Positions 1 through 64,000 of a DNA stretch of 64,000 nucleotides are shown here, one piece after another (positions within the stretch are counted from its first letter, which is position 1; each line of letters begins with the position of its first letter). The position numbers were made by a program, and so were the translations under genes. Origin of the DNA: an uncultured Gemmatimonadales bacterium (GTDB taxonomy: Bacteria > Gemmatimonadota > Gemmatimonadetes > Gemmatimonadales > GWC2-71-9); the NCBI GenBank assembly GCA_963812085.1, contig CAWETL010000003.1:849706-913705 (forward strand), in the 5' to 3' direction. The notes beneath the pieces were generated by a model. It saw only the letters and a list, made by a program, of their open reading frames with translations, was not told the DNA's origin and did not search any database.

Positions 1-544
1 AATCGAGGATCGAGTACATCACCGTATCCCGCATCCGGCCGCCCTGGGTGCGCTGGTACCTTCGAAAGACGCCTTCCTGCTGTGCCCCCAGGCGTTCGAT
101 TGCCCGGCGGGAGCGGGTGTTGAGCACGTCGGTCTTGAGCTCGACCCGATAGCACCCCCACACCTCGAAGGCGTGACGAAGCATCAGGTACTTGGCCTCG
201 GTGTTCACCGCGGTCCGCTGCCAGTCTGGCGCCACCCAGGTCCAGCCGATCTCGACGTGACGGTTCTCCGCGTCGATGTTGCCATACCGTGTCGAACCCA
301 CGACGCGTCCCGAGGCGACCTCCACGGTCGCGAAGGGAATGGACCGGCCCTCCGCCTGCTCGGCGAGGGTCCGCTCGAGCCACTCCCGCAGATCCGAAGG
401 CGTCTCGAGCCGATCGATGGTGGAGCGCCAGATGTCGGGGGCGAGCCCGACGGCCAGGAGCCCCTCCCAGTGCCGCTCGTCCAGCGGCTCGAGGCGGACG
501 ACGGCGCCAGTGAGCACCGGCGAGGTGAATTGCGCTGCATTCAT
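1..544 (-). CDS. GNAT-family N-acetyltransferase (RimJ/RimL-like); 3' end outside window
   Basis: Not in the ORF track because it runs off the window edge. Minus-strand ATG at 544..542 gives MNAAQFTSPVLTGAVVRLEPLDERHWEGLL...VGSTRYGNIDAENRHVEIGWTWVAPDWQRTAVNTEAKYLMLRHAFEVWGCYRVELKTDVLNTRSRRAIERLGAQQEGVFR, a typical GNAT core. Divergent from iadA. Confidence 0.7.
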   Translation of the reverse strand, partial: MNAAQFTSPVLTGAVVRLEPLDERHWEGLLAVGLAPDIWRSTIDRLETPSDLREWLERTLAEQAEGRSIPFATVEVASGRVVGSTRYGNIDAENRHVEIGWTWVAPDWQRTAVNTEAKYLMLRHAFEVWGCYRVELKTDVLNTRSRRAIERLGAQQEGVFRRYQRTQGGRMRDTVMYSILD

Positions 545-546
545 CC

Positions 547-576
547 TTCCAATATATGGCGTGTCGGCAGTATTAT
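547..576 (+). promoter_or_regulatory. Candidate sigma70-type promoter for the cyanophycin operon (TTCCAA-18 nt-TATTAT)
   Basis: Only AT-rich patch in the 70-nt divergent intergenic region between the GNAT gene and iadA. Hexamers at 547-552 and 571-576. Confidence 0.3.
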
Positions 577-614
577 CCCGGTCCCCACTCCCGCAGCCGG
601 AGCCTTCCCGCCGC

Positions 615-1784
615 ATGCTGACCCTGCTCAGGAACGCCGAGATCTACGCCCCGGAGCCCCGCGACGCACGCCACTTGCTGGTGGGCGGCGGCAAGGTACT
701 CTGGATGGGGCGCGACGCCCCGGCGCTCCCCTCCGCGCTCGGCGTGGTCGAACGGGACCTCGGTGGACGCCGCCTGATTCCCGGGCTCGTGGACGGGCAC
801 GTCCACCTGACCGGCGGCGGCGGAGAGTCGGGCCCCGAGAGCCGGGTGCCTCCCGTACCGCTGACCCGTTTTACCCGGGGCGGCGTGACCACGGTGGTGG
901 GCGTGCTGGGGACGGACGACCTGACGCGCTCGACCTCCTCGCTGGTGGCGGCCGCGCGCGGCCTCACCGCCGAAGGAATCAGCGCCTGGTGCCACACCGG
1001 GGGCTACCACCTTCCGCCGACGACGCTCACCGGGAGCGTGCGGGGCGACATCGTCCACGTGGACCGCATCATCGGCGTCGGCGAGGTGGCATTGAGCGAC
1101 CATCGCTCGAGCCAGCCGACGCTCGAGGAACTCCTCCGGCTCGCGAGCGAGGCCCACGTGGCGGGGCTCATGACCGGCAAGGCCGGCATCGTGCACCTGC
1201 ACCTGGGCGACGGACCGCGCGGCCTCCGCCTGGTCCGCGACGCCCTCGACGGAAGCGAAATCCCTCCCCGCGTGTTCAATCCCACCCATGTCAACCGGCG
1301 CCGCGCACTGTTCGACGAGGCCCTCGAGCTCGCCGGCCGCGGCGTCACCATCGACCTGACCGCCTTCCCGGTCGGCCCGGGCGAGGACGCCTGGGCCGCT
1401 GAGGACGCCCTGCTCCATTATCTCGGCGCCGGGCTCCCGCCGGAGCGCATCACGGTGAGCTCGGACGGCGGCGGATGCCTCCCGGTGTTCGACGGGGACG
1501 GGCGGGTGACCGACATGGACGTGGGAAGCCCGGGCGCGCTGGCGGCCGCACTCAAGTCGCTCCTCGACCGGGGACAGGCGCTGGAGCGCGTGCTGCCCGC
1601 CTTCACGTCCAATCCCGCCGACCTCCTCCGCCTCCCCGACAAGGGGCGGATCGAGGCCGGCGGCGACGCCGACCTCGTGGTCCTCAATCCCAACGGAGAC
1701 GTGACCGACGTGATGGCCATGGGACGCTGGCACGTGGTGGAAGGCCGGGCGGTGGTGCACGGCACGTTCGAGGCGGGCGCGTGA
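615..1784 (+). CDS. iadA: Isoaspartyl dipeptidase (beta-aspartyl dipeptidase, amidohydrolase superfamily)
   Basis: Internal ATG at 615 of ORF 276..1784: MLTLLRNAEIYAPEP...GLVDGHVHLTGGGGESGPESR. About 389 aa, the typical IadA length. Stop overlaps the next start (GTGA). Confidence 0.85.
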   Translation: MLTLLRNAEIYAPEPRDARHLLVGGGKVLWMGRDAPALPSALGVVERDLGGRRLIPGLVDGHVHLTGGGGESGPESRVPPVPLTRFTRGGVTTVVGVLGTDDLTRSTSSLVAAARGLTAEGISAWCHTGGYHLPPTTLTGSVRGDIVHVDRIIGVGEVALSDHRSSQPTLEELLRLASEAHVAGLMTGKAGIVHLHLGDGPRGLRLVRDALDGSEIPPRVFNPTHVNRRRALFDEALELAGRGVTIDLTAFPVGPGEDAWAAEDALLHYLGAGLPPERITVSSDGGGCLPVFDGDGRVTDMDVGSPGALAAALKSLLDRGQALERVLPAFTSNPADLLRLPDKGRIEAGGDADLVVLNPNGDVTDVMAMGRWHVVEGRAVVHGTFEAGA

Positions 1785-2623
1785 GCCCGGCCCGGTCGCC
1801 GGACGGCGCGCAGCGGGGCTGGATCGTTCCCGTGGGCGGCGCCGAGGACAAGATGCGCGACGCCCGGATCCTCCGGCGTTTCGTGGAACTCTGCGGCGGC
1901 AAGGACGCCCGGATCGCCATCATCCCGACGGCCTCGCAATTGGCCGACACCGGCGACCGCTACGAGGCGCTCTTCACCGAGCTCGGCGCGGGGCGCGCGC
2001 GGGCGCTGCCATTCGACAGCCGCGCCGACTGTGAGCGCGCCGACTGGCTCGAAAAGCTCGAGCGCGCGACCGGCGTGTTCCTGACGGGCGGCAACCAGCT
2101 CCGCCTCGCGACGACGCTCGGGGGCACCGAAGTGGCCCGGTCGCTCCGGACGCTCAACGCCGCCGGCGTGCACGTGGCCGGCACCTCCGCCGGAGCGGCG
2201 TTCCTGTCGGAGCACATGATCGCGAGCGGCGAGGACGGCGCGGTGCCCCGCTCCAACATCGTGACCCTCGCCCCCGGCCTCGGGCTCACCAACCGGGTCG
2301 TCATCGACCAGCATTTCCGCCAGCGCGACCGCCTCGGCCGCCTGCTGACGGCGCTGGCCTACAATCCGTTCGCGATCGGCGTGGGCCTCGACGAGGACAC
2401 CGCCGCCTTCATCGGGCCCGACGAGACCGTCGAGGTGGTCGGCAGCGGCGGCATCACGATCGTGGACTGCTCCGACGTGGAGTACTCCTCGATGGACCAG
2501 GTGGGCGACCACGAGCCGGTCTGTCTGCTCGGGCTGCGCCTGCACATCCTGACGGCCGGCGCCACCTACAATCTGCACACCCGCGTGGCCACGGCCCCGA
2601 GCGCCGCGACTACCCAGCCCTGA
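1781..2623 (+). CDS. cphB: Cyanophycinase (peptidase S51), no obvious signal peptide, so CphB-like
   Basis: GTG at 1781 is in frame with ORF 1475..2623 and overlaps the iadA TGA. Shows IVPVGGAEDK, IAIIPTASQ, FLTGGNQ and the GTSAGA serine motif. About 280 aa. Confidence 0.85.
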   Translation: MSPARSPDGAQRGWIVPVGGAEDKMRDARILRRFVELCGGKDARIAIIPTASQLADTGDRYEALFTELGAGRARALPFDSRADCERADWLEKLERATGVFLTGGNQLRLATTLGGTEVARSLRTLNAAGVHVAGTSAGAAFLSEHMIASGEDGAVPRSNIVTLAPGLGLTNRVVIDQHFRQRDRLGRLLTALAYNPFAIGVGLDEDTAAFIGPDETVEVVGSGGITIVDCSDVEYSSMDQVGDHEPVCLLGLRLHILTAGATYNLHTRVATAPSAATTQP

Positions 2624-2645
2624 CCCCGGCTCCCCCGGGAGGCGT

Positions 2646-5436
2646 ATGCGCATCATCGAAACCTCGGTCTACCTCGGGCCGAGCCTGTACGCCCATTTCC
2701 CCGTCATCCGGCTCGACATCGACCTTGGGCCCGTCGAGGCGTGGCCGACCGCTCGGCTCGGCCCGGCCTTCAACGACGCGCTGTTCGACGCCCTGCCCGG
2801 ACTGGCGGAGCACGGCTGCTCCTATGGCGACGCCGGCGGCTTCCGGCGCCGCGTCCTGGAAGACGAAGGGACCTGGCTGGGGCACGTGCTGGAGCACGTC
2901 GCGATCGAACTGCAGAACATCGCCGGCGCGCAGGTCACCTTCGGGAAGACGCGCTCCGCCGAGGCGCCCGGGCACCTACCACGTGGTCTACGAATACGAG
3001 CAGGAGGAGGTCGGGCTCGAGGCAGGGCGGCTCGCGCTGACACTGTTGCACTCGCTGCTGCCCGAGGAACTGCGCCCGCCGAGGAGCGTGCCGTCGGGGT
3101 TCGACTTCGCGGAGGAGCGGGACGCCTTCATCCGGTTTGCCCAGCGCCGCGCGCTCGGGCCGAGCACCGCCTCGCTGGTGCACGCCGCGGAGCACCGCGG
3201 CATCCCGTGGATGCGGCTCAACGACGCCAGCCTGATTCAATTCGGCTGGGGCCGCTACCAGCAGCGGGTGCAGGCCACGATCACGAGCCACACCTCGCAC
3301 ATCGCGGTCGAGATCGCCTCCGACAAGGAGGAGACCAACAAGATCCTCGCCCGGCTCGGCCTCCCGGTGCCGAAGCAGCGCCTGGTCCAGCGGGAAGACG
3401 AGGCCATCGACGCCGCGCGGCGGATCGGGCATCCCGTCGTGGTCAAGCCGTACAACGCGAATCACGGGCGCGGCGTCGCCATCAACCTGCGCGACGACGA
3501 GACGGTGGCGGTGGCCTTCCGCCAGGCGCAGGCCATCAGCCGGAGCGTGATCGTCGAGACCTTCATCCACGGCCACGACCACCGGATGCTGGTGATCGAC
3601 GGGGAACTCGTGGCGGTAGCCAAGCGGGTCCCGGGCCACGTGGTGGGCGACGGCACGCACACGATCGAGGAACTCGTCGGGATCGTGAACAGCGACCCCC
3701 GGCGCGGGATCGGGCACGAGAAGGTGCTCACCCGGATCGAGTTCGACTCGCAGGCCGACCGGCTGCTGGCGCAGCTCAACTACACCCGGCAGACGGTCCC
3801 CGCCGCGGGCGAGGCGATCTACCTGCGCTCCACCGGCAACCTCTCCACCGGCGGTACCTCGGTGGACGTGACCGACGCGGTCCACCCCGACAACCGCGAG
3901 ATGGCGATCCGGGCGGTCGAGGCGATCGGCCTCGACGTCGGCGGGGTGGACTTCCTGACGCCGGACATCACGCACTCCTACCGCGAGAGCGGCGGGGGCG
4001 CCATCTGCGAGGTCAACGCCGCGCCGGGCTTCCGGATGCACATGGCGCCGAGCGAGGGCAAGGCGCGCGACGTGGCCGGGCCGGTGCTCGACATGCTCTT
4101 CCCGCCGGGCACGCCCTCCCGCATTCCCATCGCGGCCATCACCGGCACCAACGGCAAGACCACCACCTCGCGGATGCTGGCGCACATCCACAAGCTGGCC
4201 GGGCGGACCGTCGGGCTCACCACAACGGACGGCGTGTACATCGACGGCAACCGCACCGTCGAGGGCGACATGACCGGGCCGATCGCCGCCCGGATGGTGC
4301 TGGGCGACCCGCAGGTGGACGTCGCCGTGCTGGAGACGGCGCGCGGCGGCCTGCTCCGCGCCGGCATGGGCTACCGCCACTGCGACGTGGCCGCCTGCCT
4401 CAACGTGAAGTCGGACCACCTCGGCCTCCGCGGCGTCGACACGCTCGAGGAACTGGCCAAGGTCAAGCGGATTCCCGTGGAGGTCGCGCGCGACACCGCG
4501 GTCCTCAACGCCGACGACCCGCTCTGCCTGGCGATGGCCGACTACACCGAGGCCAAGGTCATCTGCTACGTGACGCTCAACCCCGAGCACCCGCTGGTGC
4601 GCGAGCACATCCGCGCCGGCGGGAGGGCGCTGGCGCTCGAGGCCGGCGTCAACGGACAGATGATCACCATCTACGACCACGGCGCGCACATTCCGCTGCT
4701 GTGGACCCACCTCATCCCGGCCACGCTCGAGGGCCGCGCGACGCACAACGTGCAGAACGCGATGTTCGCCGCGGCGATGGCGTTCAGCATGGGCGTCAAG
4801 CTGGAGGACATCCGGCACGGCCTCCGCACCTTCGACACCAGTTTCTTCCAGGCACCGGGCCGGATGAACGTCTTCGACGAGCACCCCTTCAAGGTGATCC
4901 TCGACTACGGGCACAATCCCGACGCCGTCGAGGTCATGTGCCAGCTCACCGACCGGCTGGACGTGAAGGGCCGGAAGCTGGTGGTCCTGGCCGGACCTGG
5001 CGACCGCCGCGACGAGGACATCAGGGAAATCGCCCGCCGGGCGGTGGGGCGGTTCGACCATTACTTCTGCCGCCGGGACGATTCGCTCCGGGGGCGGACC
5101 GACGAGGAAGTGCCGCGGATCCTCAGGGAGACGCTGCTCGTCGCCGGCGTGCCGGAAAAGAAGATCACCGTGATCGCCGACGAGCAGCGCGCGGTGGACG
5201 CGGCGCTCCGGATGGCGAGGCCGGGCGACCTGCTGCTGGTCTTCGGCGACGCCATCTCGCGCACCTGGAAGCAGATCATCCACTTCCACCCGGACGTCGC
5301 GGGCCGTGGCGCCGCGCCGGCGTCGGCGCCTGCCGTGGTGGAGCAGCCTCCCGTCCCGGCCATGGCCATGCCCGAGGACGACCAGCTCATTCGCGACGAG
5401 CGCGGGGTGCGCCTCCCCCGGGAAGCCGACGACTGA
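2646..5436 (+). CDS. cphA: Cyanophycin synthetase CphA (N, ATP-grasp and Mur-ligase domains) with an apparent +1 frameshift near 2964-2973
   Basis: The first ~108 codons read in the frame of 2646 (MRIIETSVYLGPSLYAHFPVIRLDIDL...GKTRSAEAPG). The rest reads in the frame of 2725 (TYHVVYEYEQEE..., ATP-grasp region, P-loop ITGTNGKTTT, DYGHNP). The two frames join if one nt is removed from gcgcccgggc. Confidence 0.85.
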
Positions 5437-7163
5437 TGGTCCTGCCGGAGACGGTGCGGGATTCCCGGCGCCTCACCGGCCCGAACCTGGTGTCCGACCG
5501 CCCGGCCGCGGTGCTCGAGGTGGACCTCCCGCCCGGCGCGGCGGACGCCGCCGTTGGACTCTGGCGCGAGGAGGCCCGGCGCGCGCTCGAGGCGCTCGGC
5601 TGGGGCGGCGAGTCGCTCATCGTCCGGCAGTTCCCGGGCGGCGCGAGCCTGGCCCTCACCGCGCCGATCGACGCCCTCTACGCGGCCACTGAAGTGAATG
5701 AGTGGGCGTGGACCGCCGCGACCCGGCGGCTCCACGGCGAGCCGGTGGAGGCCGGACCGGAGCTCGCGCGCCTTGCCCTCGCGATCGCGGCCGAACGCCG
5801 GCCCGCTCTCCTGGCCCTCCAGCGCGCGGCCGCAGCGCGGGGCGTCCGGTTCCTCTGGGATGACCAGTTCGTCTCGGTCGGCTCCGGAACAGGCGCCAGC
5901 ACCTGGCCGGTGGACGCGCTGCCCGCCCCCGACGCCGTGGACTGGTCACGGGTGCATGACATTCCCGTGGCGCTGGTGACGGGCAGCAACGGCAAGACGA
6001 CGGTCACCCGGCTCACGGCGGCGATCATCACGGCCAGCGGGCGCGTGGCCGGGCACACCTCCACCGACGGGATCAAGGTCGGCTCCGAGCTCCTCGAGGC
6101 GGGAGACTTCAGCGGGCCCGGCGGGGCGCGGCTCCTGCTGCGGGACCCGCGGGTCGAAATGGCCGTGCTCGAGACGGCCCGCGGCGGACTCCTCCGGCGG
6201 GGCCTGGCCGTGGAGCGCGTGGAGGCGGCAGTCGTCACCAACATCGCCGAGGATCATCTCGGCGAGTCGGGCGTCTATTCGCTGGCACATCTCGCCGCCG
6301 CCAAGCTGGTCGTGGCCCGCGCGTTGGACGCCACCCACCCCATTGTCCTCAACGCCGACGACCCCGCACTCGTGGCCGCGGCCGACGCCCTCACCTGCCC
6401 AGTCGCCTGGTTCTCGCTCGATGCCGACAGCCCCGTGCTCACGGCCGCGCGTGCGCGCGGGCAGCGCACCGCCTGCCTCGACGGGCGTCAGCTGGTGCTC
6501 GGGGCGGGAGTATCAGTGCGATCGGTCACCACGGTGGACCGGGTGCCGATCACGGTCGGTGGTGCGGCGCGCCACAACGTGGCGAACGCCCTCGCCGCTG
6601 CGCTCCTCGCCTCGGCGCTCGGCCTGCCCGACGACGCCATCGCGAACGGCCTCGCGGCGCTGACCAATACCCCCGCCGGCAATGTCGGGCGCCTCAACGC
6701 CTTCGAATTCGGCGGCGTCCGCGCCTTCGTGGACTTCGCGCACAACCCGCACGGCGTCACGGCGCTGATGGACATGGCGCGCGCGCTGCCGGCCACTCGA
6801 CGGCTGGTCGTGATCGGCCAGGCCGGCGACCGCGACGACCACGCGATCCGCGAGCTGGCCCGCACCGCCTGGTCGGGGCGGCCCGACATGGTGATCGTCA
6901 AGGAGATGCCCGCCTACCTTCGCGGCCGCCCCGAGGGCGAGGTCACCGGCATGCTTCGGGCCGAGCTTCGGCGGCTTGGAGCGCGGGAAGATCAGCTCGG
7001 CCTGGCCGTCGGCGAACTCGGCGCGGTCCGCCGGGCCCTGACCTGGGCCCGCGACGGAGACCTGCTGCTCCTCACCGTCCACGCCGACCGCGACAGCGTC
7101 CTTCGTTTTCTGCAGCGGCTCGGCGCCGAGGGATGGACCCCCGGCGCCCCGCTTCCTACATGA
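5436..7163 (+). CDS. CphA-like protein with N-domain plus Mur-ligase domain and no ATP-grasp domain (CphA' type)
   Basis: ATG at 5436 overlaps the cphA TGA (TGATG). It is the tail of the artefactual 1505-aa ORF 2646..7163. N-terminus ETVRDSRRLTGPNLVSDRPAAVLEVDL parallels the CphA N-terminus. Then VTGSNGKTTV, NIAEDHLG and DFAHNPHG Mur-ligase motifs. About 575 aa. Confidence 0.8.
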   Translation: MVLPETVRDSRRLTGPNLVSDRPAAVLEVDLPPGAADAAVGLWREEARRALEALGWGGESLIVRQFPGGASLALTAPIDALYAATEVNEWAWTAATRRLHGEPVEAGPELARLALAIAAERRPALLALQRAAAARGVRFLWDDQFVSVGSGTGASTWPVDALPAPDAVDWSRVHDIPVALVTGSNGKTTVTRLTAAIITASGRVAGHTSTDGIKVGSELLEAGDFSGPGGARLLLRDPRVEMAVLETARGGLLRRGLAVERVEAAVVTNIAEDHLGESGVYSLAHLAAAKLVVARALDATHPIVLNADDPALVAAADALTCPVAWFSLDADSPVLTAARARGQRTACLDGRQLVLGAGVSVRSVTTVDRVPITVGGAARHNVANALAAALLASALGLPDDAIANGLAALTNTPAGNVGRLNAFEFGGVRAFVDFAHNPHGVTALMDMARALPATRRLVVIGQAGDRDDHAIRELARTAWSGRPDMVIVKEMPAYLRGRPEGEVTGMLRAELRRLGAREDQLGLAVGELGAVRRALTWARDGDLLLLTVHADRDSVLRFLQRLGAEGWTPGAPLPT

Positions 7164-8620
7164 GTATCGAACTCGACTCCGGTTTCGCCACCGCCCGCGA
7201 ACTGGCCCGGGCCATCCGGGAGCGGCGGATGAGCGCCGTCGAGGCGCACGACCTGCACCGCTCCCGCATCGACCGGCTCAACCCGCCGCTCAACGCCGTC
7301 GTCATCCCCAACGAACGCGCGCGCGACCAGGCCGCCGCCGCGGACGCCGCCCTCGCACGCGGCGAGCCGTGCGGCCCGCTCCACGGCGTTCCCATCACCA
7401 TCAAGGACATCTTCGACGTGGAGGGCCTCCGCAACACCGCCGGCTATCCTCCCGCGAAGGACAACATTTCCACCAGCGATGCGACCGTCACCGCGCGCAT
7501 GAAGGCCGCGGGGGCCATCATCCTCGGCAAGACGAACGTGCCCCTGCTCTGCTACGACTGGCAGTGCGACAGTCCCATCTTCGGCCGCACCAACAACCCG
7601 TGGGACCTCTCCCGCACACCGGGCGGAAGCACGGGGGGTGGCGCCGCCGCGGTGGCGGCGGGCCTTTCGCCGCTCGAGATCGGCAGCGACGCGGCAGGCT
7701 CGATCCGGATTCCGAGCCACTTCTGCGGCGTGTTCGGTCTCAAGCCCACCGAGGAGCGCGTCTCCGGCGCCGGACACGGCGAGCTCCCCGGCCGGCCGCC
7801 GGGCGGGCTGCGCCACCTCGTGAGTTTCGGCCCGCTGGCGCGCTCCGTGCCTGACTTGCGCCTCGCGCTCTCGCTGCTGGAAGGCCCCGACGGCCGCCAC
7901 GTCGAGGTGCCCCCGGTCCCGCCGATCGAACGCACGCCCGAGATTCCCCGGCCCGAAACGATCCGCATCGCCTGGATGGACGCCCTCCCCCACTGCCCGA
8001 CCTCCGCGGAGACCGCCGCGACCGTGCGAGCAGCGGCGACTGCGCTGGAGGCGGCGGGCTGCCGGGTCGAGCGTGTGAGTCCGGAGAACTTCGATGTCGA
8101 GGAGGCGCTGGCGACGTGGGGCCAGATCAACGGCTTCGAAATGGGCGCGATGACGCCGGCCTGGATCCGGCTGCTGATCCGGCACACCACGTTCATGGGG
8201 TTGGGGCGAACCCGGTGGACGCGGGGGCTTCGGGGAGGGTTCGGAATGAACGCGGGCCGCTACTTCGAGGCCCTCGCCACGCGGGACCGCCTGGTCGCTG
8301 CGCTCGACGCCTTCCTGGCCCGGTTCGATGCGTGGCTGCTGCCGGTCGCGGCCATCCCGGCGTTTCCCCACATGCGATCCGGGAAGTCGCTCGAGGTGGA
8401 TGGGGTCTCGGTGCCGTACACCACGGCGGTGGGCTCCTACGCCGCCCCCTTCAACCTGACTGGCAGTCCGGCCGTGGTGCTCCCTGCCGGCCGATCGGCG
8501 GATGGACTCCCGATCGGGGTGCAGCTGGTCGGCGCCCGCTGGGCGGACGATCGCCTGCTCGCCGTCGCCGAGCGGGTTTCCGAGATCCTCGGGCCCTACC
8601 GGGCGCCGCCGGGCGCCTAG
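7160..8620 (+). CDS. Amidase-signature family amidase (GatA-like)
   Basis: ATG at 7160 overlaps the preceding TGA (ATGA). Shows GVPITIKD, PGGSTGGGAAAVAAG and GSDAAGSIRIPS motifs. About 486 aa. Confidence 0.85.
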   Translation: MSIELDSGFATARELARAIRERRMSAVEAHDLHRSRIDRLNPPLNAVVIPNERARDQAAAADAALARGEPCGPLHGVPITIKDIFDVEGLRNTAGYPPAKDNISTSDATVTARMKAAGAIILGKTNVPLLCYDWQCDSPIFGRTNNPWDLSRTPGGSTGGGAAAVAAGLSPLEIGSDAAGSIRIPSHFCGVFGLKPTEERVSGAGHGELPGRPPGGLRHLVSFGPLARSVPDLRLALSLLEGPDGRHVEVPPVPPIERTPEIPRPETIRIAWMDALPHCPTSAETAATVRAAATALEAAGCRVERVSPENFDVEEALATWGQINGFEMGAMTPAWIRLLIRHTTFMGLGRTRWTRGLRGGFGMNAGRYFEALATRDRLVAALDAFLARFDAWLLPVAAIPAFPHMRSGKSLEVDGVSVPYTTAVGSYAAPFNLTGSPAVVLPAGRSADGLPIGVQLVGARWADDRLLAVAERVSEILGPYRAPPGA

Positions 8621-8673
8621 TCCTTGGTGATGGTCGGCGAACCGAACTTCGGCGGTCGCGGTAGAATCCCTTC

Positions 8674-8757
8674 TGTCATTGCGAGGCCACGAAGTGGCCG
8701 AAGCAATCTGGCCCGAGATTGCTTCGTCGGCCCCACCGGGGCCTCCTCGCAATGACA
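8674..8757. repeat. Palindromic intergenic repeat, family A (TGTCATTGCGAGGC...GCCTCCTCGCAATGACA), copy 1
   Basis: Outer inverted repeat tgtcattgcgagg / cctcgcaatgaca, inner repeat gaagcaatc / gattgcttc. Lies between convergent genes. Related copies at 40984-41067 and 62963-63105. Confidence 0.8.
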
Positions 8758-8791
8758 GAACTGCCGCCGCAGGCTGTCGCACCGAGGCACG

Positions 8792-11122
<2,331 letters not shown>

Positions 11123-11233
11123 CGGGCGGCGAATCGGCCGTAAAGGTACAGGGGCGCGGGAGGGTGTCCAAGCCGGGCGGGGATCCGTAAATTGTGGGCG
11201 TTGCAGTCCCTCGCACTCGACCCCGGAGCCCTG

Positions 11234-11599
11234 ATGCAATTCAAGGCTTGTGCTGCACTCATCCTCGCCAGCCTGGCGGTCGCCGGGTGCGGCAATGATG
11301 CCACCCCCGCGAACACCGACAAGACGGCGCCCTCGGTGGCCATTGCGTCGCCGGCCGCCGGCACCGTCAGCGGGACCGTCACGCTCGCCGTCACCGCCAC
11401 CGACGCCAGCGGGATCGCGACAGTACAGTGGAAGATCAACGGGGCGCTGCTGACTGCGGTCGATTCCACGGCGCCCTTCGAGTACGCCTGGAATACCGCG
11501 CTGAACGGGCCCGGGACCTATACCTGGACGGCGGTGGCCACGGACAAGGCGGGCGTCGGCGCCGAGTCGGCGCCGGTCACGTACATGGTCGGCCTGTAG
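11234..11599 (+). CDS. Lipoprotein with bacterial Ig-like domain
   Basis: Internal ATG 11234: MQFKACAALILASLAVAGCGND (lipobox). Followed by VAIASPAAGTVSGTVTLAVTATDASGIATVQWKINGALL, typical of Ig-like repeats. Confidence 0.6.
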   Translation: MQFKACAALILASLAVAGCGNDATPANTDKTAPSVAIASPAAGTVSGTVTLAVTATDASGIATVQWKINGALLTAVDSTAPFEYAWNTALNGPGTYTWTAVATDKAGVGAESAPVTYMVGL

Positions 11600-11628
11600 C
11601 CCAGCCTCCCGCCGCCTGGCATGAAGTG

Positions 11629-11659
11629 AGCCCCCGCCCGGAATCCCGGCGCGGGGGCT
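11629..11659 (+). terminator. GC-rich hairpin downstream of the lipoprotein gene
   Basis: agcccccgcccgg-aatc-ccggcgcgggggct, an imperfect stem followed by gctt. No strong T-tract. Confidence 0.35.
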
Positions 11660-11771
11660 GCTTGCACTCCAGGCCAGCCAGTCGGGCCCCTTCTAGCGGA
11701 CCCGCGTACCGGGCTGTCTATTGGTCGGCTTCGGCCCTATCAGCAGGCAAGTCGCGAACGGGGAGGTCTCG

Positions 11772-12950
11772 ATGCGTATGGACTGGCGGTTCCTCGCGGT
11801 GGTGGGCACCATATTGACATCAGCGATGCCCACCGAGACGGGTGCGCAAATTCCCGGGATCAAGAAGCCGAAGGTACCCTCGGTCCCCTCCGTACCTACC
11901 GTACCCACGGCCCCCGCGCAGACCGCGCAACCCGCGGCCGCGGAACCGGCCCCGGCCGCCGCGGGCCAACCGGCGGCCACTCCCGCGGCCGCCCCCGCGA
12001 AGAATGAGGCCCCCGGTTCGGGCGTCTGGGTCAACTATGATTTTCAGCCGGGAGAGATTCCGCTCTACGTGGATGACTTCTCCCGCGACCGGGTCGGAAA
12101 CTTCCCGAAACGGCTGGAGTTCGAGTCGGGCAACATGGAGGTCGTCGAGTGGAATGGCGTGCGATTCCTTCGCGCGACCACCCGAGCCAGTTTCGCCATT
12201 CCTCTCCCCGACGTCCTGACCGACCGGTTCACCATGGAGTTCGACGCCACCGGCTCCATCGCCAATATCTTCGCCACCATCACGTTCTCTCCGACTGCCA
12301 CCAGCTACGCGACCTACCGGTACTTCAACGATCGCATGCAAGGGGGCATCGATGGTACCGGGCCGAACGCCCTCGCCTTGACGGGTCCGACGGCGTTCGA
12401 GACGCCGTTCCGATTCCGCATTATGGCCGACGGCAAGTACGTCAAGGTCTACATCAACGAGACACGGGTCGCTAATGTCCCCAATGCCGATCTGGGGCGC
12501 TCAAACAAGATCAGGGTCGAATTTGCCGGGTCGGAGGAAAAGCCGGTGTTCATCGGCAACCTGAGCGTGCTGGCGGGCGGGCGTGAACTGTATGACGCCC
12601 TCGAGGAGAACGGTCGGGTGGCGACGCAGGGGATCTACTTTGCCTCGGGTTCCGACCAGATCAGGCCGGAGTCGACTCCAACGCTTGTCGAGATCGCGGC
12701 GATGCTGAAGGACCACCCCGACCTCGACATCCTCATCGAGGGGCATACCGACAACGTGGGGAACGCGGCCGCCAACCTCGCGCTCTCGGACCGCCGCGCG
12801 GCGGCCGTACGAACAGTCCTGATCGACACCTACAAGATCGACGGCAACCGCCTCACCACGAAGGGATTTGGCGATACCGTGCCGGCGAAGCCGAACACGA
12901 CGCCGGAGGGCCGCCAGGCGAACCGGCGAGTGGAGTTGGTCAAGCAGTAG
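11772..12950 (+). CDS. OmpA/MotB C-terminal-domain protein with Pro/Ala-rich linker
   Basis: GGGAGG RBS at 11761-11766, then ATG 11772. Signal-like MRMDWRFLAVVGTILTSAMPTETGAQ. C-terminus shows YFASGSDQIRPES...LIEGHTDNVGNAAANLALSDRRAAAV...ANRRVELV. Confidence 0.8.
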   Translation: MRMDWRFLAVVGTILTSAMPTETGAQIPGIKKPKVPSVPSVPTVPTAPAQTAQPAAAEPAPAAAGQPAATPAAAPAKNEAPGSGVWVNYDFQPGEIPLYVDDFSRDRVGNFPKRLEFESGNMEVVEWNGVRFLRATTRASFAIPLPDVLTDRFTMEFDATGSIANIFATITFSPTATSYATYRYFNDRMQGGIDGTGPNALALTGPTAFETPFRFRIMADGKYVKVYINETRVANVPNADLGRSNKIRVEFAGSEEKPVFIGNLSVLAGGRELYDALEENGRVATQGIYFASGSDQIRPESTPTLVEIAAMLKDHPDLDILIEGHTDNVGNAAANLALSDRRAAAVRTVLIDTYKIDGNRLTTKGFGDTVPAKPNTTPEGRQANRRVELVKQ

Positions 12951-13008
12951 AGGATCGGCCGGCCAGCGCCGACTTGCCATCGTGGTTCCCTCCGCGGTAC
13001 AATTCGGA

Positions 13009-13344
13009 ATGCCTCGCCTCAAGCGGTCCGGCGTGATTCGGGTTGTTGCCCTCTTCCTGTTGCTCACGGGCGGGAGTCTGTCGACTCTCGAATTCGTGCT
13101 GCACAGTGGGGCGGGCCACGCCGAATCGAGTTACCACCTGGGCACGACCGGCTCGCGCAACACTCCGCACCACTGCCTCGGCACCGCCATGTCCGGGGCC
13201 GGAGTCACCCCGGTCGTGGATGCCCGGACGCTCCTCTCCTGCCCCGATGGCCTCGAAACCCCGGTCCGGTCCGAGGCTGCCCTGCTGGCATTCGCCCCAG
13301 CCGTCCTCCCTACCACGCGAGCTCCTCCGACGATTCCCGTTTGA
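13009..13344 (+). CDS. Hypothetical small membrane-anchored His-rich protein upstream of the efflux operon
   Basis: Internal ATG 13009: MPRLKRSGVIRVVALFLLLTGG, then HSGAGHAESSYHLG...TPHHC. No recognisable family; coding status uncertain. Confidence 0.3.
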   Translation: MPRLKRSGVIRVVALFLLLTGGSLSTLEFVLHSGAGHAESSYHLGTTGSRNTPHHCLGTAMSGAGVTPVVDARTLLSCPDGLETPVRSEAALLAFAPAVLPTTRAPPTIPV

Positions 13345-13398
13345 CCTGGTGACCGGCTGCCCTTCCGGGCGTCGGCTATTCCAATTCAAAGGGATCGT

Positions 13399-14760
13399 AT
13401 GCGACACCTTCTCATGGTGTGCGCGCTGGCATTGACAGCCGGCACCGCACATGCGCAGCAGGCCGACAAGCAGCCAGAGACGACCGCTGCCGACACGGCG
13501 GGACTGCGAATGCCCCCGGACTGTGCCCGGGACTCCCAGCCGCAGGACGTCGCCACCGCCGACTCGCTCTGTCTCAGCCGGCCGGAGGCGGTCGCTGCGG
13601 CGCTGCAGCGCAATCCGCAGCTCAAGGCCGTCGAGGAGCAGGTGGCGCAGGCCCGGGCCCGCAAGGTCCAGGGCACGGCGTTCCCTGACCCGCAGTTCGC
13701 GGCCGAGTGGGGCAACTCGACCCGACTGTTCGGCGGGGAGGCCGGGACCAAGACGGTGGCGGCCACGCTGACGATCCCCTTCTTCGACAAGTTCCGCCTC
13801 TGGCACGACATCGGGCGGGCGGACGTCCAGGCCAATCAGGCAAACCTCGAGCTCGTTCGTCAGCTCCTCGCGTCACAGACCTCGGAGACCTACGACTCGC
13901 TGCTGATGTCGATTCGGCATCGCCGGATCCTCGAGGATGCCAAGTCGATGGCCGACGAGTTCCTGGCCAAAACCGAGTCCCGGTTCCGGGCGGGGACCGT
14001 CCCGCGACTCGATGTCGTCCAGGCCCAGGTGGACGAGGCGAGCGCGCAGAACGACCTCATTGCGAGCGAATCCGGGGTGGCGAACGCCCGTGCCGCCCTC
14101 AATCGCCTCCTCGACCGGCCCCTCGGCGCCCCGATCTCGGCCTCCGATTCCCTGGCCGTCCCTCCCGACCTGCCGCCCCTCGACACGCTGCTCGGCGCCG
14201 CGGTGGGCGCGCGCCCCGACGTCACGGGCCTCAACCGCCAGCTGGAGGGCGCACGGGCCAACACCGCCCTGGTGCACGAGTTCTGGTTCCCCGACATCGC
14301 GATCGGCGTCGGCCACGACTATGCCGCCCCCGGCCCCGGCAATCTCTTCACCGCGGTCTACTTTCCGATTCCAATTTTCTACTGGAACCACGCCAAGGGC
14401 GAGATTGCCCAGTCGCGTCACGCCGAAGCCGAGCTCGAGGCCTCGCGGCAGGACCTGCTCGCCCAGGTCAACCAGGACGTCCGGGTGGCGTATGCGGCGG
14501 CCTCGACCTCGCTGCGGCAGGTGCAGTTCCAGCGCGATGTCCTGGTGCCGTCCGCGCGCGAGGCCTACCGAATCGCCATCGCCAGCTATGCGCTGGGGGG
14601 ATCCTCATCGCTCGAGGTGCTCGGCGCACGGCGCGCCCTCACCGACGCCGAAAGCCAATACACCGACGCACTCGCCGCTGCCGACATGTCGCGAGCCGAG
14701 CTGGAACGCGCCGTGGCCGTTCCCCTTTCGTCCTTCCAGGCCGGAGGTCCCGCCCGATGA
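13399..14760 (+). CDS. czcC: Outer-membrane efflux protein (TolC/CzcC family)
   Basis: Signal peptide MRHLLMVCALALTAGTAHAQQ. Two-repeat OEP pattern. Stop overlaps the next ATG (ATGA). Confidence 0.8.
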   Translation: MRHLLMVCALALTAGTAHAQQADKQPETTAADTAGLRMPPDCARDSQPQDVATADSLCLSRPEAVAAALQRNPQLKAVEEQVAQARARKVQGTAFPDPQFAAEWGNSTRLFGGEAGTKTVAATLTIPFFDKFRLWHDIGRADVQANQANLELVRQLLASQTSETYDSLLMSIRHRRILEDAKSMADEFLAKTESRFRAGTVPRLDVVQAQVDEASAQNDLIASESGVANARAALNRLLDRPLGAPISASDSLAVPPDLPPLDTLLGAAVGARPDVTGLNRQLEGARANTALVHEFWFPDIAIGVGHDYAAPGPGNLFTAVYFPIPIFYWNHAKGEIAQSRHAEAELEASRQDLLAQVNQDVRVAYAAASTSLRQVQFQRDVLVPSAREAYRIAIASYALGGSSSLEVLGARRALTDAESQYTDALAAADMSRAELERAVAVPLSSFQAGGPAR

Positions 14761-15899
14761 TCCGCTCCGATCTCCTCGCTGCTTCCCTCGCGGCCCTCCT
14801 CGCGCTGGGATGTTCCAGGAAGGTCTCCCCGGGTGACGCACCGGCGGCGGGCAACTCTCCCGGCCAGGTCGCGGTCGACTCCGTCCAGCGCCGCCGGTTC
14901 GTCCTGCAGCGAATCGACTCCTCCCGCTATACCCCGGCGATCGTGACGACCGGCACCGTCGCCTTCAGCGCGGATCGCTCGACGCAAGTGCTTGCCCCGA
15001 TTTCCGGTCCGGTTTCCCGCCTCCTGGTGCAGCCGGGCGCCCGGGTGCGCGCCGGCCAGGCGCTGGCCACCGTGGCCTCATCCGACTTCGCCGATGCCGT
15101 CGCGAACTTCAGCAAGGCCGAAGCGGTGTGGCGGAACGCGAAGAAGATCGCGAACCTGGACGAGCAACTCTACGCCAGCGACGGGATCGCTCGCCGCGAC
15201 GTGGACCAGGCCCGGACCGACCTCGATGGCGCCACCGCTGACCGGGACGCCGCCCTGGTCCAGCTCCGCGCCCTCGGCGCGGACGACGCCGCGGTCGCCC
15301 TGATCCGGAGCGGGAAGGCGGACAGCGTCCCGATCGAGGCGATCATCCGGGCACCGATCGCCGGCACGGTGGTGGAGAAGCTGATCACGCCCGGCCAATT
15401 GCTGGAGGCCGGCAGCACCCCCTGCTTCACCATCGCCGACCTCGCGACCATGTGGGTCATGGCCAATGTCTTTGAACAGGACATCCGGGAGGTCCACGCG
15501 GGCGAACGGGCCGCCATCGTCACCGATGCCTCCCCGGACACCCTGGGCGGGAGGGTGGACTACGTTGCCGCGCTGGTCGACCCCTCCACCAAGGCCACGG
15601 CCGTCCGCATCGTGGTGCCCAACCGGGATGGGCTCCTCAAGCGCGACATGCTGGTGCAGGTCACCATCGCCTCGGCCAGGCCGCACACCGGGCTTCTGGT
15701 GCCGGTGGCGGCCGTGCTTCGAGACGACGAGAACCTCCCGTACCTCTTCCTCGCCGCGAACGACAGCACCTTCGACCGGCGGCGCATCACCCTCGGGGGG
15801 CGGGTCGGAGGCCGGTACGTCGTGTCCGACGGCCTGACCGCGGGCGATCGCGTGGTGGTCGATGGCGCGGTCTTCCTGCAGACGATGGGGGCGCAATGA
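14757..15899 (+). CDS. czcB: RND efflux periplasmic adaptor (membrane fusion protein, CzcB-like)
   Basis: ATG 14757 in frame with ORF 13707..15899. MIRSDLLAASLAALLALGCS, then lipoyl/beta-barrel motifs (APISGPVSRLLVQPGARVRAGQALATV, IRAPIAGTVVEK). Confidence 0.8.
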   Translation: MIRSDLLAASLAALLALGCSRKVSPGDAPAAGNSPGQVAVDSVQRRRFVLQRIDSSRYTPAIVTTGTVAFSADRSTQVLAPISGPVSRLLVQPGARVRAGQALATVASSDFADAVANFSKAEAVWRNAKKIANLDEQLYASDGIARRDVDQARTDLDGATADRDAALVQLRALGADDAAVALIRSGKADSVPIEAIIRAPIAGTVVEKLITPGQLLEAGSTPCFTIADLATMWVMANVFEQDIREVHAGERAAIVTDASPDTLGGRVDYVAALVDPSTKATAVRIVVPNRDGLLKRDMLVQVTIASARPHTGLLVPVAAVLRDDENLPYLFLAANDSTFDRRRITLGGRVGGRYVVSDGLTAGDRVVVDGAVFLQTMGAQ

Positions 15900-18800
15900 C
15901 CGGTCCTGCCGACGCGCCCGCGGGTCCGACGGACCCCTCCGCGAGCCCGTCGATCATCCATCGCATCGTGTCGGCGGCGCTGGCCCAGCCTGTCCTGGTG
16001 CTCATCGTCGCCCTCGCGGCAACGGCGGTGGGCGTCTGGTCCTTCAGCCGGCTCCCGGTGGACGCGTACCCCGACTTGTCCCCCCCAATGGTTTCGCTGA
16101 TCTCCGAATGGCCCGGGCATGCGGCCGAGGAGGTCGAGCGGCTGGTCACCGTGCCCGTCGAACTGGCGATGAACGGCCTGCCCGCGGTCGTCTCGGTGCG
16201 GTCCATCTCGCTCTACGGCCTGTCCTCCGTCGACCTCACCTTCGCCGACGGCACCGATCCGTATTTCGCACGCCAACAGGTGTTCGAGCGACTCCCTGAC
16301 GCGGGCGTGCCGGACGGCGTCTCGCCGAGCGTCGCGCCGCTCGCCTCACCGTCGGGGCTGGTCTATCGCTACGTGCTCGAGAGTCCCGACCGGTCGCCGA
16401 TGGAACTCAAGACCCTGCAGGACTGGGTCATCGGCAAGGCCTATCGCGCTGTGCCCGGGGTGGCCGACCTCTCGGCCTTCGGGGGCCAGTCGATGGAGTA
16501 CCACGTGGTGCTCGACCCCACGAAGGTCGCGGGCGCAGGGCTGTCGGTGCCGGCCATCGCTGCCGCGCTGGGCGCCAACAACGGGAACGCGGGCGGCGGC
16601 TTCTACTCCGAGGGCGGGCAATTCTACTACGTCCGGGGGCTGGGACGGCTGAAGACGCCAGAGGACATCGGCCAGGTGGTCCTGGCGGTGAACAACGGCA
16701 CGCCGATCCTCGTGCGGGACGTCGCCCGCGTCGAGATCGGGGCCGCGCCCCGGCTGGGGCAATTCGGGTTCAACGACAACCCGGATGCCGTCGAGGGCGT
16801 GGTGATGATGCGGACGGGCGAGCAGGCCCAGACGGTGCTCAAGGGCGTGCAGGCGAAGACCGCTGAACTGAACCAGTCGGGGCTGCCCAAGGATGTCCAC
16901 ATCCGCCCCTTCTACGACCGGAGCGACCTGATCCACCTCACCACCCGGACGGTGGTGGACAACCTGCTGCGCGGGATCGTGCTGGTCATCATCGTCCTGA
17001 TGCTCTTCCTGCTCGACGTCCGCTCGGGATTGATCGTGGCGGTGACCATTCCGCTCGCGCTGCTCTTCGCGGCCATCTGCCTCGACCTGAGGCACATTCC
17101 GGCTAACCTGCTCTCGATCGGGGCGATCGACTTCGGCATCCTGGTGGACGGCGCCGTCGTGATGGTGGAGAACATCTACCGCGCGCTGGTGGCCCGGGAG
17201 GGCACCGAGTATTCCATCAGGGAGGTCATCGTTGCGGCGGCGGGCGAGGTGGACCGGCCGGTGGTGTACGCCATCGCCATCATCATCGCCGGGTTCCTCC
17301 CCATCTACGTCCTGTCCGGGCCCTCCGGCCGCCTGTTCCGGCCGATGGCCGACACCACCATCTTCGCCCTGGTCGGCGCGCTGGCGCTGACCCTGACGGT
17401 CGTGCCCGTCCTCTGCGCCTGGCTCCTGCGCGGGGGCGTCCGCGAGCGCCGCAACGTCGCCTTCGAGGCGATCCGCGACGCCTACACCCGGACCCTCGAC
17501 TGGTGCCTCCGCTATCCGCGGCGCACCACGGGCGCCGCCGTCGCCGCCTTCGTGGGTGCCCTGCTCCTGACCCGCTTCATCGGCGCCGAGTTCATGCCCC
17601 ACCTCGACGAGGGCGCGCTCTGGGTGCGGGCCACGATGCCGCCGACGATCTCGCTCGAGGAGTCCAGCCGGATCGTGCCGGAAATCCGCCAGCTCCTCCG
17701 GACATTCCCGCAGGTGACCGAGGTCGCCTCGGAGCATGGCCGGCCCGACGACGGCACCGATGCGACCGGCTTCTTCAACGCCGAGTTCTACGTCGGGCTC
17801 AAGCCCTACGGGGAGTGGGAGGGGCCCATTCGGACCAAGCCCGAGCTGATCGAGGCCATCGGCCAGAAGCTGGCTCGGTTCCCCGGCATCACCTTCAACT
17901 ACACCCAGCCCGCCGAGGATGCGGTCGACGAGGCCGAAACCGGCCTCAAGAGTTCGCTCGCGGTCAAGATCTTCGGCCCTGACCTGCAGGTGCTCGAGGC
18001 GAAGGCGCGCGCCATCGCCCGGGTGATGGGCGAGGTGCGGGGCATCGACCGGATCCTGGTGGTGGAGGAACTGGGGCAGCCCAGCCTGACGGTCGACATC
18101 GACCGGGCCAAGATCGCCAAGTACGGCATCAACGTCGAGGACGTCAACGGCCTCATCGAGGCGGCGGTCGGGGGCACGGCCGCAACCCAGGTGGTCCAGG
18201 GGGAGGAGCTCTTTGACCTGGTGGTCCGCCTCGACCCGAAGTACCGGGAAACGCCGGAGGAGATCGGCTCGATCCTGGTGGCGGCGCCCAACGGCCAGCA
18301 GATACCCCTGCATGAACTGGCGACGATCGAGGTCGCCAGCGGCGCGTCGTTCATCTACCGGGAAGGCAATTCGCGCTATATCGGGGTGCAGTATGCCGTC
18401 GAAGGCCGGGACCTGGCAGGCACGGTCCAGGAGGCGCGTTCGCGCGTCGCCGCGGTGGTGTCGCTCCCGCAGGGCTATCGGGTGGAGTGGGGAGGAGAGT
18501 ACCAGGAATACACGGCGTCCCGAAGCCAGCTGGCGGTGGTCCTGCCGCTCACCGTCGCGCTGATCTTCCTCCTGCTCTTCGCGCTCTACCGGAACGTCAG
18601 CTTTCCGCTCATCACCGTCGTCGGGGTGGCGCTGTCCGCTCCCGTCGGGGGCCTCCTGACGCTGGCCCTGACGGGCACCCCGTTCTCGGTGTCCTCCGGC
18701 ATCGGATTCCTGGCGCTCTTCGGCGTATCGGTGCAGACCGCGGTGGTCTACATCTCCTACGCCAATGAGCTGCGCCTCGGCGGGCGCTCCATCGCGGACG

Positions 18801-19030
18801 CCGCCCGGGAGGCGGCGATCTTCCGGCTCCGGCCCATCATGATGACCGCGCTGGTGGCGGCGCTCGGCCTGCTGCCCGCCGCACTCTCTACGGGAGTCGG
18901 CTCGGACTCCCAGCGCCCCTTCGCGCTGGTCATCGTGGGCGGACTGATTTCACGGCTGTTCATCAGCATCCTGCTCATGCCGGTGCTCTATGTCGGCGTG
19001 GCGAGGGAGGGCGACCGGCTGGAGGTCTGA
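15896..19030 (+). CDS. czcA: Heavy-metal efflux RND pump (CzcA/HME family)
   Basis: 1044 aa with 12-TM RND layout. TM4 motif AIDFGILVDGAVVMVEN (about 17118-17175) matches the divalent-cation HME signature DFG-DGA-VEN. Confidence 0.9.
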   Translation: MTGPADAPAGPTDPSASPSIIHRIVSAALAQPVLVLIVALAATAVGVWSFSRLPVDAYPDLSPPMVSLISEWPGHAAEEVERLVTVPVELAMNGLPAVVSVRSISLYGLSSVDLTFADGTDPYFARQQVFERLPDAGVPDGVSPSVAPLASPSGLVYRYVLESPDRSPMELKTLQDWVIGKAYRAVPGVADLSAFGGQSMEYHVVLDPTKVAGAGLSVPAIAAALGANNGNAGGGFYSEGGQFYYVRGLGRLKTPEDIGQVVLAVNNGTPILVRDVARVEIGAAPRLGQFGFNDNPDAVEGVVMMRTGEQAQTVLKGVQAKTAELNQSGLPKDVHIRPFYDRSDLIHLTTRTVVDNLLRGIVLVIIVLMLFLLDVRSGLIVAVTIPLALLFAAICLDLRHIPANLLSIGAIDFGILVDGAVVMVENIYRALVAREGTEYSIREVIVAAAGEVDRPVVYAIAIIIAGFLPIYVLSGPSGRLFRPMADTTIFALVGALALTLTVVPVLCAWLLRGGVRERRNVAFEAIRDAYTRTLDWCLRYPRRTTGAAVAAFVGALLLTRFIGAEFMPHLDEGALWVRATMPPTISLEESSRIVPEIRQLLRTFPQVTEVASEHGRPDDGTDATGFFNAEFYVGLKPYGEWEGPIRTKPELIEAIGQKLARFPGITFNYTQPAEDAVDEAETGLKSSLAVKIFGPDLQVLEAKARAIARVMGEVRGIDRILVVEELGQPSLTVDIDRAKIAKYGINVEDVNGLIEAAVGGTAATQVVQGEELFDLVVRLDPKYRETPEEIGSILVAAPNGQQIPLHELATIEVASGASFIYREGNSRYIGVQYAVEGRDLAGTVQEARSRVAAVVSLPQGYRVEWGGEYQEYTASRSQLAVVLPLTVALIFLLLFALYRNVSFPLITVVGVALSAPVGGLLTLALTGTPFSVSSGIGFLALFGVSVQTAVVYISYANELRLGGRSIADAAREAAIFRLRPIMMTALVAALGLLPAALSTGVGSDSQRPFALVIVGGLISRLFISILLMPVLYVGVAREGDRLEV

Positions 19031-19111
19031 ACGCAGGACTTGCTGACCTGGCGGCCCCAAGCGCAGCGAGGGCAAGGAACCGGAATAGGCAACCGATCCG
19101 GGACGGGTACG

Positions 19112-19222
19112 CGGCGTGGCGGGCGGACCGCAGTGCGGAATCTGGAGCGGTCGGAAGCGTCTCGAGACGCCGCGGGGCGGCTGACCGGCCACAAGACGGA
19201 TTCGGTCTATGCACGGTACAAC
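19112..19222 (+). pseudogene. C-terminal remnant of a phage-type tyrosine integrase
   Basis: RRGGRTAVRNLERSEASRDAAGRLTGHKTDSVYARYN resembles the box II end (HDLRRTAVRNL...GHK...Y.RYN) of tyrosine recombinases. No upstream body. Abuts an attC arm fragment at 19219-19241. Confidence 0.55.
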
Positions 19223-19253
19223 GACTGGCGCATCAGCTGCGGCCCCCGGGTGA

Positions 19254-19599
19254 GAGCTCGGCATCACCCACCAGCGCACCACGCCCGGCAGCCCCCAGGA
19301 GAACGGCGCCCACGAACGCCTGCACAAAACCCTCAAGGCACGCGCGACCCGGCCCCCTGCCGCGAACTTCAACACCCAACCGCGGGTCTGCAATGCCCTT
19401 CAGGCGACCTACATCGAACACCTTCCGGCTCCACTCCAGCCAACACTTCCTGAGCCAGGCGCTCAACAACGAACACATCGGGCTGGAGGAAGTCCGAGAC
19501 GGCCTCCGGAACCTCCTCCACTACGAGACGCTCCTCGGACGCGTTGACGAACACACCCACACCATCGCCGGGGCTCCCTCCCTCGGAGGAAAGTGTTAA
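19254..19599 (+). mobile_element. Degraded C-terminal fragment of an rve (DDE integrase-core) IS transposase, IS481-like
   Basis: ELGITHQRTTPGSPQENGAHERLHKTLKARATRPPAAN in one frame, then FRR...IGLEEVRDGLRNLLHYETLLGRVDE in another. Internal deletion and frameshift. No N-terminal part and no inverted repeats identified. Confidence 0.55.
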
Positions 19600-19619
19600 C
19601 CATGCCCCCAGGCATTCTG

Positions 19620-20111
19620 TCAGCTATGTCCCTGGTTGCTCAGTGGAGGCCAAAAGCCAGCATGGACAGCCCGCGCCTCATCGCTCAACATTGGCCCGGA
19701 GACAGTGACCGGTTCGGTGGCCCGTGCGATGAGCTCGCGGCACGGTACCAGGAAATCGGGTCCTGTCACCGCAGCCAGTTCCTCGGCCGAGAGGGCATAG
19801 ACCAGTGAGCGGATGCCCGCCCAGTACAGCTTGCCAACGCACATGGCGCATGGCTCACAGCTGGTGTAGAGCGTGGCTCGCCGGATTTGGTCTGGCGAGA
19901 GCCGCCGGATGGCACTCGCAATGAGGTTGGTCTCCGCATGGCTGGTTGGATCCCGCTCGGAATGAACGGCATTCATCGCGGTAAGCACGACCTCTCCGTC
20001 GAGAACGAGAAGCGCGCCAAAGGGATGGTTGCCCTCGGCCCGGGCTTGGCTGGCAAGCGCGATCGCCTGCCTGACGAATTGCTCGGGCGGAGTCTGCGGC
20101 CCCAAGTTCAT
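19620..20111 (-). CDS. CMP/dCMP-type zinc deaminase (nucleoside/guanine deaminase-like), cassette-borne
   Basis: HAE and PCAMC zinc motifs (DPTSHAETNLI...CEPCAMCVGKLYWAGI). Start taken at internal ATG 20111 (MNLGPQTPPEQF). Confidence 0.75.
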   Translation of the reverse strand: MNLGPQTPPEQFVRQAIALASQARAEGNHPFGALLVLDGEVVLTAMNAVHSERDPTSHAETNLIASAIRRLSPDQIRRATLYTSCEPCAMCVGKLYWAGIRSLVYALSAEELAAVTGPDFLVPCRELIARATEPVTVSGPMLSDEARAVHAGFWPPLSNQGHS

Positions 20112-20140
20112 CTTACCCCTTAGGTGGATGCAATCCAGCG

Positions 20141-20198
20141 ACACAACGATTGAGTTCAGCCGCCGCCGAAGGCCGGCGGCTGCAGCGAAAGGTTAGAC
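20141..20198 (-). repeat. Short (58 bp) attC-like site
   Basis: On the cassette strand: GTCTAAC box (20198..20192), stem cagccgccg/cggcggctg, distal GTTGTGT (one mismatch to GTTRRRY). About 22 nt after the SDR stop. Confidence 0.55.
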
Positions 20199-20220
20199 CT
20201 CGTATTGTCCGAGCCCACGA

Positions 20221-21003
20221 CTAGCAAATCGAGTAGCCACCATCAACTGGCAGGGTGACGCCAGTGATGAAATCGGCAGCGGCAGATGCCAGGAAGACGG
20301 CGGCACCGGCTACTTCGTCAGACTCACCCCATCGAGCCGCGGGCGTACGCGCCAAGATCATCTTGTTGAATTCGGCATAGTCCGCGTTCTCCCGCGCGAT
20401 CGCGGTCATCTCGGTGGCGATCCAGCCCGGTGCAATCGCGTTGACTTGAATGTGGTGCGGCGCCAGTTCAACAGCCATCGCCTTGGTCAGTTGCACGATG
20501 GCCCCTTTGGCTGCGCCATAGGACGGGAACATTCCCGCGCCAAAGTAGGAATACATGCTCGCGAGATTGATGATCTTTCCCCGTTTGCGCTTGACCATGG
20601 AGGCCGCCGCATATTTGGAAAGGAGAAATGTCGCATCGAGATGCGTGGCCAGCGTCGTGTCCCAGACTTCGGGCGACTCGTTGAGAATGCCGCCAGTCAC
20701 GGTCGCGACTCCCGCGTTGTTCACGAGAATATCGATCCCGCCCAACGCTGCTTCGACCGCGTCAATGGCACCGGACAGCGTTTCACGCGCTGTCACGTCG
20801 AGGTGTAATGCCATCGCCGGAACGCCGAGGGCCTTCAACTCGGCAAGCACCTGACTGTTCTTTTCTTCACTCCGAGCGAGCACGGCAATTGCCGCGCCGG
20901 CGCGGGCCATGCCAAGCGCAATCGAGCGCCCGATGCCGCGGTTTCCACCGGTGATGACGGCAACACGGCCGCCGAGTTCAAAAGGGGATGAGGCGCTGGC
21001 CAT
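20221..21003 (-). CDS. Short-chain dehydrogenase/reductase (classical SDR), cassette-borne
   Basis: TGGNRGIG, NNAG and YGAAK motifs. 260 aa. Confidence 0.85.
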   Translation of the reverse strand: MASASSPFELGGRVAVITGGNRGIGRSIALGMARAGAAIAVLARSEEKNSQVLAELKALGVPAMALHLDVTARETLSGAIDAVEAALGGIDILVNNAGVATVTGGILNESPEVWDTTLATHLDATFLLSKYAAASMVKRKRGKIINLASMYSYFGAGMFPSYGAAKGAIVQLTKAMAVELAPHHIQVNAIAPGWIATEMTAIARENADYAEFNKMILARTPAARWGESDEVAGAAVFLASAAADFITGVTLPVDGGYSIC

Positions 21004-21025
21004 TCTCTGCTCCGGTTGTTGCGAG

Positions 21026-21068
21026 GCCTAACGAATGGCGCATCAGCTGCGAGGGCGCTGGTTAGGCC
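21026..21068 (-). repeat. Truncated attC (deletion derivative of the 131-bp type)
   Basis: ggcctaacgaatggcgcatcagctgcgagggcgctggttaggcc. Both boxes and one arm are kept; the sequence between two gcgctg microhomologies of the long form is missing. Confidence 0.6.
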
Positions 21069-21076
21069 GGTGGCCC

Positions 21077-21856
21077 CTAGGGCTCAACCCCGAATCGGAA
21101 GAGCACCCAATAGCAGCCCACACCGAGGCTGACGATGGCGCCGACACAGAGCGCGAGGACTGGGGCGAGGCGGCGGTCGAGCTCAGGCACCTTCGCGCGA
21201 GCGTAGCCACGTAGACAAACCGCATAGGCAGCGAAAGCCAAGAGAATGCCGGCAACAAGGTCGGCGACGTAATGCTGCTTGGTGAACAGCGTGGAAACGG
21301 CGACTAGCGTAGCGCACGATACGGCGATGAACCCAAGCGTACGATGCACCCGCCAGCAGGCGAGCCCTGAGACGAAGGAGTGCGCGACGTGGAGCGAAGG
21401 AAAGCAGTTGTAGGGAGGGTCGGCGCTGTAAAGGAATCGTAGCCCCCAGACGGCGAAGCCCTTCCCCGTCACCGCGTCCGGCCGCGAGGCCACGGTCGGA
21501 TAAAGGATGAAGCAGATGTACGCCACAATCCACACCGTTAGGTACGCCCACACGGTGCGGCGAATCAGTTCTTCCTGCTGGATCACGAACACCGGCAGCA
21601 CGATAAGGAAGGCGTAGAGCGCTCCATAGACCAGCGCCCACGTTGGTACGAGGGGCAGGAGCCGGTCCAACGCCAGCGCCGGCGCGTGCGCCACACCGGC
21701 ACGGGCTCGGCCCGCTATGACGAGGTAGATGGGGACCAGCGAAACGAGCAGGACCATTGGAATCGTCACCCGGTACGGTCGGTTAAGCGCCTGCCCGACG
21801 GTGCTCCAGGTGATGCGGATGCCATCGGGAGTACTGGTCAACGGATCGCGTCTCAC
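21077..21856 (-). CDS. PAP2-superfamily membrane phosphatase/phosphotransferase, cassette-borne
   Basis: Multi-TM protein with FPSLHVAHS and TKQHYVADLVAG (PAP2 C2/C3-like motifs). Stop is 9 nt from the attC box. Confidence 0.7.
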   Translation of the reverse strand: MRRDPLTSTPDGIRITWSTVGQALNRPYRVTIPMVLLVSLVPIYLVIAGRARAGVAHAPALALDRLLPLVPTWALVYGALYAFLIVLPVFVIQQEELIRRTVWAYLTVWIVAYICFILYPTVASRPDAVTGKGFAVWGLRFLYSADPPYNCFPSLHVAHSFVSGLACWRVHRTLGFIAVSCATLVAVSTLFTKQHYVADLVAGILLAFAAYAVCLRGYARAKVPELDRRLAPVLALCVGAIVSLGVGCYWVLFRFGVEP

Positions 21857-21881
21857 AGGGCCTCACGATGGTCCGAAGCGC

Positions 21882-22012
21882 GGCCTAACGAAACGCGCAT
21901 CAGCTGCGAGGGCGCTGCGCGGCAGCCGCCGCGCCGTCCTCGGTTAGAACCTACGGCGCGGCGGCTGCCAGCAGCCAGCGCGCCCTCGTCAGCTGCATGC
22001 GCTGGTTAGGCC
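21882..22012 (-). repeat. attC site, 131-bp type
   Basis: GGCCTAAC...GGTTAGGCC long imperfect hairpin. The TAA of ORF 22006..22530 lies inside the box. Confidence 0.75.
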
Positions 22013-22530
22013 GCACCATCCCACCGGTCTCGTCGAATCATTGGGACTAGGTCTCGGATCGCGGCGACCGAGGTGAGAGCCCCAGCCGCGAAGATCCATG
22101 TGAACAAGCCAACCGCTCCACCAATGCCTCCGGCGCCTATCGCGAGCATGCCCCACTCGCCGATGACCCGAGGCAAAGGGAGTTGGCCCAGCACAAATCC
22201 GATTGCCCCAGCGGCCACGGCCCACGGCAGTGCAGAAGCCATTGCGTCAGGGCCGCGCGAGTTTGCAAGCGGCTTGGAGCGCAGCCAATGAGCGCCAGTA
22301 ACAAGGAGAGCGGCGGAGACAGGCAGGGGCCATCCGAGGAGTCCGCGAACCAACAACGCAATTGAGAGAACTGCACCAAACGCCAATAGGACGCAAAGCA
22401 AGATGAGCGCCCTTTTGGACCAGCCGCTTCCTCCGTCTCCACCGCGATTCCAGAACGCTGGCGGCTGGGGTGGCCCGCCGCTCGCCGTCGCTTGCTTCCG
22501 CACTGGCGGCGGCAATGGTTGGGACCGCAT
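22006..22530 (-). CDS. Hypothetical 4-TM membrane protein, cassette-borne
   Basis: Hydrophobic segments ALILLCVLLAFGAVLSIALLV, VSAALLVTGAHWL, AVAAGAIGFVLG, GMLAIGAGGIGGAVGLFTWIFAAGAL. Start uncertain. Confidence 0.5.
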   Translation of the reverse strand: MRSQPLPPPVRKQATASGGPPQPPAFWNRGGDGGSGWSKRALILLCVLLAFGAVLSIALLVRGLLGWPLPVSAALLVTGAHWLRSKPLANSRGPDAMASALPWAVAAGAIGFVLGQLPLPRVIGEWGMLAIGAGGIGGAVGLFTWIFAAGALTSVAAIRDLVPMIRRDRWDGAA

Positions 22531-22619
22531 TCCTGCAATGGCTGGCCCTTCACACGGAGTGCGCAGGATCGTCGAGGACGTGGCGGCATCAGCGCGCCGA
22601 GTCAGCGGACGCTGGTGTC

Positions 22620-22750
22620 GGCCTAACGACTGCGCATCAGCTGCGAGGGCGCTGCGCGGCAGCCGCCGCGCCGTCCTCGGTTAGCAACCTACGGTGCGGC
22701 GGCTGCCAGCAGCCAGCGCGCCCTCGTCAGCTGCATGCGCTGGTTAGGCC
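22620..22750 (-). repeat. attC site, 131-bp type
   Basis: Near-identical to 21882-22012 and 23257-23387. Confidence 0.75.
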
Positions 22751-23256
22751 GCAGCCATCCAGAGCTGACCGACCGTCGGCGTGCCCAGTCGCCAGATGGC
22801 GAGCCGCTGACGCAGTGCGACTTGCAGCAATCCAGCGATCCAGGCAGCCGCAATGTCGACCGCACAGCGACGTCAGCCCCGATCAGCAGGAGCCCGCCGA
22901 TGGAGTCGGCGACGCCGTACTCGCCGAGCCGTCAGCGACGCGAACTCCGTCCGCGATCGGCTGACGCGGACCAGCTCGAAGCACGCTGATCGGCCGTCGG
23001 ACGACGATCGCCGGCAGTGCAGCCGCTCGACACGCGAGCTGATACCGCTGAGCGGTCAACGGCGCAGTGCGGCGCATCGCCGGCCTTCGAAGGTCGACGC
23101 GGCATCCGCGAGCGTCATCGGCGAGAGCGCTGGACGCCTCGCAGGCGGCCAGCGGATGGATCGCATGGCTCGGTGCCGACGGCGACTCGAGTGAGCTGAG
23201 CGTCGGGCCTGAGAGGCAGCGCGATCCATGGCGTCGCATGCGATCCTGATGGTCGC
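22751..23256 (-). pseudogene. Cassette without an intact ORF (fragments of a small membrane protein in two frames)
   Basis: Minus-strand fragments EYGVADSIGGLLLIGADVAV and AVDIAAAWIAGLLQVALRQRLAIWRLGTPTVGQLWMAAA, the latter ending at the TAA of the attC box. They are separated by a frame change and stops. Confidence 0.35.
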
Positions 23257-23387
23257 GGCCTAACGACTGGCGCATCAGCTGCGAGGGCGCTGCGCGGCAG
23301 CCGCCGCGCCGTCCTCGGTTAGAACCTACGGTGCGGCGGCTGCCAGCAGCCAGCGCGCCCTCGTCAGCTGCATGCGCTGGTTAGGCC
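23257..23387 (-). repeat. attC site, 131-bp type
   Basis: GGCCTAACGACTGGCGCATCAGCTGCGAGGGCGC...GCGCGCCCTCGTCAGCTGCATGCGCTGGTTAGGCC. Confidence 0.75.
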
Positions 23388-23394
23388 GCAGCGC

Positions 23395-23693
23395 TCACCG
23401 ACGCGCCTGCCACCGGCGCGGATCTCGGCGGCCGTGCATGCGGCAATGCACCGACACGCTCCAGGTGACGACGCAATAGATCAAGCAGGGTCAGCCGCCG
23501 GAGTTGGGCACGGACGAATGTCGTCTACGGTCGTGGAGGAATTGCGACAGCGAGCCCGATCGATCGCCGCGAGGACAGTCCGGACCGAGCGGATGACTCG
23601 TGGCCAAGCCGGCTGCTGCGCGTCCTCGAACCACCGATAGGCGCTCGGCGCGAACTCGGCGAGTCTCGGCCGAAGCAACAAGCGCGGCGTCAT
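23395..23693 (-). pseudogene. ParE/RelE-like toxin, frame-disrupted
   Basis: ATG 23693: MTPRLLLRPRLAEFAPSAYRWFEDAQQP...DDIRPC in one frame. C-terminal LIYCVVTWSVSVHCRMHGRRDPRRWQARR in another frame, ending 7 nt from the attC. Confidence 0.4.
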
Positions 23694-23704
23694 GCGCCGC
23701 GCTG

Positions 23705-23910
23705 CTATGCGATCTCGTCGAGAGCATCCTGCCAGGGCTGGCCAGGGGCTCGCATGACTTGGCCAGTGCGGCTCGGCGAGCGCTGAGTCCGCCGCATGGT
23801 CCGAGGCCATCTCGATGCTCGCAGCTCGAGGCATCGCCGAGGAGTTGCTCGGCGAGCTCGATGCGCTCAGCCGGCGTGAGGTGGGAGAAGTCGAAGATGG
23901 GAGCAGCCAT
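23705..23910 (-). pseudogene. Putative addiction-module antitoxin (TIGR02574-like), frame-disrupted
   Basis: ATG 23910: MAAPIFDFSHLTPAERIELAEQLLGD. A plausible C-terminus GQPWQDALDEIA-stop lies in a different frame, 11 nt upstream of the toxin ATG. Confidence 0.35.
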
Positions 23911-24323
23911 AGGCAATGTGGCAAGGAGCTTAGGTTCACGCAAGATCGGGAGGGATGGCGCTGCGGCCTAACGACCATTGTACGGCGAGCGATATCCGCA
24001 TGTGGAGGCAAAGGCTGTGCAGTTTCGCAGCCTAATCCAATGGTATAACTCCTGGGCGAATCCAGAGAGGCTGAACTCGCCGCAGTCGAAGGCGGGGTGC
24101 GAGGAGGCTCGCTCCGTGGAGCCTGCTTGCCGGAGCCGGGGACACATCCTGGCCCCGGATGCCACCTACGCAGATCTCTGGCAATGCGTCGCGAGGCGGC
24201 TCACATGATTTCATGCCCCGGCTGCCCACCACCGAACCCGCAGAGCATCTGGACAATTTCCACGAAGAAGCCCCTGTCTTCCAAACTTCGAAATAGGGGC
24301 TAAATCGTTCTGGCACCGCAAGA

Positions 24324-24406
24324 TGCCCGAGGCGAGAGTCGAACTCGCACGGGGTTGCCCCCGACGGATTTTGAGTCCGTTGCGTCTGCCATTCCGCCAC
24401 TCGGGC
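24324..24406 (-). tRNA. tRNA-Leu (anticodon CAA)
   Basis: Minus strand GCCCGAGTGGCGGAATGGCAGACGCAACGGACTCAAAATCCGTCGGGGGCAACCCCGTGCGAGTTCGACTCTCGCCTCGGGCA. 7-bp acceptor stem, anticodon loop CU-CAA-AA, long variable arm, TTCGA T-loop. No encoded CCA. Confidence 0.9.
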
Positions 24407-24459
24407 GCCGCGGGAGGAAGATGGCCGCGCGGCGGAAGGGACGCAAGAACGGGGCGCTG

Positions 24460-24969
24460 CTAGGGCTGCTGCATCGACGCCGGGCCCCGCATCATGTTCT
24501 GCTGGCGCTGGCGGCGGATCTCCTCGATCCGCGCCATCAACCGCTCCCGCATCACCTGGAACTGCGCCCGCTGCACCGCCGAGAGGTACTTCGCCATCTC
24601 GCGATTCTCGTCCACAAAGGTCTGCGCGTACGTCACCTTGAGCGCCAGCAGCTGGTCCGTGACCTTGGCCACGCTGTCCGAATTGGCGGCCACGCCGGGC
24701 CGGAGCTGTCCCTGGAGCGCCTGCTTGAGCGCCCGTTCGTTGCGCTCCATCGCGCGCCGCTGCTGCGCGTAAGTCTGGAAGGTGGCCCGGAGCTGCGCCG
24801 CCTGCTGGTCGGTGAGGCCCAGCGTCTGCTGCACCTGCGCCCCGAACCGGGTCTCGATCTGCTGGCGCATCTGCTCGGCCGCAGGCGATGCGCTGGTGTC
24901 GTCCTGCGCCCACGCCGCCGGCGCCACGGTCACCGCGAGAAGTACCACCAGCCACACGAGTCGTCGCAT
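24460..24969 (-). CDS. Periplasmic LTXXQ-motif protein (CpxP/Spy/ZraP-like)
   Basis: Signal peptide MRRLVWLVVLLAVTVAPAAWAQ. LTDQQAAQL motif, helical Q/R-rich sequence. Start overlaps the anti-sigma stop. Confidence 0.6.
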   Translation of the reverse strand: MRRLVWLVVLLAVTVAPAAWAQDDTSASPAAEQMRQQIETRFGAQVQQTLGLTDQQAAQLRATFQTYAQQRRAMERNERALKQALQGQLRPGVAANSDSVAKVTDQLLALKVTYAQTFVDENREMAKYLSAVQRAQFQVMRERLMARIEEIRRQRQQNMMRGPASMQQP

Positions 24970-25472
24970 CAGCTCTCCCATTCGCGCGCCACGCGCGCCA
25001 GTTCCTGGTCGTTCAAGTCGTCAAGCGAGGGGGAATCGGCGGTCGAGGTCTCGGTCCACGGCGTCTCGACCGTCTCGAGGACCCGTTCGAGTTCCGCGTC
25101 TCCAAGCCCGTCCAGACCGGGCACGTCCACCGAGAAGGGGGCGGGGGCCACCGGGGCGGCCGGAGCACGGCGCGTCCCGAACGGGACGACGACCAGCGCT
25201 ACGGCGGCCGCCGCGACCGCGACTGCTACCACCCATCGCAACGGACGTCGCGGGCGGACGATCGGCTCGGCCCGGAGCCGCCCGAGGACGCGGGCGGCCA
25301 TCGCGGCGGCGTCGGGCGAGACGCCCTGCGCCACGGCGGCCCCGGCGCCGACGACCGCCCACTCCGCGCGGCAACCGGCGCAGGTACGCACATGCTCCGC
25401 CTCCGCGGCGCTCCACGATGCGGCACCTCGCACGACGGCGGGCATCTTCTCGGACACTTCGTGACAGGTCAT
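24969..25472 (-). CDS. Anti-sigma factor (zf-HC2-type N-terminus, single TM)
   Basis: MTCHEVSEKMPAVVRG...HVRTCAGCRAEW, then TM WVVAVAVAAAAVALVVV. ATGA overlap with the sigma factor stop. Confidence 0.7.
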   Translation of the reverse strand: MTCHEVSEKMPAVVRGAASWSAAEAEHVRTCAGCRAEWAVVGAGAAVAQGVSPDAAAMAARVLGRLRAEPIVRPRRPLRWVVAVAVAAAAVALVVVPFGTRRAPAAPVAPAPFSVDVPGLDGLGDAELERVLETVETPWTETSTADSPSLDDLNDQELARVAREWES

Positions 25473-26017
25473 GGCACCAGCTCCTTCAACCGCGTCATCG
25501 CATGATGGTAGTGCACCCTCGCCGCCCCGACGGTCGTTCCCAGCGCCTCGGCGATCTCCGCGTAGTCGAGTCCCTGCTGCACCCGGAGGAGGAAGACTTC
25601 GCGCTGGAGCCGGGGCAGTTTCGCGAGCCCCGCCTGGATGCGGGTCGCGGTTTCGCTGGCCACCAGCTCGGAGGCCGGGTCGCTGCGGTCGGGGAGGTCG
25701 TGGTCCTCGATCGACAGCACGACCCTTCCCTTCCTTCGGCGGTACGAATCCTTGAGCAGATTCGAGCCGATGCTGAACAGCCAGCTCCGAAACGACGATT
25801 CCTTGCGCCAGCCGGCGATGCCGCGGAAGGCCTTGAAGAACGCCTCCTGGGCCAGGTCCTCGACTTCGCTTGGACCCGCCCCCGCTCCGCAGAGAAACCG
25901 CGCGAGGGCGGACGCGTGCCGCCGGACCAGGTCGGTGGCCGCCTGCTCGCTCCCTCCCTGCCACGCCACCACAAGGGCGGCATCGGATGGCCCGTCGAGC
26001 TCGGTCACGGTGGGCAT
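25469..26017 (-). CDS. ECF (group 4) RNA polymerase sigma factor
   Basis: Region 2 (DLAQEAFFKAFRGIAGWR...SFRSWLFSIGSNL) and region 4 (LPRLQREVFLLRVQQGLDYAEIAEALGTTVGAARVHYHHAMTRL). Confidence 0.85.
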   Translation of the reverse strand: MPTVTELDGPSDAALVVAWQGGSEQAATDLVRRHASALARFLCGAGAGPSEVEDLAQEAFFKAFRGIAGWRKESSFRSWLFSIGSNLLKDSYRRRKGRVVLSIEDHDLPDRSDPASELVASETATRIQAGLAKLPRLQREVFLLRVQQGLDYAEIAEALGTTVGAARVHYHHAMTRLKELVP

Positions 26018-26058
26018 TCAGGGGGCATGGACGCCGATTGAGCCGAGGTGTTAAGCCG

Positions 26059-26106
26059 TTGACCCGAATGGATTGGTCGGATAACTTCCCCCGAACGAAC
26101 GTTCGG
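26059..26106 (+). promoter_or_regulatory. Candidate promoter (TTGACC-17 nt-TAACTT) plus operator-like inverted repeat CCGAACG-aa-CGTTCGG
   Basis: Hexamers at 26059-26064 and 26082-26087. The inverted repeat at 26091-26106 contains the 10-bp perfect palindrome CGAACGTTCG, 8 nt before the TetR ATG. Confidence 0.4.
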
Positions 26107-26113
26107 ACGGATA

Positions 26114-26719
26114 ATGCAACCCTACGACCAACGCCTGGAAACCCTGCTCGCCGCGGCCGCAAAGACATTTGCGGAGCGGGGTTACCACGCCACGTCGATG
26201 CGCGACCTGGCCCGCGCCAGTGGCTTCAGCCTGGCCGGGATGTACCACTACGTGGAGCAGAAGCAGGAACTCCTCTTCCAGATCCAGGACCGATGCTTCG
26301 CCCTGGTGCTGGAGGGGGCCCGGGAGGCCGTCGCCGCCTGCCCCGACCCCGAGTCCCGGCTCCGCGCATTCATCCAGCACCACGTGGTATTCTTCGCCTC
26401 CCACATGGACGAGATGAAGGTCCTCGCCCACGAAGAAGACGAGCTGACCGGCACCATGCGGGCACAGGTCCGCCGGCGCAAGAAGGAATATGTGGGGCTG
26501 CTCGACTCCCTGCTCCAGGACATCCCCGGTCGGCACGCGAACCCGAACATCGCGGCCTACGCGCTCTTCGGCATGATGAACTGGATCTACACCTGGTACC
26601 AACCCGCCGGTCCCGTCTCGCCGGCCGCCCTGGCCGATGAGCTGGCCGCGCTCTTCCTGGATGGCTACATCGCTGCTCACCACGCGACGCCCCGACTGGT
26701 CGCCACGCACGGAGGATGA
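26114..26719 (+). CDS. TetR-family transcriptional regulator
   Basis: HTH region LLAAAAKTFAERGYHATSMRDLARASGFSLAGMYHYV. Confidence 0.85.
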   Translation: MQPYDQRLETLLAAAAKTFAERGYHATSMRDLARASGFSLAGMYHYVEQKQELLFQIQDRCFALVLEGAREAVAACPDPESRLRAFIQHHVVFFASHMDEMKVLAHEEDELTGTMRAQVRRRKKEYVGLLDSLLQDIPGRHANPNIAAYALFGMMNWIYTWYQPAGPVSPAALADELAALFLDGYIAAHHATPRLVATHGG

Positions 26720-26735
26720 CCCCTTGACCGCTACG

Positions 26736-27557
26736 ATGAATCCCCCCCGCCCCGGCGCCCCCGCGCACACCGACAAGGTCCTCGTGAACTACGAGGTCCG
26801 GGACGGCCTGGCCATCATCACGCTGAACGACCCGCCGGCCAACACCTATACGTACGAGATGTTCCGCCAGCTCGACTCGGCCATCCTCGACGCCCGCATG
26901 GCGGACGAGGCGCACGTCATCGTCATCCGCGGGCACGGCGAGAAGTTCTTCTCCGCCGGCGCCAACATCTCGATGCTCAACAGCGTCACCCCGCGCTTCA
27001 AGTACTTCTTCTGCCTCCACGCCAACGAGACCCTCAGCCGCCTCGAGCAGACCCCGAAGCTCACCATCGCGGCGCTCAACGGCCACACCGTCGGCGGCGG
27101 GCTCGAGATCGCCATGGCGTGCGACATGCGGATCGCCTGCCGGAACGCCGGCAAGATCGGCCTGCCCGAGGTGAACCTCGGGGTGCTGCCGGGCACCGGC
27201 GGGACCCAGCGCCTCTGCCGCCTCATCGGCAAGTCGGCGGCCATCGAATTCATGGTGACCGGCGAGACCTTCTCCTTTGAAAAGGCCGAGGAGATGGGGC
27301 TCGTCAACCACGTCTTCGAGAAGGACGGCTACTGGGAGCAGGTGCTGATGTACGCCAAGCAGTTCTGCCCGCCGAACAAGGCGTCCAAGGCCGTCGGCGC
27401 CATCAAGCGGTCGGTACAGTCCGGCATGGACCTCCCCTTCGAGAGCGCGCTGACCCTCGAGCGGGAACTCCAGCAGCAGCTCTTCCAGTCGTCGGACGCC
27501 AAGGAAGGGCTGGCGGCGTACGTCGAGAAGCGGATGCCCGCCTTCGAGGCCAAGTAG
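26736..27557 (+). CDS. Enoyl-CoA hydratase/isomerase (crotonase) family
   Basis: Internal ATG 26736. Shows ITLNDPPANTY, GEKFFSAGANI, LNGHTVGGGLEIAMACD, LPEVNLGVLPGTGGTQRL. Confidence 0.8.
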   Translation: MNPPRPGAPAHTDKVLVNYEVRDGLAIITLNDPPANTYTYEMFRQLDSAILDARMADEAHVIVIRGHGEKFFSAGANISMLNSVTPRFKYFFCLHANETLSRLEQTPKLTIAALNGHTVGGGLEIAMACDMRIACRNAGKIGLPEVNLGVLPGTGGTQRLCRLIGKSAAIEFMVTGETFSFEKAEEMGLVNHVFEKDGYWEQVLMYAKQFCPPNKASKAVGAIKRSVQSGMDLPFESALTLERELQQQLFQSSDAKEGLAAYVEKRMPAFEAK

Positions 27558-27560
27558 TCG

Positions 27561-28996
27561 GTGCGCACCGACCTCTTCATCGGCAACGCCTGGGAGGCCG
27601 CGAGCGCCGGCGGCCGCTTCGACGTGATCAACCCCGCCACCGAGGAAGTGCTGGCCTCGGTGGCGGAGGGCGACGCCGCCGACATCGATCGGGCCGTAAG
27701 CGCCGCCCGCACCTGCTTCGAGTCGGCGGAATGGCGCGGGCTCTCGGCCCGCAAGCGGGGCGCGCTGCTCTACCGCGCCGCGGACCTGCTGGCCGCGCGG
27801 CTGGTCAGGAGATGGCGGAGCTCGAGACCCGGCAGAACGGCAAGCCGCTCTTCGAGTCGAAGATCGACGTGTCGTCCACGGTCGAGACCCTGCGCTACTA
27901 CGCCGGCTGGTGCGACAAGTTCGGCGGCGAGACCGTCCCGGTGGACGGCAACTTCCTGACCTACATCCGGCACGAGCCGATCGGCGTGGTCGGCGCCATC
28001 GTGCCCTGGAATTTCCCGCTCAACCTGGCCGGCTGGAAGTTCGCGCCGGCCTTGGCGGCAGGCTGTACCGTCGTCCTCAAGCCCGCCTCGGAGACGCCGC
28101 TCACGGCGCTCCTGATGGCGGAGATCTTCATGGAGGCCGGGCTGCCCGCCGGCGCGTTCAACGTGGTGCCAGGGCACGGCTCGACGGCCGGCTCCGCGCT
28201 GGTGCGCCACCCGGGCGTGGACAAGATCTCCTTCACCGGCTCCACCAGCGTCGGCCAGCGGATCATGCGCGAGGCCGCCGACACCGTGAAGCGCCTGACG
28301 CTCGAACTCGGCGGCAAGAGCCCCAACATCGTCTTCGCCGACGCCGACATCGCGGCCGCCGTGCGCGGCGCGCAGACCGGCATCTTCTACGGCAAGGGCG
28401 AGGTCTGCGCCGCCGGGAGCCGGCTCCTCGTGGACCGGAAGGTGAAGGACCAGGTGGTCGAGCAGCTCGCGGAGCGCAGCAAGAAGCTCGTCCCCGGCGA
28501 CCCCTTCGACAAGACGACCCGCCTGGGCGCCATCGTCTCGAAGCAGCAGCAGGAGAGCGTGCTCAAGTACATCGGCATCGGCAAGGCGGAGGGCGGCACG
28601 ATCGTGGCCGGCGGCAAGGCCGCCACCGTGAACGGCAAGGGCTACTTCGTGGAGGCCACCGTCTTCGACGGCGTCACGCCGGAGATGACGATCGCCCGCG
28701 AGGAAATCTTCGGCCCCGTGCTCGCCGTCCTCGGCTTCGACGACGAGGAGGAGGCCATCGCGCTGGCCAACCAGTCGATGTACGGGCTGGCCGCCGGCGT
28801 CTGGAGCCGCGACGTCGGCCGTGCGCACCGGGTGGCGCACGCCATCCGCGCCGGCACGGTCTGGGTCAACACCTACAACATGTACGACCCCGGCGCCCCC
28901 TTCGGCGGGTACAAGCAGTCGGGATTCGGCCGCGACCTCGGCCGGACCGCGCTGGAGCAGTACACCGAGAGCAAGACGGTCTGGATCGCCCTGTGA
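27561..28996 (+). CDS. NAD(P)-dependent aldehyde dehydrogenase with an apparent -1 frameshift near 27798-27806
   Basis: N-terminus from GTG 27561 ([29 protein letters not shown]...[11 protein letters not shown]). Continues in the frame of 27731 ([15 protein letters not shown]...PWNFPL...ELGGKSP...GEVCAAGSR). The halves are colinear with a single ALDH. Confidence 0.85.
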
Positions 28997-30186
28997 CCGA
29001 CGCGTTCATCGTCTCGGCGGTGCGGACGCCGATCGGGCGCGCCGGCGGCGCGCTCGCGGGCGTGCGGCCGGACGACCTCGCGGCGCTCGCGGTGGGCGCC
29101 GCGGTCGAGCGCGGCCGCCTGCCGGCGGCCCGCCTCGACGACGTGATCCTCGGCTGCGCCAACCAGGCGGGGGAGGACAACCGCAACGTGGCGCGCATGG
29201 CGCTCCTGCTGGCGGGATTGCCGGTCGAGGTGCCGGGCCAGACCGTGAACCGGCTCTGCGGCTCCGGGCTCCAGGCGGTGGCCAGCGCGGCGCAGGCCAT
29301 CAAGGCCGGCGAGGGACACCTGTTCGTGGCCGGCGGCGTCGAGAGCATGACCCGCTCCCCCTACGTGACCCTCAAGACCGGCACCGCATGGGACCGCGCC
29401 ACGCCGCAGGTGGCCGACACCACCCTCGGCTGGCGCTTCGTCAATCCCCGGATGCCCGCGGACTGGACCATCTCGCTCGGGCAGACGGCGGAACGCGTCG
29501 CCCAGCTGCACGGCGTGTCGCGCGCGGACCAGGACGCGTTCGCCGCAGAGAGCCAGCGCCGCGCACAGGCGGCGATCGCCGCGGGGCATTTCGCGGCGGA
29601 GCTGGTACCCGTGCCGGTCACGGGGCCCGCCCCGCTGGTCACGGCGGACGAGCACCCCCGCGCCGGGGTGACCGTCGAGGGACTCGCCAAGCTCGCTCCG
29701 GCCTTCGCCAAGGGCGGGACCGCCACCGCCGGCAACTCGAGCGGCATCAACGACGGTGCCTCCGCGCTGGGCGTGGCGAGCGCCGAGGCGGTCGGCGAGC
29801 ACGAGCTGAGCCCGATGGCCCGGATCGTCGGCACGGCCGTCGCGGGCGTCGACCCCAGCTGCATGGGGCTCGGCCCCATCCCCGCCACACAGAAGCTCCT
29901 CGCGCGGCTCGGCCTCACGGTGGCGGATCTCGACCTCGTGGAACTGAACGAGGCGTTCGCGGCCCAGGCGATCCCCTGTATCCGGGAGCTCGGCCTCGAC
30001 CCGACGAAGGTGAACGTCTCGGGCGGCGCGATCGCGCTGGGACACCCACTCGGCGCCAGCGGCGCGCGGATGGTGACGACCCTGGTCCATGGGCTTCGTC
30101 GCACCGGCGGCCGCTACGGACTCGCGACCATGTGCATCGGGGTGGGACAGGGAATCGCCATGGTCGTCGAACGCGTCGAGGGCTGA
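28993..30186 (+). CDS. Acetyl-CoA C-acyltransferase (thiolase)
   Basis: GTG 28993 overlaps the ALDH TGA. Shows [56 protein letters not shown]. Confidence 0.9.
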
Positions 30187-30189
30187 GCC

Positions 30190-31020
30190 ATGGACCTCAC
30201 CGGCGCCAACGCTGGCAATTCGCAGACGATGCTGGAACACGGGGTGACGACCACCGTTACCGATGGCGTGGGCACGATCACGCTCAACCGCCCCGAACGG
30301 CTCAACGCCTTCGACGTCGAGATGCTCGAGGACCTGGCCAGTGCGGTGCGCGGCTTCGTCGCCGACGACGCGGTGCGGGCCATCGTCCTGACCGGCGCGG
30401 GCCGCGGGTTCTGCGCCGGGGCCGACCTGGGGCGGCTCGACGGAGCACCCGGCGCGGTCGATGAGGCGTACGCGATGGCGCTGGTCCGGGCCGGTTCAGA
30501 GGCGGTCCAGCTGCTGCACCGCGCTTCCAAGCCGGTGCTGGCCAGCCTCAACGGACCTGCGGCGGGCGGTGGAGTGGGCCTGGCCCTGGCCTGCGATCTC
30601 CGGATCGCCGCCGAGAGCGCCTCCCTCGGGCTGGTGTTCCACCGGCTCGGGCTGCACCCCGACCTCGGCACGAGCTGGTTCGTACCGCGGCTGGCGGGCA
30701 GCGCGGCCGCGCTCGAGCTGTTCTGGACCCCCCGGATGCTCGCGGCGAGCCGGTGCATGGAACTCGGGCTGGTGAACCGGGTGGTCCCGGACGAGCGGCT
30801 GGCGCACGACACGGCGCAGTGGGCCGCGCGGCTGGCGGCGCTCCCCCCGATCGCCGCGCGGCTGGCCAAGCGGGCGGTGCGCGAGGCGGAATCGACGACG
30901 CTCGCGGAATCGCTGATCATCGAGGCGCGCCATTGCCAGGAGTGTTTTCGCAGCGCGGACGCCGCCGAAGGGCTGGAGGCCTACCGCGCCAATCGGATTC
31001 CTGAATTTCACGGACGGTGA
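30190..31020 (+). CDS. Enoyl-CoA hydratase/isomerase family
   Basis: ITLNRPERLNAF, LTGAGRGFCAGADL, NGPAAGGGVGLALACD. Confidence 0.8.
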   Translation: MDLTGANAGNSQTMLEHGVTTTVTDGVGTITLNRPERLNAFDVEMLEDLASAVRGFVADDAVRAIVLTGAGRGFCAGADLGRLDGAPGAVDEAYAMALVRAGSEAVQLLHRASKPVLASLNGPAAGGGVGLALACDLRIAAESASLGLVFHRLGLHPDLGTSWFVPRLAGSAAALELFWTPRMLAASRCMELGLVNRVVPDERLAHDTAQWAARLAALPPIAARLAKRAVREAESTTLAESLIIEARHCQECFRSADAAEGLEAYRANRIPEFHGR

Positions 31021-31028
31021 GGAACGCA

Positions 31029-32159
31029 ATGCGGAAAGTCAACAACTTCGACGACTGGATCGATTACTTCCGCTACTGGCAGGATTCGATCGGCATTTCC
31101 GAGAAGGAGATGGCCGGCACGCCGTTCCGGAAGGTCGGCTTCGACGCCAAGTTCGGCGAGCCGGAGGCGGAGACCATCGAGTTCGGGCACTACAAGGGCC
31201 AGACCAAGTGGCCCACCATCATGCACATCCCCGACCAGCGGATCCGGGACGCGCTGCTCAACCTGATCGTCTTCCAGGGCGACACCGAGTTCGCCTCCGT
31301 GGAGCAGCAGCGCGCGCTCCTCGAGCGGGCGCCCAGCGACTACGACCTCTTTTCCCTCATGCGCGTCATGAGCGAGGAGATGCGGCACGGCTGGCAGATG
31401 TCCTACCTCCTCTGCACCTACTTCGGCGACGAGGGCAAACGCGAGGCCCAGAAGCTCCTCGACCGCCGCGCGGAAGAGGGCGAGCGGCTCCTCGGCTCCT
31501 TCAACGAGATCGTCGAGAACTGGCTCGACTTCTTCACCTACACCCAGTTCATCGACCGCGACGGCAAGTTCCAGCTCAAGATGCTGTCCACCTCCTCGTT
31601 CCACCCGCTGGCCCGCTCGATGGGCCCGATGCTGAAGGAGGAGAGCTTTCACCTCGGCACCGGCAACAACGGCCTCCTCCGCATCCTGCGGGCAGGCCGG
31701 GTGCCGCCCGAGGTCGTGCAGCGCTACTTCAACAAGTGGGTGCCGACGGCGTTCGACCTCTTCGGCACCGACAACTCCTCCAGCGCGCACTGGGCCTACG
31801 TGTGGGGCCTCAAGGGCCGGTTCGACGAGCGCGAAACCGAGGAAGGGGTGAACATCGCGCACCTCAACGAGGCCAGCCGCGAGCTGTACCGGCAGGAGAT
31901 CACCCGCCTGGTCCAGCGGCTCAACACCGTCATCGGCGACCCGGCGCAGCACCTGCTCATTCCGGACACCAAGTTCAACCGGAAGATCGGGCTCTACGCC
32001 CGCCAGCATTACACCATCACGGGCGAGCCCGTCGACGCCGACAAGTACGCGGCCTACCTCCAGTCGGTCGTGCCCAACGACGCCGACCGGACGCTGCTGA
32101 AGGACCTGCTCGACGAGCCGGACTGGATCGAGATGCGGAAGCTGGAGGAGAACAACTGA
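31029..32159 (+). CDS. Ferritin-like diiron oxygenase resembling benzoyl-CoA oxygenase component B (BoxB family), shortened
   Basis: GAGGA RBS 5 nt before ATG 31029. Shows QGDTEFASVEQQR, EEMRHG (ExxH), IDRDGKFQL, KEESFHLG (ExxH). About 376 aa versus about 470 recalled for BoxB. Confidence 0.55.
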   Translation: MRKVNNFDDWIDYFRYWQDSIGISEKEMAGTPFRKVGFDAKFGEPEAETIEFGHYKGQTKWPTIMHIPDQRIRDALLNLIVFQGDTEFASVEQQRALLERAPSDYDLFSLMRVMSEEMRHGWQMSYLLCTYFGDEGKREAQKLLDRRAEEGERLLGSFNEIVENWLDFFTYTQFIDRDGKFQLKMLSTSSFHPLARSMGPMLKEESFHLGTGNNGLLRILRAGRVPPEVVQRYFNKWVPTAFDLFGTDNSSSAHWAYVWGLKGRFDERETEEGVNIAHLNEASRELYRQEITRLVQRLNTVIGDPAQHLLIPDTKFNRKIGLYARQHYTITGEPVDADKYAAYLQSVVPNDADRTLLKDLLDEPDWIEMRKLEENN

Positions 32160-32170
32160 CGCGGCCGCTG

Positions 32171-32830
32171 GTGATCGCCCACCGGGGCGCCTCCGGCTAC
32201 GCGTTCGAGAACTCCCCCGCGGCCTTTCGGGAGGCGGTGGCGCGGGGCGTGGACGGGGTCGAGCTCGACGTCCACGCCACCGCCGACGGCGGCATCGTGG
32301 TGCATCACGACCCCGTCCTGACCGGCGGGCGGCCGCTCGACTCGGTGACCCTCGCCGAGGCCACGAGCACCGTCCTTCCGAACGGGGAGCCGGTCCCGAC
32401 GCTGGCCCAGGCGCTCGAACTGATCGGCGACCGCGACGTCTGGGTCGAGGTGAAGGCGCTCCCGCCGGTCTTCGACGCCCGTCTCCTGGCCATCCTCGAC
32501 GCCGGTCCCTACCCTGCCCGGTACGCCGTCCACAGCTTCGACCACCGGATCACGGCCCGGCTCGGGCGCCTTCGTCCGAAGCTGGCGCTCGGCGCACTGC
32601 TCGTGGCCCGCGTGGTGGACCCGGTCGCAGTGCTCCGCGCCTCCGGGGCCACCACGCTGTGGCAGGACTGGACGATGATCGACCAGGCGCTCGTGGACGC
32701 GGTGCACGCCGCCGGCGGGCGGGTCATCGCGTGGACAGTCAACGACCCCGCGGCCAGGGCCGTCCTGGCCCACATGGGGGTGGACGGCCTCTGCGGCAAT
32801 TTCCCGGATCGCCTGCAGGAGACGGCGTGA
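32171..32830 (+). CDS. Glycerophosphodiester phosphodiesterase (GDPD/UgpQ-like)
   Basis: VIAHRGASGYAFENS...GVELDVH...HHD motifs. No ATG available; start is either GTG 32171 or CTG 32156, just after the upstream TGA. Confidence 0.7.
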   Translation: MIAHRGASGYAFENSPAAFREAVARGVDGVELDVHATADGGIVVHHDPVLTGGRPLDSVTLAEATSTVLPNGEPVPTLAQALELIGDRDVWVEVKALPPVFDARLLAILDAGPYPARYAVHSFDHRITARLGRLRPKLALGALLVARVVDPVAVLRASGATTLWQDWTMIDQALVDAVHAAGGRVIAWTVNDPAARAVLAHMGVDGLCGNFPDRLQETA

Positions 32831-33693
32831 GCGGACTCCCGACCCGGGTGGCGGTCATCGGCGCCGGCACCATGGGCGTCGGCATCGCCCAGGCGACCGC
32901 CGCCGCCGGCTGGCCCACCACGCTGACCGACACCCGCGCCGCGGCACTCGACGGCGCGCTCGACCGCATCGCCAAGACGCTCGACGGGGCCGTGCAGCGG
33001 GGCAAGCTCGACGCTGCGGGCCGCGACGCCATCCTGGGCCGGCTCCGGACGGCCCCGGGCATTCGCGCCGCATGCGAGGGCGCCGACCTCGTCATCGAGG
33101 CGGTGGTCGAGGACCTCGACGCCAAGCGCGACGTCCTGAGCCAGGGCAGCGACTGGGCCGAACCGCACGCCCTGCTGGCCACCAACACCTCCTCGCTCTC
33201 GATCGCCGACATCGCCCGGGACATGCCCAGGCCCGAGCGGGTGGTGGGGCTCCACTTCTTCAATCCGGTCCACGTCATGAAGCTGGTGGAGATCGTCCTC
33301 CACGACGGTTCCGACGCGACCGCGCGCGCCGATGCGCTCGCCGTGGTCCAGGCGATGGGCAAGGAGCCCATCGTGGTGAAGGACTCGCCCGGCTTCGCGT
33401 CGAGCCGGCTCGGCATCGCCCTCGGGCTGGAAGCCATGCGCATGCTCGAGGAAGGCGTGGCCAGCGCCGCCGACATCGACCGCGCCATGGAACTGGGATA
33501 CAACCACCCGATGGGCCCGCTCAAGCTGACCGACCTGGTCGGTCTCGACGTCCGGCTCCGCATCGCCGAGTACCTGCACAAGACGCTGGGGGGCGAGCGG
33601 TTCGCCCCTCCGGCCATCCTCCGCCGCCTCGTGTCCGAAGGCAAGCTGGGCAAGAAGAGCGGCCATGGCTTCTACGACTGGCCCACCCAATGA
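32827..33693 (+). CDS. 3-hydroxyacyl/3-hydroxybutyryl-CoA dehydrogenase
   Basis: GTGA overlap start. Shows VAVIGAGTMGVGIA, NTSSLSI, GLHFFNPV, SPGFASSR, GKKSGHGFYDW. Confidence 0.9.
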   Translation: MSGLPTRVAVIGAGTMGVGIAQATAAAGWPTTLTDTRAAALDGALDRIAKTLDGAVQRGKLDAAGRDAILGRLRTAPGIRAACEGADLVIEAVVEDLDAKRDVLSQGSDWAEPHALLATNTSSLSIADIARDMPRPERVVGLHFFNPVHVMKLVEIVLHDGSDATARADALAVVQAMGKEPIVVKDSPGFASSRLGIALGLEAMRMLEEGVASAADIDRAMELGYNHPMGPLKLTDLVGLDVRLRIAEYLHKTLGGERFAPPAILRRLVSEGKLGKKSGHGFYDWPTQ

Positions 33694-34473
33694 GCGCCTC
33701 CACGAACGTCCTCTGCGACATCCAGCAGCGCGTGGCCCTGGTCACGATCAACCGGCCCGACAAGCGCAATGCGCTCGACGGCCCCACCCGCGCCCGCCTG
33801 CTCGAGATCCTCGACGAACTCTCGGCCAACACCGAGGTGCGCGCCGTGGTGCTGACCGGGGCCGGCGACAAGGCGTTCGTGGCCGGCGCCGACATCGCCG
33901 AGTTCGAGGGGCGGAGCCCCATCGACCAGTTCCGCGTCATGTCGGGCCGGACGATCTTCGACGCGGTGGAGGCGTTCCCCAAGCCGGTCATCGCCGCGCT
34001 CAACGGCTTTACCCTCGGGGGCGGCTGCGAGCTCGCCATGGCGTGCGACATCCGCCTCGCGGCGGACACCGCCAGGCTCGGTCAGCCGGAGGTGAACCTC
34101 GGCATCATCCCGGGCGGCGGCGGCACCCAGCGCCTGCCGCGGCTGGTCGGCACCGGCATGGCGTACAAGCTGCTGTACACCGGCGACCTGATCGACGCGA
34201 ACGAGGCGCTCCGCATCGGCCTGGTGGACGAGGTCGTGCCGGCGGCGGAACTGCGCAGCCGGGCGCTCGCGCTTGCCGCCGGCATCGCGGAGAAGAGCCC
34301 GGTCGCGCTGCAGCTGATCAAGGAGGCGGTGCGCGCCTCGCTGCGCGTCCCGCTGGACGAGGGGCTGCCGGCAGGAGCGGACCCTGTTCGGGCTGGCGTT
34401 CGCCAGCGAGGACAAGGCGGAGGGCGTGGCGGCGTTTCTCGGGAAGCGGAAGGCGGAGTTCAGGGGAAGGTGA
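33690..34473 (+). CDS. Enoyl-CoA hydratase (crotonase) with an apparent +1 frameshift near 34366-34372
   Basis: ATGA overlap start. [42 protein letters not shown]. The expected C-terminus [32 protein letters not shown]-stop lies in the +1 frame after LDEGL. Confidence 0.85.
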
Positions 34474-34660
34474 CCGCGCGGCGGGGAGGCGGGGAAGAAA
34501 CGACAAAGATGCAAGGCGGAGACCGACGCAGGGAATGGTCCGGAGGGGAGTCAGTGAGCGGTCGGGTGATGTTGCCAACTCGCCGATCGCTCGCGAACTG
34601 CTCCTCCCCGGAGGACCATCCCCAGGAGGCCGACGCAAGGCCAAACGCCAAAGGGCCAGC

Positions 34661-35518
34661 ATGAGCTATCCGATCACCGACCAGCACATCCACATTCAGC
34701 CGTGGCGGCAGCTCAAGCCGGCGGTGGCGGATGTCATGCGCGTAGGCAAGGAAGCGCACTGGGACCGGCTGATCGCGCTGATGGACGACCCCAAGGCGCT
34801 GCTCGAGGTCATGGACGCCTCCGGCGTCTGGCGGGTGGCGCTGATCAACTACCCGAGCCCCGACCTCATGGGGTTCGACAACTCGACGAACGACTTCTCC
34901 GCGCGCTACGCACAGGCCGACCCGGAACGGATCATGCCCTTTGGCGGGGTTCATCCCCGGTTCACCACCGACCCCGAGGGGGACGTGGACCGGCTGGTCG
35001 ACCTCGGCATCCGCTGCCTCAAGATCCATCCACCGCACCAGCTCTTTCCCGCGAACGCCTACACCGAGGGGCTCGCGGCGCTCGGGCGCATCTACCGGCG
35101 GTGCGAGGAGCGCGGCCTGCCGGTCCTGATCCACACCGGCACCAGCATCTTCCCCGGGGCGCGCTCGAAGTGGGGCAACCCCCTCGAGGTGGACGACGTC
35201 GCGATCGACTTCCCCGACCTGACGATTCTCATCGCCCACGGCGGCCGGCCGCTCTGGATGGAGGAGGCGTTCTTCGTGCTGCGGCGGCACAAGAACGTGC
35301 ACCTCGAGGTCTCCGGGATCCCGCCGGCCCGCCTGCTGGAGTATTTTCCGCGCCTCGGGGAGATCAGCGCCAAGACCGTGTGGGGCACCGACTGGCCGAG
35401 CCCCGGCGTGCACGACCTGCGGCACAACCTCGACCAGTTCCTTGCCCTGCCGCTGGCCCCGCCGGTCCAGCGGGCCATCCTGTCGGACAACAGCCTGCGT
35501 CTCTTCCCGCGTCGTTAG
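34661..35518 (+). CDS. Amidohydrolase_2 (TIM-barrel metal-dependent hydrolase) family protein
   Basis: MSYPITDQHIHIQPW..., IHPPHQ, LIHTG, IAHGG, WGTDWP motifs. Confidence 0.75.
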   Translation: MSYPITDQHIHIQPWRQLKPAVADVMRVGKEAHWDRLIALMDDPKALLEVMDASGVWRVALINYPSPDLMGFDNSTNDFSARYAQADPERIMPFGGVHPRFTTDPEGDVDRLVDLGIRCLKIHPPHQLFPANAYTEGLAALGRIYRRCEERGLPVLIHTGTSIFPGARSKWGNPLEVDDVAIDFPDLTILIAHGGRPLWMEEAFFVLRRHKNVHLEVSGIPPARLLEYFPRLGEISAKTVWGTDWPSPGVHDLRHNLDQFLALPLAPPVQRAILSDNSLRLFPRR

Positions 35519-35555
35519 CCGGGAACCGGGGCGCCTCACACCCTGGAGTCACGCC

Positions 35556-36272
35556 ATGCACCTGAGCCCGCGCATCCTCCTGACCGCCGCCTCGCTCGTC
35601 CTCGCCGCGCCGCTCGCCGCGCAGGCGGGATTGCCGGTCGAGAAGAAGGACCTCGTGCCCCACCGAGACAGCATGGTGGTGCTGGTCAACGGGCAGCCGA
35701 AAGGCGCGAGCGTCACGTCACTCGCCAAGAACGGCACCGGCTTCAGCTATCACGAGCAGACGGTCATCGGCACCCTCATGGAGCAGTCCACGATGGTGCA
35801 GCTCTCTCCCGACGGCCAGGCGGAACGAGTCTCCCAGTCCGGGACCGCCCGCGGGATGCCGGGGAGCATCGAGATCACCTACGCGGGCGGGCGGGTGGCC
35901 GGAAAGGTCCAGGCCGTGACGGCCGACGGACCCAACGCGTTCTCGGTGGACACCACGCTGCCAGCGGGAACCGTGGACGACAACTCGCTGCAGGCGCTGC
36001 TCCCCGCGCTGCCGTGGGCCGATGCGGCCGGATGGGAATTTCCGATGTACAGCGCGGGGACGAACCAGGTGACCCAGATGACGCTGCGCGTGGTGGGATC
36101 CCAGACGGCGATGGTGCCGGCCGGGGCCTTCGACGCCTACCGGGCCGAACTCTCCGGCGGCGGCAGCCTGGTGGCGTTCCTGATCCTCAAGCGGAAGCCG
36201 CACACGGTGCTGATGGTCGAGATGGCCGGAGCCCCCCTCCGGTTCGAGCTGGTGTCCGGCGGGGGGCTCTGA
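35556..36272 (+). CDS. Secreted hypothetical protein
   Basis: Internal ATG 35556 with signal peptide MHLSPRILLTAASLVLAAPLAAQA. Coding-like composition; no family recognised. Confidence 0.55.
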   Translation: MHLSPRILLTAASLVLAAPLAAQAGLPVEKKDLVPHRDSMVVLVNGQPKGASVTSLAKNGTGFSYHEQTVIGTLMEQSTMVQLSPDGQAERVSQSGTARGMPGSIEITYAGGRVAGKVQAVTADGPNAFSVDTTLPAGTVDDNSLQALLPALPWADAAGWEFPMYSAGTNQVTQMTLRVVGSQTAMVPAGAFDAYRAELSGGGSLVAFLILKRKPHTVLMVEMAGAPLRFELVSGGGL

Positions 36273-36274
36273 GG

Positions 36275-36637
36275 TCAGTCCTGCGCGTTGCTCTCCGAAG
36301 CGACATCTGAGGCCGCCTCGGCTGCACTGGAATCTGGCTCCGGCGTCTCCGACACCGACACGACCTCGGCCTTCTGGGTGGCGATCTGCGCCTCGAGCGA
36401 GGCGATCTGGGTTTCGAGGTCCCCGATCTTGAGGACCAGGGCATCGACCCGACGCTGGTCGGGGGCCACGCCCTTTTCGCGGTGGTAGGCGATCATGCCG
36501 AGGTCGCGGGCCGCGTTGTCGCGGCGGCGCTTGACCCTGAGGAGTTCGATTTGCAGCCGGCCCTCGTCGAGGGCGGCACCGGCCCGGCGGCCGAAGTTCT
36601 CGAGTTCCTGGTTCAGGCGGGAAAAGATGGACGCCAT
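36275..36637 (-). CDS. Hypothetical coiled-coil protein with acidic tail
   Basis: 120-aa heptad-like sequence (LKIGDLETQIASLEAQIATQKAEV). Convergent with the previous gene, stops 2 nt apart. Confidence 0.5.
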   Translation of the reverse strand: MASIFSRLNQELENFGRRAGAALDEGRLQIELLRVKRRRDNAARDLGMIAYHREKGVAPDQRRVDALVLKIGDLETQIASLEAQIATQKAEVVSVSETPEPDSSAAEAASDVASESNAQD

Positions 36638-36731
36638 ATGTGCTCCGAGTTCGGGATCAGCCAGCCTGACGGCCGGAGCGGTGCGAATGTTTCACTTCGA
36701 ACCTTCCCGGGGCCGTTGCCGGAATGAATAA

Positions 36732-36757
36732 GGGGATGCGGCGCCTGCCGCATCCCC
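36732..36757 (-). terminator. Intrinsic terminator-like hairpin after rpmA
   Basis: 11-bp perfect stem ggggatgcggc/gccgcatcccc with a 4-nt loop. On the minus strand it is followed by TTATTCATT. Confidence 0.6.
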
Positions 36758-36782
36758 TTGGTGCTTCGGGCCAGGCCGGGAC

Positions 36783-37049
36783 TCAGGCGCTGGCGGCTTC
36801 CGGGTACACCGAGACCTTTTTCCGGTTCTTGTCCCGGTACTCGAACTTCACGACGCCGTCGGCCATGGCGAAGAGCGTGTCGTCGCTCCCCTGCCCGACG
36901 TTCTTGCCGGCGTGGAACTTGGTTCCGCGCTGACGGACGATGATGTTGCCGGACACCACCCGCTCGCCCCCGAACTTCTTGATGCCGAGGTACTGCGGAT
37001 TGCTGTTCCGACCGTTGCGGCTGGAGCCGACGCCCTTTTTATGTGCCAT
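36783..37049 (-). CDS. rpmA: 50S ribosomal protein L27
   Basis: [29 protein letters not shown]... Confidence 0.95.
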
Positions 37050-37056
37050 CCGAGCC

Positions 37057-37371
37057 TCACCCTACCTTGACGTCAGTGATGCGGACCTCGGTGAACTTCT
37101 GCCGATGACCCGTCTTGCGGCGATAGCCCTTCCGCCGCTTGAACTTGAACACGTAGATCTTGGGCTCCTTGCCATCCCCGACGACTTCGGCAGTCACCTT
37201 GGCGCCCTTGACCAGAGGCGTCCCGGCCTTGACCGTGGTCCCGTCGGAAGACAGGAGCACCTCGTCGAAGATGACCTTCGAGCCCGGCTCGGCGTCCATG
37301 AGGGGAAGGCGCACGACCTTGCCCTTCTCCGCACGGAACTGCTTGCCCAGGGCCTTGAAAATCGCGTACAT
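37057..37371 (-). CDS. rplU: 50S ribosomal protein L21
   Basis: [23 protein letters not shown]...[21 protein letters not shown]. Confidence 0.95.
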
Positions 37372-37483
37372 AAATCAACTCGTCGCCAAATGGTGGTTCC
37401 GCAGCAAGCCCAGAAGTCTAGTCGGGGGTGGGCGTTAGGTCAAGGAGTGGGGGCACGTCAGGTGAAGCCACCATTCGGCAGGG

Positions 37484-37553
37484 CGTCATCCCGGCGCAGG
37501 CCGGGATCCAGTTGCGGGAGGGACGATGGACCCCGGCTTTCGCCGGGGTGACG
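37484..37553. repeat. Palindromic intergenic repeat, family B (CGTCATCCCGGCGCAGGCCGGGATCC...GGACCCCGGCTTTCGCCGGGGTGACG)
   Basis: Terminal inverted repeat cgtcatcccggcg / cgccggggtgacg with inner pairing. Single copy in the window. Confidence 0.55.
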
Positions 37554-37562
37554 ATCGGTGGC

Positions 37563-37632
37563 CTGTCTGCCTCCCTATCCACCTGCCTCCCTGCCCACCT
37601 GCCTCGCCCTGCCTCCCTGCCCCCTGCCTCGC
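37563..37632 (-). repeat. G-tract tandem repeat (GGCAGGGAGGCAGG-like units on the minus strand) directly after the rng stop
   Basis: Plus strand ctgtctgcctccctatccacctgcctccctgcccacctgcctcgccctgcctccctgccccctgcctcgcc. On the rng sense strand this gives GGGGG/GGG runs with short loops. Confidence 0.7.
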
Positions 37633-37636
37633 CGCT

Positions 37637-39241
37637 CTACGCCACCGCGTAGAGCTCCGTCACATCCCGCCCCCCCGGCCGGCTCATGAGGCGGAACTCG
37701 TCCAGCCGCATCATCGGATCGTCCCGGAGCTCCAGTTCCAGCCCGGTGGCCCGGACCAGGGCCTGGAGGAGCTTGGGCTCCTCCTCGAGCATGTAGAGCG
37801 CCACCTCGGGGTGGAGCCGGACGGCCAGTTGGCGCTCCCGGTGCTCGTGCCCGGCCCGGCGGAGCGACCGCTCCAGCCGGCGGGTCACGATCTCGGGCTT
37901 GAAGACGCGGCCGCTCCCGGCGCAGGTCGGGCATTCGGTGGTCTGCGAGGCCCAGAGCGAGGGCCGCACCCGCTGGCGAGTCATCTCGATGAGGCCAAGC
38001 TCGGAGACGGCGAACGCCTTGGTCCGGGCGCGGTCCCGCGAGAGGTGGGTCCGCAGCTCCTGGAGCACCTTGTCCCGGTTGGACTTGGTGTCCATGTCGA
38101 TGAAGTCGCAGACGATGATGCCGCCCACGTCGCGAAGCCGGAGCTGCCGGGCGATTTCCTTGGCGGCCTCGATGTTGGTGCGGAGGATCGTCTTTTCCGG
38201 GTCCTTCTTGCCGGTGTAGCGGCCGGTGTTCACGTCGATCGACACCAGCGCCTCGGTGGGCTGGATGATGATCGACCCGCCGGTGGGCAGTTCGCAGCGC
38301 GGCTTGAAGAGATCGCGGATTTCCGACTCGATGTCGAACTTGTCGAAGAGCGGCTGTTCGCCGGTGTAGTGGTGCACCCGCTGCATCAGGTCGGGGTCGA
38401 CCTGCTCGAGGTACTGGGCCACCTCGTTGTAGAGCTCCTTGGAGTCCACGTGCAGCGCGTCGACCTTGTCGCTGAAGAGGTCGCGGATGATGCCGCGGGT
38501 CAGGCTGGTCTCCCGCTGCACGAGCGCCGGCGCGTGCACGAAGCCCTTCTTCTTGTTGATCTTCTTCCAGAGACTGACGAGGGACTCCACCTCGCGCGCC
38601 ACCTGCTCCTCGGTGACCCCCTCGGCCACGGTCCGCACGATCATCCCGCCGGCGTCCTCCGGCATCGCCTTCTTGACCATGTCGCGCAGCCTGGAGCGCT
38701 GCTCGCGGCTCTCGATCTTCCGGCTCACGCCGACGCGCGAGGCGAACGGCATGTACACCAGGAAGCGGCCGGGGAGGGAGATCTGCGCGGTGACCCGGGA
38801 GCCCTTGGTGCTGATGGGTTCCTTGGTCACCTGGACCAGGATCGTCTGACCCTTCTTGAGGAGGTCCTGGATGTTGGGGACGGCGTCCCGGTCGCTGACC
38901 TCCCGCTGGCGGGGGGCCTTGTCGCGGGGGCGCTTTTCCGCCGCCTCCGTCTCGTCGGCGTCGGGGACGTCATCGGCTTCGTCGTCGCGGTCGTCGGGAT
39001 CGTCGTCCTCCTCGGGCTCGAGGAGGTCGGAGGCGTGCAGGAAGGCCGATTTTTCCAGGCCGATGTCTACGAAGGCGGCCTGGATGCCCGGGAGGACCGC
39101 GTCGACGCGGCCGAGATAGATGTCGCCGAGGGAACGGCGCTGATCAGGACGATCGTAGAGCAGCTCGACGAGCCGGTCGTCCTCGAGGATGGCCACGCGG
39201 GTCTCCCGCCGGCCTCCATTGATGAGCAGTTCGCGCTTCAA
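37637..39241 (-). CDS. rng: Ribonuclease G/E family endoribonuclease
   Basis: S1 domain (GDIYLGRVDAVLPGIQAAFVDIGLEKSAFLH), an acidic insert, and a catalytic core (GGIIVCDFIDM). TTG start at 39241. Confidence 0.85.
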   Translation of the reverse strand: MKRELLINGGRRETRVAILEDDRLVELLYDRPDQRRSLGDIYLGRVDAVLPGIQAAFVDIGLEKSAFLHASDLLEPEEDDDPDDRDDEADDVPDADETEAAEKRPRDKAPRQREVSDRDAVPNIQDLLKKGQTILVQVTKEPISTKGSRVTAQISLPGRFLVYMPFASRVGVSRKIESREQRSRLRDMVKKAMPEDAGGMIVRTVAEGVTEEQVAREVESLVSLWKKINKKKGFVHAPALVQRETSLTRGIIRDLFSDKVDALHVDSKELYNEVAQYLEQVDPDLMQRVHHYTGEQPLFDKFDIESEIRDLFKPRCELPTGGSIIIQPTEALVSIDVNTGRYTGKKDPEKTILRTNIEAAKEIARQLRLRDVGGIIVCDFIDMDTKSNRDKVLQELRTHLSRDRARTKAFAVSELGLIEMTRQRVRPSLWASQTTECPTCAGSGRVFKPEIVTRRLERSLRRAGHEHRERQLAVRLHPEVALYMLEEEPKLLQALVRATGLELELRDDPMMRLDEFRLMSRPGGRDVTELYAVA

Positions 39242-39687
39242 GTGTGCAGACCTCGACCGGCACCAACGCAGCGGCCCGGCCCGGTGGGGCCAGGTCGAAG
39301 GAGAGACCGGTCAGTACGGGGAAATCCCACGCGGCGGACCACCCCTCCGACCGGCGGAGCCGGACGGTCCGGGGGCGTTCCCCGGAGGCAAGGGCGAGGA
39401 CCGAGACCGCGCGGGACCAAACGGAGTGCGGGAATCCCGCAAACAACGAACGAATTCTACGAACCAGCAGGGCCGGTGCCCCGGCTCCGGAACGCCCGGC
39501 CGGACCGGCCGGTACGGGGCGTTCGTGGAGCGCGGTGAAACCGGATAACCGAGCGAATACACCAAGCGCAGTCGCCCCCCAGGCTCGGACCCGGGAGGCG
39601 ATCATGACCATCGAAAGTGAGGGTGCAGCCAACTTCATGAACCAATGATATGGCCGGCCGCCGGTTCGGGCAATAGACCGGCCGGAG

Positions 39688-40908
39688 CTACGAGGCGTCG
39701 AGGGCGCCTAAGATATGACGGGCAATGACGATACGCTGGATCTCGCTGGTCCCTTCCCCGATCTCGCAGACCTTGGCGTCCCGCATCATCCGCTCCACCG
39801 GATAGTCGGTCGTATAGCCGTACCCGCCGAAGACCTGGACCGCCTTGGTGGTGACCCGCATGGCCAGTTCCGAGCAGTAGAGCTTGGCCATGGCCGCCTC
39901 CTGCTTGAAGGGCTTGCCGTTCTGCTTGAGCCAGGCGGCGTGGTACAGGAGATGGGTACCGGCCTGGATCTCGGTGGCCATGTCGGCCAGTTGGAAGCTC
40001 ACGCCCTGGAAGTTCCCGATGGCCTGGCCGAACTGCTTGCGAACCCCGGCGTAGCGCACGGCTTCCTCGTACGCGCCCTCCGCGATCCCGAGCGAGACGG
40101 CGGCGATGCCGATCCGGCCGGCGTCGAGCGTCTTGAGGAAGTTGACGAACCCGTTGCCCACCGCCCCCAGGACGTTTTCCTTGGGCACGATCGCGTCCTC
40201 GAGGATCAGCTCGCGGGTGTCGGAGGACCGCCAGCCCATCTTGTCTTCCTTCTTGCCCGAGCGGACCCCCGGCGTCTTGGGGAGGTCCTCGGCATGCCCG
40301 ACACCGACTTCGCGGCAGCGATCGAGGTCCACCGTGTCCTTGGTGACGATGAAGCTCGTGATGCCGCGGTGGCCCGGCCCGGGGGAGGTGCGGGCCGTGA
40401 CGGAGAAGATCTCGCCCACGCCGGCGTGGGTGATGAAGACCTTGGAGCCGTTGAGGAGGTAGTGGTCGCCCTTGTCGACGGCGGTGGTGGCGGTGCCGCC
40501 GGCGTCGCTGCCGGCGCCCGGCTCGGTGAGCCCGAAGCCGCCGAGCACCTTGCCCGACGCCAGGAGCGGCACGTATCGCTTCCGCTGCGCCGGAGTGCCG
40601 AAATCAACGATCGGTGAAGTGCCGAGGTTGGTGTGCGCGCTGACCGTCAGGGCGTGACTCGCGTCCACCTTGGCCAGCTCGTGCAAAACGATGTAGTAGG
40701 AGATCTGGTCCATCCCCGCCCCGCCGAGGTCCTCGGGCCAGGGGACGCCGAGGAGGCCGAGGTCGCCCATCTTCCGGACGCCGTCCCACAGAAAGGCGGA
40801 GGTGCGGTCGAGTTCCCGTGCGACGGGAGCCACCTCGGTGCGGGCAAACTCGCGCACCATCTCGCGCACCTGGTTGTGCTGCTCGCTGAAATAGAACGGA
40901 AGGTCCAT
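39688..40908 (-). CDS. Acyl-CoA dehydrogenase
   Basis: [67 protein letters not shown]. Confidence 0.9.
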
Positions 40909-40983
40909 GGCCGGCCCGGGGTGGAGGAATCACGTTTTCGAAATCTACCATGACAGGGCGACGATATCATCGTGCGGTACGGC

Positions 40984-41067
40984 TGTCGTTGCGAGGCGGC
41001 GCCGTGGCCGAAGCACTCCGGCCGAGATTGCTTCCGCGGCCCCTCGCGGGCCCTCCTCGCAATGACG
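40984..41067. repeat. Palindromic intergenic repeat, family A, copy 2 (diverged)
   Basis: tgtcgttgcgaggc...gccgaagcac...gattgcttcc...cctcctcgcaatgacg, between divergent genes. Confidence 0.7.
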
Positions 41068-41171
41068 GAAGGGGTTCGGTCGCCACTGGAGGGGCGGAAT
41101 ACGCCGAGGTTCCTTAGATTGCCGCCATCGCCCCGGAGGGGCACCCCCTGCACCACGGAACGGGAACACCA

Positions 41172-42356
41172 ATGGCCGCTCGCCCGCCCCTGACTGGACG
41201 AGGGATTCGTTACGGCCTGCTGGCCGTGTCGGTCCTGGCGCTCGCGTGCAGCGACGGGTCCGGACCGGCCGCGCCGCCCGCCGACCTGGCGCTCGCACCG
41301 GTGGACAGCGGGTACGACTTCCCGATCCTCGTGACCACGCCACCGGGCGACGCGACCCGCCTCATGATCCTGGAGCGCGGCGGGCGGATCGTCCTGCGGA
41401 AGAACGGGGTCAAGCAAGACTCCGCCTACGTGAACCTCACGGGACTGACCGGCGTGCCCGGCGTGGCGCGCGAGTATGGCGTCCTCGGCCTCGCCTTCCA
41501 TCCACAGTACGCCAGCAACCACCGGCTGTTCGTGTATCTCGTCGACCCCAACGAGGACACCCAACTGGTCGAACTCATCGCGGACGCCTCGCTCGATCAC
41601 GCGAGCCCGGTGCCGGTGCGGACCCTCATCCAGTTCAGCCAGCCGAGCTACGCCATTCATTACGGCGGGTCGCTGGCGTTCGGCCGCGACGGCTACCTCT
41701 ACCTGGCCCCGGGCGACGGCGAGACGGGCGGAGTGCCCACGAGCCCCGCTCAGGACAGCACCTCGCTCCTTGGCAAGATGCTGCGGCTCGACGTGGACGG
41801 CGGCACGCCGTACCGCATCCCGCCGACCAATCCGTTCGTCGGGCGCCCGGGGTGGCTGGGAGAGATCTACCACGTCGGGCTCCGGAACCCCTACCGCTGG
41901 AGCTTCGACCGGAAGACGGGGGACCTCTGGCTGGGGGACGTCGGCGAGGACAACCGCGAGGAGATCGACTACGCCGCGTATGGACAGGCCGGAAAGAACT
42001 TCGGCTGGCCCTACCGGGAGGGCACGCTCTGCTGGCATCCCGCCACCGCCTGCCCGTCCGCCGGCCTCACGCCACCGGTCTTCGAATACGACCATTCGCT
42101 GGGCTGCGCCGTCATGGGCGGAGTCGTGTACCGGGGCACGGCGATCCCCGGACGCCAGGGCACCTACCTCTACGGCGATTTCTGCGACAACACCCTCCGC
42201 TCGCTCCGACGGGCGTCGGACGGCAGCGCGACCGAGGTCACGACGTGGGCCCTCCCGATCCCGGCCGACAACGTATCGGGCTTCGGTGAGGACGCCGCGG
42301 GCGAGGTGTACATGACGATGGCGTCGGGGCGGGTGTACAAGGTGGTGGCGAAGTAG
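41172..42356 (+). CDS. PQQ-dependent sugar (glucose/sorbosone) dehydrogenase family lipoprotein
   Basis: Lipobox LALACS. Shows LGLAFHP, GGSLAFGRDGYLYLAPGDG, LGKMLRLD, GLRNPYRWSFD, DVGEDNREEI, NFGWP motifs. Confidence 0.8.
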   Translation: MAARPPLTGRGIRYGLLAVSVLALACSDGSGPAAPPADLALAPVDSGYDFPILVTTPPGDATRLMILERGGRIVLRKNGVKQDSAYVNLTGLTGVPGVAREYGVLGLAFHPQYASNHRLFVYLVDPNEDTQLVELIADASLDHASPVPVRTLIQFSQPSYAIHYGGSLAFGRDGYLYLAPGDGETGGVPTSPAQDSTSLLGKMLRLDVDGGTPYRIPPTNPFVGRPGWLGEIYHVGLRNPYRWSFDRKTGDLWLGDVGEDNREEIDYAAYGQAGKNFGWPYREGTLCWHPATACPSAGLTPPVFEYDHSLGCAVMGGVVYRGTAIPGRQGTYLYGDFCDNTLRSLRRASDGSATEVTTWALPIPADNVSGFGEDAAGEVYMTMASGRVYKVVAK

Positions 42357-42402
42357 GCGGGGAAGCGGGGAAGCGGGAAAGCGGGGAAGCGGGGAAGGAA
42401 GG
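42357..42402 (+). repeat. GGGGAAGC(G) tandem repeat immediately after a stop codon
   Basis: gcggggaagcggggaagcgggaaagcggggaagcggggaaggaagg. Five G3-4 tracts with AAGC-type loops. Confidence 0.75.
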
Positions 42403-42435
42403 TCGCGCAGGCCAGAGGCACCACAAGGGGGACTC

Positions 42436-42918
42436 GTGTCAGATCTGGAATCAGTTGAACAGCGGGTGCGGGTGCTGGAAAAGCACAACCGGAGCCTCCG
42501 GTGGACCGTCATCCTGACGCTCGTGCTGTCCATCCTCGGGCTGATGTGGGGACGCCTTTGGCCGGCGAACGGCGTGGTCGAGGCGCGCTCCTTCGTGGTC
42601 GTGGACGCCGCCGGAAAGCCGCGCGGCAGCTTCGCGTTCGACGCGAGCGGGGTCGGGCTCAACCTGCAGGACGACCAGGGGCGCTGGCGGACCGGCCTCC
42701 TGGTGGACGACATGGGGCGTCCGGCGCTCTTCCTCTTCGACACAACCTCCCAGCCGGTCGTGACCCTCAACCTGCAGCGCGGCGGCTCCCCGTCATTCCG
42801 CCTGAGGTCCCCGGAGAACGAGGCCTCGGTCCAGGCACGACTCGGCGCGAACGGCGCCCAGGGCCTGTTCGTGACCCGGGGCAGCGACAGCGTGAGCGTG
42901 GCGCTGCCAGCGAAGTAG
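42436..42918 (+). CDS. Hypothetical membrane-anchored protein
   Basis: GTG start. N-terminal helix plus TM (WTVILTLVLSILGLMWG). No family recognised. Flanked by the two GGGGAAGC repeat blocks. Confidence 0.5.
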   Translation: MSDLESVEQRVRVLEKHNRSLRWTVILTLVLSILGLMWGRLWPANGVVEARSFVVVDAAGKPRGSFAFDASGVGLNLQDDQGRWRTGLLVDDMGRPALFLFDTTSQPVVTLNLQRGGSPSFRLRSPENEASVQARLGANGAQGLFVTRGSDSVSVALPAK

Positions 42919-42953
42919 GCGGGAAAGCGGGGAAGCGGGGGAAGCAGGGGAAG
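42919..42953 (+). repeat. GGGGAAGC(G) tandem repeat immediately after a stop codon, second block
   Basis: gcgggaaagcggggaagcgggggaagcaggggaagcc. Lies between convergent genes. Confidence 0.75.
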
Positions 42954-42963
42954 CCCGTCGATG

Positions 42964-44328
42964 CTACCTGGCGGGATGCTGATCACACCCGTGGCACTCC
43001 TTCAGGCCCTCTCCGAAATAGCCCAGTAGCGCGGCGCGGCGGCAAACGCCCTTTCCCGCATACCGCTCCATCGCCCTGATCCGCTCCTCGGCGCCCTGCC
43101 GGCGGCGACGCACACCGCTCCAGTCCACCGCCCTGCCCTGCCCCCCGAGTTCCCTTCTCAACCGCTCAACCGACGCCTGCACGTTCGAGGGGAGCCGGGC
43201 CATCGCGCCCGCATCCGACCACGCGCGCTCCACGAGCGCGGCCGCGGGAAAGGTGACGTCGAGCTGGCGGCGGTGCAGTTCCGCGTCGCCCTTGCGGAAG
43301 AGCAGCACGCAGCGCGAGGGCCGTCCGTCGCGCCCCGCACGCCCCGCTTCCTGATAGTAGGACTCCGGCGTCGGCGGCATCGTCCAGTGCACCACGACCC
43401 GCACGTCCGGCTTGTCGATCCCCATGCCGAAGGCGCTGGTGGCGGTCACGACGTCGAGCTCCCCGCCGAGGAACCGGTGGAGCACCTCCTGGCGCCGCGC
43501 GCGGTCGAGGCCGGCGTGGTAGGCCGCGCTCCGGTATCCGGCATAGTGGAGCGAGCGGGCCAGGCCTTCGGTGACCCGGCGGGTCGGCGCGTACACGATG
43601 GCGGTTCCCAGCCGGTGCGACAGCTCGCCGAGCAGCGCGGGGAAGCGATCGGATTCCGCCGGGACGCGCACCACTCCGAAGACGAGGTTCGGCCGGTCGA
43701 ACGAATCGAGATGGAGGTCCCACCGCCGGCCGGCGCCGAGCCGAAGCGAGGCGGCGATGTCCCGGCGCACACCCGGGGTGGCGCTCCCGGTGAGGGCCAC
43801 CACGGGCGGGCGGCCGAGTCGAATGCGGGCCGCGAGGAGGAGCCGGTAGCTCGGCCGGAAGTCGTGGCCCCACTCGCTGATGCAGTGTGCCTCGTCCACC
43901 GCGAGGAGGGACACCAGCGCGCCCAGCCGGGGCAGCGCACCGGCGAGCCGCTCCAGCCGTTCCGGCGAGACGTACAGCAACCGCACACTCCCCTCGCGGA
44001 GCGCCGCGAGCACGGCATCTCGCTCCTCTGGTTCCTGGGTGCTGTTGAGCGCCGCCGCGGGAAGGCCGCGCTTGCGCGCCGCCTCGACCTGGTCCTGCAT
44101 CAGCGACAGCAGCGGGGAAACCACGACGGTGAGCCCGGGAAGGACGAGCGAAGGGACCTGGAAGCAGACCGACTTGCCGCCGCCGGTGGGCAGCACCGCG
44201 AGGGTGTCCCGGCCGGCCAGGACGGACTGGATCACCTTGCGCTGCGCGGGGCGGAACGCGGAGAAGCCGTAATGCCGGAGGAGGGCCTCGCGGGCCTGGC
44301 CGAGCCGCTCGATGAGCAGAGTGGTCAC
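42964..44328 (-). CDS. recQ: RecQ-family ATP-dependent DNA helicase (short form, no HRDC)
   Basis: FRPAQRKVI, PTGGGKS, DEAHCISEWGHDFRP, TATSAFGMGIDKPDVR, YYQEAGRAGRDG, and a C-terminal Cys cluster. Confidence 0.85.
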   Translation of the reverse strand: MTTLLIERLGQAREALLRHYGFSAFRPAQRKVIQSVLAGRDTLAVLPTGGGKSVCFQVPSLVLPGLTVVVSPLLSLMQDQVEAARKRGLPAAALNSTQEPEERDAVLAALREGSVRLLYVSPERLERLAGALPRLGALVSLLAVDEAHCISEWGHDFRPSYRLLLAARIRLGRPPVVALTGSATPGVRRDIAASLRLGAGRRWDLHLDSFDRPNLVFGVVRVPAESDRFPALLGELSHRLGTAIVYAPTRRVTEGLARSLHYAGYRSAAYHAGLDRARRQEVLHRFLGGELDVVTATSAFGMGIDKPDVRVVVHWTMPPTPESYYQEAGRAGRDGRPSRCVLLFRKGDAELHRRQLDVTFPAAALVERAWSDAGAMARLPSNVQASVERLRRELGGQGRAVDWSGVRRRRQGAEERIRAMERYAGKGVCRRAALLGYFGEGLKECHGCDQHPAR

Positions 44329-44400
44329 CCGGCGAGAATGCGGTGGCCCGGTCGAATGGAGGGGATCGTGGTCACGCGGGCCGGCGCCCGCGCGCGCAAA

Positions 44401-44592
44401 CTACTCCTGCGAGCCCGGCGCGCCAGCGCCCGCCGCCTGCCGCCGCCGGACTATCGCCTGGACCACCCGGATCCCGACGGAGGCGCCGAGCAGGCCGATG
44501 GCCACCCACCCGATCCGGCGGTCGTCGCGGGAGATGGCGAGGACCGCCGCCACGAGGCCGCCCAGGGAGAGGCCGAGCCGGAGCGTTCTCAC
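44401..44592 (-). CDS. Hypothetical small 2-TM membrane protein
   Basis: GTG at 44592 overlaps the upstream TGA (GTGA). VRTLRLGLSLGGLVAAVLAISRDDRRIGWVAIGLLGASVGIRVV. Confidence 0.35.
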   Translation of the reverse strand: MRTLRLGLSLGGLVAAVLAISRDDRRIGWVAIGLLGASVGIRVVQAIVRRRQAAGAGAPGSQE

Positions 44593-45347
44593 TTCTTGAG
44601 GAAGGCCGCAATGGCCCGCTTGAAGTCCGGTGTGCTGCGGGCGAGCGCGTTGACCTGCGCGCCCAGCGCGATGCCCTCCTCGAACGGCAGTCCGTCGAGC
44701 TGGTAGAACTGGCGCTTGGTCAGGGCCAGCGCCGAACCGCTGGTCGCCGCGAGCGCGGCCAGCAGCTTGCCGCACTCCGCCTCGAACGCGGCGTCCGGAA
44801 CGACGCGCGAGACCAGTCCGGCGGAAAGCGCCTCGGCGGCCGTGAGCACGCGGCCGGTGGCGGCGAGGTCGAAGGCGAGCTTCTCGCCCGTCAGGCGCCG
44901 GAGCAGGGTCATCACCATCGCGGGGACGAAGCCGCGCTGGATTTCCGGGTAACCGAAGTGCGAGCTGGCCGCAGCCACCACCAGGTCGCAAGCGGTGGCG
45001 AGCCCGGCGCCGCCGGCGAGCGCCCGGCCGTGGACCACCGCCACTACCGGCTTGGGCAGCTCTCGAATCCTGACAAAGAGCCCGCCCATGTGGAGCGCGG
45101 CCTTCTCGTTCTGCTCCGGCGAATGCGCCGCACTCGCCAGCAGTTCGTCGAGGTCGGCGCCGGCGCAGAAGTCCTTCCCCGCCCCGCGGATCGCCACCAC
45201 GCGCACGCCGGCGTCGAGGTCGGCCCGTTCCAGCGCCGCGTGCAGGGCGTCGAGCGTCGGGGTGTCGAGCGCGTTGCGTTTGTCGGGGCGGTCGAGCGTC
45301 AGGGTGAGCACGCCCTCCTCGAGCCCGACGCGGAGCGGGGGGCTCAC
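44589..45347 (-). CDS. Enoyl-CoA hydratase/isomerase family (AtuE/LiuC-like position)
   Basis: GTG 45347 overlaps the upstream [45 protein letters not shown]. Confidence 0.8.
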   Translation of the reverse strand: MSPPLRVGLEEGVLTLTLDRPDKRNALDTPTLDALHAALERADLDAGVRVVAIRGAGKDFCAGADLDELLASAAHSPEQNEKAALHMGGLFVRIRELPKPVVAVVHGRALAGGAGLATACDLVVAAASSHFGYPEIQRGFVPAMVMTLLRRLTGEKLAFDLAATGRVLTAAEALSAGLVSRVVPDAAFEAECGKLLAALAATSGSALALTKRQFYQLDGLPFEEGIALGAQVNALARSTPDFKRAIAAFLKK

Positions 45348-45709
45348 CGGGCCGCCTTCCGCGCCGCGCGGGCCACCGCGGGCGGCACCGGGATTTCCAT
45401 CCGAAGGAGCGCCGTGGAGTACACCTTGCCCTGCGCGTCGGTCTTGAGGGAGATGGTGCCGCCGCCGTCGAGCGCGCCGTGGAGCAGGAAGTTGAGCGCC
45501 GAGAGGTTCGGCAACTCGTAGCGATCGACGCCGCTCACCATGCCACGGAAGTGGCGACGGACCCGCGCCACGGTCACCTGGCGGCGGAGGAGGTCGTACC
45601 ACTCCGGCTCGAGGGCGATGAGCCCCACGTTGGCGGAGTTGCCCTTGTCGCCGGAACGGGCGTGGGCCAGGTAGCGGAGCTGCAGGGGAACCGACTTGGG
45701 CGCGGGCAT
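45344..45709 (-). CDS. DUF4387-like protein (C-terminal module of AtuA-type proteins)
   Basis: LRYLAHARSGDKGNSANVGLIA...RYELPNLSALNFLLHGALDGGGTISLKTDAQGK. Confidence 0.65.
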   Translation of the reverse strand: MPAPKSVPLQLRYLAHARSGDKGNSANVGLIALEPEWYDLLRRQVTVARVRRHFRGMVSGVDRYELPNLSALNFLLHGALDGGGTISLKTDAQGKVYSTALLRMEIPVPPAVARAARKAAR

Positions 45710-47085
45710 CAGGCCTCCAGGATCTCGACGCGCACGCCGGGCTCCACGGCGGTGCGGTCGATGAGCGCGGGCCAGTAGGCGACGACCTCCTCCACCTGCG
45801 GCCGACCGCCGGCGAACCCGGTCACGCTTGGCGGGCCGGTCAGCACCAGCGGCGCGATTTCCCGGGTGAAGCGCTCCACCGCCGCCCGGTCAGTCGAGCG
45901 CACTCCAACCCTGAGCTGCACCTCGGGGGCCTCGGGATCGGCGGGCCCGGCCAGCCGCCCGTGGGTGGCGTCCACCCCGACGAACTCGGTCAGGACCTGC
46001 TCGAACTCGAGGCCGAGGTCCTTGAGCCGCTGGCGCAGGATGCGATCGGCCGCCCGCGCCTTGTCGTAGGCGTCGGGCCAGCTGTAGACCAGGGTGCCGA
46101 CGGCCTTGAAGCCGTAGGAGTACGCGATGGAGACCTTGAGCATCGGCGTGCGGGGCGCGCCGCGGATGCCGGTGACCCGCACGCGGTCCTTGCCCGCCTG
46201 CTCGAGCCGGATGGTGGTGAAGTCGGCCACGCCGTCGGGCGTGATGTACTCGTGCGGATTGCCCATCTCGTAGACCAGCTGTTCCGTGACCGACGCGATG
46301 GACACCACGCCGCCGGTGCCGGGGTGCTTGGTGACGACGAAGCTGCCGTCGTCCGAGGCCTCGACGATCGGGAACCCGGGATTGGCCATCCCCTTCACCT
46401 TGCGCCAGTCCTTGAGGAGGTTCCCGCCCGAACTCTGCGCGCCGCACTCGATGATGTGCCCCGCCACGGTGCCGGCGGCCACCTTGTCCCAGTCGTCGGG
46501 ATCCCAGCCGAACTCGTGGAACATCGGCGCGAGGGTGAGCCCGGTGTCGGTGACCCGCCCGGTGATGACCACCTGGGCGCCGCGGTCGAGCGCCTCGACC
46601 ATCGGCGCCATGCCGAGGTACGCATTGGCGGAGAGGACGCGGCTCCGGATGTCGGAGAGCGGCTGTCCGGTCTCCATGTCCCGCAGCTGGTGCCCGGCGG
46701 CGAGCAGCTCGTCGAGCCGTGGCAGGAGGTCGTCGCCGCTGACGAGACCGACCCTGAGCTTCCCGGCGAACCCGTGTTCCCGGGCCAGCCGCAGCACCGC
46801 CTCCGCGCAGCCGCGGGGATTCACCCCGCCGGCATTGGAGGTGACGCGGATTCCCTTCGCGACGATCGCGGGGAGGATCCGGCCCATGAGCGGCACGAAA
46901 TCGCGCGCGTAGCCCGCCTCGGGGTTGCGCGACTTCTGCTTCTGCAGGATGGACATGGTCACTTCGGCCAGGTAGTCCATCATGAGGTAGTCGATCGGCC
47001 CGCCCTCGACCTGGCGGACTGGCGCCTCCAGCCAGTCGCCCCAGAAGCCCTGGCCGCCGGCGATCCGGACGATGCGCGCGCTCAT
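45709..47085 (-). CDS. DUF1446 (AtuA-like, acyclic terpene utilisation family) protein
   Basis: Internal ATG 47085: [18 protein letters not shown]...[17 protein letters not shown]...NAYLG...VITGRVTDT...[15 protein letters not shown]. Confidence 0.7.
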
Positions 47086-49922
47086 CGCATCACCGGGCCG
47101 AACGGAGCGGGGAGCCCGGCTTCCCGGGTCCACCGGAGATTGCCGTCGAGCACGATCGCCTCGCCGAGGGGGAAGAACGCGTCGGGCATCGGCCACGAGG
47201 AAGCGGGCAGGAGGAACCGGAGGACGGTGGTCGCCCCGGCCGCGACGCGCACCTGCTGCGGTTCCGACCCGGGCGCAGGCTCGAGCGCCACCGGCTCCGT
47301 GCCGTACAGCCGGATGCGGAGACGCATCGTCCATCCGCCCCGGTCGGCCGAATCCGCGAGCGCGGGCGTGAGGCGCACCACCAGCTGCTGGCCCGCGAGG
47401 CTGGCGGGAATCTCGGCGTTCAGCCGGCCGCGCGCGTAGTTGAGCGGCTCATTTCCAAGGATTCGGCCCGACGGATCGTAGATGGTGGCCGCAAAGTCGG
47501 TGAAGCGGGACCACGCGGCGGCCGGCATCTCGAAATCGACGCGGAGGTCGTGCGCCCAGGCCGGCACGGCGAAGGGCACGTCCTGCGCCTCCCCTGCGTG
47601 GCCCGGAACCACCACGCCCCGCTCGCCGCCGAGGAGCACGACGCCGACCTGCAGCTCGGCCGGCTTCGTCGTCCGGTTGTCGAGGGCGAGTTCGACGCCC
47701 TGCGGATTCCGTGTCAGGCCGATCCGCACCGGCGACGTCCGGATGGTGACCGTGGTGGACCCCGGCGCGATCGGCGACCCGAGGGCATCGGCCTCCCAGA
47801 CCCCGGCCGTCGCATCCGCGGCGTCCACCACGAAGAGCGCCGCCGCCGCCCCACTCCCCGCCGGCTCGGCGTCCTGATCCAGGTTCGGCTGGCCGCTCGG
47901 CTGGTGCAGCGCACCCAGGAGCGTCGGACCCGCCGAATCGGAATTGATCCGCGCATAGAACGGGCGGCCGGAGTCCACGGCAAAGAAAACCCGCTCCGAC
48001 TCTCCCGCGGCCAGCGACACCGGCCCGACGGCCGTGTCGGCCCGCACCGGGACCACCACCGTATTGACGAGCCGGAAGAGCGGACCGGCGAGCGAGTCGG
48101 GGCCCCAGCCGGTCACGATGCCGACGTGCACGCCCGGGCCTCTGAGCAGCTCGCGGCGGTACGACACCGTGACGGTGCTGGTGCCGGCGCCCGCCTCCAC
48201 CTGCCGGGGCGCCACGAGCCACGGGCTGTCGCTCCGGAGCGTCACGGCCAGGGGCGGGACGCCGGCTGGACGTTCGAGCCGGAAACGCTGCAGCGTATCA
48301 CCCGGCCCCGCGAGCCCGCCACGACGAAAGGCCGCGAGCGCGCCCTGGCCTCCGTCGGCGCTGGCCCAGATCTCGGGGACCAAATGTCCCTCGCGCAGCC
48401 AGTTCCACGCCGCCTGGACGTCGGGCGTGCCGGCGCCCTGGTCGAGATAGGTGGCTCCCACGATCGGATGCGCGGTGACCATGAGCGCCTGCTTGAGCTC
48501 CCGCGCGTTCGGGGGCGTCAGGTGATCCGCCCGGGCCGCCGAGACGAGGAGCGCGAGGAGCCCGGCGGCGTGCGGAGACGCCATGCTGGTGCCGCCCTTG
48601 CGTTCCTCGCCGATGTCCCAGCGAGGCACCGTCGAGTAGGCAACGCCCGGCGTGACGAGGTCGGGCTTGGCGATCTCGCCGCCCCGCGCCGAGAAATACG
48701 CCACCGGATCGGGTCGTCCGTCGGTCGGCGCACCGGCCAGGAAGGTGAGCGGGAAGGTGGCGCCGACGCCGAGGGCGCGCGCCGCCGACCCGGGAAAGCC
48801 GACGGTCGAGAGCCCCGGCCCGTCGTTGCCGGCGCTGATGGCCATCGGGACGTCGGGATTGGCGGCGAGGACGGAATCAACGATCTGGTCGATCCGCGCC
48901 GTGCCCTCGAACTCGTTCCCCACCCCAAAGCTCATGTTGAGCACCAGCGGCAGCTGCCGGGCCCGCGCGAACCGGATGGCGTAGTCGAGCGCGCGCAGCA
49001 TGCTCCCGTTGACCGTGACGCCGCCGTGCGCGTCGTTGGCGAGCTTCACGCCGATGAGCTGGGCGCCGGGCGCCACGCCGTCGAAGCCGCCGATGCCGTA
49101 CAGGTCGTTCCCCGCCGCGATGCCTGCCACGTGCGTGCCGTGTCCGCTGTTGTCGAAGAAGAGGTCGAGCGCCGGCTCGCCGTTCACCGTGGCGAGGTTT
49201 GCGGCGATGGTGATCGGCGAGGCCTGCTGCGGCTGGGCCCAGCCAAAGGTGTCGCGGCCGCGGAGATAGTCGCGGATCGGCCGCTCCCCGGCGAACGACC
49301 CGTTGCCGTCGGTGTCGGCAAAGAGCACCCACCCGTCGCTGGCCTGGGTGACGAGCACCGCGAGCGAGTCGGAGTCGTCGCCGTCGCCGTTGAGGTCGGA
49401 GGCGGGCATGTCGCCGAGCGGCCGTTCGCGCAGGATGCCGCCGTACCACGGGCCGGCCGTGTTGAGTGCGCGCACGCGGCTCATCCCGGCCAGCAGGATC
49501 CCCCCGATCCGGACCGAGTCGCCCTCGGGCTGGAGCCTGGCGAGCGGGACCGCGCCCTCGCCGGAAAAATCCCGGAGGTCGAGGATTTTCGGATTGCCGG
49601 TCGGCGTCCGCTGCAGCCCGGGCACGCCGGCGTCGATCCCGCTGTCGAGGATGCCGATGAGCACGCCGCGCCCGTCCCACTCGGGATGGGCGGCCACGAA
49701 GGCGTCGGCGTGGGTGGCCCCAAGCGGCATCCAGCCTCGTGCCAGCGCGGCGTCGGGCGAGGCAACCGGCCGCACCTCGGCGCGTCCGCTCTCCGGGAGG
49801 GCCGGGGGCGGCAGGCCGGGGGTCTCGAGCTTGCCGGGATCGATGTTCGGCTTGGGCGGGTGCACTGCCGGGGCGCAGCCGAGGACGGCCGCCCCGAGGA
49901 GCCAGACTGGGAAGCGTCGCAT
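47082..49922 (-). CDS. Subtilisin-like (S8) serine peptidase lipoprotein, about 946 aa
   Basis: Internal ATG 49922: [18 protein letters not shown] lipobox. Catalytic [27 protein letters not shown]. Long C-terminal beta-rich region. Confidence 0.8.
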
Positions 49923-51580
49923 CAGCGCTGGGTCACCATGTCGAGCGGAGGAAGGACGAAGGGACCCAAATGCGGTCCGCCGTAGTTGGACACCGTCCGG
50001 AGCAGGAAGGCCAGCTGGTCGCGGGTCTCTTCCGGCGTGACGATGGCGTCGAGGTAGCCGCGGGCAGCGGCGAACTTGGCGTCGAGCTGGTGTTCGTAGT
50101 CGGCGCGCATCGAGTCCATGGCGCCCTTGACCGCGGCCGGCGGCTCCGCGCCCGCCAGCCGCGCCTTCTCGATCTCCGGCCCGTGCACGGCGGAGACCGC
50201 CGATTCCCCCTCCATCACCGCCATCCGGCCGGTGGGCCACGACAGGATGAAGTCGGGGTCGAATCCCTGCCCCGCCATCGCGTAATACCCGGCGCCGGAG
50301 GCGTGGTTGACCGTCAGCACGATCTTGGGCACCACCGCCGTCGCCATGGCCTCGACGAAGCGGGCGCCGGCGCGGATGATCCCCGAGTGTTCCGCCTCGG
50401 GGCCCACCATGAAGCCGCTCACGTCCTGGATGAAAAGGAGCGGGATGCGCTCCCGACTGGCCGTCTCGATGAAATACGCGACCTTCTCCGCGCTCTCGGT
50501 GTACACGATGCCGCCGAACTTCGGGCGGCTGCCCTCGGGACCCTTGACCAGCCCGCGCCGGTTGGCGATCACCGCCACGGGCCACCCCTCGAGGTGCCCG
50601 TGGCCGCAGATCATCTCCCGGGCCACGTCCGGCTGGAATTCGTCGAGCGCGCCGCCGTCGAGCACGCACTCGAGGAGGTGCGGCATGTCGTAGGACATGC
50701 GGTGGTCGTGCGGCAGCAGGTCGTACAGCTCGGCGGGGTCCCGCTTGGGCGGCCGCAGGGCGCGCACCTGGTGGCGCACGCCCTCGAGGCGGGGGAGCCG
50801 GCCCACGTACTCCCGGATCCGCTGGAGGCACTCGCCGTCGTTGGCGGCGCGGTAGTGGGCCACCGCGCTCACGGCGGTGTGGGTCCGCGCGCCGCCCAGC
50901 GATTCCGCGTCCACCGTCTGCCCGGTGGCGCCCTTGACCAGGTTCGGGCCGCCGAGGCCCATGAAGCTGGTGCCGTCCACCATGAAGATCACGTCGGAGA
51001 GCGCGGGCAGGTACGCGCCGCCGGCCACGCAGCTCCCCATGACGGCACTGACCTGCGGGACGTGCAGGTAGCGGCGCATGATCGAGTTGTAGTAGAAGAT
51101 GCGGGAGGCGCCGTACTGGCCGGGGAACACCCCGCCCTGGTACGGGAGGTTCACGCCGGCGCTGTCCACCAGGTAGATGATCGGGATCCGCTGGCGCATG
51201 GCCACTTCCTGCGCCCGGAGGATCTTCCGGATCGTCTCGGGCCACCAGGAGCCCGCCTTGACCGTGGCGTCGTTCGACACGATCACGACTTCCCTGCCCT
51301 CGACGACGCCGAGGCCGGTGATGACGCCGGCGCCGGGCGCCTGGCCATCGTACTGGTCGTAGGCTACGAGCAGGCCGAGTTCGAGCCAGGGCGTGCCCGG
51401 GTCGCGCAGCTGTTCCACGCGTTCGCGGGGGGAGAGCTGGCCCTTGGCGTGCATCTTGGCCACGCGCGACGCGCCGCCGCCGGCCTCGAGCCGGTGCGCG
51501 AGCGCGCGGTACTCGTCGGTCAGGAGCCGGAGACGGCTGGCCGAAGCAGCCGTGGAGGCCGACTTGGGAGCGGGGCGCAC
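49922..51580 (-). CDS. Acyl-CoA carboxylase carboxyltransferase (beta) subunit (MccB/AtuC/PccB family)
   Basis: GQLSPRERV, ANDATVKAGSW, DSAGV, SAVMGSCVAGGAY, ANRRG, FIQDVSGFMVG motifs. Confidence 0.85.
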   Translation of the reverse strand: MRPAPKSASTAASASRLRLLTDEYRALAHRLEAGGGASRVAKMHAKGQLSPRERVEQLRDPGTPWLELGLLVAYDQYDGQAPGAGVITGLGVVEGREVVIVSNDATVKAGSWWPETIRKILRAQEVAMRQRIPIIYLVDSAGVNLPYQGGVFPGQYGASRIFYYNSIMRRYLHVPQVSAVMGSCVAGGAYLPALSDVIFMVDGTSFMGLGGPNLVKGATGQTVDAESLGGARTHTAVSAVAHYRAANDGECLQRIREYVGRLPRLEGVRHQVRALRPPKRDPAELYDLLPHDHRMSYDMPHLLECVLDGGALDEFQPDVAREMICGHGHLEGWPVAVIANRRGLVKGPEGSRPKFGGIVYTESAEKVAYFIETASRERIPLLFIQDVSGFMVGPEAEHSGIIRAGARFVEAMATAVVPKIVLTVNHASGAGYYAMAGQGFDPDFILSWPTGRMAVMEGESAVSAVHGPEIEKARLAGAEPPAAVKGAMDSMRADYEHQLDAKFAAARGYLDAIVTPEETRDQLAFLLRTVSNYGGPHLGPFVLPPLDMVTQR

Positions 51581-51581
51581 G

Positions 51582-52007
51582 TCAGTCCTTCAGGTGCTCG
51601 GCCGCCCAGCCCTGGATGTACTCCACCAGGTCGGAGGTCGGCGTGCCCGGGCCGAAGAGGCGCCCGGTGCCGAGGCGCTGCAGCGCCTCGACGTCCTCGG
51701 CGGGGAGGATGCCGCCGCCGGTGAGGAGAATGTCCTGCCGCCCCTGCGCGTCCAGCAGCTGGCGCACGCGGGGGAAGAGCGTCATGTGGGCGCCCGAGAG
51801 GATGGAGAGCCCCACGACGTCGACGTCCTCCTGCACCGCCGCGGCGGCGACCATCTCCGGCGTCTGGTGCAGGCCGGTGTAGATGACTTCCATCCCGGCG
51901 TCACGCAGGGCCGCGGCGACCACCTTGGCGCCACGGTCGTGCCCGTCGAGGCCGGGCTTGGCCACGAGCACGCGGATGGGCCGGGCGGGAGACTTGGTGC
52001 GGGTCAT
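51582..52007 (-). CDS. icmB: B12-binding small subunit of an acyl-CoA mutase (IcmB-like)
   Basis: [21 protein letters not shown] (DxHxxG) ...[11 protein letters not shown]...GGG. 141 aa. Confidence 0.85.
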
Positions 52008-52049
52008 GCGCTGAGGCTCCTGTCTGGGAAATCGAACGGCACGCGTCGG

Positions 52050-53216
52050 CTAGCGGAACCGCAGCAGGGCGGCCAGGCCATGGATGGCCTTCTTGGCCGT
52101 CGGCTGATAGACCACGTCCACGGCGATCCGCTGCCGCAGCGCTTCCTCGATGGCGTCGTCGAGGACGTCGATGACGGGGACCACGTCCGGCTCCCCGCGC
52201 AGGTCGGCCTCCATCACCGCGAGCCGCCCGGAGGCGAGCGCGCGATAGCCGGGCTCCGCCACGTCGGGATCGACGAGCAGGGTGCGCACCTGGCCCCGGC
52301 CGAGCGCCTTGAGGGTGTCGCGCACGTCGTCCACCGCCCACCCGGTGCCCAGCCCCTCCTCGAGCTCGTGCATCAGCAGCAGTTCGGAGGTCCGTTCCCA
52401 CTCGTGACGGACGGCCAGGGTGGCGGCCAGCACTTCGGCCGCCGTCACCGACTTCACGTTGAGGCGCACCGAGCCCATCACCCGGTCGAGCAGGTAGGGA
52501 TGGAGGAACGGGCCGAGCGCGCCGGCGTCGGTGCCGTTGCCGGCGAGCACGATGCCGTTGACCGGGTCCTTGCGGTCGAGCACCTGCAACTGGCGGGCGG
52601 CGAGCTCGAGGTGACGCTGGCGCTCCTCGCGGATCCGGTTCTGGAAGCTGCGCTCGCCCCATCCCGGGCCGTCCTGGTCGCCGTGATAGCGGCCGCCGCG
52701 GGTCGACGGCGACACGAGGCTCTCCACCTCGTGCGCGCCGAACGCCGTGACCTGGAAGAACCGGGCGGCGGTGCGGTCGAGGACGGCGGTGAGGATCCGG
52801 CCGAACTCGTCCTCCACCGAGGCCAGCTCGCGCACCAGCGGGGTGCGGTCCACCGCCAGGCGGGAGCGGTGCACGCCGGGCAGGGGCACCACTTCCCACA
52901 GCTTGAGCGGGCCGCAGGCAAAGATGGCCACGCCCTGCGACGAGGGGAGGCTGCCGGGGTGCTTGAGGAAGTCGAGCACGCGCGCCAGGTCGGCGCGCAC
53001 CGCCTCGTCGGTGGCGCGCTCGAGGCCGAGCGCCGGCAGCGCCGCCTCGAGGTCGCGGACCCGGTTCTTGACCTTGATGAGGTACTTGCCTCGCGCGCGG
53101 TCCCGCGGCTCCAGCTTCAGGTAGCAGGTGACCACGCGGTGCCGGCCGGGCCGGACGGCGTTCAGGCGGGCGAGTTGCGCGCCGACGGGGTCGGCGGACG
53201 ACTTGGTGCGTGCCAT
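52050..53216 (-). CDS. Bacterial eRF1/Pelota-like (baeRF1-type) protein
   Basis: GGAGGA RBS then ATG 53216. Central RGGRYHGDQDGPGWGERSFQNRIREERQRH. C-terminal GWAVDDVRDTLKALGRGQVRTLLV resembles eRF1 domain 3. 388 aa. Confidence 0.6.
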   Translation of the reverse strand: MARTKSSADPVGAQLARLNAVRPGRHRVVTCYLKLEPRDRARGKYLIKVKNRVRDLEAALPALGLERATDEAVRADLARVLDFLKHPGSLPSSQGVAIFACGPLKLWEVVPLPGVHRSRLAVDRTPLVRELASVEDEFGRILTAVLDRTAARFFQVTAFGAHEVESLVSPSTRGGRYHGDQDGPGWGERSFQNRIREERQRHLELAARQLQVLDRKDPVNGIVLAGNGTDAGALGPFLHPYLLDRVMGSVRLNVKSVTAAEVLAATLAVRHEWERTSELLLMHELEEGLGTGWAVDDVRDTLKALGRGQVRTLLVDPDVAEPGYRALASGRLAVMEADLRGEPDVVPVIDVLDDAIEEALRQRIAVDVVYQPTAKKAIHGLAALLRFR

Positions 53217-53245
53217 TCTATCCTCCAGGCCAGCGGCCCGGGGCG

Positions 53246-54945
<1,700 letters not shown>

Positions 54946-54949
<4 letters not shown>

Positions 54950-55989
54950 GACCGGGCTCCCTGCTTCAGGCCTTCCAGGATAGTGGCTGCCAGCTCGTAG
55001 GGACTCACCCGTCCCGTTTCGAGGTCGTCGAGGCGCGCGCGGATGGCCTGTTCGGCCGCGGTCTCGTCCCACACCCAACGTACCAGCGCGCGGTCCACCA
55101 CCTCGCGGGTGCGCTCCTCGAGGCGCCGGCGCCGGCGCTCCCGCAGCGTGCCGGACTGGGCCAGCCAGGCGCGGTGATCGTCGAGCGCCTTCACCACCAG
55201 GTCCACCCCCTCGCCCTTGGCGGCGACGGTGGCCAGCACGGGCTGGACCCAGGCGGCGGAGCCCTCGTCGTCGGCCGTGGCCGCCGCCTTCGCCGCGGCG
55301 CGGGCCTGGAAGCCGTGGTGCGCCGGGACGTGGCGGAAGGCGTTGCCGCGGCGGATGCCGAGGGTGATCTCGATTTCCTGGCGCAGCTTGTCGGCGCCGG
55401 AGCGGTCCGCCTTGTTGACGACGAAGAGGTCCGCCACCTCCATCACGCCGGATTTGAGGGTCTGGATGCCGTCGCCCGACTCGGGCACCAGCAGCAGGAG
55501 GCTGGTGTCGGCCATCCGCGACACGTCGAGCTCCGACTGACCCACGCCGACGGTCTCCACCAGGATGCGGTCGAAGCCCGCCGCGTCGAGCACGTCGCAG
55601 ACCTCGCGCGTCGTGGTGGCGAGCCCGCCAAGCGATCCGCGCGTGGCCATCGAGCGGATGAATACTCCCGGGTCGAGGGCCACGCTCTCCATCCGGATCC
55701 GGTCGCCGAGGAGCGCCCCGCCCGAGAAGGGGCTGGTCGGGTCCACCGCCACGACCGCCACGGTCAGGCCCTGTCCGCGGAACGCTGCCACCAGCCGTTC
55801 GGTGAGCGTGGACTTCCCGGCGCCGGGGGGGCCGGTGATGCCGATCCGGTGTGCCCGGCCGAGCTGCGAATGGAGCGCGCTCAGCAGCGACTCGAAGCCC
55901 TCCCGGCCGTTCTCGACCACCGAAATGGCGCGGGCCAGCGCGGCCGGGCGGCGCTCGCGAAGTCCCTGCAGCATTGCGTCACGATCCAT
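54946..55989 (-). CDS. meaB: MeaB/ArgK-type G-protein chaperone for B12 mutases
   Basis: [39 protein letters not shown]. Confidence 0.9.
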
Positions 55990-56024
55990 GCTGGAAAGTC
56001 ACCCGTTCCGGGGGCAGGGGCAAG

Positions 56025-57359
56025 CTAGACCAGGAACCACGTGGCCATGCCGAGGAGCAGGAAGAATCCGCACATGTCGGTGAAGGTCGTGACGAACACC
56101 GAGCTCGCGATGGCCGGGTCGACCTTGAGGCGCTCGAGGAGCAGCGGAACGAAGGCCCCGGCGAACCCGGCCACCGCCAGGTTCCCGGTCATCGCGAAGG
56201 CCACCACCGCGCCGAACTTCGGGCCGGCGGCGAACCAGGCGATGGAGCCGGCGATGAGCGCGTTGGCGAGCCCGTTGACCAGCCCGACGACCATCTCCTT
56301 CCCCACGATGCCGCCGGCCGCGCCGGCGGGCACCTGGCCCAGCGCGATCCGGCGCACCGACACCGCGAGCGCCTGGGTCCCGGCGTTGCCTCCCATCCCC
56401 GCGATGACCGGCATGAAGACCGCGAGCCACTTCAGTTCCTGGATCGCGTTGGAGAACACCAGCACCACCGAGGCGGCCGCGAACGCGGTGATGAGGTTCA
56501 CGTACAGCCAGGGCAGGCGGCTCCGCACCGCAACGCTCCACGGGGCGCTCAGCTCTTCGTCCGGCGAGACGCCGCCGAACTTGAGGAGGTCCTCGGTGGT
56601 CTCCGCCTCGACGACGTCGATCACGTCGTCGAAGGTGACGCGGCCGAGGAGCTTGCCGTCGGCGTTCACCACCGGCAGGCTCGGCAGGTTGTAGCGCGAC
56701 ATCAGCCGCGCGACTTCCTCCTGGTCGAGCTCGGGCGTGACGAAGATGTCGGCCGGCTCCATGAACTCCCGCACCGGCCGGGTCGGGGCGCTGGTCACCA
56801 GGTCCCTGAGCGGCAGGACGCCCGCCAGGCGGCCCCCGGCGTCCACCACGAAGACCTGGTAGAACCCCTCGTTCTCCTCGGCCTGCCGGCGGATCTCCTC
56901 GATGGCCTCGCCCGCCGTGGCCGTGTCGAGCACCGACACGACCTGCGTGGTCATCAGGCCGCCGGCGGATTCCTCGTCGTACTTGAGCAGCCGGTCCACC
57001 CCGGCGCGGTCCTCGACCTCGGAGAGGATGCGCTCCTGCTCGTGGGGCTCGAGCTCCTGCAGGATGTCGGTGGCGTCGTCGTCGGCCATTTCGTCGACGA
57101 TGTCGGCCGCCTGTTCGGGCTCCAGCGCCGCCAGCGTATCCTCGGCGTGCTCCTCCTCCGGCATCTCGACCAGCGCCTCGCCCGAAATGTCCGGCGGCAG
57201 CGCGCGGACGGCAGTCAGCCGCTCGGCGTCGTCCAGCGAGGAGAGCACGTCCGCGAGGTCGGCGGGCTCGAGGTCGAGGGCGCGCCGGACGAACTCGTCG
57301 AGGCGGCCCGCGCGCAGCAGCTCGGCGAGGCCGGGCTTGGCCCGCGTCCTGGGGCTCAC
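56025..57359 (-). CDS. mgtE: Magnesium transporter MgtE
   Basis: N-domain, tandem CBS domains, and a TM domain with MGGNAGTQ and FTDMCGFF motifs. GTG start overlaps the upstream stop. Confidence 0.9.
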   Translation of the reverse strand: MSPRTRAKPGLAELLRAGRLDEFVRRALDLEPADLADVLSSLDDAERLTAVRALPPDISGEALVEMPEEEHAEDTLAALEPEQAADIVDEMADDDATDILQELEPHEQERILSEVEDRAGVDRLLKYDEESAGGLMTTQVVSVLDTATAGEAIEEIRRQAEENEGFYQVFVVDAGGRLAGVLPLRDLVTSAPTRPVREFMEPADIFVTPELDQEEVARLMSRYNLPSLPVVNADGKLLGRVTFDDVIDVVEAETTEDLLKFGGVSPDEELSAPWSVAVRSRLPWLYVNLITAFAAASVVLVFSNAIQELKWLAVFMPVIAGMGGNAGTQALAVSVRRIALGQVPAGAAGGIVGKEMVVGLVNGLANALIAGSIAWFAAGPKFGAVVAFAMTGNLAVAGFAGAFVPLLLERLKVDPAIASSVFVTTFTDMCGFFLLLGMATWFLV

Positions 57360-58549
57360 GGCGCCTCCCGAACGAGCGGGGTGGGAGGCACCGGCCCGGG
57401 GCGCACCAGCACCCGGTCCACCCGCGTGGCGGACGCGGCGACGACGTCGATCTCGAGCCCCTGCACGACGAACCGCTCGCCCGCCAGGGGGATGCGGCCG
57501 GCCAGCTCGACGAGCATCCCGCCGATGGTCGAGGCCTCTGCGCTGGGCAGGGTGACGCCGAACTGCCCCGCGACCGCGGAGGCGGGCGTGGCCCCGTCGA
57601 GCTCGGCGAGCACCGGCGCGCCGGACACCGGCCCGGCGGACTCGGGGTCGTGTTCGTCGTAGATCTCGCCGACGAGCTCCTCGAGCAGGTCTTCGAGCGA
57701 CACCATCCCCATCGTGCCGCCGAATTCATCGAGGACGACGGCCAGGTGCCGCCGCTCCCGCTGCATGTCGAGGAAGAGGGCGCCGGCGGGCCGGCCCGGC
57801 GGCGAGACCGCCACCGGCCGCACCGGGAGCGGATCGCCGGGGCGGAGCTTGAAGAGGTCGAAGGCGTGGAGCATGCCCACGATCTCGTCCAGCGTGCCGC
57901 GATAGACCGGGATCCGGCTGTATCCGCTCTGGGAAAAGACCTTCAGCACGTCCTGCAGGTCGGCGTCCTCGGGGATCGCGACGAGCTCGGTGCGCGGCGT
58001 CATGATATCGCGCACCGGCCGGCTCGCGAACGCCATCACGCCGCCCACGGTGCGGAGGTCCTCGTCGGCCCGGAGGCCGACCGCCGCGCCCTCGCGCCAG
58101 AGCGTGCGGAACTCGGTGGCCCGGGAGGGACGCCGCGCCGGGAGGAGGAAGCCGAGCAGCTTGGCCCACGGGGTGAGGATCGGCATCACGATGCGGGTGA
58201 CGGCATCGGCCCGCGAGGCGGTGAGCCAGCGCGGGGCGAGATAGCCGCTGAAGAGCACGAACGGCACCGCGACCAGCGCGACGAGCGGCGCGAGGAGGGC
58301 GGCGCCCGAACCGGCGAACACCGCCGGGAAGGCGGCGCCCAGCAGGATCACGCCGAACGCGGTGGTGGCGGCCGCGGTGGTCAGCATCGACTCGATGCGC
58401 GAGAGCCAGGCGAGCGCCGAGGAGCCCCCGCGCAGTTGCCGGGAGACGGCGCGTGCGAGCTCGGCACGGCTCACGTACACCAGCGCCGCGCCGGCCATCG
58501 ACCCGAAGAGGGTGAGCACCAGCCCCGCGAGGAAGGCAGCCCAGATCAT
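57356..58549 (-). CDS. CNNM/CorC-family transporter-associated protein (DUF21-CBS-CorC_HlyC)
   Basis: Internal ATG 58549. TM N-terminus, IMTPRTELVAI, SRIPVY, VVLDEFGGTMGMVSLEDLLEELVGEI. Confidence 0.8.
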   Translation of the reverse strand: MIWAAFLAGLVLTLFGSMAGAALVYVSRAELARAVSRQLRGGSSALAWLSRIESMLTTAAATTAFGVILLGAAFPAVFAGSGAALLAPLVALVAVPFVLFSGYLAPRWLTASRADAVTRIVMPILTPWAKLLGFLLPARRPSRATEFRTLWREGAAVGLRADEDLRTVGGVMAFASRPVRDIMTPRTELVAIPEDADLQDVLKVFSQSGYSRIPVYRGTLDEIVGMLHAFDLFKLRPGDPLPVRPVAVSPPGRPAGALFLDMQRERRHLAVVLDEFGGTMGMVSLEDLLEELVGEIYDEHDPESAGPVSGAPVLAELDGATPASAVAGQFGVTLPSAEASTIGGMLVELAGRIPLAGERFVVQGLEIDVVAASATRVDRVLVRPGPVPPTPLVREAP

Positions 58550-59733
58550 TCGGCCTCCGCCGGTGCCGCGCTCTCCACGGCGGGAAGCTGCCGGGCCAGG
58601 ACCCGCCGCACCCGGCGGCGGCTCACCTGCTCCACCTCGAGTTCGAGCGCGCCCACCCGCACCGACTCCCCGACCCGCGGGATCCGTCCGAGTTCCGCCA
58701 GCACGAGCCCGCCGACGGTGCTGACGTCCTCGCGCCCGAGGTCGTGACCGAAGAGGGCCTCGAGCTCGGAGAGCGCCACGCCGCCCTGGACCCGCCAGGC
58801 GCCGTCGCCGGCGGCCTGCACCGGCTCCACCTCGTCCACGTCGTACTCGTCGTGAATCTCGCCGACCACCTGCTCGAGGATGTCCTCGAGCGTGATGAGG
58901 CCCGCCGTGCCGCCGAACTCGTCCACCACGACCGCGAGATGGCTGGGCCCGCGCTGGAAGTCGCGCAGCTGCCGGTCGAGCGACTTGCCGGTCGGCACGA
59001 ACGGGACCGGCCGGATGAGCGTGGTCCACGGCGGGGCGGTCTCGTCGTCCGAGAGGTGCGCCAGCATGTCCTTGGCGTACACCACGCCGACGACGGCGTC
59101 GGGATGCTCCTCGAAGACCGGCATCCGCGCATGCTCGGCGCGGCTGAAGGTGGCGACCACGTCCTCCCGGCTGTCGGAGCGGTCCACCCCCACGATGTCG
59201 ATGCGCGGGGTCATCACCTCGGAGACCACCATCTGGGCGAGGGAAAAGACGCCGATGAGGGCGTCGCGCCGCGTCGCATCGGGCCGCGGAAGGTGCGGAC
59301 CGGGCGGCGCCGGCCGCATGCCGTGGCGGTCCACCCACGCCACGAGCCGGAAGAGCGGTGCGAAGATGGCGAGCGAACGCGCCGCCGCGGGGCGGGCCAG
59401 GCGCGCCAGGTCGGGCGCGATCGACGCGAGGAGCCGGGGGAGCAGGTCTCCCACCACCCACACGACGGCCACCGCGAGGAGGAGCCGGAGCGCGCCGGCG
59501 AAGGGCGCCCAGTCCCACCAGACGATGGCGGTGGCGGCGGAGGCGCCGGCCAGCACCAGCAACGCCAGGTGCGCCAGGTGGAGCTGCCGCGCGAGGAGCA
59601 GCACCCCGCCGGTTTCCGTCTCGGGACGGGGCAGGTCGCCCTCCGCCTCGGCGGCGAGCGCCAGCCACGCGGCCCAGATGGCGAAGACCACGAGCGCCGT
59701 CGGCGCGAGCATCAGGTGGAAGAGGGCGCTCAC
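58546..59733 (-). CDS. CNNM/CorC-family transporter-associated protein, second paralog
   Basis: GTG 59733 overlaps the ybeY TGA. VMTPRIDIVGV, ARMPVF, VVVDEFGGTAGLITLEDILEQVVGEI. Confidence 0.8.
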   Translation of the reverse strand: MSALFHLMLAPTALVVFAIWAAWLALAAEAEGDLPRPETETGGVLLLARQLHLAHLALLVLAGASAATAIVWWDWAPFAGALRLLLAVAVVWVVGDLLPRLLASIAPDLARLARPAAARSLAIFAPLFRLVAWVDRHGMRPAPPGPHLPRPDATRRDALIGVFSLAQMVVSEVMTPRIDIVGVDRSDSREDVVATFSRAEHARMPVFEEHPDAVVGVVYAKDMLAHLSDDETAPPWTTLIRPVPFVPTGKSLDRQLRDFQRGPSHLAVVVDEFGGTAGLITLEDILEQVVGEIHDEYDVDEVEPVQAAGDGAWRVQGGVALSELEALFGHDLGREDVSTVGGLVLAELGRIPRVGESVRVGALELEVEQVSRRRVRRVLARQLPAVESAAPAEAE

Positions 59734-60155
59734 AGGACCTTCCGCAAGTACTTCTCCTGCTTGACCCACATCGCCGAGGCCTCGCGCCCCGCCCCGTCGT
59801 CGTGGTCCCACCCGAGGATGTGCAGCGTTCCGTGGATCACGAGGCGGGCGAGTTCCTCCCGGACCGGGAGGCCGCGCCGCCGGGCCTCGCGCTCGGCCTG
59901 CCAGCGGCAGAGGTAGAGGTCGCCGAGCAGGCCGCCGCGCGGATCGGGCAGCGCGAAGCTGATGACGTCGGTGGGAAAGTCGTGGCCCTTGTGGAGCTGG
60001 TTCATCTGGCGCATCGCCTCGCGCCCGAGGAAGGTCACGGAGACGGACGCGTGCCGGCGCTCGCCGTCCAGCACGGTGCGCACCGCCCGGCGCACCAGCG
60101 CGGCCGGCAGGGGGATCACCCGCCCGTGGACGGTGACCTCAGCGGCCGCCGACAC
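59730..60155 (-). CDS. ybeY: rRNA maturation endoribonuclease YbeY
   Basis: HGTLHILGWDH zinc motif. 141 aa. Confidence 0.9.
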   Translation of the reverse strand: MSAAAEVTVHGRVIPLPAALVRRAVRTVLDGERRHASVSVTFLGREAMRQMNQLHKGHDFPTDVISFALPDPRGGLLGDLYLCRWQAEREARRRGLPVREELARLVIHGTLHILGWDHDDGAGREASAMWVKQEKYLRKVL

Positions 60156-60170
60156 GCGTCGCTTCCGCCG

Positions 60171-61130
60171 TCATCCGACCTGGTCTTCCGCGTAGGCGCG
60201 GATGATCTCGCGGACCAGGCGGTGCCGGACGACGTCGCTCTCCTGCAGGTAGCAGAACGAGATGCCGTCGATGCCCGGGAGGATCCGCTCGATCTGGATC
60301 AGGCCGGAGTCCTCGCGCTTGGGCAGGTCCACCTGGGTCTTGTCGCCGGTGACCACCACGCGGCTGTTCACGCCGAGGCGGGTGAGGAACATCTTCATCT
60401 GGGCGCCGGTGGCGTTCTGCGCCTCGTCGAGGATGATGAACGCGTCCGAGAGCGTCCGGCCGCGCATGTACGCCAGCGGCGCGATCTCGATGGTGCGGGT
60501 CTCGAGGGCCTTCTGGACCCGCTCGTGGGGCATCATGTCCTCGAGGGCGTCGTACAGCGGGCGCAGGTACGGGTCCACCTTGGCCTGCAGGTCGCCGGGG
60601 AGGAAGCCGAGGGACTCGCCGGCCTCGACCGCGGGGCGGGCGAGGATGATCCGCTTGACCCGCTTCCGCGCGAGCGCCTCGACCGCCTTGGCCACCGCGA
60701 GGTACGTCTTCCCGGTCCCGGCGGGTCCGATGCCGACGACGACGTCGTGCGCGGCGATGGCCGCCAGGTAGTCCTTTTGCCCCGGCGTCTTGGCCATGAT
60801 GGCCTTGCGCATGCCGGGCAGCACGATGCGGCCGTCGGCGCCGGCGGTCGGGAGCTCGGCCCCGGGCTCGGAGGCGATCCGGTACACGTCCTCCGGCGCG
60901 ATGGACTCTCCCATGCGGGCCAGGTCGATGAGCCCTTGCACCACCGGCGTGGCGCGCTCGATCTGTTCGAGGGTACCGCCCAGCGAGAGCGTGTCGCCGC
61001 GGAGCGTGGCGCGCACGCCGAGCGCGCGCTGGAGTTCGAGGAGGTTCACGTCGTTCACGCCGCCGAGGAGGAGCGGATCCGCGCCCTCGGTGGAGAGGCG
61101 GTGCACGACGTCGTTGGCGTCAGCCTTCAC
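60171..61130 (-). CDS. phoH: PhoH-like ATPase (YbeZ)
   Basis: GPAGTGKTYLA, FLPGDLQAKVDPYLRPLYDAL, IILDEAQN, TGDKTQVDLP. Confidence 0.9.
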   Translation of the reverse strand: MKADANDVVHRLSTEGADPLLLGGVNDVNLLELQRALGVRATLRGDTLSLGGTLEQIERATPVVQGLIDLARMGESIAPEDVYRIASEPGAELPTAGADGRIVLPGMRKAIMAKTPGQKDYLAAIAAHDVVVGIGPAGTGKTYLAVAKAVEALARKRVKRIILARPAVEAGESLGFLPGDLQAKVDPYLRPLYDALEDMMPHERVQKALETRTIEIAPLAYMRGRTLSDAFIILDEAQNATGAQMKMFLTRLGVNSRVVVTGDKTQVDLPKREDSGLIQIERILPGIDGISFCYLQESDVVRHRLVREIIRAYAEDQVG

Positions 61131-62895
61131 CGGTGACCTCCAGGTGCAGTGCGGCCAGGTCCTTCGGGTCGATGGGCGTCGGGGCGCCCTCGAAGAGGGC
61201 GCGGGCCGCCGTGGTCTTCGGGAAGGCGATCACGTCCCGCAGGTTGTTCGAGCCCGCGAGCAGCATCGCGATCCGGTCGAAGCCGAGGGCAAACCCGCCG
61301 TGCGGGGGCGCGCCGCCGGCCAGCGCGTCGATCAGGAAGCCGAAGCGGCGGCGGATGTCGTCCGGCGGAATCTTGAGCAGCTCGAAGATCGTGGTCTGCA
61401 GCTCGGGCGTGGTGATCCGGATCGAGCCGCTGCCCAGCTCGTTGCCGTTGTACACCGCGTCGTAGTGCAGCGCACGGCAGGACCACGGGGCCGTCTTGAG
61501 CTTGGCGGCGTCCTCGGGATGCGGAGCCGTGAACGGGTGGTGGGCCGGGGACCACTCGCCGGTGGCAGGGTCCTGCTCGAAGAGCGGGAAGTCCACGATC
61601 CAGCAGAAGGCGTGCGGCTCGGCGGCTACCATGCCGGGCTTGCGGGTGAGCGCGGTGCGGACCGAGTGAAGCGCCGGCGACGTGACCTGGTCGGCGCCCG
61701 TCACCGCCACGAACAGGGTGCCGGCGGGCGCGTTCAGCTTGTCGAGCGCGAAGGCGCCGATCGCCTTGACCCCCTGCCCTTCCCAACCGGCGCCGGTGCG
61801 GCGCGCCCAGATGAGCCCGCCGGCCCCCGCCTCCTTCGCCAGCGCCGTGAGCGTGTCGAGTTCCTTGCGCGTCGCCTCGCCCTGGCCGACGGCCAGGATG
61901 CCGCGGACCCGGCCCCCGGCCTTGATGGCCTCGTGCACGAACGGCGCGGCGTCGCCGCCCACGAGCGGCGTCAGGTCCTGGATCTCCAGCCCGTAGCGGA
62001 GGTCGGGCTTGTCCACGCCGTACTTCTCCATCGCCTCGCGGTAGGTGAGCCGCCGGAAGGGCCGCTTGACCACGTGCCCCGCCTCGGCCCAGAGGTCCAC
62101 CAGCACCTGCTCGACGACGGCCTGGACATCCTCCGGCCCGACGAAGCTGGCCTCGATGTCGATCTGGGTGAACTCGGGCTGGCGGTCGGCGCGGAGGTCC
62201 TCGTCGCGGAAGCAGCGCGCGAGCTGGAAGTAGCGGTCGTATCCCGCCACCATCAGCAGCTGCTTGTAGATCTGCGGGGACTGCGGCAGCGCGTAGAACT
62301 CGCCGCGATGCACGCTGCTCGGCACCAGGTAGTCGCGCGCGCCCTCCGGGGTCGGCTTGGTGAGGATCGGCGTCTCGATCTCGAGGAAGCCGAGCTCGCT
62401 CATGGTGCGGCGGCTCCGCTGCAGCAGCCGGTGGCGGAGCATCAGGTTCCGCTGCAGCTCGGGGCGGCGGAGGTCGAGCACCCGGTGCCGGAGGCGGAGT
62501 TCCTCGGAGGGGAGCTCCTCGCCCTCCTTCCGCGCGACCGGGATGGCGGGGGTGACGGCCGGGCCGACGATGGTGAGCGAGCGCACATGCACTTCCACCT
62601 CGCGCGAGGCCATGCCGGCATCGCGGCCGATTTCGGGTCGCACCGCCACTTCGCCCTCGGCCAGCACCACCGTTTCCGGACCCACCGACGCGGCGCGGGC
62701 AATCACCTCCGCCGCGCTCCAGCGCGGGTCGAAGGAGAGCTGCACCAGGCCGGCGCGATCACGCAGATCGAGGAAGACGACGCCGCCCAAGTCGCGGCGG
62801 CGATGCACCCAGCCGCCGAGGCGCACGGCCTGGCCGACGTGTTCGCGGGTCAATTCGCCGCACAGGTGTGTGCGGTACGTGGTAGAGGTGGGCAT
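61120..62895 (-). CDS. aspS: Aspartate--tRNA ligase
   Basis: Internal ATG 62895: MPTSTTYRTHLCGEL...GWVHRRRDLGGVVFLDLRDR. FRDEDLRADRQPEFTQID, GGAPPHGGFALGFDR. Confidence 0.9.
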   Translation of the reverse strand: MPTSTTYRTHLCGELTREHVGQAVRLGGWVHRRRDLGGVVFLDLRDRAGLVQLSFDPRWSAAEVIARAASVGPETVVLAEGEVAVRPEIGRDAGMASREVEVHVRSLTIVGPAVTPAIPVARKEGEELPSEELRLRHRVLDLRRPELQRNLMLRHRLLQRSRRTMSELGFLEIETPILTKPTPEGARDYLVPSSVHRGEFYALPQSPQIYKQLLMVAGYDRYFQLARCFRDEDLRADRQPEFTQIDIEASFVGPEDVQAVVEQVLVDLWAEAGHVVKRPFRRLTYREAMEKYGVDKPDLRYGLEIQDLTPLVGGDAAPFVHEAIKAGGRVRGILAVGQGEATRKELDTLTALAKEAGAGGLIWARRTGAGWEGQGVKAIGAFALDKLNAPAGTLFVAVTGADQVTSPALHSVRTALTRKPGMVAAEPHAFCWIVDFPLFEQDPATGEWSPAHHPFTAPHPEDAAKLKTAPWSCRALHYDAVYNGNELGSGSIRITTPELQTTIFELLKIPPDDIRRRFGFLIDALAGGAPPHGGFALGFDRIAMLLAGSNNLRDVIAFPKTTAARALFEGAPTPIDPKDLAALHLEVTGEG

Positions 62896-62962
62896 CTGGA
62901 CAAACTTAACCGCCGCTCCGCGGACGGGCAAGTAATTATGAGGAAAGAGTTTAGGGGCATTC

Positions 62963-63105
62963 TGTCATTGCGAGGCCACGCAGTGGCCGAAGCAATCTCG
63001 CCCCAGATTGCAGAGTCGGCCTCCTCGGGTTGGTCCTCCGGGCCTGCAGTTCGCGCCCTGTCCTGGGATTGCTTCGTCGGCCCTGTGGGCCTCCTCGCAA
63101 TGACA
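62963..63105. repeat. Palindromic intergenic repeat, family A, copy 3 (expanded, about 1.5 units)
   Basis: tgtcattgcgaggccacgcagtggccgaagcaatc...gattgcttcgtcggccctgtgggcctcctcgcaatgaca, with an internal partial duplication. Confidence 0.75.
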
Positions 63106-63141
63106 AAACGCCCGTGGTCGCCACTCCCTTATCTTCCAAGC

Positions 63142-64000
63142 ATGAGTCTCCAAGCCGACAGAGAAGCCCGCACCCTCGATCCTTGACCAGGCGCCACCCG
63201 AGGCGCGCGCCCGGCTGGCCGGCGTGGGTCACCGCGCGCGGGCTCCCGCGCTTCCGGACCGAGCAGCTGATGCGGCGGCTCTGGATGCAGCCGGTGGCGG
63301 CGTGGAAGGACGCGACCGAACTCCCCGCCGCGCTCCGCGAGGCGCTCGACGCCGAGCTTCCGCTCCGGCGCCTCGCGGTCGAGGCGGCCGAACTCAGCAG
63401 CGACGGCACGCAGAAGTTCCTCTGGCGGCTGGACGACGGGGAAGCGGTGGAATCGGTGCTGATTCCCTCGGGCGGACGGCGCACGCTCTGCATCTCGTCG
63501 CAGGCCGGCTGCGCCCTCGGCTGCGTCTTCTGCGCCACCGGGCTGATGGGCTTCCGGCGCAACCTGACGCCGTTCGAGATCGCGGGGCAGGTGCGCGAGG
63601 TCCTGCTTCGAAACGCCACCGACAAGCCGTCGAACATCGTGTTCATGGGCATGGGCGAGCCGCTGCTCAACTGGCCCGGCGTGGACGCCGCGCTCACCAT
63701 CCTCAACCACCCCGAAGGGCTCGGCATCGGCGCCCGGCACATCACCGTCTCGACCGTCGGCATCATCCCGGGGATGGCCAAGCTGGCGGCCCGTCCGGAG
63801 CAGTTCCGGCTCGCCATCTCGCTCCACGCCCCGACCACCGAACGCCGCCGAGCGATCATGCCGGTCGAGAAGAAGTACGACCTCAAGGCGGTGCTCGAGG
63901 CGGCCACGGCGTTCCGGAAGCGGATCACCTTCGAGTACGTGATGATCGCCGGCAAGAACGACAGCGACCAGGATGCCGACGCGCTGGCCGCGCTGGCCAA
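63142..64000 (+). CDS. rlmN: 23S rRNA/tRNA (adenine-C2)-methyltransferase RlmN (radical SAM); 3' end outside window, 5' end frame-disrupted
   Basis: Not in the ORF track. Frame 0 from about 63216: WVTARGLPRFRTEQLMRRLW...CISSQAGCALGCVFCATG...FMGMGEPLLN...SLHAP. The expected N-terminus ILDQAPPEARARLA is in another frame, and the only ATG (63142) is in the third. Confidence 0.8.

Follow-up and report, generated by a model that had tools for sequence, protein, structure and literature searches.

A CphA paralog lacking the ATP-grasp domain accompanies cphA1 in a bacterial cyanophycin operon

The window, a 64,000-nucleotide stretch of DNA from an uncultured Gemmatimonadales bacterium, carries a run of cyanophycin genes on its plus strand. 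iadA, coding for isoaspartyl dipeptidase (618 to 1784; TIGR01975, 385 bits against a cut-off of 331), precedes cphB, coding for cyanophycinase (1859 to 2623; TIGR02069, 242 bits against a cut-off of 126.6). Both start codons are approximate, and the iadA family match begins at amino acid (aa) 115 of an open reading frame that starts at 276. cphA1 follows (2646 to 5436) and encodes a complete cyanophycin synthetase (N-G-M) of the A. baylyi/T. morbirosei type, the CphA1 proteins of these two organisms being its closest relatives (561 to 566 bits); its reading frame is split by a 1-nt insertion near position 2975. The gene studied here, termed N'-M (5436 to 7163, plus strand), yields a 575-aa translation without internal stop. 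At a TGATG junction, its ATG (5436 to 5438) shares one base with the TGA (5434 to 5436) that ends cphA1, and the sequence GGGAAG lies 10 nt 5' of the start. Homologs keep this protein start, MVLP[ED]T..DSRRLTGPN.

An earlier note on this DNA had described the product as a CphA paralog made of an N-like domain and an intact Mur-ligase (M) domain, without the ATP-grasp (G) domain. Pfam, NCBIfam, a PDB sequence match, AlphaFold and Foldseek all support this description. The only Pfam matches in the 575 aa were Mur_ligase_M (aa 181 to 391, 75 bits) and Mur_ligase_C (aa 418 to 547, 44 bits). The NCBIfam model of cyanophycin synthetase, TIGR02068, aligned through its positions 477 to 850 with aa 174 to 550 at 350 bits, below its cut-off of 850, and its positions 1 to 476 found no match in the product. 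AlphaFold predicted the full protein with high confidence (pLDDT 94.7, pTM 0.93), and in a structure search the model matched whole CphA1 chains with a TMq of 0.80, versus 0.50 to 0.56 for MurE. This TMq, together with the pTM, indicates that the N:M arrangement is kept; domain mapping and the structure search both uphold an N plus M architecture.

Residues 175 to 550 correspond to a CphA-type M domain in which all ATP, Mg and catalytic residues are intact. In the PDB it matches residues 487 to 816 of CphA1 (7lg5; E = 4.9e-67), and the identity of 33 to 35% to any CphA1 M domain marks the protein as an ancient paralog. The M core, or Mur-ligase central domain (aa ∼175 to 410; 5958 to 6665; delimited from Pfam Mur_ligase_M and 7lg5), contains the P-loop GSNGKTT (aa 183 to 189; 5982 to 6002), whose K187 and T188 are the counterparts of K499 and T500 in TeCphA1. 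The M lid, or Mur-ligase C-terminal domain (aa ∼418 to 564; 6687 to 7127; Pfam Mur_ligase_C), holds DFAHNPHG (aa 433 to 440; 6732 to 6755) and AGDRDD. GSNGKTT and DFAHNPHG, the two motifs quoted in the earlier note, are therefore both present. In an alignment of 135 target and CphA1 sequences, K187, T189, E246, D273, H274, N306, N381, N384, R419, D433, H436, N437, R466, R496 and R498 were conserved in at least 97%, and T188 was conserved in at least 90% of the homologs. In TeCphA1, the ATP and Mg ligands are K499, T500, T522 and E558, and the K499A substitution kills activity (PMC9427784).

The N' domain (aa 1 to 120; 5436 to 5795) matched nothing in Pfam or NCBIfam, PF18921 included. The parallel with the CphA N domain that had been drawn between RRLTGPNLVSDRPAAVLEVDL (aa 11 to 31 of the N'-M product) and SVYLGPSLYAHFPVIRLDIDL (aa 7 to 27 of the cphA1 product), with 7 of 21 residues identical, is not significant at the sequence level, where profile-profile comparison by hhalign gave P = 0.014 and a probability of 3%, but it stands at the level of the fold. 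The topology predicted by AlphaFold is beta-beta-alpha-beta-beta-alpha-alpha. When the N-terminal 175 aa were modeled alone (pLDDT 96), all 10 Foldseek matches in the PDB at E ≤ 1e-3 were CphA1 or CphA2 chains (E from 2e-6 to 2.5e-4, TMq from 0.52 to 0.61, alignments of 183 to 212 columns). As modeled, N' is thus a CphA N-domain fold despite being missed by the sequence models. HxxEH was found in the first 176 aa of 0/67 members of the N'-M family, whereas C-x17-24-HxxEH was present in 65/65 partner CphA1s. The metallopeptidase-like primer site Cx19HxxEH, a motif defined in PMC9262961, occurs in ∼83% of CphA1s and is not obligatory.

The G domain is reduced to a remnant. No ATP-grasp family of Pfam matched the N'-M product, whereas the product of the neighboring cphA1 matched RimK, ATP-grasp_5, CPSase_L_D2 and others. 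What is left, at aa 123 to 158 (5802 to 5909), is a vestige of the beginning of the G core, predicted by AlphaFold as a helix (123 to 135) and three strands (139 to 141, 145 to 148 and 155 to 158), and hhalign placed it colinear with CphA1 residues ∼170 to 209, within the first ∼45 residues of the G core. N does precede M with G missing, as had been proposed, but the fusion is not direct, since residues ∼123 to 158 intervene. Nor do residues 1 to 190 hide a cryptic ATP-grasp fold: the ∼40-residue vestige lacks all ATP-binding elements. About 260 residues are missing, comprising the G lid, the G omega and most of the G core, and because the G domain is gone the protein cannot extend the Asp backbone.

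As a sequence group, the N'-M family is widespread, neither rare nor new, and was catalogued years ago. A homolog search with the protein returned >6800 matches, with thousands of full-length homologs of 544 to 592 aa that share the same two Pfam domains. Grouped at 50% identity, the N' domain alone makes up 635 clusters; in the best 150 N' matches listed, N' was always N-terminal, non-fragments had mostly 556 to 620 aa and none approached the ∼930 aa of CphA1. The gene order [iadA]-cphB-cphA1-N'-M was found in about 70/80 genomes from at least six phyla, and cphA1 lay immediately upstream on the same strand in about 70/80 loci, mostly with a gap of -8 to +40 nt. These loci belong to Gemmatimonadota, Acidobacteriota, Planctomycetota, Gamma- and Alphaproteobacteria, Rhodothermales and Marinimicrobia. 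N'-M co-evolves with its partner CphA1 (mirror-tree r = 0.84; Mantel 0/1000) and evolves faster, the mean identity in the same genomes being 43% for the N'-M family versus 66% for the partner CphA1s.

Second cphA' genes adjoining cphA, mentioned in the earlier note, are indeed described in PMC3646047 and PMC10687191. Group VII in the scheme of Fuser & Steinbuchel (2007), which Vollmers et al. (2013; PMC3646047) follow, comprises "CphA-like/cyanophycin ligase-like proteins"; their short genes directly adjoin a group VI cphA in Colwellia psychrerythraea (YP_268602 beside YP_268601), Francisella tularensis (YP_170102 beside YP_170103) and Octadecabacter arcticus. [quoted passage not shown] The window gene likewise lies immediately 3' of a cphA1 that is nearest to those of A. 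baylyi and T. morbirosei, and an Octadecabacter metagenome-assembled genome has a cphB-cphA1-homolog locus (L058) whose homolog is 44% identical to the window protein. We infer from synteny and taxonomy, rather than from alignment to the reference sequences, that the N'-M family matches group VII. The literature searched contained no biochemical or genetic data on any N'-M member.

Relative to CphA1 (PDB 7LG5, 7LGJ, 7LGQ, 7WAC, 7LGM and 7LGN), the N'-M protein has in common the N fold, the MurE-like M core and lid, identical ATP, Mg and catalytic residues, the same placement of N and M and the same operon; it differs in lacking the G residues and the primer-generating site, and in the diverged M domain. 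CphA2 keeps the G domain, has a reduced M domain and is cyanobacterial. Like CphA2 (PDB 8FXH and 8FXI), whose N domain N' matches structurally (E = 3e-5, TMq 0.52 to 0.56), the N'-M protein is a reduced CphA paralog that retains an N domain and one of the two ligase activities, but the reduction is reciprocal, M being kept and G lost, and the family occurs in Gemmatimonadota, Acidobacteriota, Planctomycetota, Proteobacteria and others. CphA2 polymerizes beta-Asp-Arg dipeptides (PMC10273328), the backbone-forming reaction that in CphA1 is attributed to the G domain (PMC9427784). With MurE and MurF (e.g., PDB 1E8C, 4C12 and 2WTZ) the N'-M protein shares the central and C-terminal folds, the P-loop, the Mg ligands and the DH, HNP and GDRD motifs, and its AGDRDD is nearer to the GGDRD of MurE than to the PGDRRD of CphA1. 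In contrast to these enzymes, it carries a CphA N-like domain instead of the UDP-MurNAc-binding N-terminal domain; the NCBIfam models of MurE and MurF align no earlier than residue ∼175. Its similarity to CphA M domains (E = 5e-67) greatly exceeds that to MurE (E = 1e-11 to 1e-17), and its gene sits in a cyanophycin operon and not in the dcw cluster.

The M domain departs from CphA1 around the putative amino acid pocket. KEMPAYLRGR (aa 489 to 498; 6900 to 6929) is the positional equivalent of CphA1 [KR][ER]DDxxRGR and putatively, by comparison with the DNPR motif of E. coli MurE, of MurE DDNPR; both Asp residues invariant in CphA1 are missing and one residue is inserted. We compared the residues universal in 65 partner and 4 solved CphA1s with those of the N'-M family (SuCphA1 numbering). 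D802 is replaced by a variable residue plus a 1-aa insertion, R778 by D/S/T, Q727 by D, E607 by R/K, H508 by A, Y637 by W and P774 by A. E607 of SuCphA1 contacts bound cyanophycin (PMC9262961). This residue comparison favors a catalytic ligase with an altered amino acid pocket, and since the pocket is changed from that of all CphA1s, the added amino acid may not be arginine; the pocket reading depends on placing the motif by analogy with MurE and not on a ligand-bound structure.

The earlier note had suggested either a side-chain ligase, perhaps for another amino acid, or a noncatalytic partner of CphA, and both are reasonable candidates. We propose that N'-M is a free-standing M-domain relative with intact catalytic competence, which would use ATP to form amide bonds on cyanophycin in trans, a reading to which we give a probability of roughly 0.55. 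From the observed architecture, conservation, synteny and co-evolution, we infer catalysis, cyanophycin as the substrate and an altered specificity. The protein would have arisen from a full-length CphA by internal loss of the ∼260 ATP-grasp residues, and its gene would share a transcript, and probably be coupled in translation, with a complete cphA1 in an iadA-cphB-cphA1-X operon. The N' fold is predicted to pack on the M core as the N domain does in CphA1, where this arrangement creates the polymer-binding cleft of the M site and a cyanophycin analog is flanked by N domain and M core (PMC9427784). CphA1 would make the poly-Asp backbone; the N'-M protein would bind cyanophycin or the nascent chain in trans to CphA1, activate a carboxylate with ATP and join an amino acid, without backbone extension. 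Compared with the Arg-on-terminal-Asp reaction of CphA1, a different amino acid may be added or a different acceptor used. That N'-M is a dedicated trans side-chain ligase with a specificity unlike that of the CphA1 M domain, adding a non-arginine amino acid or using another acceptor carboxylate, is a tentative suggestion that we regard as rather doubtful. Counting against a catalytic ligase, the partner CphA1 has an intact M domain and HxxEH site, so that no missing activity obviously needs to be supplied, and the faster evolution of N'-M could reflect relaxed constraint. In Tetrasphaera MAGs, a short cphA copy that might belong to the N'-M family is reported to be expressed less than the long copy (PMC10687191), a further point against the ligase reading.

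The completeness of the partner CphA1 would suit a noncatalytic structural or regulatory subunit. Its N' and M folds would serve only to bind cyanophycin or to hetero-oligomerize with CphA1, and might in this way govern, for instance, how granules form, how long the chains grow or how active the enzyme is. The overlapping or close start and stop codons would fit stoichiometric co-production, the strong co-evolution points the same way, and PMC9427784 describes the CphA1 N domain as an oligomerization interface and polymer anchor. However, the P-loop Lys, the Mg-ligand Glu, DH, HNP and RGR are near-invariant in a family otherwise ∼46% identical, which is hard to explain without catalysis, as pseudo-enzymes usually lose catalytic residues; we consider such a subunit unlikely. 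N'-M could instead be an active Mur-type ligase with a nonpolymer substrate. This might be a short peptide or small molecule from the cyanophycin pathway, for instance in remaking or modifying beta-Asp-Arg dipeptides, or a carboxylate unrelated to it. The changes at CphA1-universal M residues, such as the cyanophycin-contacting E607, the missing polymer-cleaving HxxEH site and the presence of the dipeptide-handling cphB and iadA in the operon would agree with this, but the protein retains a CphA-specific N fold, placed against M as in CphA, where the two form the polymer cleft (PMC9427784), and the linkage is strictly to cphA1, not to cphB or iadA alone, which makes it improbable. Finally, although high-GC DNA yields long spurious open reading frames, frame 3 runs without a stop between 2646 and 7163 and the neighboring cphA1 is frameshifted, a decaying 5'-truncated cphA duplicate, a pseudogene remnant or an ORF-calling artifact is refuted by the thousands of full-length homologs, the 635 N' clusters, the conserved start codon, the very confident AlphaFold model, the catalytic conservation and the M identity expected of an ancient paralog.

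Bacteria store nitrogen in cyanophycin, a polymer of biotechnological interest whose enzymology is regarded as settled with CphA1, CphA2, cyanophycinase and dipeptidases. A second, putative CphA-derived ligase accompanies cphA1 in hundreds of lineages, which would mean either that many noncyanobacterial polymers differ from textbook cyanophycin or that the synthesis has an unrecognized step or control. If a distinct specificity were true, iadA-cphB-cphA1-X clusters would make a chemically distinct, undescribed cyanophycin-like polymer with two enzymes, in Gemmatimonadota, Acidobacteriota, Planctomycetota, Xanthomonadales, Rhodobacteraceae and others. As N'-M mirrors CphA2, the former M-only and the latter reliant on G, it provides a naturally occurring single-activity system in which side-chain addition can be studied or engineered, and the availability of cultured hosts and of a simple in vitro assay makes its function directly testable.

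Downstream, an amidase-signature gene (7133 to 8620, plus strand; PF01425, 339 bits) overlaps the 3' end of N'-M by 31 nt. Among the loci compared, it occupies this position only in L001 and L002, and it is a lineage-specific gene outside the conserved module.

The first 8.6 kb of the window form a plus-strand cyanophycin cluster with a G+C content of about 72%. It comprises iadA, coding for an isoaspartyl dipeptidase (TIGR01975, 385 bits), cphB, coding for a cyanophycinase (TIGR02069, 242 bits), cphA1, coding for a full-length cyanophycin synthetase (2646 to 5436; PRK14016/TIGR02068, about 1000 bits), the N'-M gene (5436 to 7163; Pfam Mur_ligase_M and Mur_ligase_C), and an amidase-signature gene (7133 to 8620; PF01425, 339 bits). 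The N'-M open reading frame (575 codons) described in the earlier note was confirmed, and translation of the ORFs recovered every sequence string quoted there at its expected place. The ATG of the N'-M gene overlaps the TGA of cphA1 (TGATG), with GGGAAG 10 nt upstream of the ATG. A scan of positions 1 to 9000 for promoters and terminators returned no promoter and one terminator-like site, not exceeding the numbers in shuffled sequence. The last 31 nt of the N'-M gene are shared with the amidase-signature gene; this layout recurs only in the closest relatives (loci L001 and L002), and the amidase gene is a lineage-specific addition to the operon. The window CphA1 is nearest to the Acinetobacter and Tatumella enzymes.

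We then analyzed the domains of the N'-M protein. Pfam recognized Mur_ligase_M (aa 181 to 391), Mur_ligase_C (aa 418 to 547), and no others; the adjacent cphA1 product additionally matches eight ATP-grasp families and the CphA N-domain family. TIGR02068 (NCBIfam) covers only aa 174 to 550 (model positions 477 to 850), with 350 bits against a cut-off of 850, and the nearest solved structures are CphA1 M domains (7LG5, E = 4.9e-67), with MurE and MurF at E values of 1e-11 to 1e-17. Residues 1 to 173 had no match in Pfam or NCBIfam, the hhalign comparison of a 69-sequence N' profile with a 65-sequence CphA1 profile was colinear and insignificant (P = 0.014, probability 3%), and PDB sequences searched with the N' profile (hmmsearch) yielded chance matches only (MarR and RPAC2; E = 0.35 to 1.7). 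The homology of the N terminus to CphA was decided by structure comparison, not by these sequence searches. An AlphaFold2 model of the full protein, built from 87 homologs (pLDDT 94.7, pTM 0.93), aligned with whole CphA1 chains at a TMq of 0.80 over ∼885 columns, the G (ATP-grasp) domain appearing as a single large gap, and with MurE at a TMq of 0.50 to 0.56. The N-terminal 175 residues, modeled separately (pLDDT 96), had ten PDB matches at E ≤ 1e-3, which were without exception chains of CphA1 or CphA2 (E = 2e-6 to 2.5e-4, TMq 0.52 to 0.61, 183 to 212 columns). Since this model matches CphA1 and CphA2 only at this threshold, residues 1 to 120 are assigned as a CphA-type N domain.

With the CphA1 domain ranges of PMC9427784, residues 123 to 158 (one helix and three short strands) were colinear with CphA1 residues ∼170 to 209, at the start of the G core (hhalign and AlphaFold secondary structure), and about 260 G-domain residues were missing, and with them the G lid, G omega, and those parts of the G core that bind ATP. 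The best reading of the N'-M protein is that of a CphA from which an internal deletion removed the ATP-grasp domain. A cryptic ATP-grasp domain is rejected, as the G core is represented only by the vestigial segment 123 to 158 and no ATP-grasp family matches in Pfam. The earlier note had described a CphA paralog in which the N domain is fused directly to the Mur-ligase domain; the paralogy, the N-like and M domains, and the lack of an ATP-grasp domain hold by Pfam and structure, but the fusion is not direct, the vestigial segment lying in between. The protein would work like the M half of CphA1, yet it is not a CphA1, because the G domain is absent and its score does not reach the equivalog threshold. 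CphA2, which polymerizes β-Asp-Arg dipeptides (PMC10273328), is its reciprocal. Neither is it a peptidoglycan Mur ligase, because the UDP-binding domain of MurC to MurF is missing and the genomic context is wrong.

A search of 5.8 billion proteins with the N'-M protein gave more than 6800 matches. The best 120 of these were all 544 to 592 aa long with the same two Pfam domains, and carried no names other than "Mur ligase family protein" or "cyanophycin synthetase." In a separate search, the N' domain matched 635 clusters formed at 50% identity, 406 of them with E ≤ 1e-10; in the 150 top matches listed, it was N-terminal throughout, non-fragment proteins had mostly 556 to 620 aa, and none was near the ∼930 aa of CphA1. 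Strongly conserved N' motifs within the family are DSRRLTGPN, GW, R.FPGGAS, and AP.D.LYAATE.NEWAW. The M domain of the N'-M protein is 33 to 35% identical to each sampled CphA1 group, whereas these groups share 41 to 60% identity among themselves, which marks the gene, judging by sequence divergence, as an ancient paralog and not a copy of the neighboring cphA1. A recent duplication or a pseudogene is rejected on the same low M-domain identity and on the size and conservation of the family. The N'-M family is real, old, and widespread, and the gene is neither an artifact nor categorically new. In Vollmers et al. (2013; PMC3646047), group VII of the classification of Füser and Steinbüchel (2007) consists of "cyanophycin ligase-like proteins," whose genes adjoin a cphA of group VI in Colwellia, Francisella, and Octadecabacter arcticus. 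In our sample, an Octadecabacter metagenome-assembled genome (MAG; locus L058) has the order cphB-cphA1-N'-M homolog, and by synteny and taxonomy the family has probably been seen before as this sequence group. Long and short cphA genes in series are also described in Tetrasphaera MAGs from wastewater (PMC10687191). In the literature on CphA-like proteins we found no paper assigning an activity to the family, a characterization in a subscription journal being possible, and the 2023 survey of cyanophycin gene clusters from the Schmeing laboratory does not mention the gene. It belongs to a large and apparently uncharacterized family, probably catalogued before, of CphA paralogs that lack the G domain and accompany cphA1.

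We examined this association in 80 loci from species-representative genomes, covering Gemmatimonadota, Acidobacteriota/Thermoanaerobaculia, Planctomycetota, Gammaproteobacteria (including cultured Dyella and Luteimonas), Alphaproteobacteria (including cultured Gemmobacter, Albidovulum, and Sulfitobacter), Rhodothermales, and Marinimicrobia. Homologs of cultured hosts include WP_158752976.1 (Dyella sp. S184) and WP_386705269.1 (Luteimonas notoginsengisoli). The order [iadA]-cphB-cphA1-N'-M homolog on one strand was found in about 70 of the 80, mostly with −8 to +40 nt from the cphA1 stop to the start of the homolog; in Thermoanaerobaculia, the homolog lies near cphA1 on the opposite strand. The homologs and their partner CphA1s are correlated in pairwise identity (r = 0.84; Mantel test, 0/1000), and the homologs evolve faster (mean identity, 43% versus 66% for the partners). 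A conserved 3' gene hinting at the substrate was sought in the 80 loci, and none was shared beyond single lineages. A third full-length cphA, divergent and 35 to 50% identical to the window CphA1 domains, is present in three Gemmatimonadales loci, between cphA1 and the N'-M gene on the opposite strand (L007, 4172 to 6787, minus strand; L017, 1542 to 4088, minus strand; L025, 4212 to 6788, minus strand). Two loci of Thermoanaerobaculaceae have, close to the N'-M gene, a cphA whose match to the G domain is confined to parts of it (L004, 11175 to 13304, minus strand; L010, 9350 to 11017, minus strand, where G-domain query residues ∼72 to 250 have no match); these could be assembly indels or further G-reduced variants.

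In the M domain of TeCphA1, K499, T500, T522, and E558 bind ATP/Mg, and the K499A variant is inactive (PMC9427784). The ATP/Mg binders and other Mur-ligase signature residues (K187, T189, E246, D273, H274, N306, N381, N384, R419, D433, H436, N437, R466, R496, and R498) are at least 97% conserved over 135 target and CphA1 sequences. Such conservation in a family otherwise about 46% identical argues that the N'-M protein would be an active ATP-dependent ligase. The acceptor polymer of the CphA1 M site is flanked by the N domain and the M core (PMC9427784), and the CphA1-like N:M arrangement kept in our model argues for a cyanophycin-type polymer as the putative acceptor. For their part, the partner CphA1s are complete enzymes with intact M-domain residues, and the primer-generating site C-x17-24-HxxEH (motif as defined in PMC9262961) is present in 65/65 of them and in 0/67 N'-M proteins.

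The pocket was compared between the family, the 65 partner CphA1s, and four solved CphA1s (Synechocystis, Trichodesmium, Tatumella, and Acinetobacter). In the family, nine universal CphA1 residues are replaced (SuCphA1 numbering): H508 by A, T538 by S, E607 by R/K, Y637 by W, Q727 by D, P774 by A, R778 by D/S/T, F793 by P, and D802 by variable residues. E695, R697, Q703, and others were dropped as family-specific changes, since they are a trait of the partner clade and cyanobacterial CphA1s resemble the N'-M protein there. E607 is among the M-domain residues for which contacts with bound cyanophycin are reported (PMC9262961). The invariant CphA1 motif [KR][ER]-D-D-x-x-R-G-R has D802 as its second Asp; in the family this motif reads K-E-[MLI]-x-x-[YHF]-x-R-G-R, one residue longer. 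We take this stretch to be the positional equivalent of the MurE DDNPR (E. coli MurE sequence …VVTDDNPRTEEP…). The DNPR of MurE is its DAP-binding motif, the Asp and Asn of DDNPR reading the side chain of the substrate. If this equivalence holds, the family would be without the acidic residues expected to recognize the guanidinium of arginine. We therefore rate a catalytic ligase acting on cyanophycin as the likely role of the N'-M protein; use of a donor other than Arg, or of a different acceptor carboxylate, is possible but rather unlikely.

The window cphA1 has one extra base near 2975 compared with its closest relatives, L001 and L002 (GGGCACCTAC versus GGCCA-GTAC), and is therefore split between frame 3 (first 108 codons) and frame 1 (the other 820). 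Sequencing or assembly may have introduced this indel, or it may mark a genuine and recent loss of gene function; if the frameshift is real, the organism would have an N'-M protein without a functioning synthetase. At L006, L014, L018, L041, and L072, the iadA or N'-M genes fall into two tblastn pieces, which suggests frameshifts by indel errors in those assemblies and makes a biological origin of the window frameshift less probable.

Beyond the cluster, a long ORF (8792 to 11239, minus strand) carries an ArsC-family region (aa 62 to 167) in frame with an ABC-F-type double ABC ATPase (two ABC_tran, ABC_tran_Xtn, and the C-terminal domain), and in this high-GC DNA a single ORF may have been called across two neighboring genes. 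The genes at 11192 to 14760 (plus strand) have no relation to the cyanophycin cluster; they encode a small Big_7 Ig-domain protein, an OmpA-family protein, and a TolC-like outer-membrane efflux protein.

Follow-up and report, generated by a model that had tools for sequence, protein, structure and literature searches.

A 64-kb stretch of the genome of an uncultured Gemmatimonadales bacterium (hereafter, the window) carries a run of long palindromes between minus-strand open reading frames (ORFs), which raises the question of whether the palindromes are recombination sites of an integron and how such an array would have come to stand without an integrase gene. A preliminary description of the sequence had proposed an integrase-less array of integron cassettes read on the minus strand. 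We conclude that the region 19221-24038 is very probably (probability about 0.87) the remnant of a chromosomal integron of Gemmatimonadales type, the array being a CALIN, an already known kind of element.

The palindromes and their family

Three 131-nt imperfect palindromes lie on the plus strand at 21882..22012, 22620..22750 and 23257..23387, exactly as first described. Together with a 43-nt copy (21026..21068, plus strand) and a lone GCCTAAC box, they all fall within 21026-23972, and none occurs elsewhere in the 64 kb. The 21-mer GCGCATCAGCTGCGAGGGCGC occurs four times in the window versus 0.01 expected, and GCCTAAC nine times versus 1.98 expected, with 9/9 occurrences in that same interval. 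The three full-length copies are 97-100% alike and structurally intact, and both they and the 43-nt copy are bounded by the GCCTAAC...GTTAGGC boxes previously noted, which fit RYYYAAC/GTTRRRY. A search of Rfam with the palindromes returned no matching family. We scored them with a covariance model (CM) built here, which is specific to a family of ~128-nt repeats and is not a general attC model. The full sites scored 120-131 bits on the plus strand versus 47-52 on the minus strand: 128 bits (47 on the minus strand) for the site of cassette 1 at 23257..23387, 120.5 for that of cassette 2 at 22620..22750, and 130.9 for that of cassette 3 at 21882..22012. The 43-nt site, which belongs to cassette 4, scored 25.7 bits (E = 1.4e-4) and is indeed a derivative of the family, from which an internal segment between two GCGCTG repeats has been lost, fusing the R'-L' arm directly to TGGTTAGGC. 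Because its L'' arm and extrahelical bases are gone, this collapsed site is presumably dead.

Folded as single-stranded DNA, each 131-nt copy reached -57 to -63.5 kcal/mol (z = -7 to -9.9). Folding of both strands, which had been recommended as a check, placed two one-base bulges on the 3' arm of the plus strand, that is, the 5' arm of the minus strand, where they read G and A; this is the ORF-proximal arm, on which extra bases had been noticed by eye. The two unpaired bases fall at positions 16 and 23, as is canonical, with a 6-bp stem between them, and lie on the arm that adjoins the ORF stops; this matches the layout described in PMC5027507, where the bases are usually G and T. Among 110 family copies, the base at position 16 is C in 110/110, where canonical sites usually have G, and that at position 23 varies (A41/T34/C29/G5) with no conserved T, while the AAC and GTT triplets of the boxes are kept in 108-110 of the 110. 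The plus strand folds more stably in 93% of the copies (mean -1.86 kcal/mol), as expected for the bottom strand, and contains more G:T pairs than its complement (1.82 versus 0.57); the corresponding published figures for bottom and top strands are 1.24 and 0.39 (PMC5027507). Modeling thus predicts the plus strand to be the bottom (recombined) strand of these sites. Since the family is so uniform, covariation in its alignment is essentially nil (one compensatory pair), and support for the structure therefore comes from energetics and geometry.

A genome scan detected the ~128-nt repeat in 110 distinct copies, which in Gemmatimonadales MAGs form arrays with all sites on one strand; the largest, with 49 sites, spans 41.5 kb of CAVVKJ010000008.1, and CAWEMJ010000007.1 holds 26. 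By tblastn, an IntI homolog was found at the array end in seven loci, continuous in five and frameshifted in two (L049 and L050). The protein of L025, the one scored, reached 421.6 bits on TIGR02249 'integron integrase' (cutoff 265). In all seven, intI lies on the cassette strand, with its stop codon ~55-75 nt from the first R box. The longest ORF was on the expected (top) strand in 107/122 inter-site intervals (median interval, 600 nt); in these 107, ORFs covered a median of 89%. Most ORF stops in the family intervals lay -7 to +45 nt relative to R'', with a tail of longer distances. Relatives contain several arrays per genome, some with and some without intI. The 131-nt palindromes are integron attC sites, because of the intI-linked arrays of their family, the bulge positions, the strand stability, the ORF orientation, and the sharing of cassette 1 with other arrays (see below); with the canonical boxes and the strand asymmetry, these observations also bear out the original proposal of an integrase-less array read on the minus strand. 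The window thus contains, within 2.4 kb and on a single strand, three full attC sites plus the collapsed one, and tblastn detected no IntI in the 64 kb.

Cassettes and the distal end

Cassette 1 (23388..23965, minus strand) is a degraded toxin-antitoxin cassette composed of an antitoxin relic (23910->23693) and a ParE-type toxin relic (23693->23398), both frameshifted and on the minus strand. Its counterparts in two other arrays, L061 and L069, are intact (antitoxin, TIGR02574; toxin, ParE_toxin), whereas the tblastn HSPs in the window are broken across frames and include an in-frame stop. The DNA identity to both is 76-83%, and the homology stops at GGCCTAACGA, the AAC box with its AA|C crossover, beyond which the window runs on into attI and L061 into another attC. 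For cassettes 2-6, no counterpart was found in different arrays. Cassette 2 (22751..23256, minus strand) showed no intact ORF and no recognizable family in ORF and family searches and is presumed to be a pseudogene or a non-coding cassette. Cassette 3 has a minus-strand ORF of 174 aa (22006..22530) encoding an Ala/Gly-rich protein with hydrophobic stretches that, judged by eye, look membrane-spanning; no family could be assigned to it and no relatives were found. The ORF of cassette 4 (21077..21856, minus strand; 259 aa) encodes a PAP2-superfamily membrane protein (Pfam PAP2_3, E = 6.3e-17).

Beyond the collapsed site, a minus-strand ORF of 260 aa (20221..21003, cassette 5) encodes a short-chain dehydrogenase/reductase (SDR; Pfam adh_short_C2, E = 2.7e-59), a 99.4% identical copy of which is present in Logan contig L099. 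It is followed by a 58-nt hairpin (20141..20198, plus strand) of a different, short type, ending in ACACAAC...GTTAGAC. The hairpin exists and has attC-like traits, namely a plus-strand GAAG loop and a bulged C at position 16, counted from the 3' end, but it is not the shortened version of the 131-nt repeat that it had been taken for, as it falls outside the family (11.6 bits, E = 0.55). Over 29 nt it matches, at 93%, a hairpin inside the array region of intI-bearing L017, and it is probably the attC of cassette 5. Cassette 6 comprises a minus-strand ORF of 163 aa (19620..20111) for a cytidine/deoxycytidylate-type (TadA-like) deaminase (Pfam dCMP_cyt_deam_1, E = 8.1e-23; also NCBIfam); the gene call in L099 is also 163 aa. 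Its stop lies 18 nt from a GTTAACC (19595..19601, plus strand), which is by position a weak candidate for an R'' relic, the remainder of the attC being missing.

As had been remarked, the stops lie inside or within about 25 nt of the boxes: the TAA of the cassette 3 ORF is that of GCCTAAC, inside R'', and the distances are 8 nt for the toxin relic, 9 nt for PAP2, 22 nt for SDR, and the 18 nt given above for the deaminase. The rise in A/T at third codon positions also held, with GC3 at 0.65-0.77 in the cassette ORFs versus 0.86-0.95 in the flanking genes, a foreign composition that we count in favor of the integron reading.

The last attC of the array is broken into by the relic of an rve-type IS transposase (19254..19599, plus strand), a frameshifted and 5'-truncated C-terminal third that covers positions 231-276 and 327-377 of the 380 of profile phrog_8463 (transposase, E = 1.7e-9). 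On its far side, an orphan R'-L' arm of a family attC (19221..19245, plus strand), recognized by sequence match to array loci, marks the distal end; AACGACTGGCGCATCAGCTGCG (19220-19241) has an exact 22-nt match in seven array loci, and the switch to unrelated DNA at 19221 falls precisely on the AA|C crossover point. Thus, four of the six cassettes originally proposed are bounded by family attC sites, whereas cassettes 5 and 6, for which the evidence is a non-family hairpin and a truncated site, are probable. Because of the pseudogenes, the collapsed attC, and the IS-truncated attC, decay of the array is under way.

The proximal end and the origin of the array

No IntI homolog was detected in the 64-kb window by tblastn, in agreement with the first inspection, and no IntI-like translation was found in 23900-24500. 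The same inspection had recognized no attI; comparison with relatives revealed an attI-type junction and an intI stop relic at 23966-24038. An unpaired R box, GCCTAAC (23966..23972, plus strand), forms the attI/cassette 1 junction with its AA|C crossover, which is also where cassette 1 ceases to match L061 and L069. The minus-strand 13-mer CGCAGCCTAATCC (24026..24038) corresponds to the last codon and stop of intI (CTA on the plus strand), where intI homology ends. It occurs once in the window and, among 99 loci, only at the intI 3' ends of L017, L025, L044, and L061 and in L014, a second intI-less array. Between box and stop lies an attI-like relic (GACCATTGTACGG..., 23973..24025, minus strand) that is equal in length to the attI regions of intI-bearing relatives and has the ATTG.AC motif in common with them, so that the junction GCCTAACG..ATTG.AC and the exact 13-mer are kept at the expected distance; outside these two elements, the relic matches the relatives weakly. 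A sigma70-like TCCACA-18-TACAAT inside it (24006->23977, minus strand) was not above chance. The locus is not a complete integron, since intI is absent and a 13-nt relic including the stop codon is left.

Comparison of loci places the array in an 11.4-kb insertion (12951-24322) rather than in the conserved core chromosome. The insertion adjoins the 3' end of tRNA-Leu(CAA) (24324..24406, minus strand). In L103, the tRNA-Leu is followed by 11 bp and then by an OmpA-family gene equivalent to that ending at 12950 in the window, the 11.4 kb being missing; L100, L101, and L105 have other DNA in its place. The comparison with relatives that had been suggested thus finds the insertion holding the array to be variable, at a tRNA 3' end, as in an island. 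A search for direct repeats of the tRNA 3' end (14 nt or longer, up to one mismatch) found none. For an integrase-like C-terminal relic considered at 19100-19220, searches of Pfam, PHROGs, PDB, and proteins gave no confirmation, leaving the island with no confirmed integrase of its own.

In integrons, the folded bottom strand of attC is bound by IntI, which cleaves the 5'-AAC-3' of R' between A and C; recombination between two attC sites releases cassettes, which are then integrated at attI. By this established biology, the bottom strand here would be the plus strand, and the three intact attC sites, with no intI beside them, would be usable only by an IntI encoded elsewhere in the genome; otherwise, the array is a fossil. 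An intact ancestor, if organized as its relatives are, would have had intI transcribed toward attI, ~55-75 nt upstream of the first cassette, and dozens of same-strand cassettes, each closing with a ~128-nt attC hairpin. Deletion of intI left behind its last codon and stop, the attI-like spacer, and the first R box. The surviving cassettes with family attC sites are the degraded ParE/antitoxin, the non-coding, the 174-aa Ala/Gly-rich hydrophobic, and the PAP2 cassettes, followed by two probable ones (SDR and deaminase), with the array end cut by the IS relic.

Could the palindromes be REP/BIME- or MITE-like dispersed repeats, or transcription terminators, with no tie to an integron? In its favor, these GC-rich hairpins stand in intergenic DNA at the 3' ends of genes and have no Rfam match, but we give this reading almost no credence: the repeats are not scattered independently of ORF 3' ends, the pattern that the preliminary description had named as speaking against its proposal. 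Every copy in the 64 kb lies at one locus, and in relatives ORF-linked, same-strand arrays adjoin integron integrase genes, which contradicts dispersed repeats; the RYYYAAC/GTTRRRY boxes, the canonical bulge geometry, and the cassette junctions at AAC also argue against it. Alternatively, the locus may never have held an integron platform, the cassettes having been placed at a secondary (non-attI) site by an IntI acting in trans. CALINs are known to arise in this way (PMC4889954; PMC8618304), and the exact AA|C junction with unrelated DNA at 19221 would suit it. However, such an insertion would not carry along an attI junction and the intI-stop 13-mer, which are retained at the proximal end with the same spacing as in intI-bearing relatives, and we regard it as improbable. 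Because both are retained, we take the array to be a once-complete integron from which intI was deleted.

Two further readings, each of which we consider unlikely but worth keeping in mind, concern the extent and the present state of this remnant. The array may comprise four cassettes, the SDR and deaminase genes (19620-21003) being a two-gene cassette or island DNA and the 58-nt hairpin being terminator-like; this would accord with the noise-level score of the hairpin in the family CM, the deviation of its R' box ACACAAC from RYYYAAC, and the lack of a complete attC after the deaminase gene. Against this, both genes lie on the same strand as the other cassettes and are similarly low in GC3 (0.70-0.72). 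The hairpin itself ends in GTTAGAC, carries a GAA-containing loop on the strand predicted to be the bottom one, shows the bulged C, and has a similar counterpart in L017; in addition, the orphan family attC arm lies beyond both genes. As for its state, continued service in trans by an IntI encoded elsewhere in the genome, with the three intact attC sites still donating cassettes from a satellite CALIN, draws on the intact structure and near identity of these sites, on the several arrays per genome in relatives, with and without intI, on another array that begins ~4 kb past DNA homologous to the right end of the window in CAVOOB010000003.1, and on the possibility of trans mobilization of CALIN cassettes noted by Cury et al. 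(PMC4889954). Yet the two cassettes nearest attI are either pseudogenes or non-coding, two attC sites are damaged (one collapsed, one truncated), and neither the window nor the neighboring array of CAVOOB010000003.1 has a detectable intI.

Comparison with known systems

The 11.4-kb insertion resembles tRNA-linked genomic islands in abutting the 3' end of tRNA-Leu(CAA) and differs from them in the direct repeat and integrase discussed above. In the intI-bearing relatives, the transcription of intI toward attI (7/7) recalls the atypical integrons of the Treponema denticola type (PMC3607928), which belong to a different phylum; the likeness is one of intI orientation. The sites, at ~128-131 nt and highly uniform, are similar to the ~130-nt VCRs of the Vibrio cholerae superintegron. 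Like sedentary chromosomal integrons of that type, the family forms arrays of tens of cassettes (here in relatives), includes a toxin-antitoxin cassette, has mostly unknown functions, and places its extrahelical bases at positions 16 and 23 with 6-bp spacing. In contrast to those integrons, there are two extrahelical bases rather than three, with an invariant C instead of G at position 16 and no conserved T at position 23, the host is a high-GC member of the Gemmatimonadales, and the copy in the window is short and without intI.

The closest description is that of CALINs, which are defined as two or more same-strand attC sites separated by less than 4 kb, with no intI nearby, and which, as here, hold few cassettes (3-6) of unknown or non-resistance functions (PMC4889954). 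Cury et al. were able to document the intI-loss route for only 15/279 CALINs, since their approach depended on a recognizable intI pseudogene (PMC4889954). In the present array the origin is readable, as the attI relic and the intI stop codon point to the 'loss of intI' route.

Palindromic repeats and the attC family of Gemmatimonadales

The three 131-nt imperfect palindromes noted in the preliminary description were found at 21882-22012, 22620-22750, and 23257-23387, each with GCCTAAC...GTTAGGC ends. A 21-mer common to the repeats, GCGCATCAGCTGCGAGGGCGC, occurred four times against 0.01 expected, and GCCTAAC occurred nine times in the window against 1.98 expected, with all nine located within 21026-23972. 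When each 131-nt copy was folded as single-stranded DNA, the folding energy was -57 to -63.5 kcal/mol (z = -7 to -9.9), and two single-base bulges per copy appeared in the + strand's 3' arm, next to which the minus-strand ORFs stop. Counted from the + strand 3' end, the bulges lie at positions 16 and 23 with a 6-bp stem (CAGCTG) between them, and they correspond to an extrahelical C16 (21996, 22734, and 23371, + strand) and an extrahelical T23 (21989, 22727, and 23364, + strand) in the three full sites.

Two shorter sites had also been proposed. The 43-nt derivative at 21026-21068 proved to be a family copy with an internal deletion, in which the R'-L' arm is fused to TGGTTAGGC; the deletion lies between two 6-nt direct repeats GCGCTG, one in each hairpin arm. 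This collapsed site is an example of a decay route for long attC palindromes. The "58-bp version" at 20141-20198 is a genuine site, but it is of another sequence type than the 131-nt family. A family-specific covariance model, trained on 40 diverse family copies and searched over the 64 kb, gave the three full sites + strand scores of 120-131 bits and minus-strand scores of 47-52 bits; the score was 25.7 bits for the collapsed site (E = 1.4e-4) and 11.6 bits for the 58-nt site (E = 0.55). Beyond the three full sites and the collapsed one, nothing rose over noise in the whole 64 kb. An Rfam scan of the window gave a tRNA as the sole match. The GC content falls from approximately 0.70 to 0.60-0.65 across the array region, and the previously noted rise in A/T at third codon positions was borne out by GC3 values of 0.65-0.77 in the four intact cassette ORFs versus 0.86-0.95 in adjacent genes.

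A scan for a 19-nt repeat core with one genome per species returned 98 stretches, and all multi-copy stretches came from Gemmatimonadales/Gemmatimonadota MAGs with a spacing of 0.6-0.9 kb. With an nhmmer profile built from the window's three copies, 111 full-length matches (110 distinct, 123-133 nt) and many fragments were found; CAVVKJ010000008.1 carried 49 same-strand sites across 41.5 kb, and CAWEMJ010000007.1 carried 26 sites across 18.6 kb. In 107 of 122 intervals between neighbouring family sites (median 600 nt), the longest ORF was on the top strand. These ORFs covered a median of 89% of the interval, and their stops were mostly within -7 to +45 nt of the R'' box; the rest trail off to greater distances. 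The family arrays in relatives have a 342-aa tyrosine recombinase gene at one end. By tblastn with this recombinase (IntI), seven loci were found, five with a continuous gene and two with a frameshifted one (L049 and L050), and the protein of L025, a locus on CAVVKJ010000008.1, matched NCBIfam TIGR02249 'integron integrase' at 421.6 bits (cutoff 265). The recombinase at array ends and its TIGR02249 match identify the 128-131-nt repeats as the attC family of Gemmatimonadales integrons. Gemmatimonadota is already among the integron-carrying phyla in a review (PMC8618304). In the 49-site array, the attI-adjacent first cassette (L025 1628-2176, minus strand) encodes a Redoxin/AhpC-TSA thioredoxin-like protein. 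The family is a large and highly uniform attC set in Gemmatimonadales, with 110 distinct copies; its arrays reach 49 sites, and intI is co-oriented.

Imperfect palindromes of this kind could also be read as REP or MITE elements, or as plain terminators. Both readings were rejected because the repeats are clustered at one locus and linked to intI in relatives, and we retain the attC assignment. Read 5' to 3', the bottom strand of a canonical attC begins with R' (5'-RYYYAAC-3') and ends with R'' (5'-GTTRRRY-3'). In the arm facing AAC, it has extrahelical bases at position 16, usually G, and at position 23/24, where T is conserved, with a 6-bp stem separating them, and this strand is more stable and richer in G:T pairs than the top strand (PMC5027507). 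Among the 110 family copies, the + strand was more stable in 93% (mean difference, -1.86 kcal/mol) and contained 1.82 G:T pairs versus 0.57 on the other strand. Together with the bulge positions, these two biases make the + strand the predicted bottom strand, with cassettes read on the minus strand; this agrees with the ORF direction and with the orientation first suggested from the bulged arm. The extrahelical bases were thus placed as expected, at positions 16 and 23 with a 6-bp stem between them, but their identity departs from the usual G/T. Whereas canonical sites usually have G at position 16, all 110 family copies have C, and in place of the conserved T, position 23 is variable (A41, T34, C29, G5). 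RNAalifold on 40 diverse copies gave one compensatory pair; because the pairs almost never vary, covariation is uninformative either way. Judged by primary sequence and predicted fold, the window sites show each structural attC feature examined, except the usual extrahelical-base identity.

All mechanistic statements here draw on the sequence and on established integron biology. Each attC would be bound by IntI as a folded + strand, with the two bulged bases setting strand choice, and IntI would cleave the AAC of R' between A and C; cassettes would be excised via attC x attC recombination and then inserted at attI. The invariant C16 is a natural test case for the weight of base identity in strand choice by IntI.

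Cassettes and the distal end of the array

Cassette 1 (23388-23965), like all six on the minus strand, carries a degraded toxin-antitoxin pair, in which both toxin and antitoxin are split across frames and the antitoxin has an in-frame stop. Its homologs in the arrays of two relatives (L061 and L069) are intact and encode a TIGR02574 antitoxin and a ParE_toxin protein. The DNA identity to these cassettes is 76-83% and the homology stops at GGCCTAACGA, past which L061 runs into a further attC and the window runs into different sequence. Occurrence of one module in differing contexts with AA|C joints is the signature of a mobile cassette. Cassette 2 (22751-23256) has neither an intact ORF nor a family match. 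Cassette 3 (22006-22530) encodes a 174-aa Ala/Gly-rich hydrophobic protein of no family, whose stop is, as had been pointed out, the TAA inside GCCTAAC; a metagenome search found no relatives of this protein. Cassettes 4 (21077-21856), 5 (20221-21003), and 6 (19620-20111) encode a PAP2_3 protein, an SDR, and a TadA-like deaminase, respectively. Among the fetched arrays, no protein or DNA homologs of cassettes 2-6 were found except in a near-identical Logan contig (L099; SRR29784860, 1742 nt). This contig, from an independent sequencing run, is 99.4% identical to 19330-21039; it contains the SDR, the 58-nt site, the deaminase, and the start of an IS relic, and its ends fall at the collapsed attC and within the IS relic.

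Past the deaminase stop, the sole attC trace is a possible R'' relic, GTTAACC (19595-19601, + strand). Between the deaminase cassette and an orphan attC arm lies an rve-type IS transposase relic (19254-19599, + strand), a frameshifted, 5'-truncated C-terminal third (phrog_8463, E = 1.7e-9). The orphan, an R'-L' arm of a family attC (19221-19245, + strand), contains AACGACTGGCGCATCAGCTGCG, 22 nt that recur without mismatch at seven array loci. From this arrangement, the last attC was evidently struck by an IS and thereafter partly deleted. The arm is joined to 19100-19220 by ...TACAA|CGACTGG..., that is, at the AA|C crossover point, a position that would fit an attC x secondary-site event but does not prove it. 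The segment 19100-19220 (+ strand) reads RRGGRTAVRNLERSEASRDAAGRLTGHKTDSVYARYN, and its translation over 19100-19225 includes ...RTAVRNLERSEASRDAAGRLTGHKTDSVYARYN. We take this translation to resemble the C-terminus of phage-type tyrosine integrases and regard it as a lead; searches of this relic against Pfam, PHROGs, PDB (phmmer), and a protein database were all empty.

The insertion beside tRNA-Leu(CAA)

Relatives gathered via the Spy/CpxP-like neighbour gene share with the window, from 34.5 kb down to 24323, the order TetR - ECF sigma - anti-sigma - Spy - tRNA-Leu(CAA) at 80-88% DNA identity. In one of them (L103), the tRNA is followed by 11 bp and then by an OmpA-family gene matching the window up to 12950. 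The window therefore has 11.4 kb of inserted DNA (12951-24322) next to the tRNA-Leu(CAA) 3' end, including an efflux operon and the decayed integron. The same tRNA site is followed in L100 by 0.57 kb containing a DUF4440 gene, in L105 by 5.3 kb, and in L101 by a MacB/FtsX gene; such differing DNA, and none in L103, makes this site a variable hotspot. The operon (13399-19030, + strand) consists of genes for an OEP (13399-14760, GC3 0.86), a CusB/HlyD-type membrane-fusion protein (~14760-15899), and an RND pump (15896-19030, GC3 0.92), and the GC3 of OEP and RND, measured in frame, is host-like, unlike that of the cassettes.

The insertion was searched for a direct repeat of the tRNA-Leu 3' end, and none was found. 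In the intI-bearing relatives no tRNA lies beside intI, and therefore the window locus is not the ancestral position of those integrons. A combined reading, in which Gemmatimonadales integrons of this type use a variant attC recognition code (invariant C16, no conserved T23, and intI toward attI) and the window's copy travelled in a tRNA-Leu-targeting island with a CusCBA-type metal-efflux operon, seems to us unlikely; if true, it would describe a mobile integron outside Proteobacteria. In another relative, CAVOOB010000003.1 632001-648000 (L036/L020) contains DNA 81% identical to 61033-64000 of the window, and an attC array starts there approximately 4 kb beyond the matching part. By analogy, a second array may lie just outside the right end of the window in the source genome. 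An exact look-up of the protein encoded by a right-end gene gave no record.

The attI relic and loss of intI

In all seven intI-bearing loci, intI is co-oriented with the cassettes, and ~55-75 nt separate its stop from the first R box. The attI junction of these loci reads GCCTAAC|GT(G/C)(A/T)ATT(C/G)GAC...CGCAGCCTAATCCGGAAAGAC, where CTA is the intI stop. Transcription of intI toward attI is an atypical layout known from Treponema (PMC3607928), and Treponema-type integrons have it in common with the seven Gemmatimonadales loci. The preliminary description had recognised neither intI nor attI in the window. The absence of intI was upheld, as tblastn with IntI gave no match in the window and a loose threshold around 23900-24500 gave nothing credible, but an attI-type junction with an intI stop relic is present at 23966-24038 (GCCTAAC|GACCATTGTACGG...TTTCGCAGCCTAATCC|aatgg; junction, spacer, and 13-mer). 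This segment contains a partnerless R box, a spacer that has the length seen in relatives and carries the ATTG.AC motif, and the exact 13-mer CGCAGCCTAATCC. This 13-mer occurs once in the window; in the 99 fetched loci it marks four intI stop codons and is otherwise found in L014 alone. The latter, an intI-less array, retains ~25 nt of the intI 3' end and the attI junction (2330-2415), and L036 keeps the attI junction GCCTAACGTGAATTCGAC without intI (~6900-6930). A clean loss of intI that spares attI thus seems to have occurred more than once in this lineage. From these sequence relics, we conclude that the locus once had a complete integron, whose intI was then removed by a deletion reaching to the last codon. 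A metagenome scan for the window-specific intI-deletion junction (23-mer) gave no match. The attI relic also contains a sigma70-like site on the minus strand (24006->23977, TCCACA-18-TACAAT). Its -10 hexamer precedes the first R box by 4 nt, a useful place for a cassette promoter; one such site was found in 5.6 kb versus 0.7 expected, which is not above chance.

With intI undetected in the 64 kb, the array fits the definition of a CALIN, as had been proposed, and not that of a complete integron. Its in-cis machinery is broken: intI is missing, one attC is collapsed, and one is truncated. The three intact attC sites could still serve an IntI whose gene lies elsewhere. The current understanding of integrons is unchanged by these findings. 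The intI-deletion scar, the co-oriented intI, the invariant extrahelical C, and the tRNA-linked variable location might be noteworthy for specialists.

Loss of intI was proposed as an origin of CALINs by Cury et al. and documented for 15 of 279 CALINs, a count that depends on their requirement for a recognisable intI pseudogene (PMC4889954). The present locus differs from those CALINs in that the intI-loss route is legible from a stop-codon relic without a recognisable pseudogene. Such a relic would escape HMM-based searches for intI pseudogenes, and loss of intI may thus be more frequent among CALINs than has been counted. This locus is a clean, dissectable case of CALIN birth, in which intI is gone to its stop codon and attI and the cassettes are left.

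Follow-up and report, generated by a model that had tools for sequence, protein, structure and literature searches.

A Balon-like gene of baeRF-1 family 10 occupies a conserved position inside an acyl-CoA mutase operon of Gemmatimonadota

Introduction

What does an eRF1/Pelota-like gene do between the genes for the large and small subunits of a B12-dependent acyl-CoA mutase, and does its position there carry any meaning? This question is raised by a locus in a DNA stretch of 64,000 nucleotides (hereafter, the window) from an uncultured member of the Gemmatimonadales, belonging to the soil-abundant phylum Gemmatimonadota. Balon-type factors were recognized only in 2024, and stress-response operons have been discussed as their source.

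Results

The gene and its neighbors

The Balon-like gene of baeRF-1 family 10 is located on the minus strand (positions 52050 to 53216), where an open reading frame runs from an ATG at 53216 down to 52050, comprising 388 codons and a stop. The preliminary description had assigned this frame its own ribosome-binding site, and a GGAGGA Shine-Dalgarno-like sequence was indeed found on the same strand at 53221 to 53226, 4 nt before the ATG; GGAGG also occurs at the matching place in the closest loci (L001 to L006). The frame has a clear coding signature (GC3 0.95, GC2 0.46), and more than 2,400 homologues of the protein were retrieved. The possibility of a pseudogene or an antisense-ORF artefact was ruled out by the GC3 value together with these homologues. 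Over 21 sequence pairs, dN/dS was 0.17, indicative of purifying selection, with the gene evolving approximately twice as fast as its neighbors. No second Balon-like copy was detected in the 64-kb window.

The location between two mutase subunit genes was confirmed. The large, substrate-binding subunit (567 aa; 53246 to 54949, minus strand; PF01642 MM_CoA_mutase, E 7e-226; TIGR00641) is encoded immediately upstream, and the small, B12-binding subunit (141 aa; 51582 to 52007, minus strand; PF02310, TIGR00640) downstream. The intergenic distances agree with those first reported: 29 nt from the large-subunit stop codon (53248 to 53246) to the Balon-like gene, and 42 nt from the latter to the small-subunit ATG at 52007. 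A MeaB G-protein chaperone (54946 to 55989, minus strand; PF03308, E 6e-91; TIGR00750), whose stop overlaps the mutase start (ATGA), completes the set of split large subunit, B12-binding small subunit and chaperone (PF01642, PF02310 and PF03308).

The label icmA/icmB, previously attached to the mutase genes, is plausible, although only in part substantiated. The best PDB sequence matches of the large subunit were HcmA and then MCM, and its alignment to the MCM and HcmA chains placed F and Q at the positions of MCM Tyr89 and Arg207 (TMRQF..., EYMAQHAWI), and A at the position of Asp117 in 2-hydroxyisobutyryl-CoA mutase. The Phe/Gln pair in the pocket is what we take to be the signature of isobutyryl-CoA mutase (ICM); a literature search on ICM signature residues returned nothing usable. 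These ICM-like residues (F, Q and A) favor the label, but no curated model (no NCBIfam equivalog) names the large subunit isobutyryl-CoA mutase.

The tight packing extends well beyond the mutase, always on the minus strand. An acyl-CoA carboxyltransferase of the beta-subunit type (49922 to 51580; PF01039, E 2e-126) starts 1 nt past the small-subunit stop, and its own stop overlaps (TGATG) the start of an S8 subtilase of 946 aa with a lipoprotein-type signal (47082 to 49922; PF00082), followed by an AtuA-family protein (45709 to 47085; PF07287, E 6e-154) whose start overlaps the S8 stop (ATGA). On the other side, corC (CNNM/CBS/CorC_HlyC) and mgtE (together 56025 to 58549; Pfam assignments) are joined by a GTGA overlap, with mgtE ending 35 nt before meaB, and are themselves part of a tightly packed same-strand series, aspS-phoH-ybeY-corC-mgtE. 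The order of the array is thus (corC-mgtE-)meaB, mutase large subunit, Balon-like gene, small subunit, carboxyltransferase, S8 protease and atuA. From corC to atuA, neighboring genes either overlap or are at most 42 nt apart, and are therefore probably co-transcribed as a single unit. A sigma-70 promoter scan returned no promoter-like site, although promoters of this phylum may escape a sigma-70 model, terminator-like sites occurred at roughly the frequency seen after shuffling of the sequence, and Rfam gave no riboswitch in the window, cobalamin riboswitches included.

Family and fold

The 388-aa protein is a bacterial aeRF1 homologue belonging to Pfam baeRF_family10 (PF18854), which it matched with 48.4 bits (gathering threshold 27.1; E 1.6e-12) over profile positions 1 to 141 of 143. 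The same domain is precomputed in all 120 closest homologues, and Msmeg1130 is itself a member of PF18854 (125 bits). In addition, full-length matches below threshold were obtained with three NCBIfam models of ribosome hibernation factors, namely those of the MSMEG_1130 family (42.2 bits vs. a cut-off of 480), the AOC03_06830 family (30.8 bits vs. 330; E 2e-7) and the Rv2629 family (24.6 bits vs. 320; E 1e-5). As these scores lie far below the cut-offs, none of the three modelled families includes the protein as an equivalog, and it represents a distinct branch. Pfam eRF1_3 did not reach significance for the 388-aa protein, and did so for its relatives P0200 and P0170.

An AF2 model built from an 80-sequence alignment (pLDDT 88.8, pTM 0.82; with 29 sequences, the pLDDT of the C domain was below 50) displayed a three-domain N/M/C architecture, with full-length Foldseek matches to structures of aRF1, eRF1, Pelota and Balon. 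The top PDB fold match was ribosome-bound Msmeg1130 (E 2e-23, TM 0.67-0.71, rmsd 5.3 Å); Balon (TM 0.61-0.68) and Rv2629 (TM 0.60-0.63) were also matched, and the matches to eRF1/aRF1 (TM 0.45-0.50) and Pelota (TM ≤ 0.45) were weaker. Msmeg1130 was equally the top PDB sequence match in an hmmsearch with the wider family profile, A2 (full length, E 1.9e-8; hhalign probability 93%), which also matched Rv2629 (E 2e-6). Profile depth conditions this outcome: a single-sequence phmmer search against the PDB gave marginal eRF1 matches alone (E 0.14), and the shallow A1 profile led to aRF1/eRF1 and not to Balon, for which A2 was needed.

The Pfam match and the fold matches of the AF2 model bear out the preliminary call of an eRF1/Pelota-like, baeRF1-family fold, which had been made dependent on an eRF1-fold match, now obtained with PF18854 and with Foldseek. 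The accompanying remark that such families have seen little experimental work is outdated, as Balon, Msmeg1130 and Rv2629 were characterized in 2024 and shown to act in the A site as ribosome hibernation factors (PMC10901736).

Domains and motifs

According to the secondary structure of the model, the N-terminal domain covers aa 1-125 (52842 to 53216, minus strand). Its tip (EPRDRARGKYLIK) is basic and invariant, with the pattern CYLKLEPRDRxRGKYLIKxKNR in the A1 columns, and the NIKS stop-codon recognition motif is absent from the 388-aa sequence. In Balon, an HP motif of the N domain binds the decoding centre. There is no His-Pro in the corresponding domain here; a conserved E36-P37 is found at the tip, and the aligned residues of Msmeg1130 are D-P.

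The middle domain (aa 126-290; 52347 to 52841, minus strand), delimited by the model and containing the region matched by PF18854, resembles in fold the eRF1 middle domain 2hst. The preliminary description had located a central loop in the place of the catalytic one, and HMMER alignment against aRF1/eRF1 did set the loop at aa 169-188 (SPSTRGGRYHGDQDGPGWGE; 52653 to 52712, minus strand) opposite their GGQ loop. This loop was modelled with low confidence (pLDDT ~62), and is followed by an Arg-rich helix, NRIREERQRH. The middle domain of Balon carries a lasso loop and a bL27 trap, for which the loop at aa 169-188 is a conceivable counterpart. Nine residues of the loop and helix (R173, G174, G187, E188, N193, R194, R196, R201 and H202) are invariant among the 121 sequences of the clade, and two arginines of the helix are common to Msmeg1130.

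The GGQ catalytic motif is absent, the tripeptide aligned to that of aRF1 being G179-D180-Q181. The presence of the glutamine raises the possibility of a catalytically active rescue or release factor, hydrolyzing peptidyl-tRNA on stalled ribosomes through this residue. Burroughs and Aravind considered catalysis through a conserved Gln possible for baeRF-1 family 10, which they singled out as retaining it, and in the families that they regarded as non-catalytic, the middle-domain loop is far less conserved than here (PMC6514570). The strong conservation of the loop, together with a Gln in 88 of the 121 clade sequences (73%), makes some other activity of the protein conceivable. However, the Q181 column holds N, D, E or S in the remaining ~27%, and mostly R in the paralogue clades; moreover, the glutamine is not preceded by Gly-Gly, and Msmeg1130, also in PF18854, binds ribosomes as a hibernation factor without a GGQ (PMC10901736). 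An active release factor is therefore, in our judgment, quite unlikely.

The C-terminal domain (aa 291-388 in the model; 52053 to 52346, minus strand) ends in GLAALLRFR. Its likeness to domain 3 of eRF1/Dom34, noted at the outset, was corroborated by fold matches to isolated C-terminal domains of eRF1/aRF1 (3ir9, TMt 0.58; 5dmr_B, TMt 0.64), and the loop and C-terminal sequences quoted at that stage are present as written. The ...LLRFR ending is common to aRF1, and the C-terminal motif is also found in Msmeg1130. The domain contains a beta-hairpin insertion at aa 323-334 (GYRALASGRLAV; 52215 to 52250, minus strand; model strands 323-326 and 331-332), in which G323, R325 and G330 are conserved, and which aligns to YVGTVGADGSLY of Msmeg1130. 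By analogy, this hairpin is a candidate counterpart of the EF-Tu-binding hairpin of Balon.

Conservation of the placement

Linkage to the mutase in orthologues had been set as a test of the locus, and mutase genes adjoin the Balon-like gene nearly always: of 76 Gemmatimonadales species loci, 73 have the large subunit immediately upstream, and the small subunit lies downstream in 66 of 69. The same array recurs in a sister clade (~52% identity), one member of which is the complete 5.5-Mb genome CP070666.1. The placement inside the mutase operon is thus not an accident, and is conserved across Gemmatimonadota.

A selfish or accidental insertion without host function, one of the two explanations first proposed, would fit the unusual position inside a split enzyme operon and the twofold faster evolution relative to the neighboring genes. 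However, in situ conservation down to ~52% identity across the phylum and a dN/dS of 0.17 led us to reject it; many residues are invariant, and no mobile-element genes were found in the flanks, as annotated with Pfam or in tables of called genes. We regard this explanation as effectively refuted.

In three species, MeaB and both mutase genes have been lost from the locus, and the Balon-like gene and a HAD gene are kept in the block. The mutase is therefore not strictly needed by the gene, and an obligate dependence on it was ruled out. These loci also bear on the idea of a re-purposed mutase accessory, acting off ribosomes in the assembly or regulation of the two subunits or of MeaB. The location between the subunit genes, kept in 73 of 76 species and again in the deep sister clade, speaks for such a role, as does the correlation between the divergence of the Balon-like gene and that of the mutase genes (Spearman 0.42-0.49). 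Nevertheless, we consider it very improbable: the gene outlasts the mutase and MeaB in the three species mentioned, its invariant residues are common to paralogues encoded in hibernation and stress islands, and its predicted overall conformation fits ribosome-bound Balon homologues. We know of no mutase-accessory role for an eRF1-type fold.

Alternatively, the meaningful neighbors could be the upstream genes for ribosome quality control and Mg2+ (phoH-ybeY-corC-mgtE), with the mutase genes as bystanders in a long array. The series aspS-phoH-ybeY-corC-mgtE is tightly packed upstream not only here, but also in the sister clade and in all three mutase-less loci, and paralogues adjoin CBS-domain proteins and P-type cation ATPases. 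On the other hand, among the 51 loci whose upstream flank extends over the full 8 kb, mgtE or corC was found upstream in only 25 (and also in the sister clade), vs. 47-48 for the mutase and MeaB, which makes this alternative unlikely. It differs from our preferred explanation solely in which neighbors matter.

Paralogues in the phylum

Gemmatimonadota paralogues of the protein adjoin genes for RtcB/Archease, an HPF-CSD fusion, Usp, BON and P-type ATPases, which are the settings described for Balon (PMC10901736). A place in a stress-response operon is typical of Balon-type factors, without defining them. The paralogue clades thus reside in stress islands, whereas the mutase-embedded clade sits in a mutase/catabolic array and not in a stress-response operon. 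Residues invariant in the latter are common to the stress-island paralogues in the A2 alignment, and these paralogues likewise fall below the NCBIfam equivalog cut-offs.

Discussion

Proposed function

Taken together, these results suggest, with a probability that we place at about 0.6, that the 388-aa protein is a non-catalytic A-site hibernation factor of the Balon type, co-produced with the enzymes of a branched-chain acyl-CoA catabolic operon. If it works as Msmeg1130 and Balon do, it would sit in the A site of 70S ribosomes that are idle or translating slowly, the basic tip of its N domain reaching the decoding centre, and its middle-domain loop and Arg-rich helix lying on 23S rRNA beside the peptidyl-transferase centre, without hydrolysis of peptidyl-tRNA. 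The C domain, with its beta-hairpin, would contact EF-Tu.

The conserved placement hints that the factor is made together with a nutrient-scavenging pathway. Because the gene is fixed inside an array that is probably a single transcript, the factor would be produced whenever the branched-chain acyl-CoA and protein-scavenging programme is switched on, and the silencing and protection of ribosomes might in this way be coupled to nutritional conditions of slow growth. Binding to ribosomes and to EF-Tu, co-transcription and physiological coupling are all inferred here from sequence, model and gene order. Several observations weigh against the hibernation reading: the context is metabolic rather than stress-related, the HP motif of Balon is not literally present, the scores with the hibernation-factor equivalog models are far below their cut-offs, and the middle-domain loop is unusually conserved, with Gln in 73% of the clade.

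A further speculation, to which we assign a small chance, is that this paralogue, made in step with the mutase and its GTPase chaperone, might sense the same GTP/GDP or cofactor state, and even contact MeaB or the mutase. If true, ribosome silencing would be set by flux through a specific catabolic pathway, and not by a general stress regulon.

The family is known, and its conserved mutase-operon context is previously unreported. Neither mutases nor Gemmatimonadota are mentioned in the Balon paper or in a 2025 preprint on how hibernation factors evolved, and a literature search for the Gemmatimonadota mutase retrieved nothing relevant. In the collection searched, the proteins are labelled 'hypothetical protein' or 'peptide chain release factor subunit 1'. 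The present results add to the family a branch without a model of its own, whose members would go unnamed by the current NCBI equivalog models. A whole clade is fixed in a metabolic enzyme operon, while its paralogues keep the classical stress context. This offers a natural way to ask whether hibernation factors can be linked to particular nutritional programmes, and how paralogous factors share the work.

Comparison with known systems

The closest known relative is Msmeg1130 (MSMEG_1130, the homologue of Balon in Mycobacterium smegmatis; PDB 8v9j, 8v9l), the best structural and profile match, which shares with the 388-aa protein PF18854 membership, the three domains, the lack of GGQ and NIKS, the two arginines in the helix after the loop, a hairpin in the C domain and the LR motif at the C-terminus. 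The two proteins are only ~20% identical, and differ in the middle-domain loop (FGQAPQERAGQ in Msmeg1130 vs. TRGGRYHGDQDGPGWGE) and in the N-domain tip (ADPTQNLQ vs. the basic EPRDRARGK), as well as in the mutase-operon context of the gene described here.

Balon (AOC03_06830 of Psychrobacter urativorans; PDB 8rd8, 8rdv, 8rdw) agrees with the 388-aa protein in fold and domain order (TM 0.61-0.68), and may share with it, by analogy, a mode of mRNA-independent A-site binding with EF-Tu(GDP). Identity is ~15%, and the operons in which Balon genes have been reported (PMC10901736) are stress operons, not metabolic ones. Rv2629 of Mycobacterium tuberculosis (PDB 8v9k) also has this fold (TM 0.60-0.63), yet is a distant relative.

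With aRF1/eRF1, the protein has in common three homologous domains, a conserved G-x-A-x-LLRFR motif at the C-terminus and, in the place of GGQ, a loop followed by a helix. It differs from them in lacking GGQ and NIKS, in its lower TM values (0.45-0.50), in the beta-hairpin insertion of the C domain and in its bacterial origin; termination in these bacteria is presumably carried out by the classical RF1/RF2. Pelota/Dom34, which works with Hbs1/aEF1-alpha and ABCE1 in splitting stalled ribosomes, belongs to the same superfamily; it has an unlike N domain and a weaker structural match (TM ≤ 0.45), and would resemble the 388-aa protein in being a non-catalytic binder of the A site.

Placement and family of the Balon-like gene

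The Balon-like gene (ATG at 53216, stop codon at 52052-52050, minus strand, 388 codons in the translated frame) lay between two mutase subunit genes exactly as the preliminary description had it, with its own GGAGGA (53226-53221, minus strand) 4 nt ahead of the ATG and gaps of 29 nt to the large-subunit gene and 42 nt to the small-subunit gene. The coding signature of the frame was typical for high GC (GC3 0.95, GC2 0.46). The neighbours, also on the minus strand, were indeed B12-dependent mutase subunits: a large subunit of 567 aa ending at 53246 (PF01642, E 7e-226; TIGR00641) and a small B12-binding subunit of 141 aa starting at 52007 (PF02310, TIGR00640), with MeaB (PF03308) encoded 5' of the former.

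Residues 126-269 were assigned to baeRF_family10 (PF18854; 48.4 bits vs. a Pfam threshold of 27.1), and full-length, far sub-threshold matches were obtained to the NCBIfam equivalogs of the MSMEG_1130 family (E 5e-11, 42 bits vs. a cut-off of 480), AOC03_06830 (Balon) and Rv2629. In 2024 these three proteins were shown to be mRNA-independent A-site hibernation factors with EF-Tu(GDP) and without GGQ/NIKS motifs (PMC10901736). The best PDB sequence match of the family profile was Msmeg1130, over its full length (E 1.9e-8; hhalign probability 93%), whose sequence, recovered from the profile alignment, was a strong PF18854 member (125 bits), so that the window protein and a validated hibernation factor share one Pfam family. 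The AlphaFold model, based on an 80-sequence alignment, was confident (pLDDT 88.8, pTM 0.82); its top Foldseek match was ribosome-bound Msmeg1130 (full length, E 2e-23, TM 0.67-0.71, rmsd 5.3 A), with further matches to Balon (TM 0.61-0.68) and Rv2629 (TM 0.60-0.63), and TM values of only 0.45-0.50 for aRF1/eRF1 and ≤0.45 for Pelota. The eRF1/Pelota-like, baeRF1-type identity proposed earlier was thus supported, and the protein is a separate branch covered by no curated equivalog.

Conserved motifs

HMMER aligned G179-D180-Q181 with the GGQ of aRF1, in agreement with the central loop previously noted at the catalytic-loop position; NIKS was absent from the inspected sequence. In their survey (PMC6514570), Burroughs and Aravind picked out family 10 as one that might be active. 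However, just 88 of the 121 clade members had Gln at position 181 (the others having N, D, E or S) and paralogous clades mostly had R there, so that a catalytic role of this residue is unlikely and an active rescue hydrolase is quite an unlikely reading of the protein. Among the positions invariant in the clade (R173, G174, G187, E188, N193, R194, R196, R201 and H202) were those of the Arg-rich helix located after the loop in eRF1; two of the helix arginines also occur in Msmeg1130. The basic N-domain tip (CYLKLEPRDRxRGKYLIKxKNR) was also invariant, and a conserved C-domain beta-hairpin (aa 323-334), aligned with the corresponding Msmeg1130 segment, is a candidate counterpart of Balon's EF-Tu-binding hairpin.

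Conservation of placement and selection

When one genome of each GTDB species was scanned, 80 loci were obtained (54-83% identity), nearly all labelled Gemmatimonadales or Gemmatimonadota. Linkage to both subunit genes was kept among orthologues: the large-subunit gene was directly upstream in 73 of the 76 loci with enough flank (72 by script plus L080, a locus whose two matches overlap), and the small-subunit gene was ≤1.2 kb downstream in 66/69, either directly adjacent as in the window (28/66) or beyond a HAD-IA hydrolase gene of ~0.7 kb (38/66). The sister clade (~52% identity), which includes the complete 5.5-Mb genome CP070666.1, keeps the array YbeY-CorC-CorC-MgtE-MeaB-mutase L-baeRF10-B12 subunit-(carboxyltransferase)-S8-AtuA-ECH. 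The gene and its neighbours diverged in a correlated way (Spearman 0.36-0.49, p < 0.004); its dN/dS was 0.17 vs. 0.07-0.11 for the neighbours, and its evolutionary rate about twice that of the surrounding enzymes. The gene was therefore passed on vertically at this site, and purifying selection acts on it. This rules out the selfish or accidental insertion that the preliminary description had considered, and makes an insertion devoid of function extremely improbable.

Two loci labelled 'Bacillota bacterium' (L022) and 'Acidimicrobiia bacterium' (L072) carried the Gemmatimonadales-type array at 55-62% identity, and their contigs were probably mis-binned. The large-subunit gene of the sister-clade locus L091 (5481-7029) was split by gene calling into three short ORFs (233, 158 and 125 aa): it is a pseudogene there, or the MAG contains frameshift errors.

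At three otherwise syntenic loci, MeaB and both mutase genes were missing, replaced by a SulP/STAS transporter (L016) or an ABC1/UbiB-type kinase (L067, L074), and the Balon-like, HAD, carboxyltransferase and S8 protease genes were retained downstream of phoH-ybeY-corC-mgtE. These loci speak against a strict need for the mutase as a physical partner, and the idea of a mutase accessory protein is very unlikely.

At 50 loci, the mutase-less ones among them, the HAD-IA hydrolase gene (~225-231 aa; e.g. L011 9158-9835, L084 7855-8550) lay directly 3' of the Balon-like gene; it was absent from this place in the window and its closest relatives, and its best NCBIfam matches (REG-2-like and CTE7) were all below cut-off. 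The pair may be the more ancient unit. In the L010-L058 clade (~60-63% identity), the called Balon-like start (MATIAS... or MAATAS..., e.g. L011 7935) was located ~32 nt before the large-subunit gene ends and in a different reading frame, its ATG arising from conserved Tyr-Gly codons. This position suggests translational coupling of the two genes in that clade, unlike the window, where the gene relies on a start and SD of its own beyond the large-subunit stop.

Operon organization and mutase identity

The minus-strand gene order in the window was aspS, phoH, ybeY, corC, mgtE, meaB, mutase L, Balon-like gene, mutase S, carboxyltransferase, S8 subtilase and atuA. Junctions were tight: corC/mgtE (GTGA overlap), mgtE/meaB (35 nt), meaB/mutase L (ATGA overlap), mutase S/carboxyltransferase (1 nt), carboxyltransferase/S8 (TGATG overlap) and S8/atuA (ATGA overlap). 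We infer co-transcription of the array as the natural reading. No sigma-70-like promoter was found by a scan that promoters of this phylum may escape, terminator-like sites occurred at about chance frequency, and Rfam gave no riboswitch in the window, its only match being a tRNA gene (24324-24406, minus strand).

Directly upstream of meaB, aspS, phoH (ybeZ), ybeY, corC (ybeX) and mgtE (57356-62964, minus strand; overlapping or short junctions) place an RNase module for ribosome quality control and two genes for Mg2+ transport in a shared array with the Balon-like gene. This arrangement recurred in the sister clade (L090-L092) and the three mutase-less loci, and mgtE or corC was upstream in 25/51 loci with full flank; a functional link mainly to this ribosome-and-Mg2+ module is nevertheless unlikely. 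Downstream (45709-49922), a large S8 subtilase (946 aa, secreted or lipoprotein) and an AtuA-family gene were joined to the carboxyltransferase gene by stop/start overlaps; a protease within an acyl-CoA catabolic operon is unusual, yet was kept in most loci.

The mutase large subunit (53246-54949) was closest in sequence to the 2-hydroxyisobutyryl-CoA mutase HcmA (4r3u, E 6e-168). It carried F and Q at the Tyr89 and Arg207 positions of methylmalonyl-CoA mutase and A at the Asp117 position of 2-hydroxyisobutyryl-CoA mutase, and HcmA's Ile90 was also missing. We take the F/Q pattern to be the isobutyryl-CoA mutase signature; since the F/Q/A residues fit it, the icmA/icmB label given earlier to the flanking genes is reasonable though not proven. 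No NCBIfam equivalog names the large subunit.

Paralogues and comparison with known hibernation factors

Other Gemmatimonadota family-10 clades (40-50% identity) occupied different genomic places. In one (L081-L083, L088 and L089; gene just upstream of 8001 or 7001), an overlapping ~300-aa HHH_8/HHH_5 gene, resembling the N-terminal part of PolX, always preceded; P-type cation ATPases, Usp, Archease-RtcB, an HPF(S30AE)-CSD fusion and CBS proteins were encoded nearby. No mention of this HHH_8 partner was found in the literature searched. Another clade adjoined BON, P-type ATPase and Usp genes. Because 20 residues were invariant across the mutase-embedded clade and paralogues (wider family alignment) and both had similar sub-threshold scores against the three hibernation-factor models, the mutase-embedded copy seems to be a paralogue that was re-wired rather than re-invented.

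The best-supported reading, with a probability of about 0.6, is that the protein would be a Balon-type hibernation factor that occupies the A site without catalysis and is made in step with a catabolic programme for branched-chain acyl-CoAs and protein scavenging. The conserved metabolic-operon context is not mentioned in the Balon paper (PMC10901736), the baeRF-1 survey (PMC6514570) or a 2025 evolution preprint, and the gene's placement offers a clean natural experiment on hibernation-factor wiring. Balon genes are reported from the stress and hibernation surroundings in which the paralogues lie; what is new is an unmodelled branch of a known family in a conserved metabolic operon, not a new kind of system.
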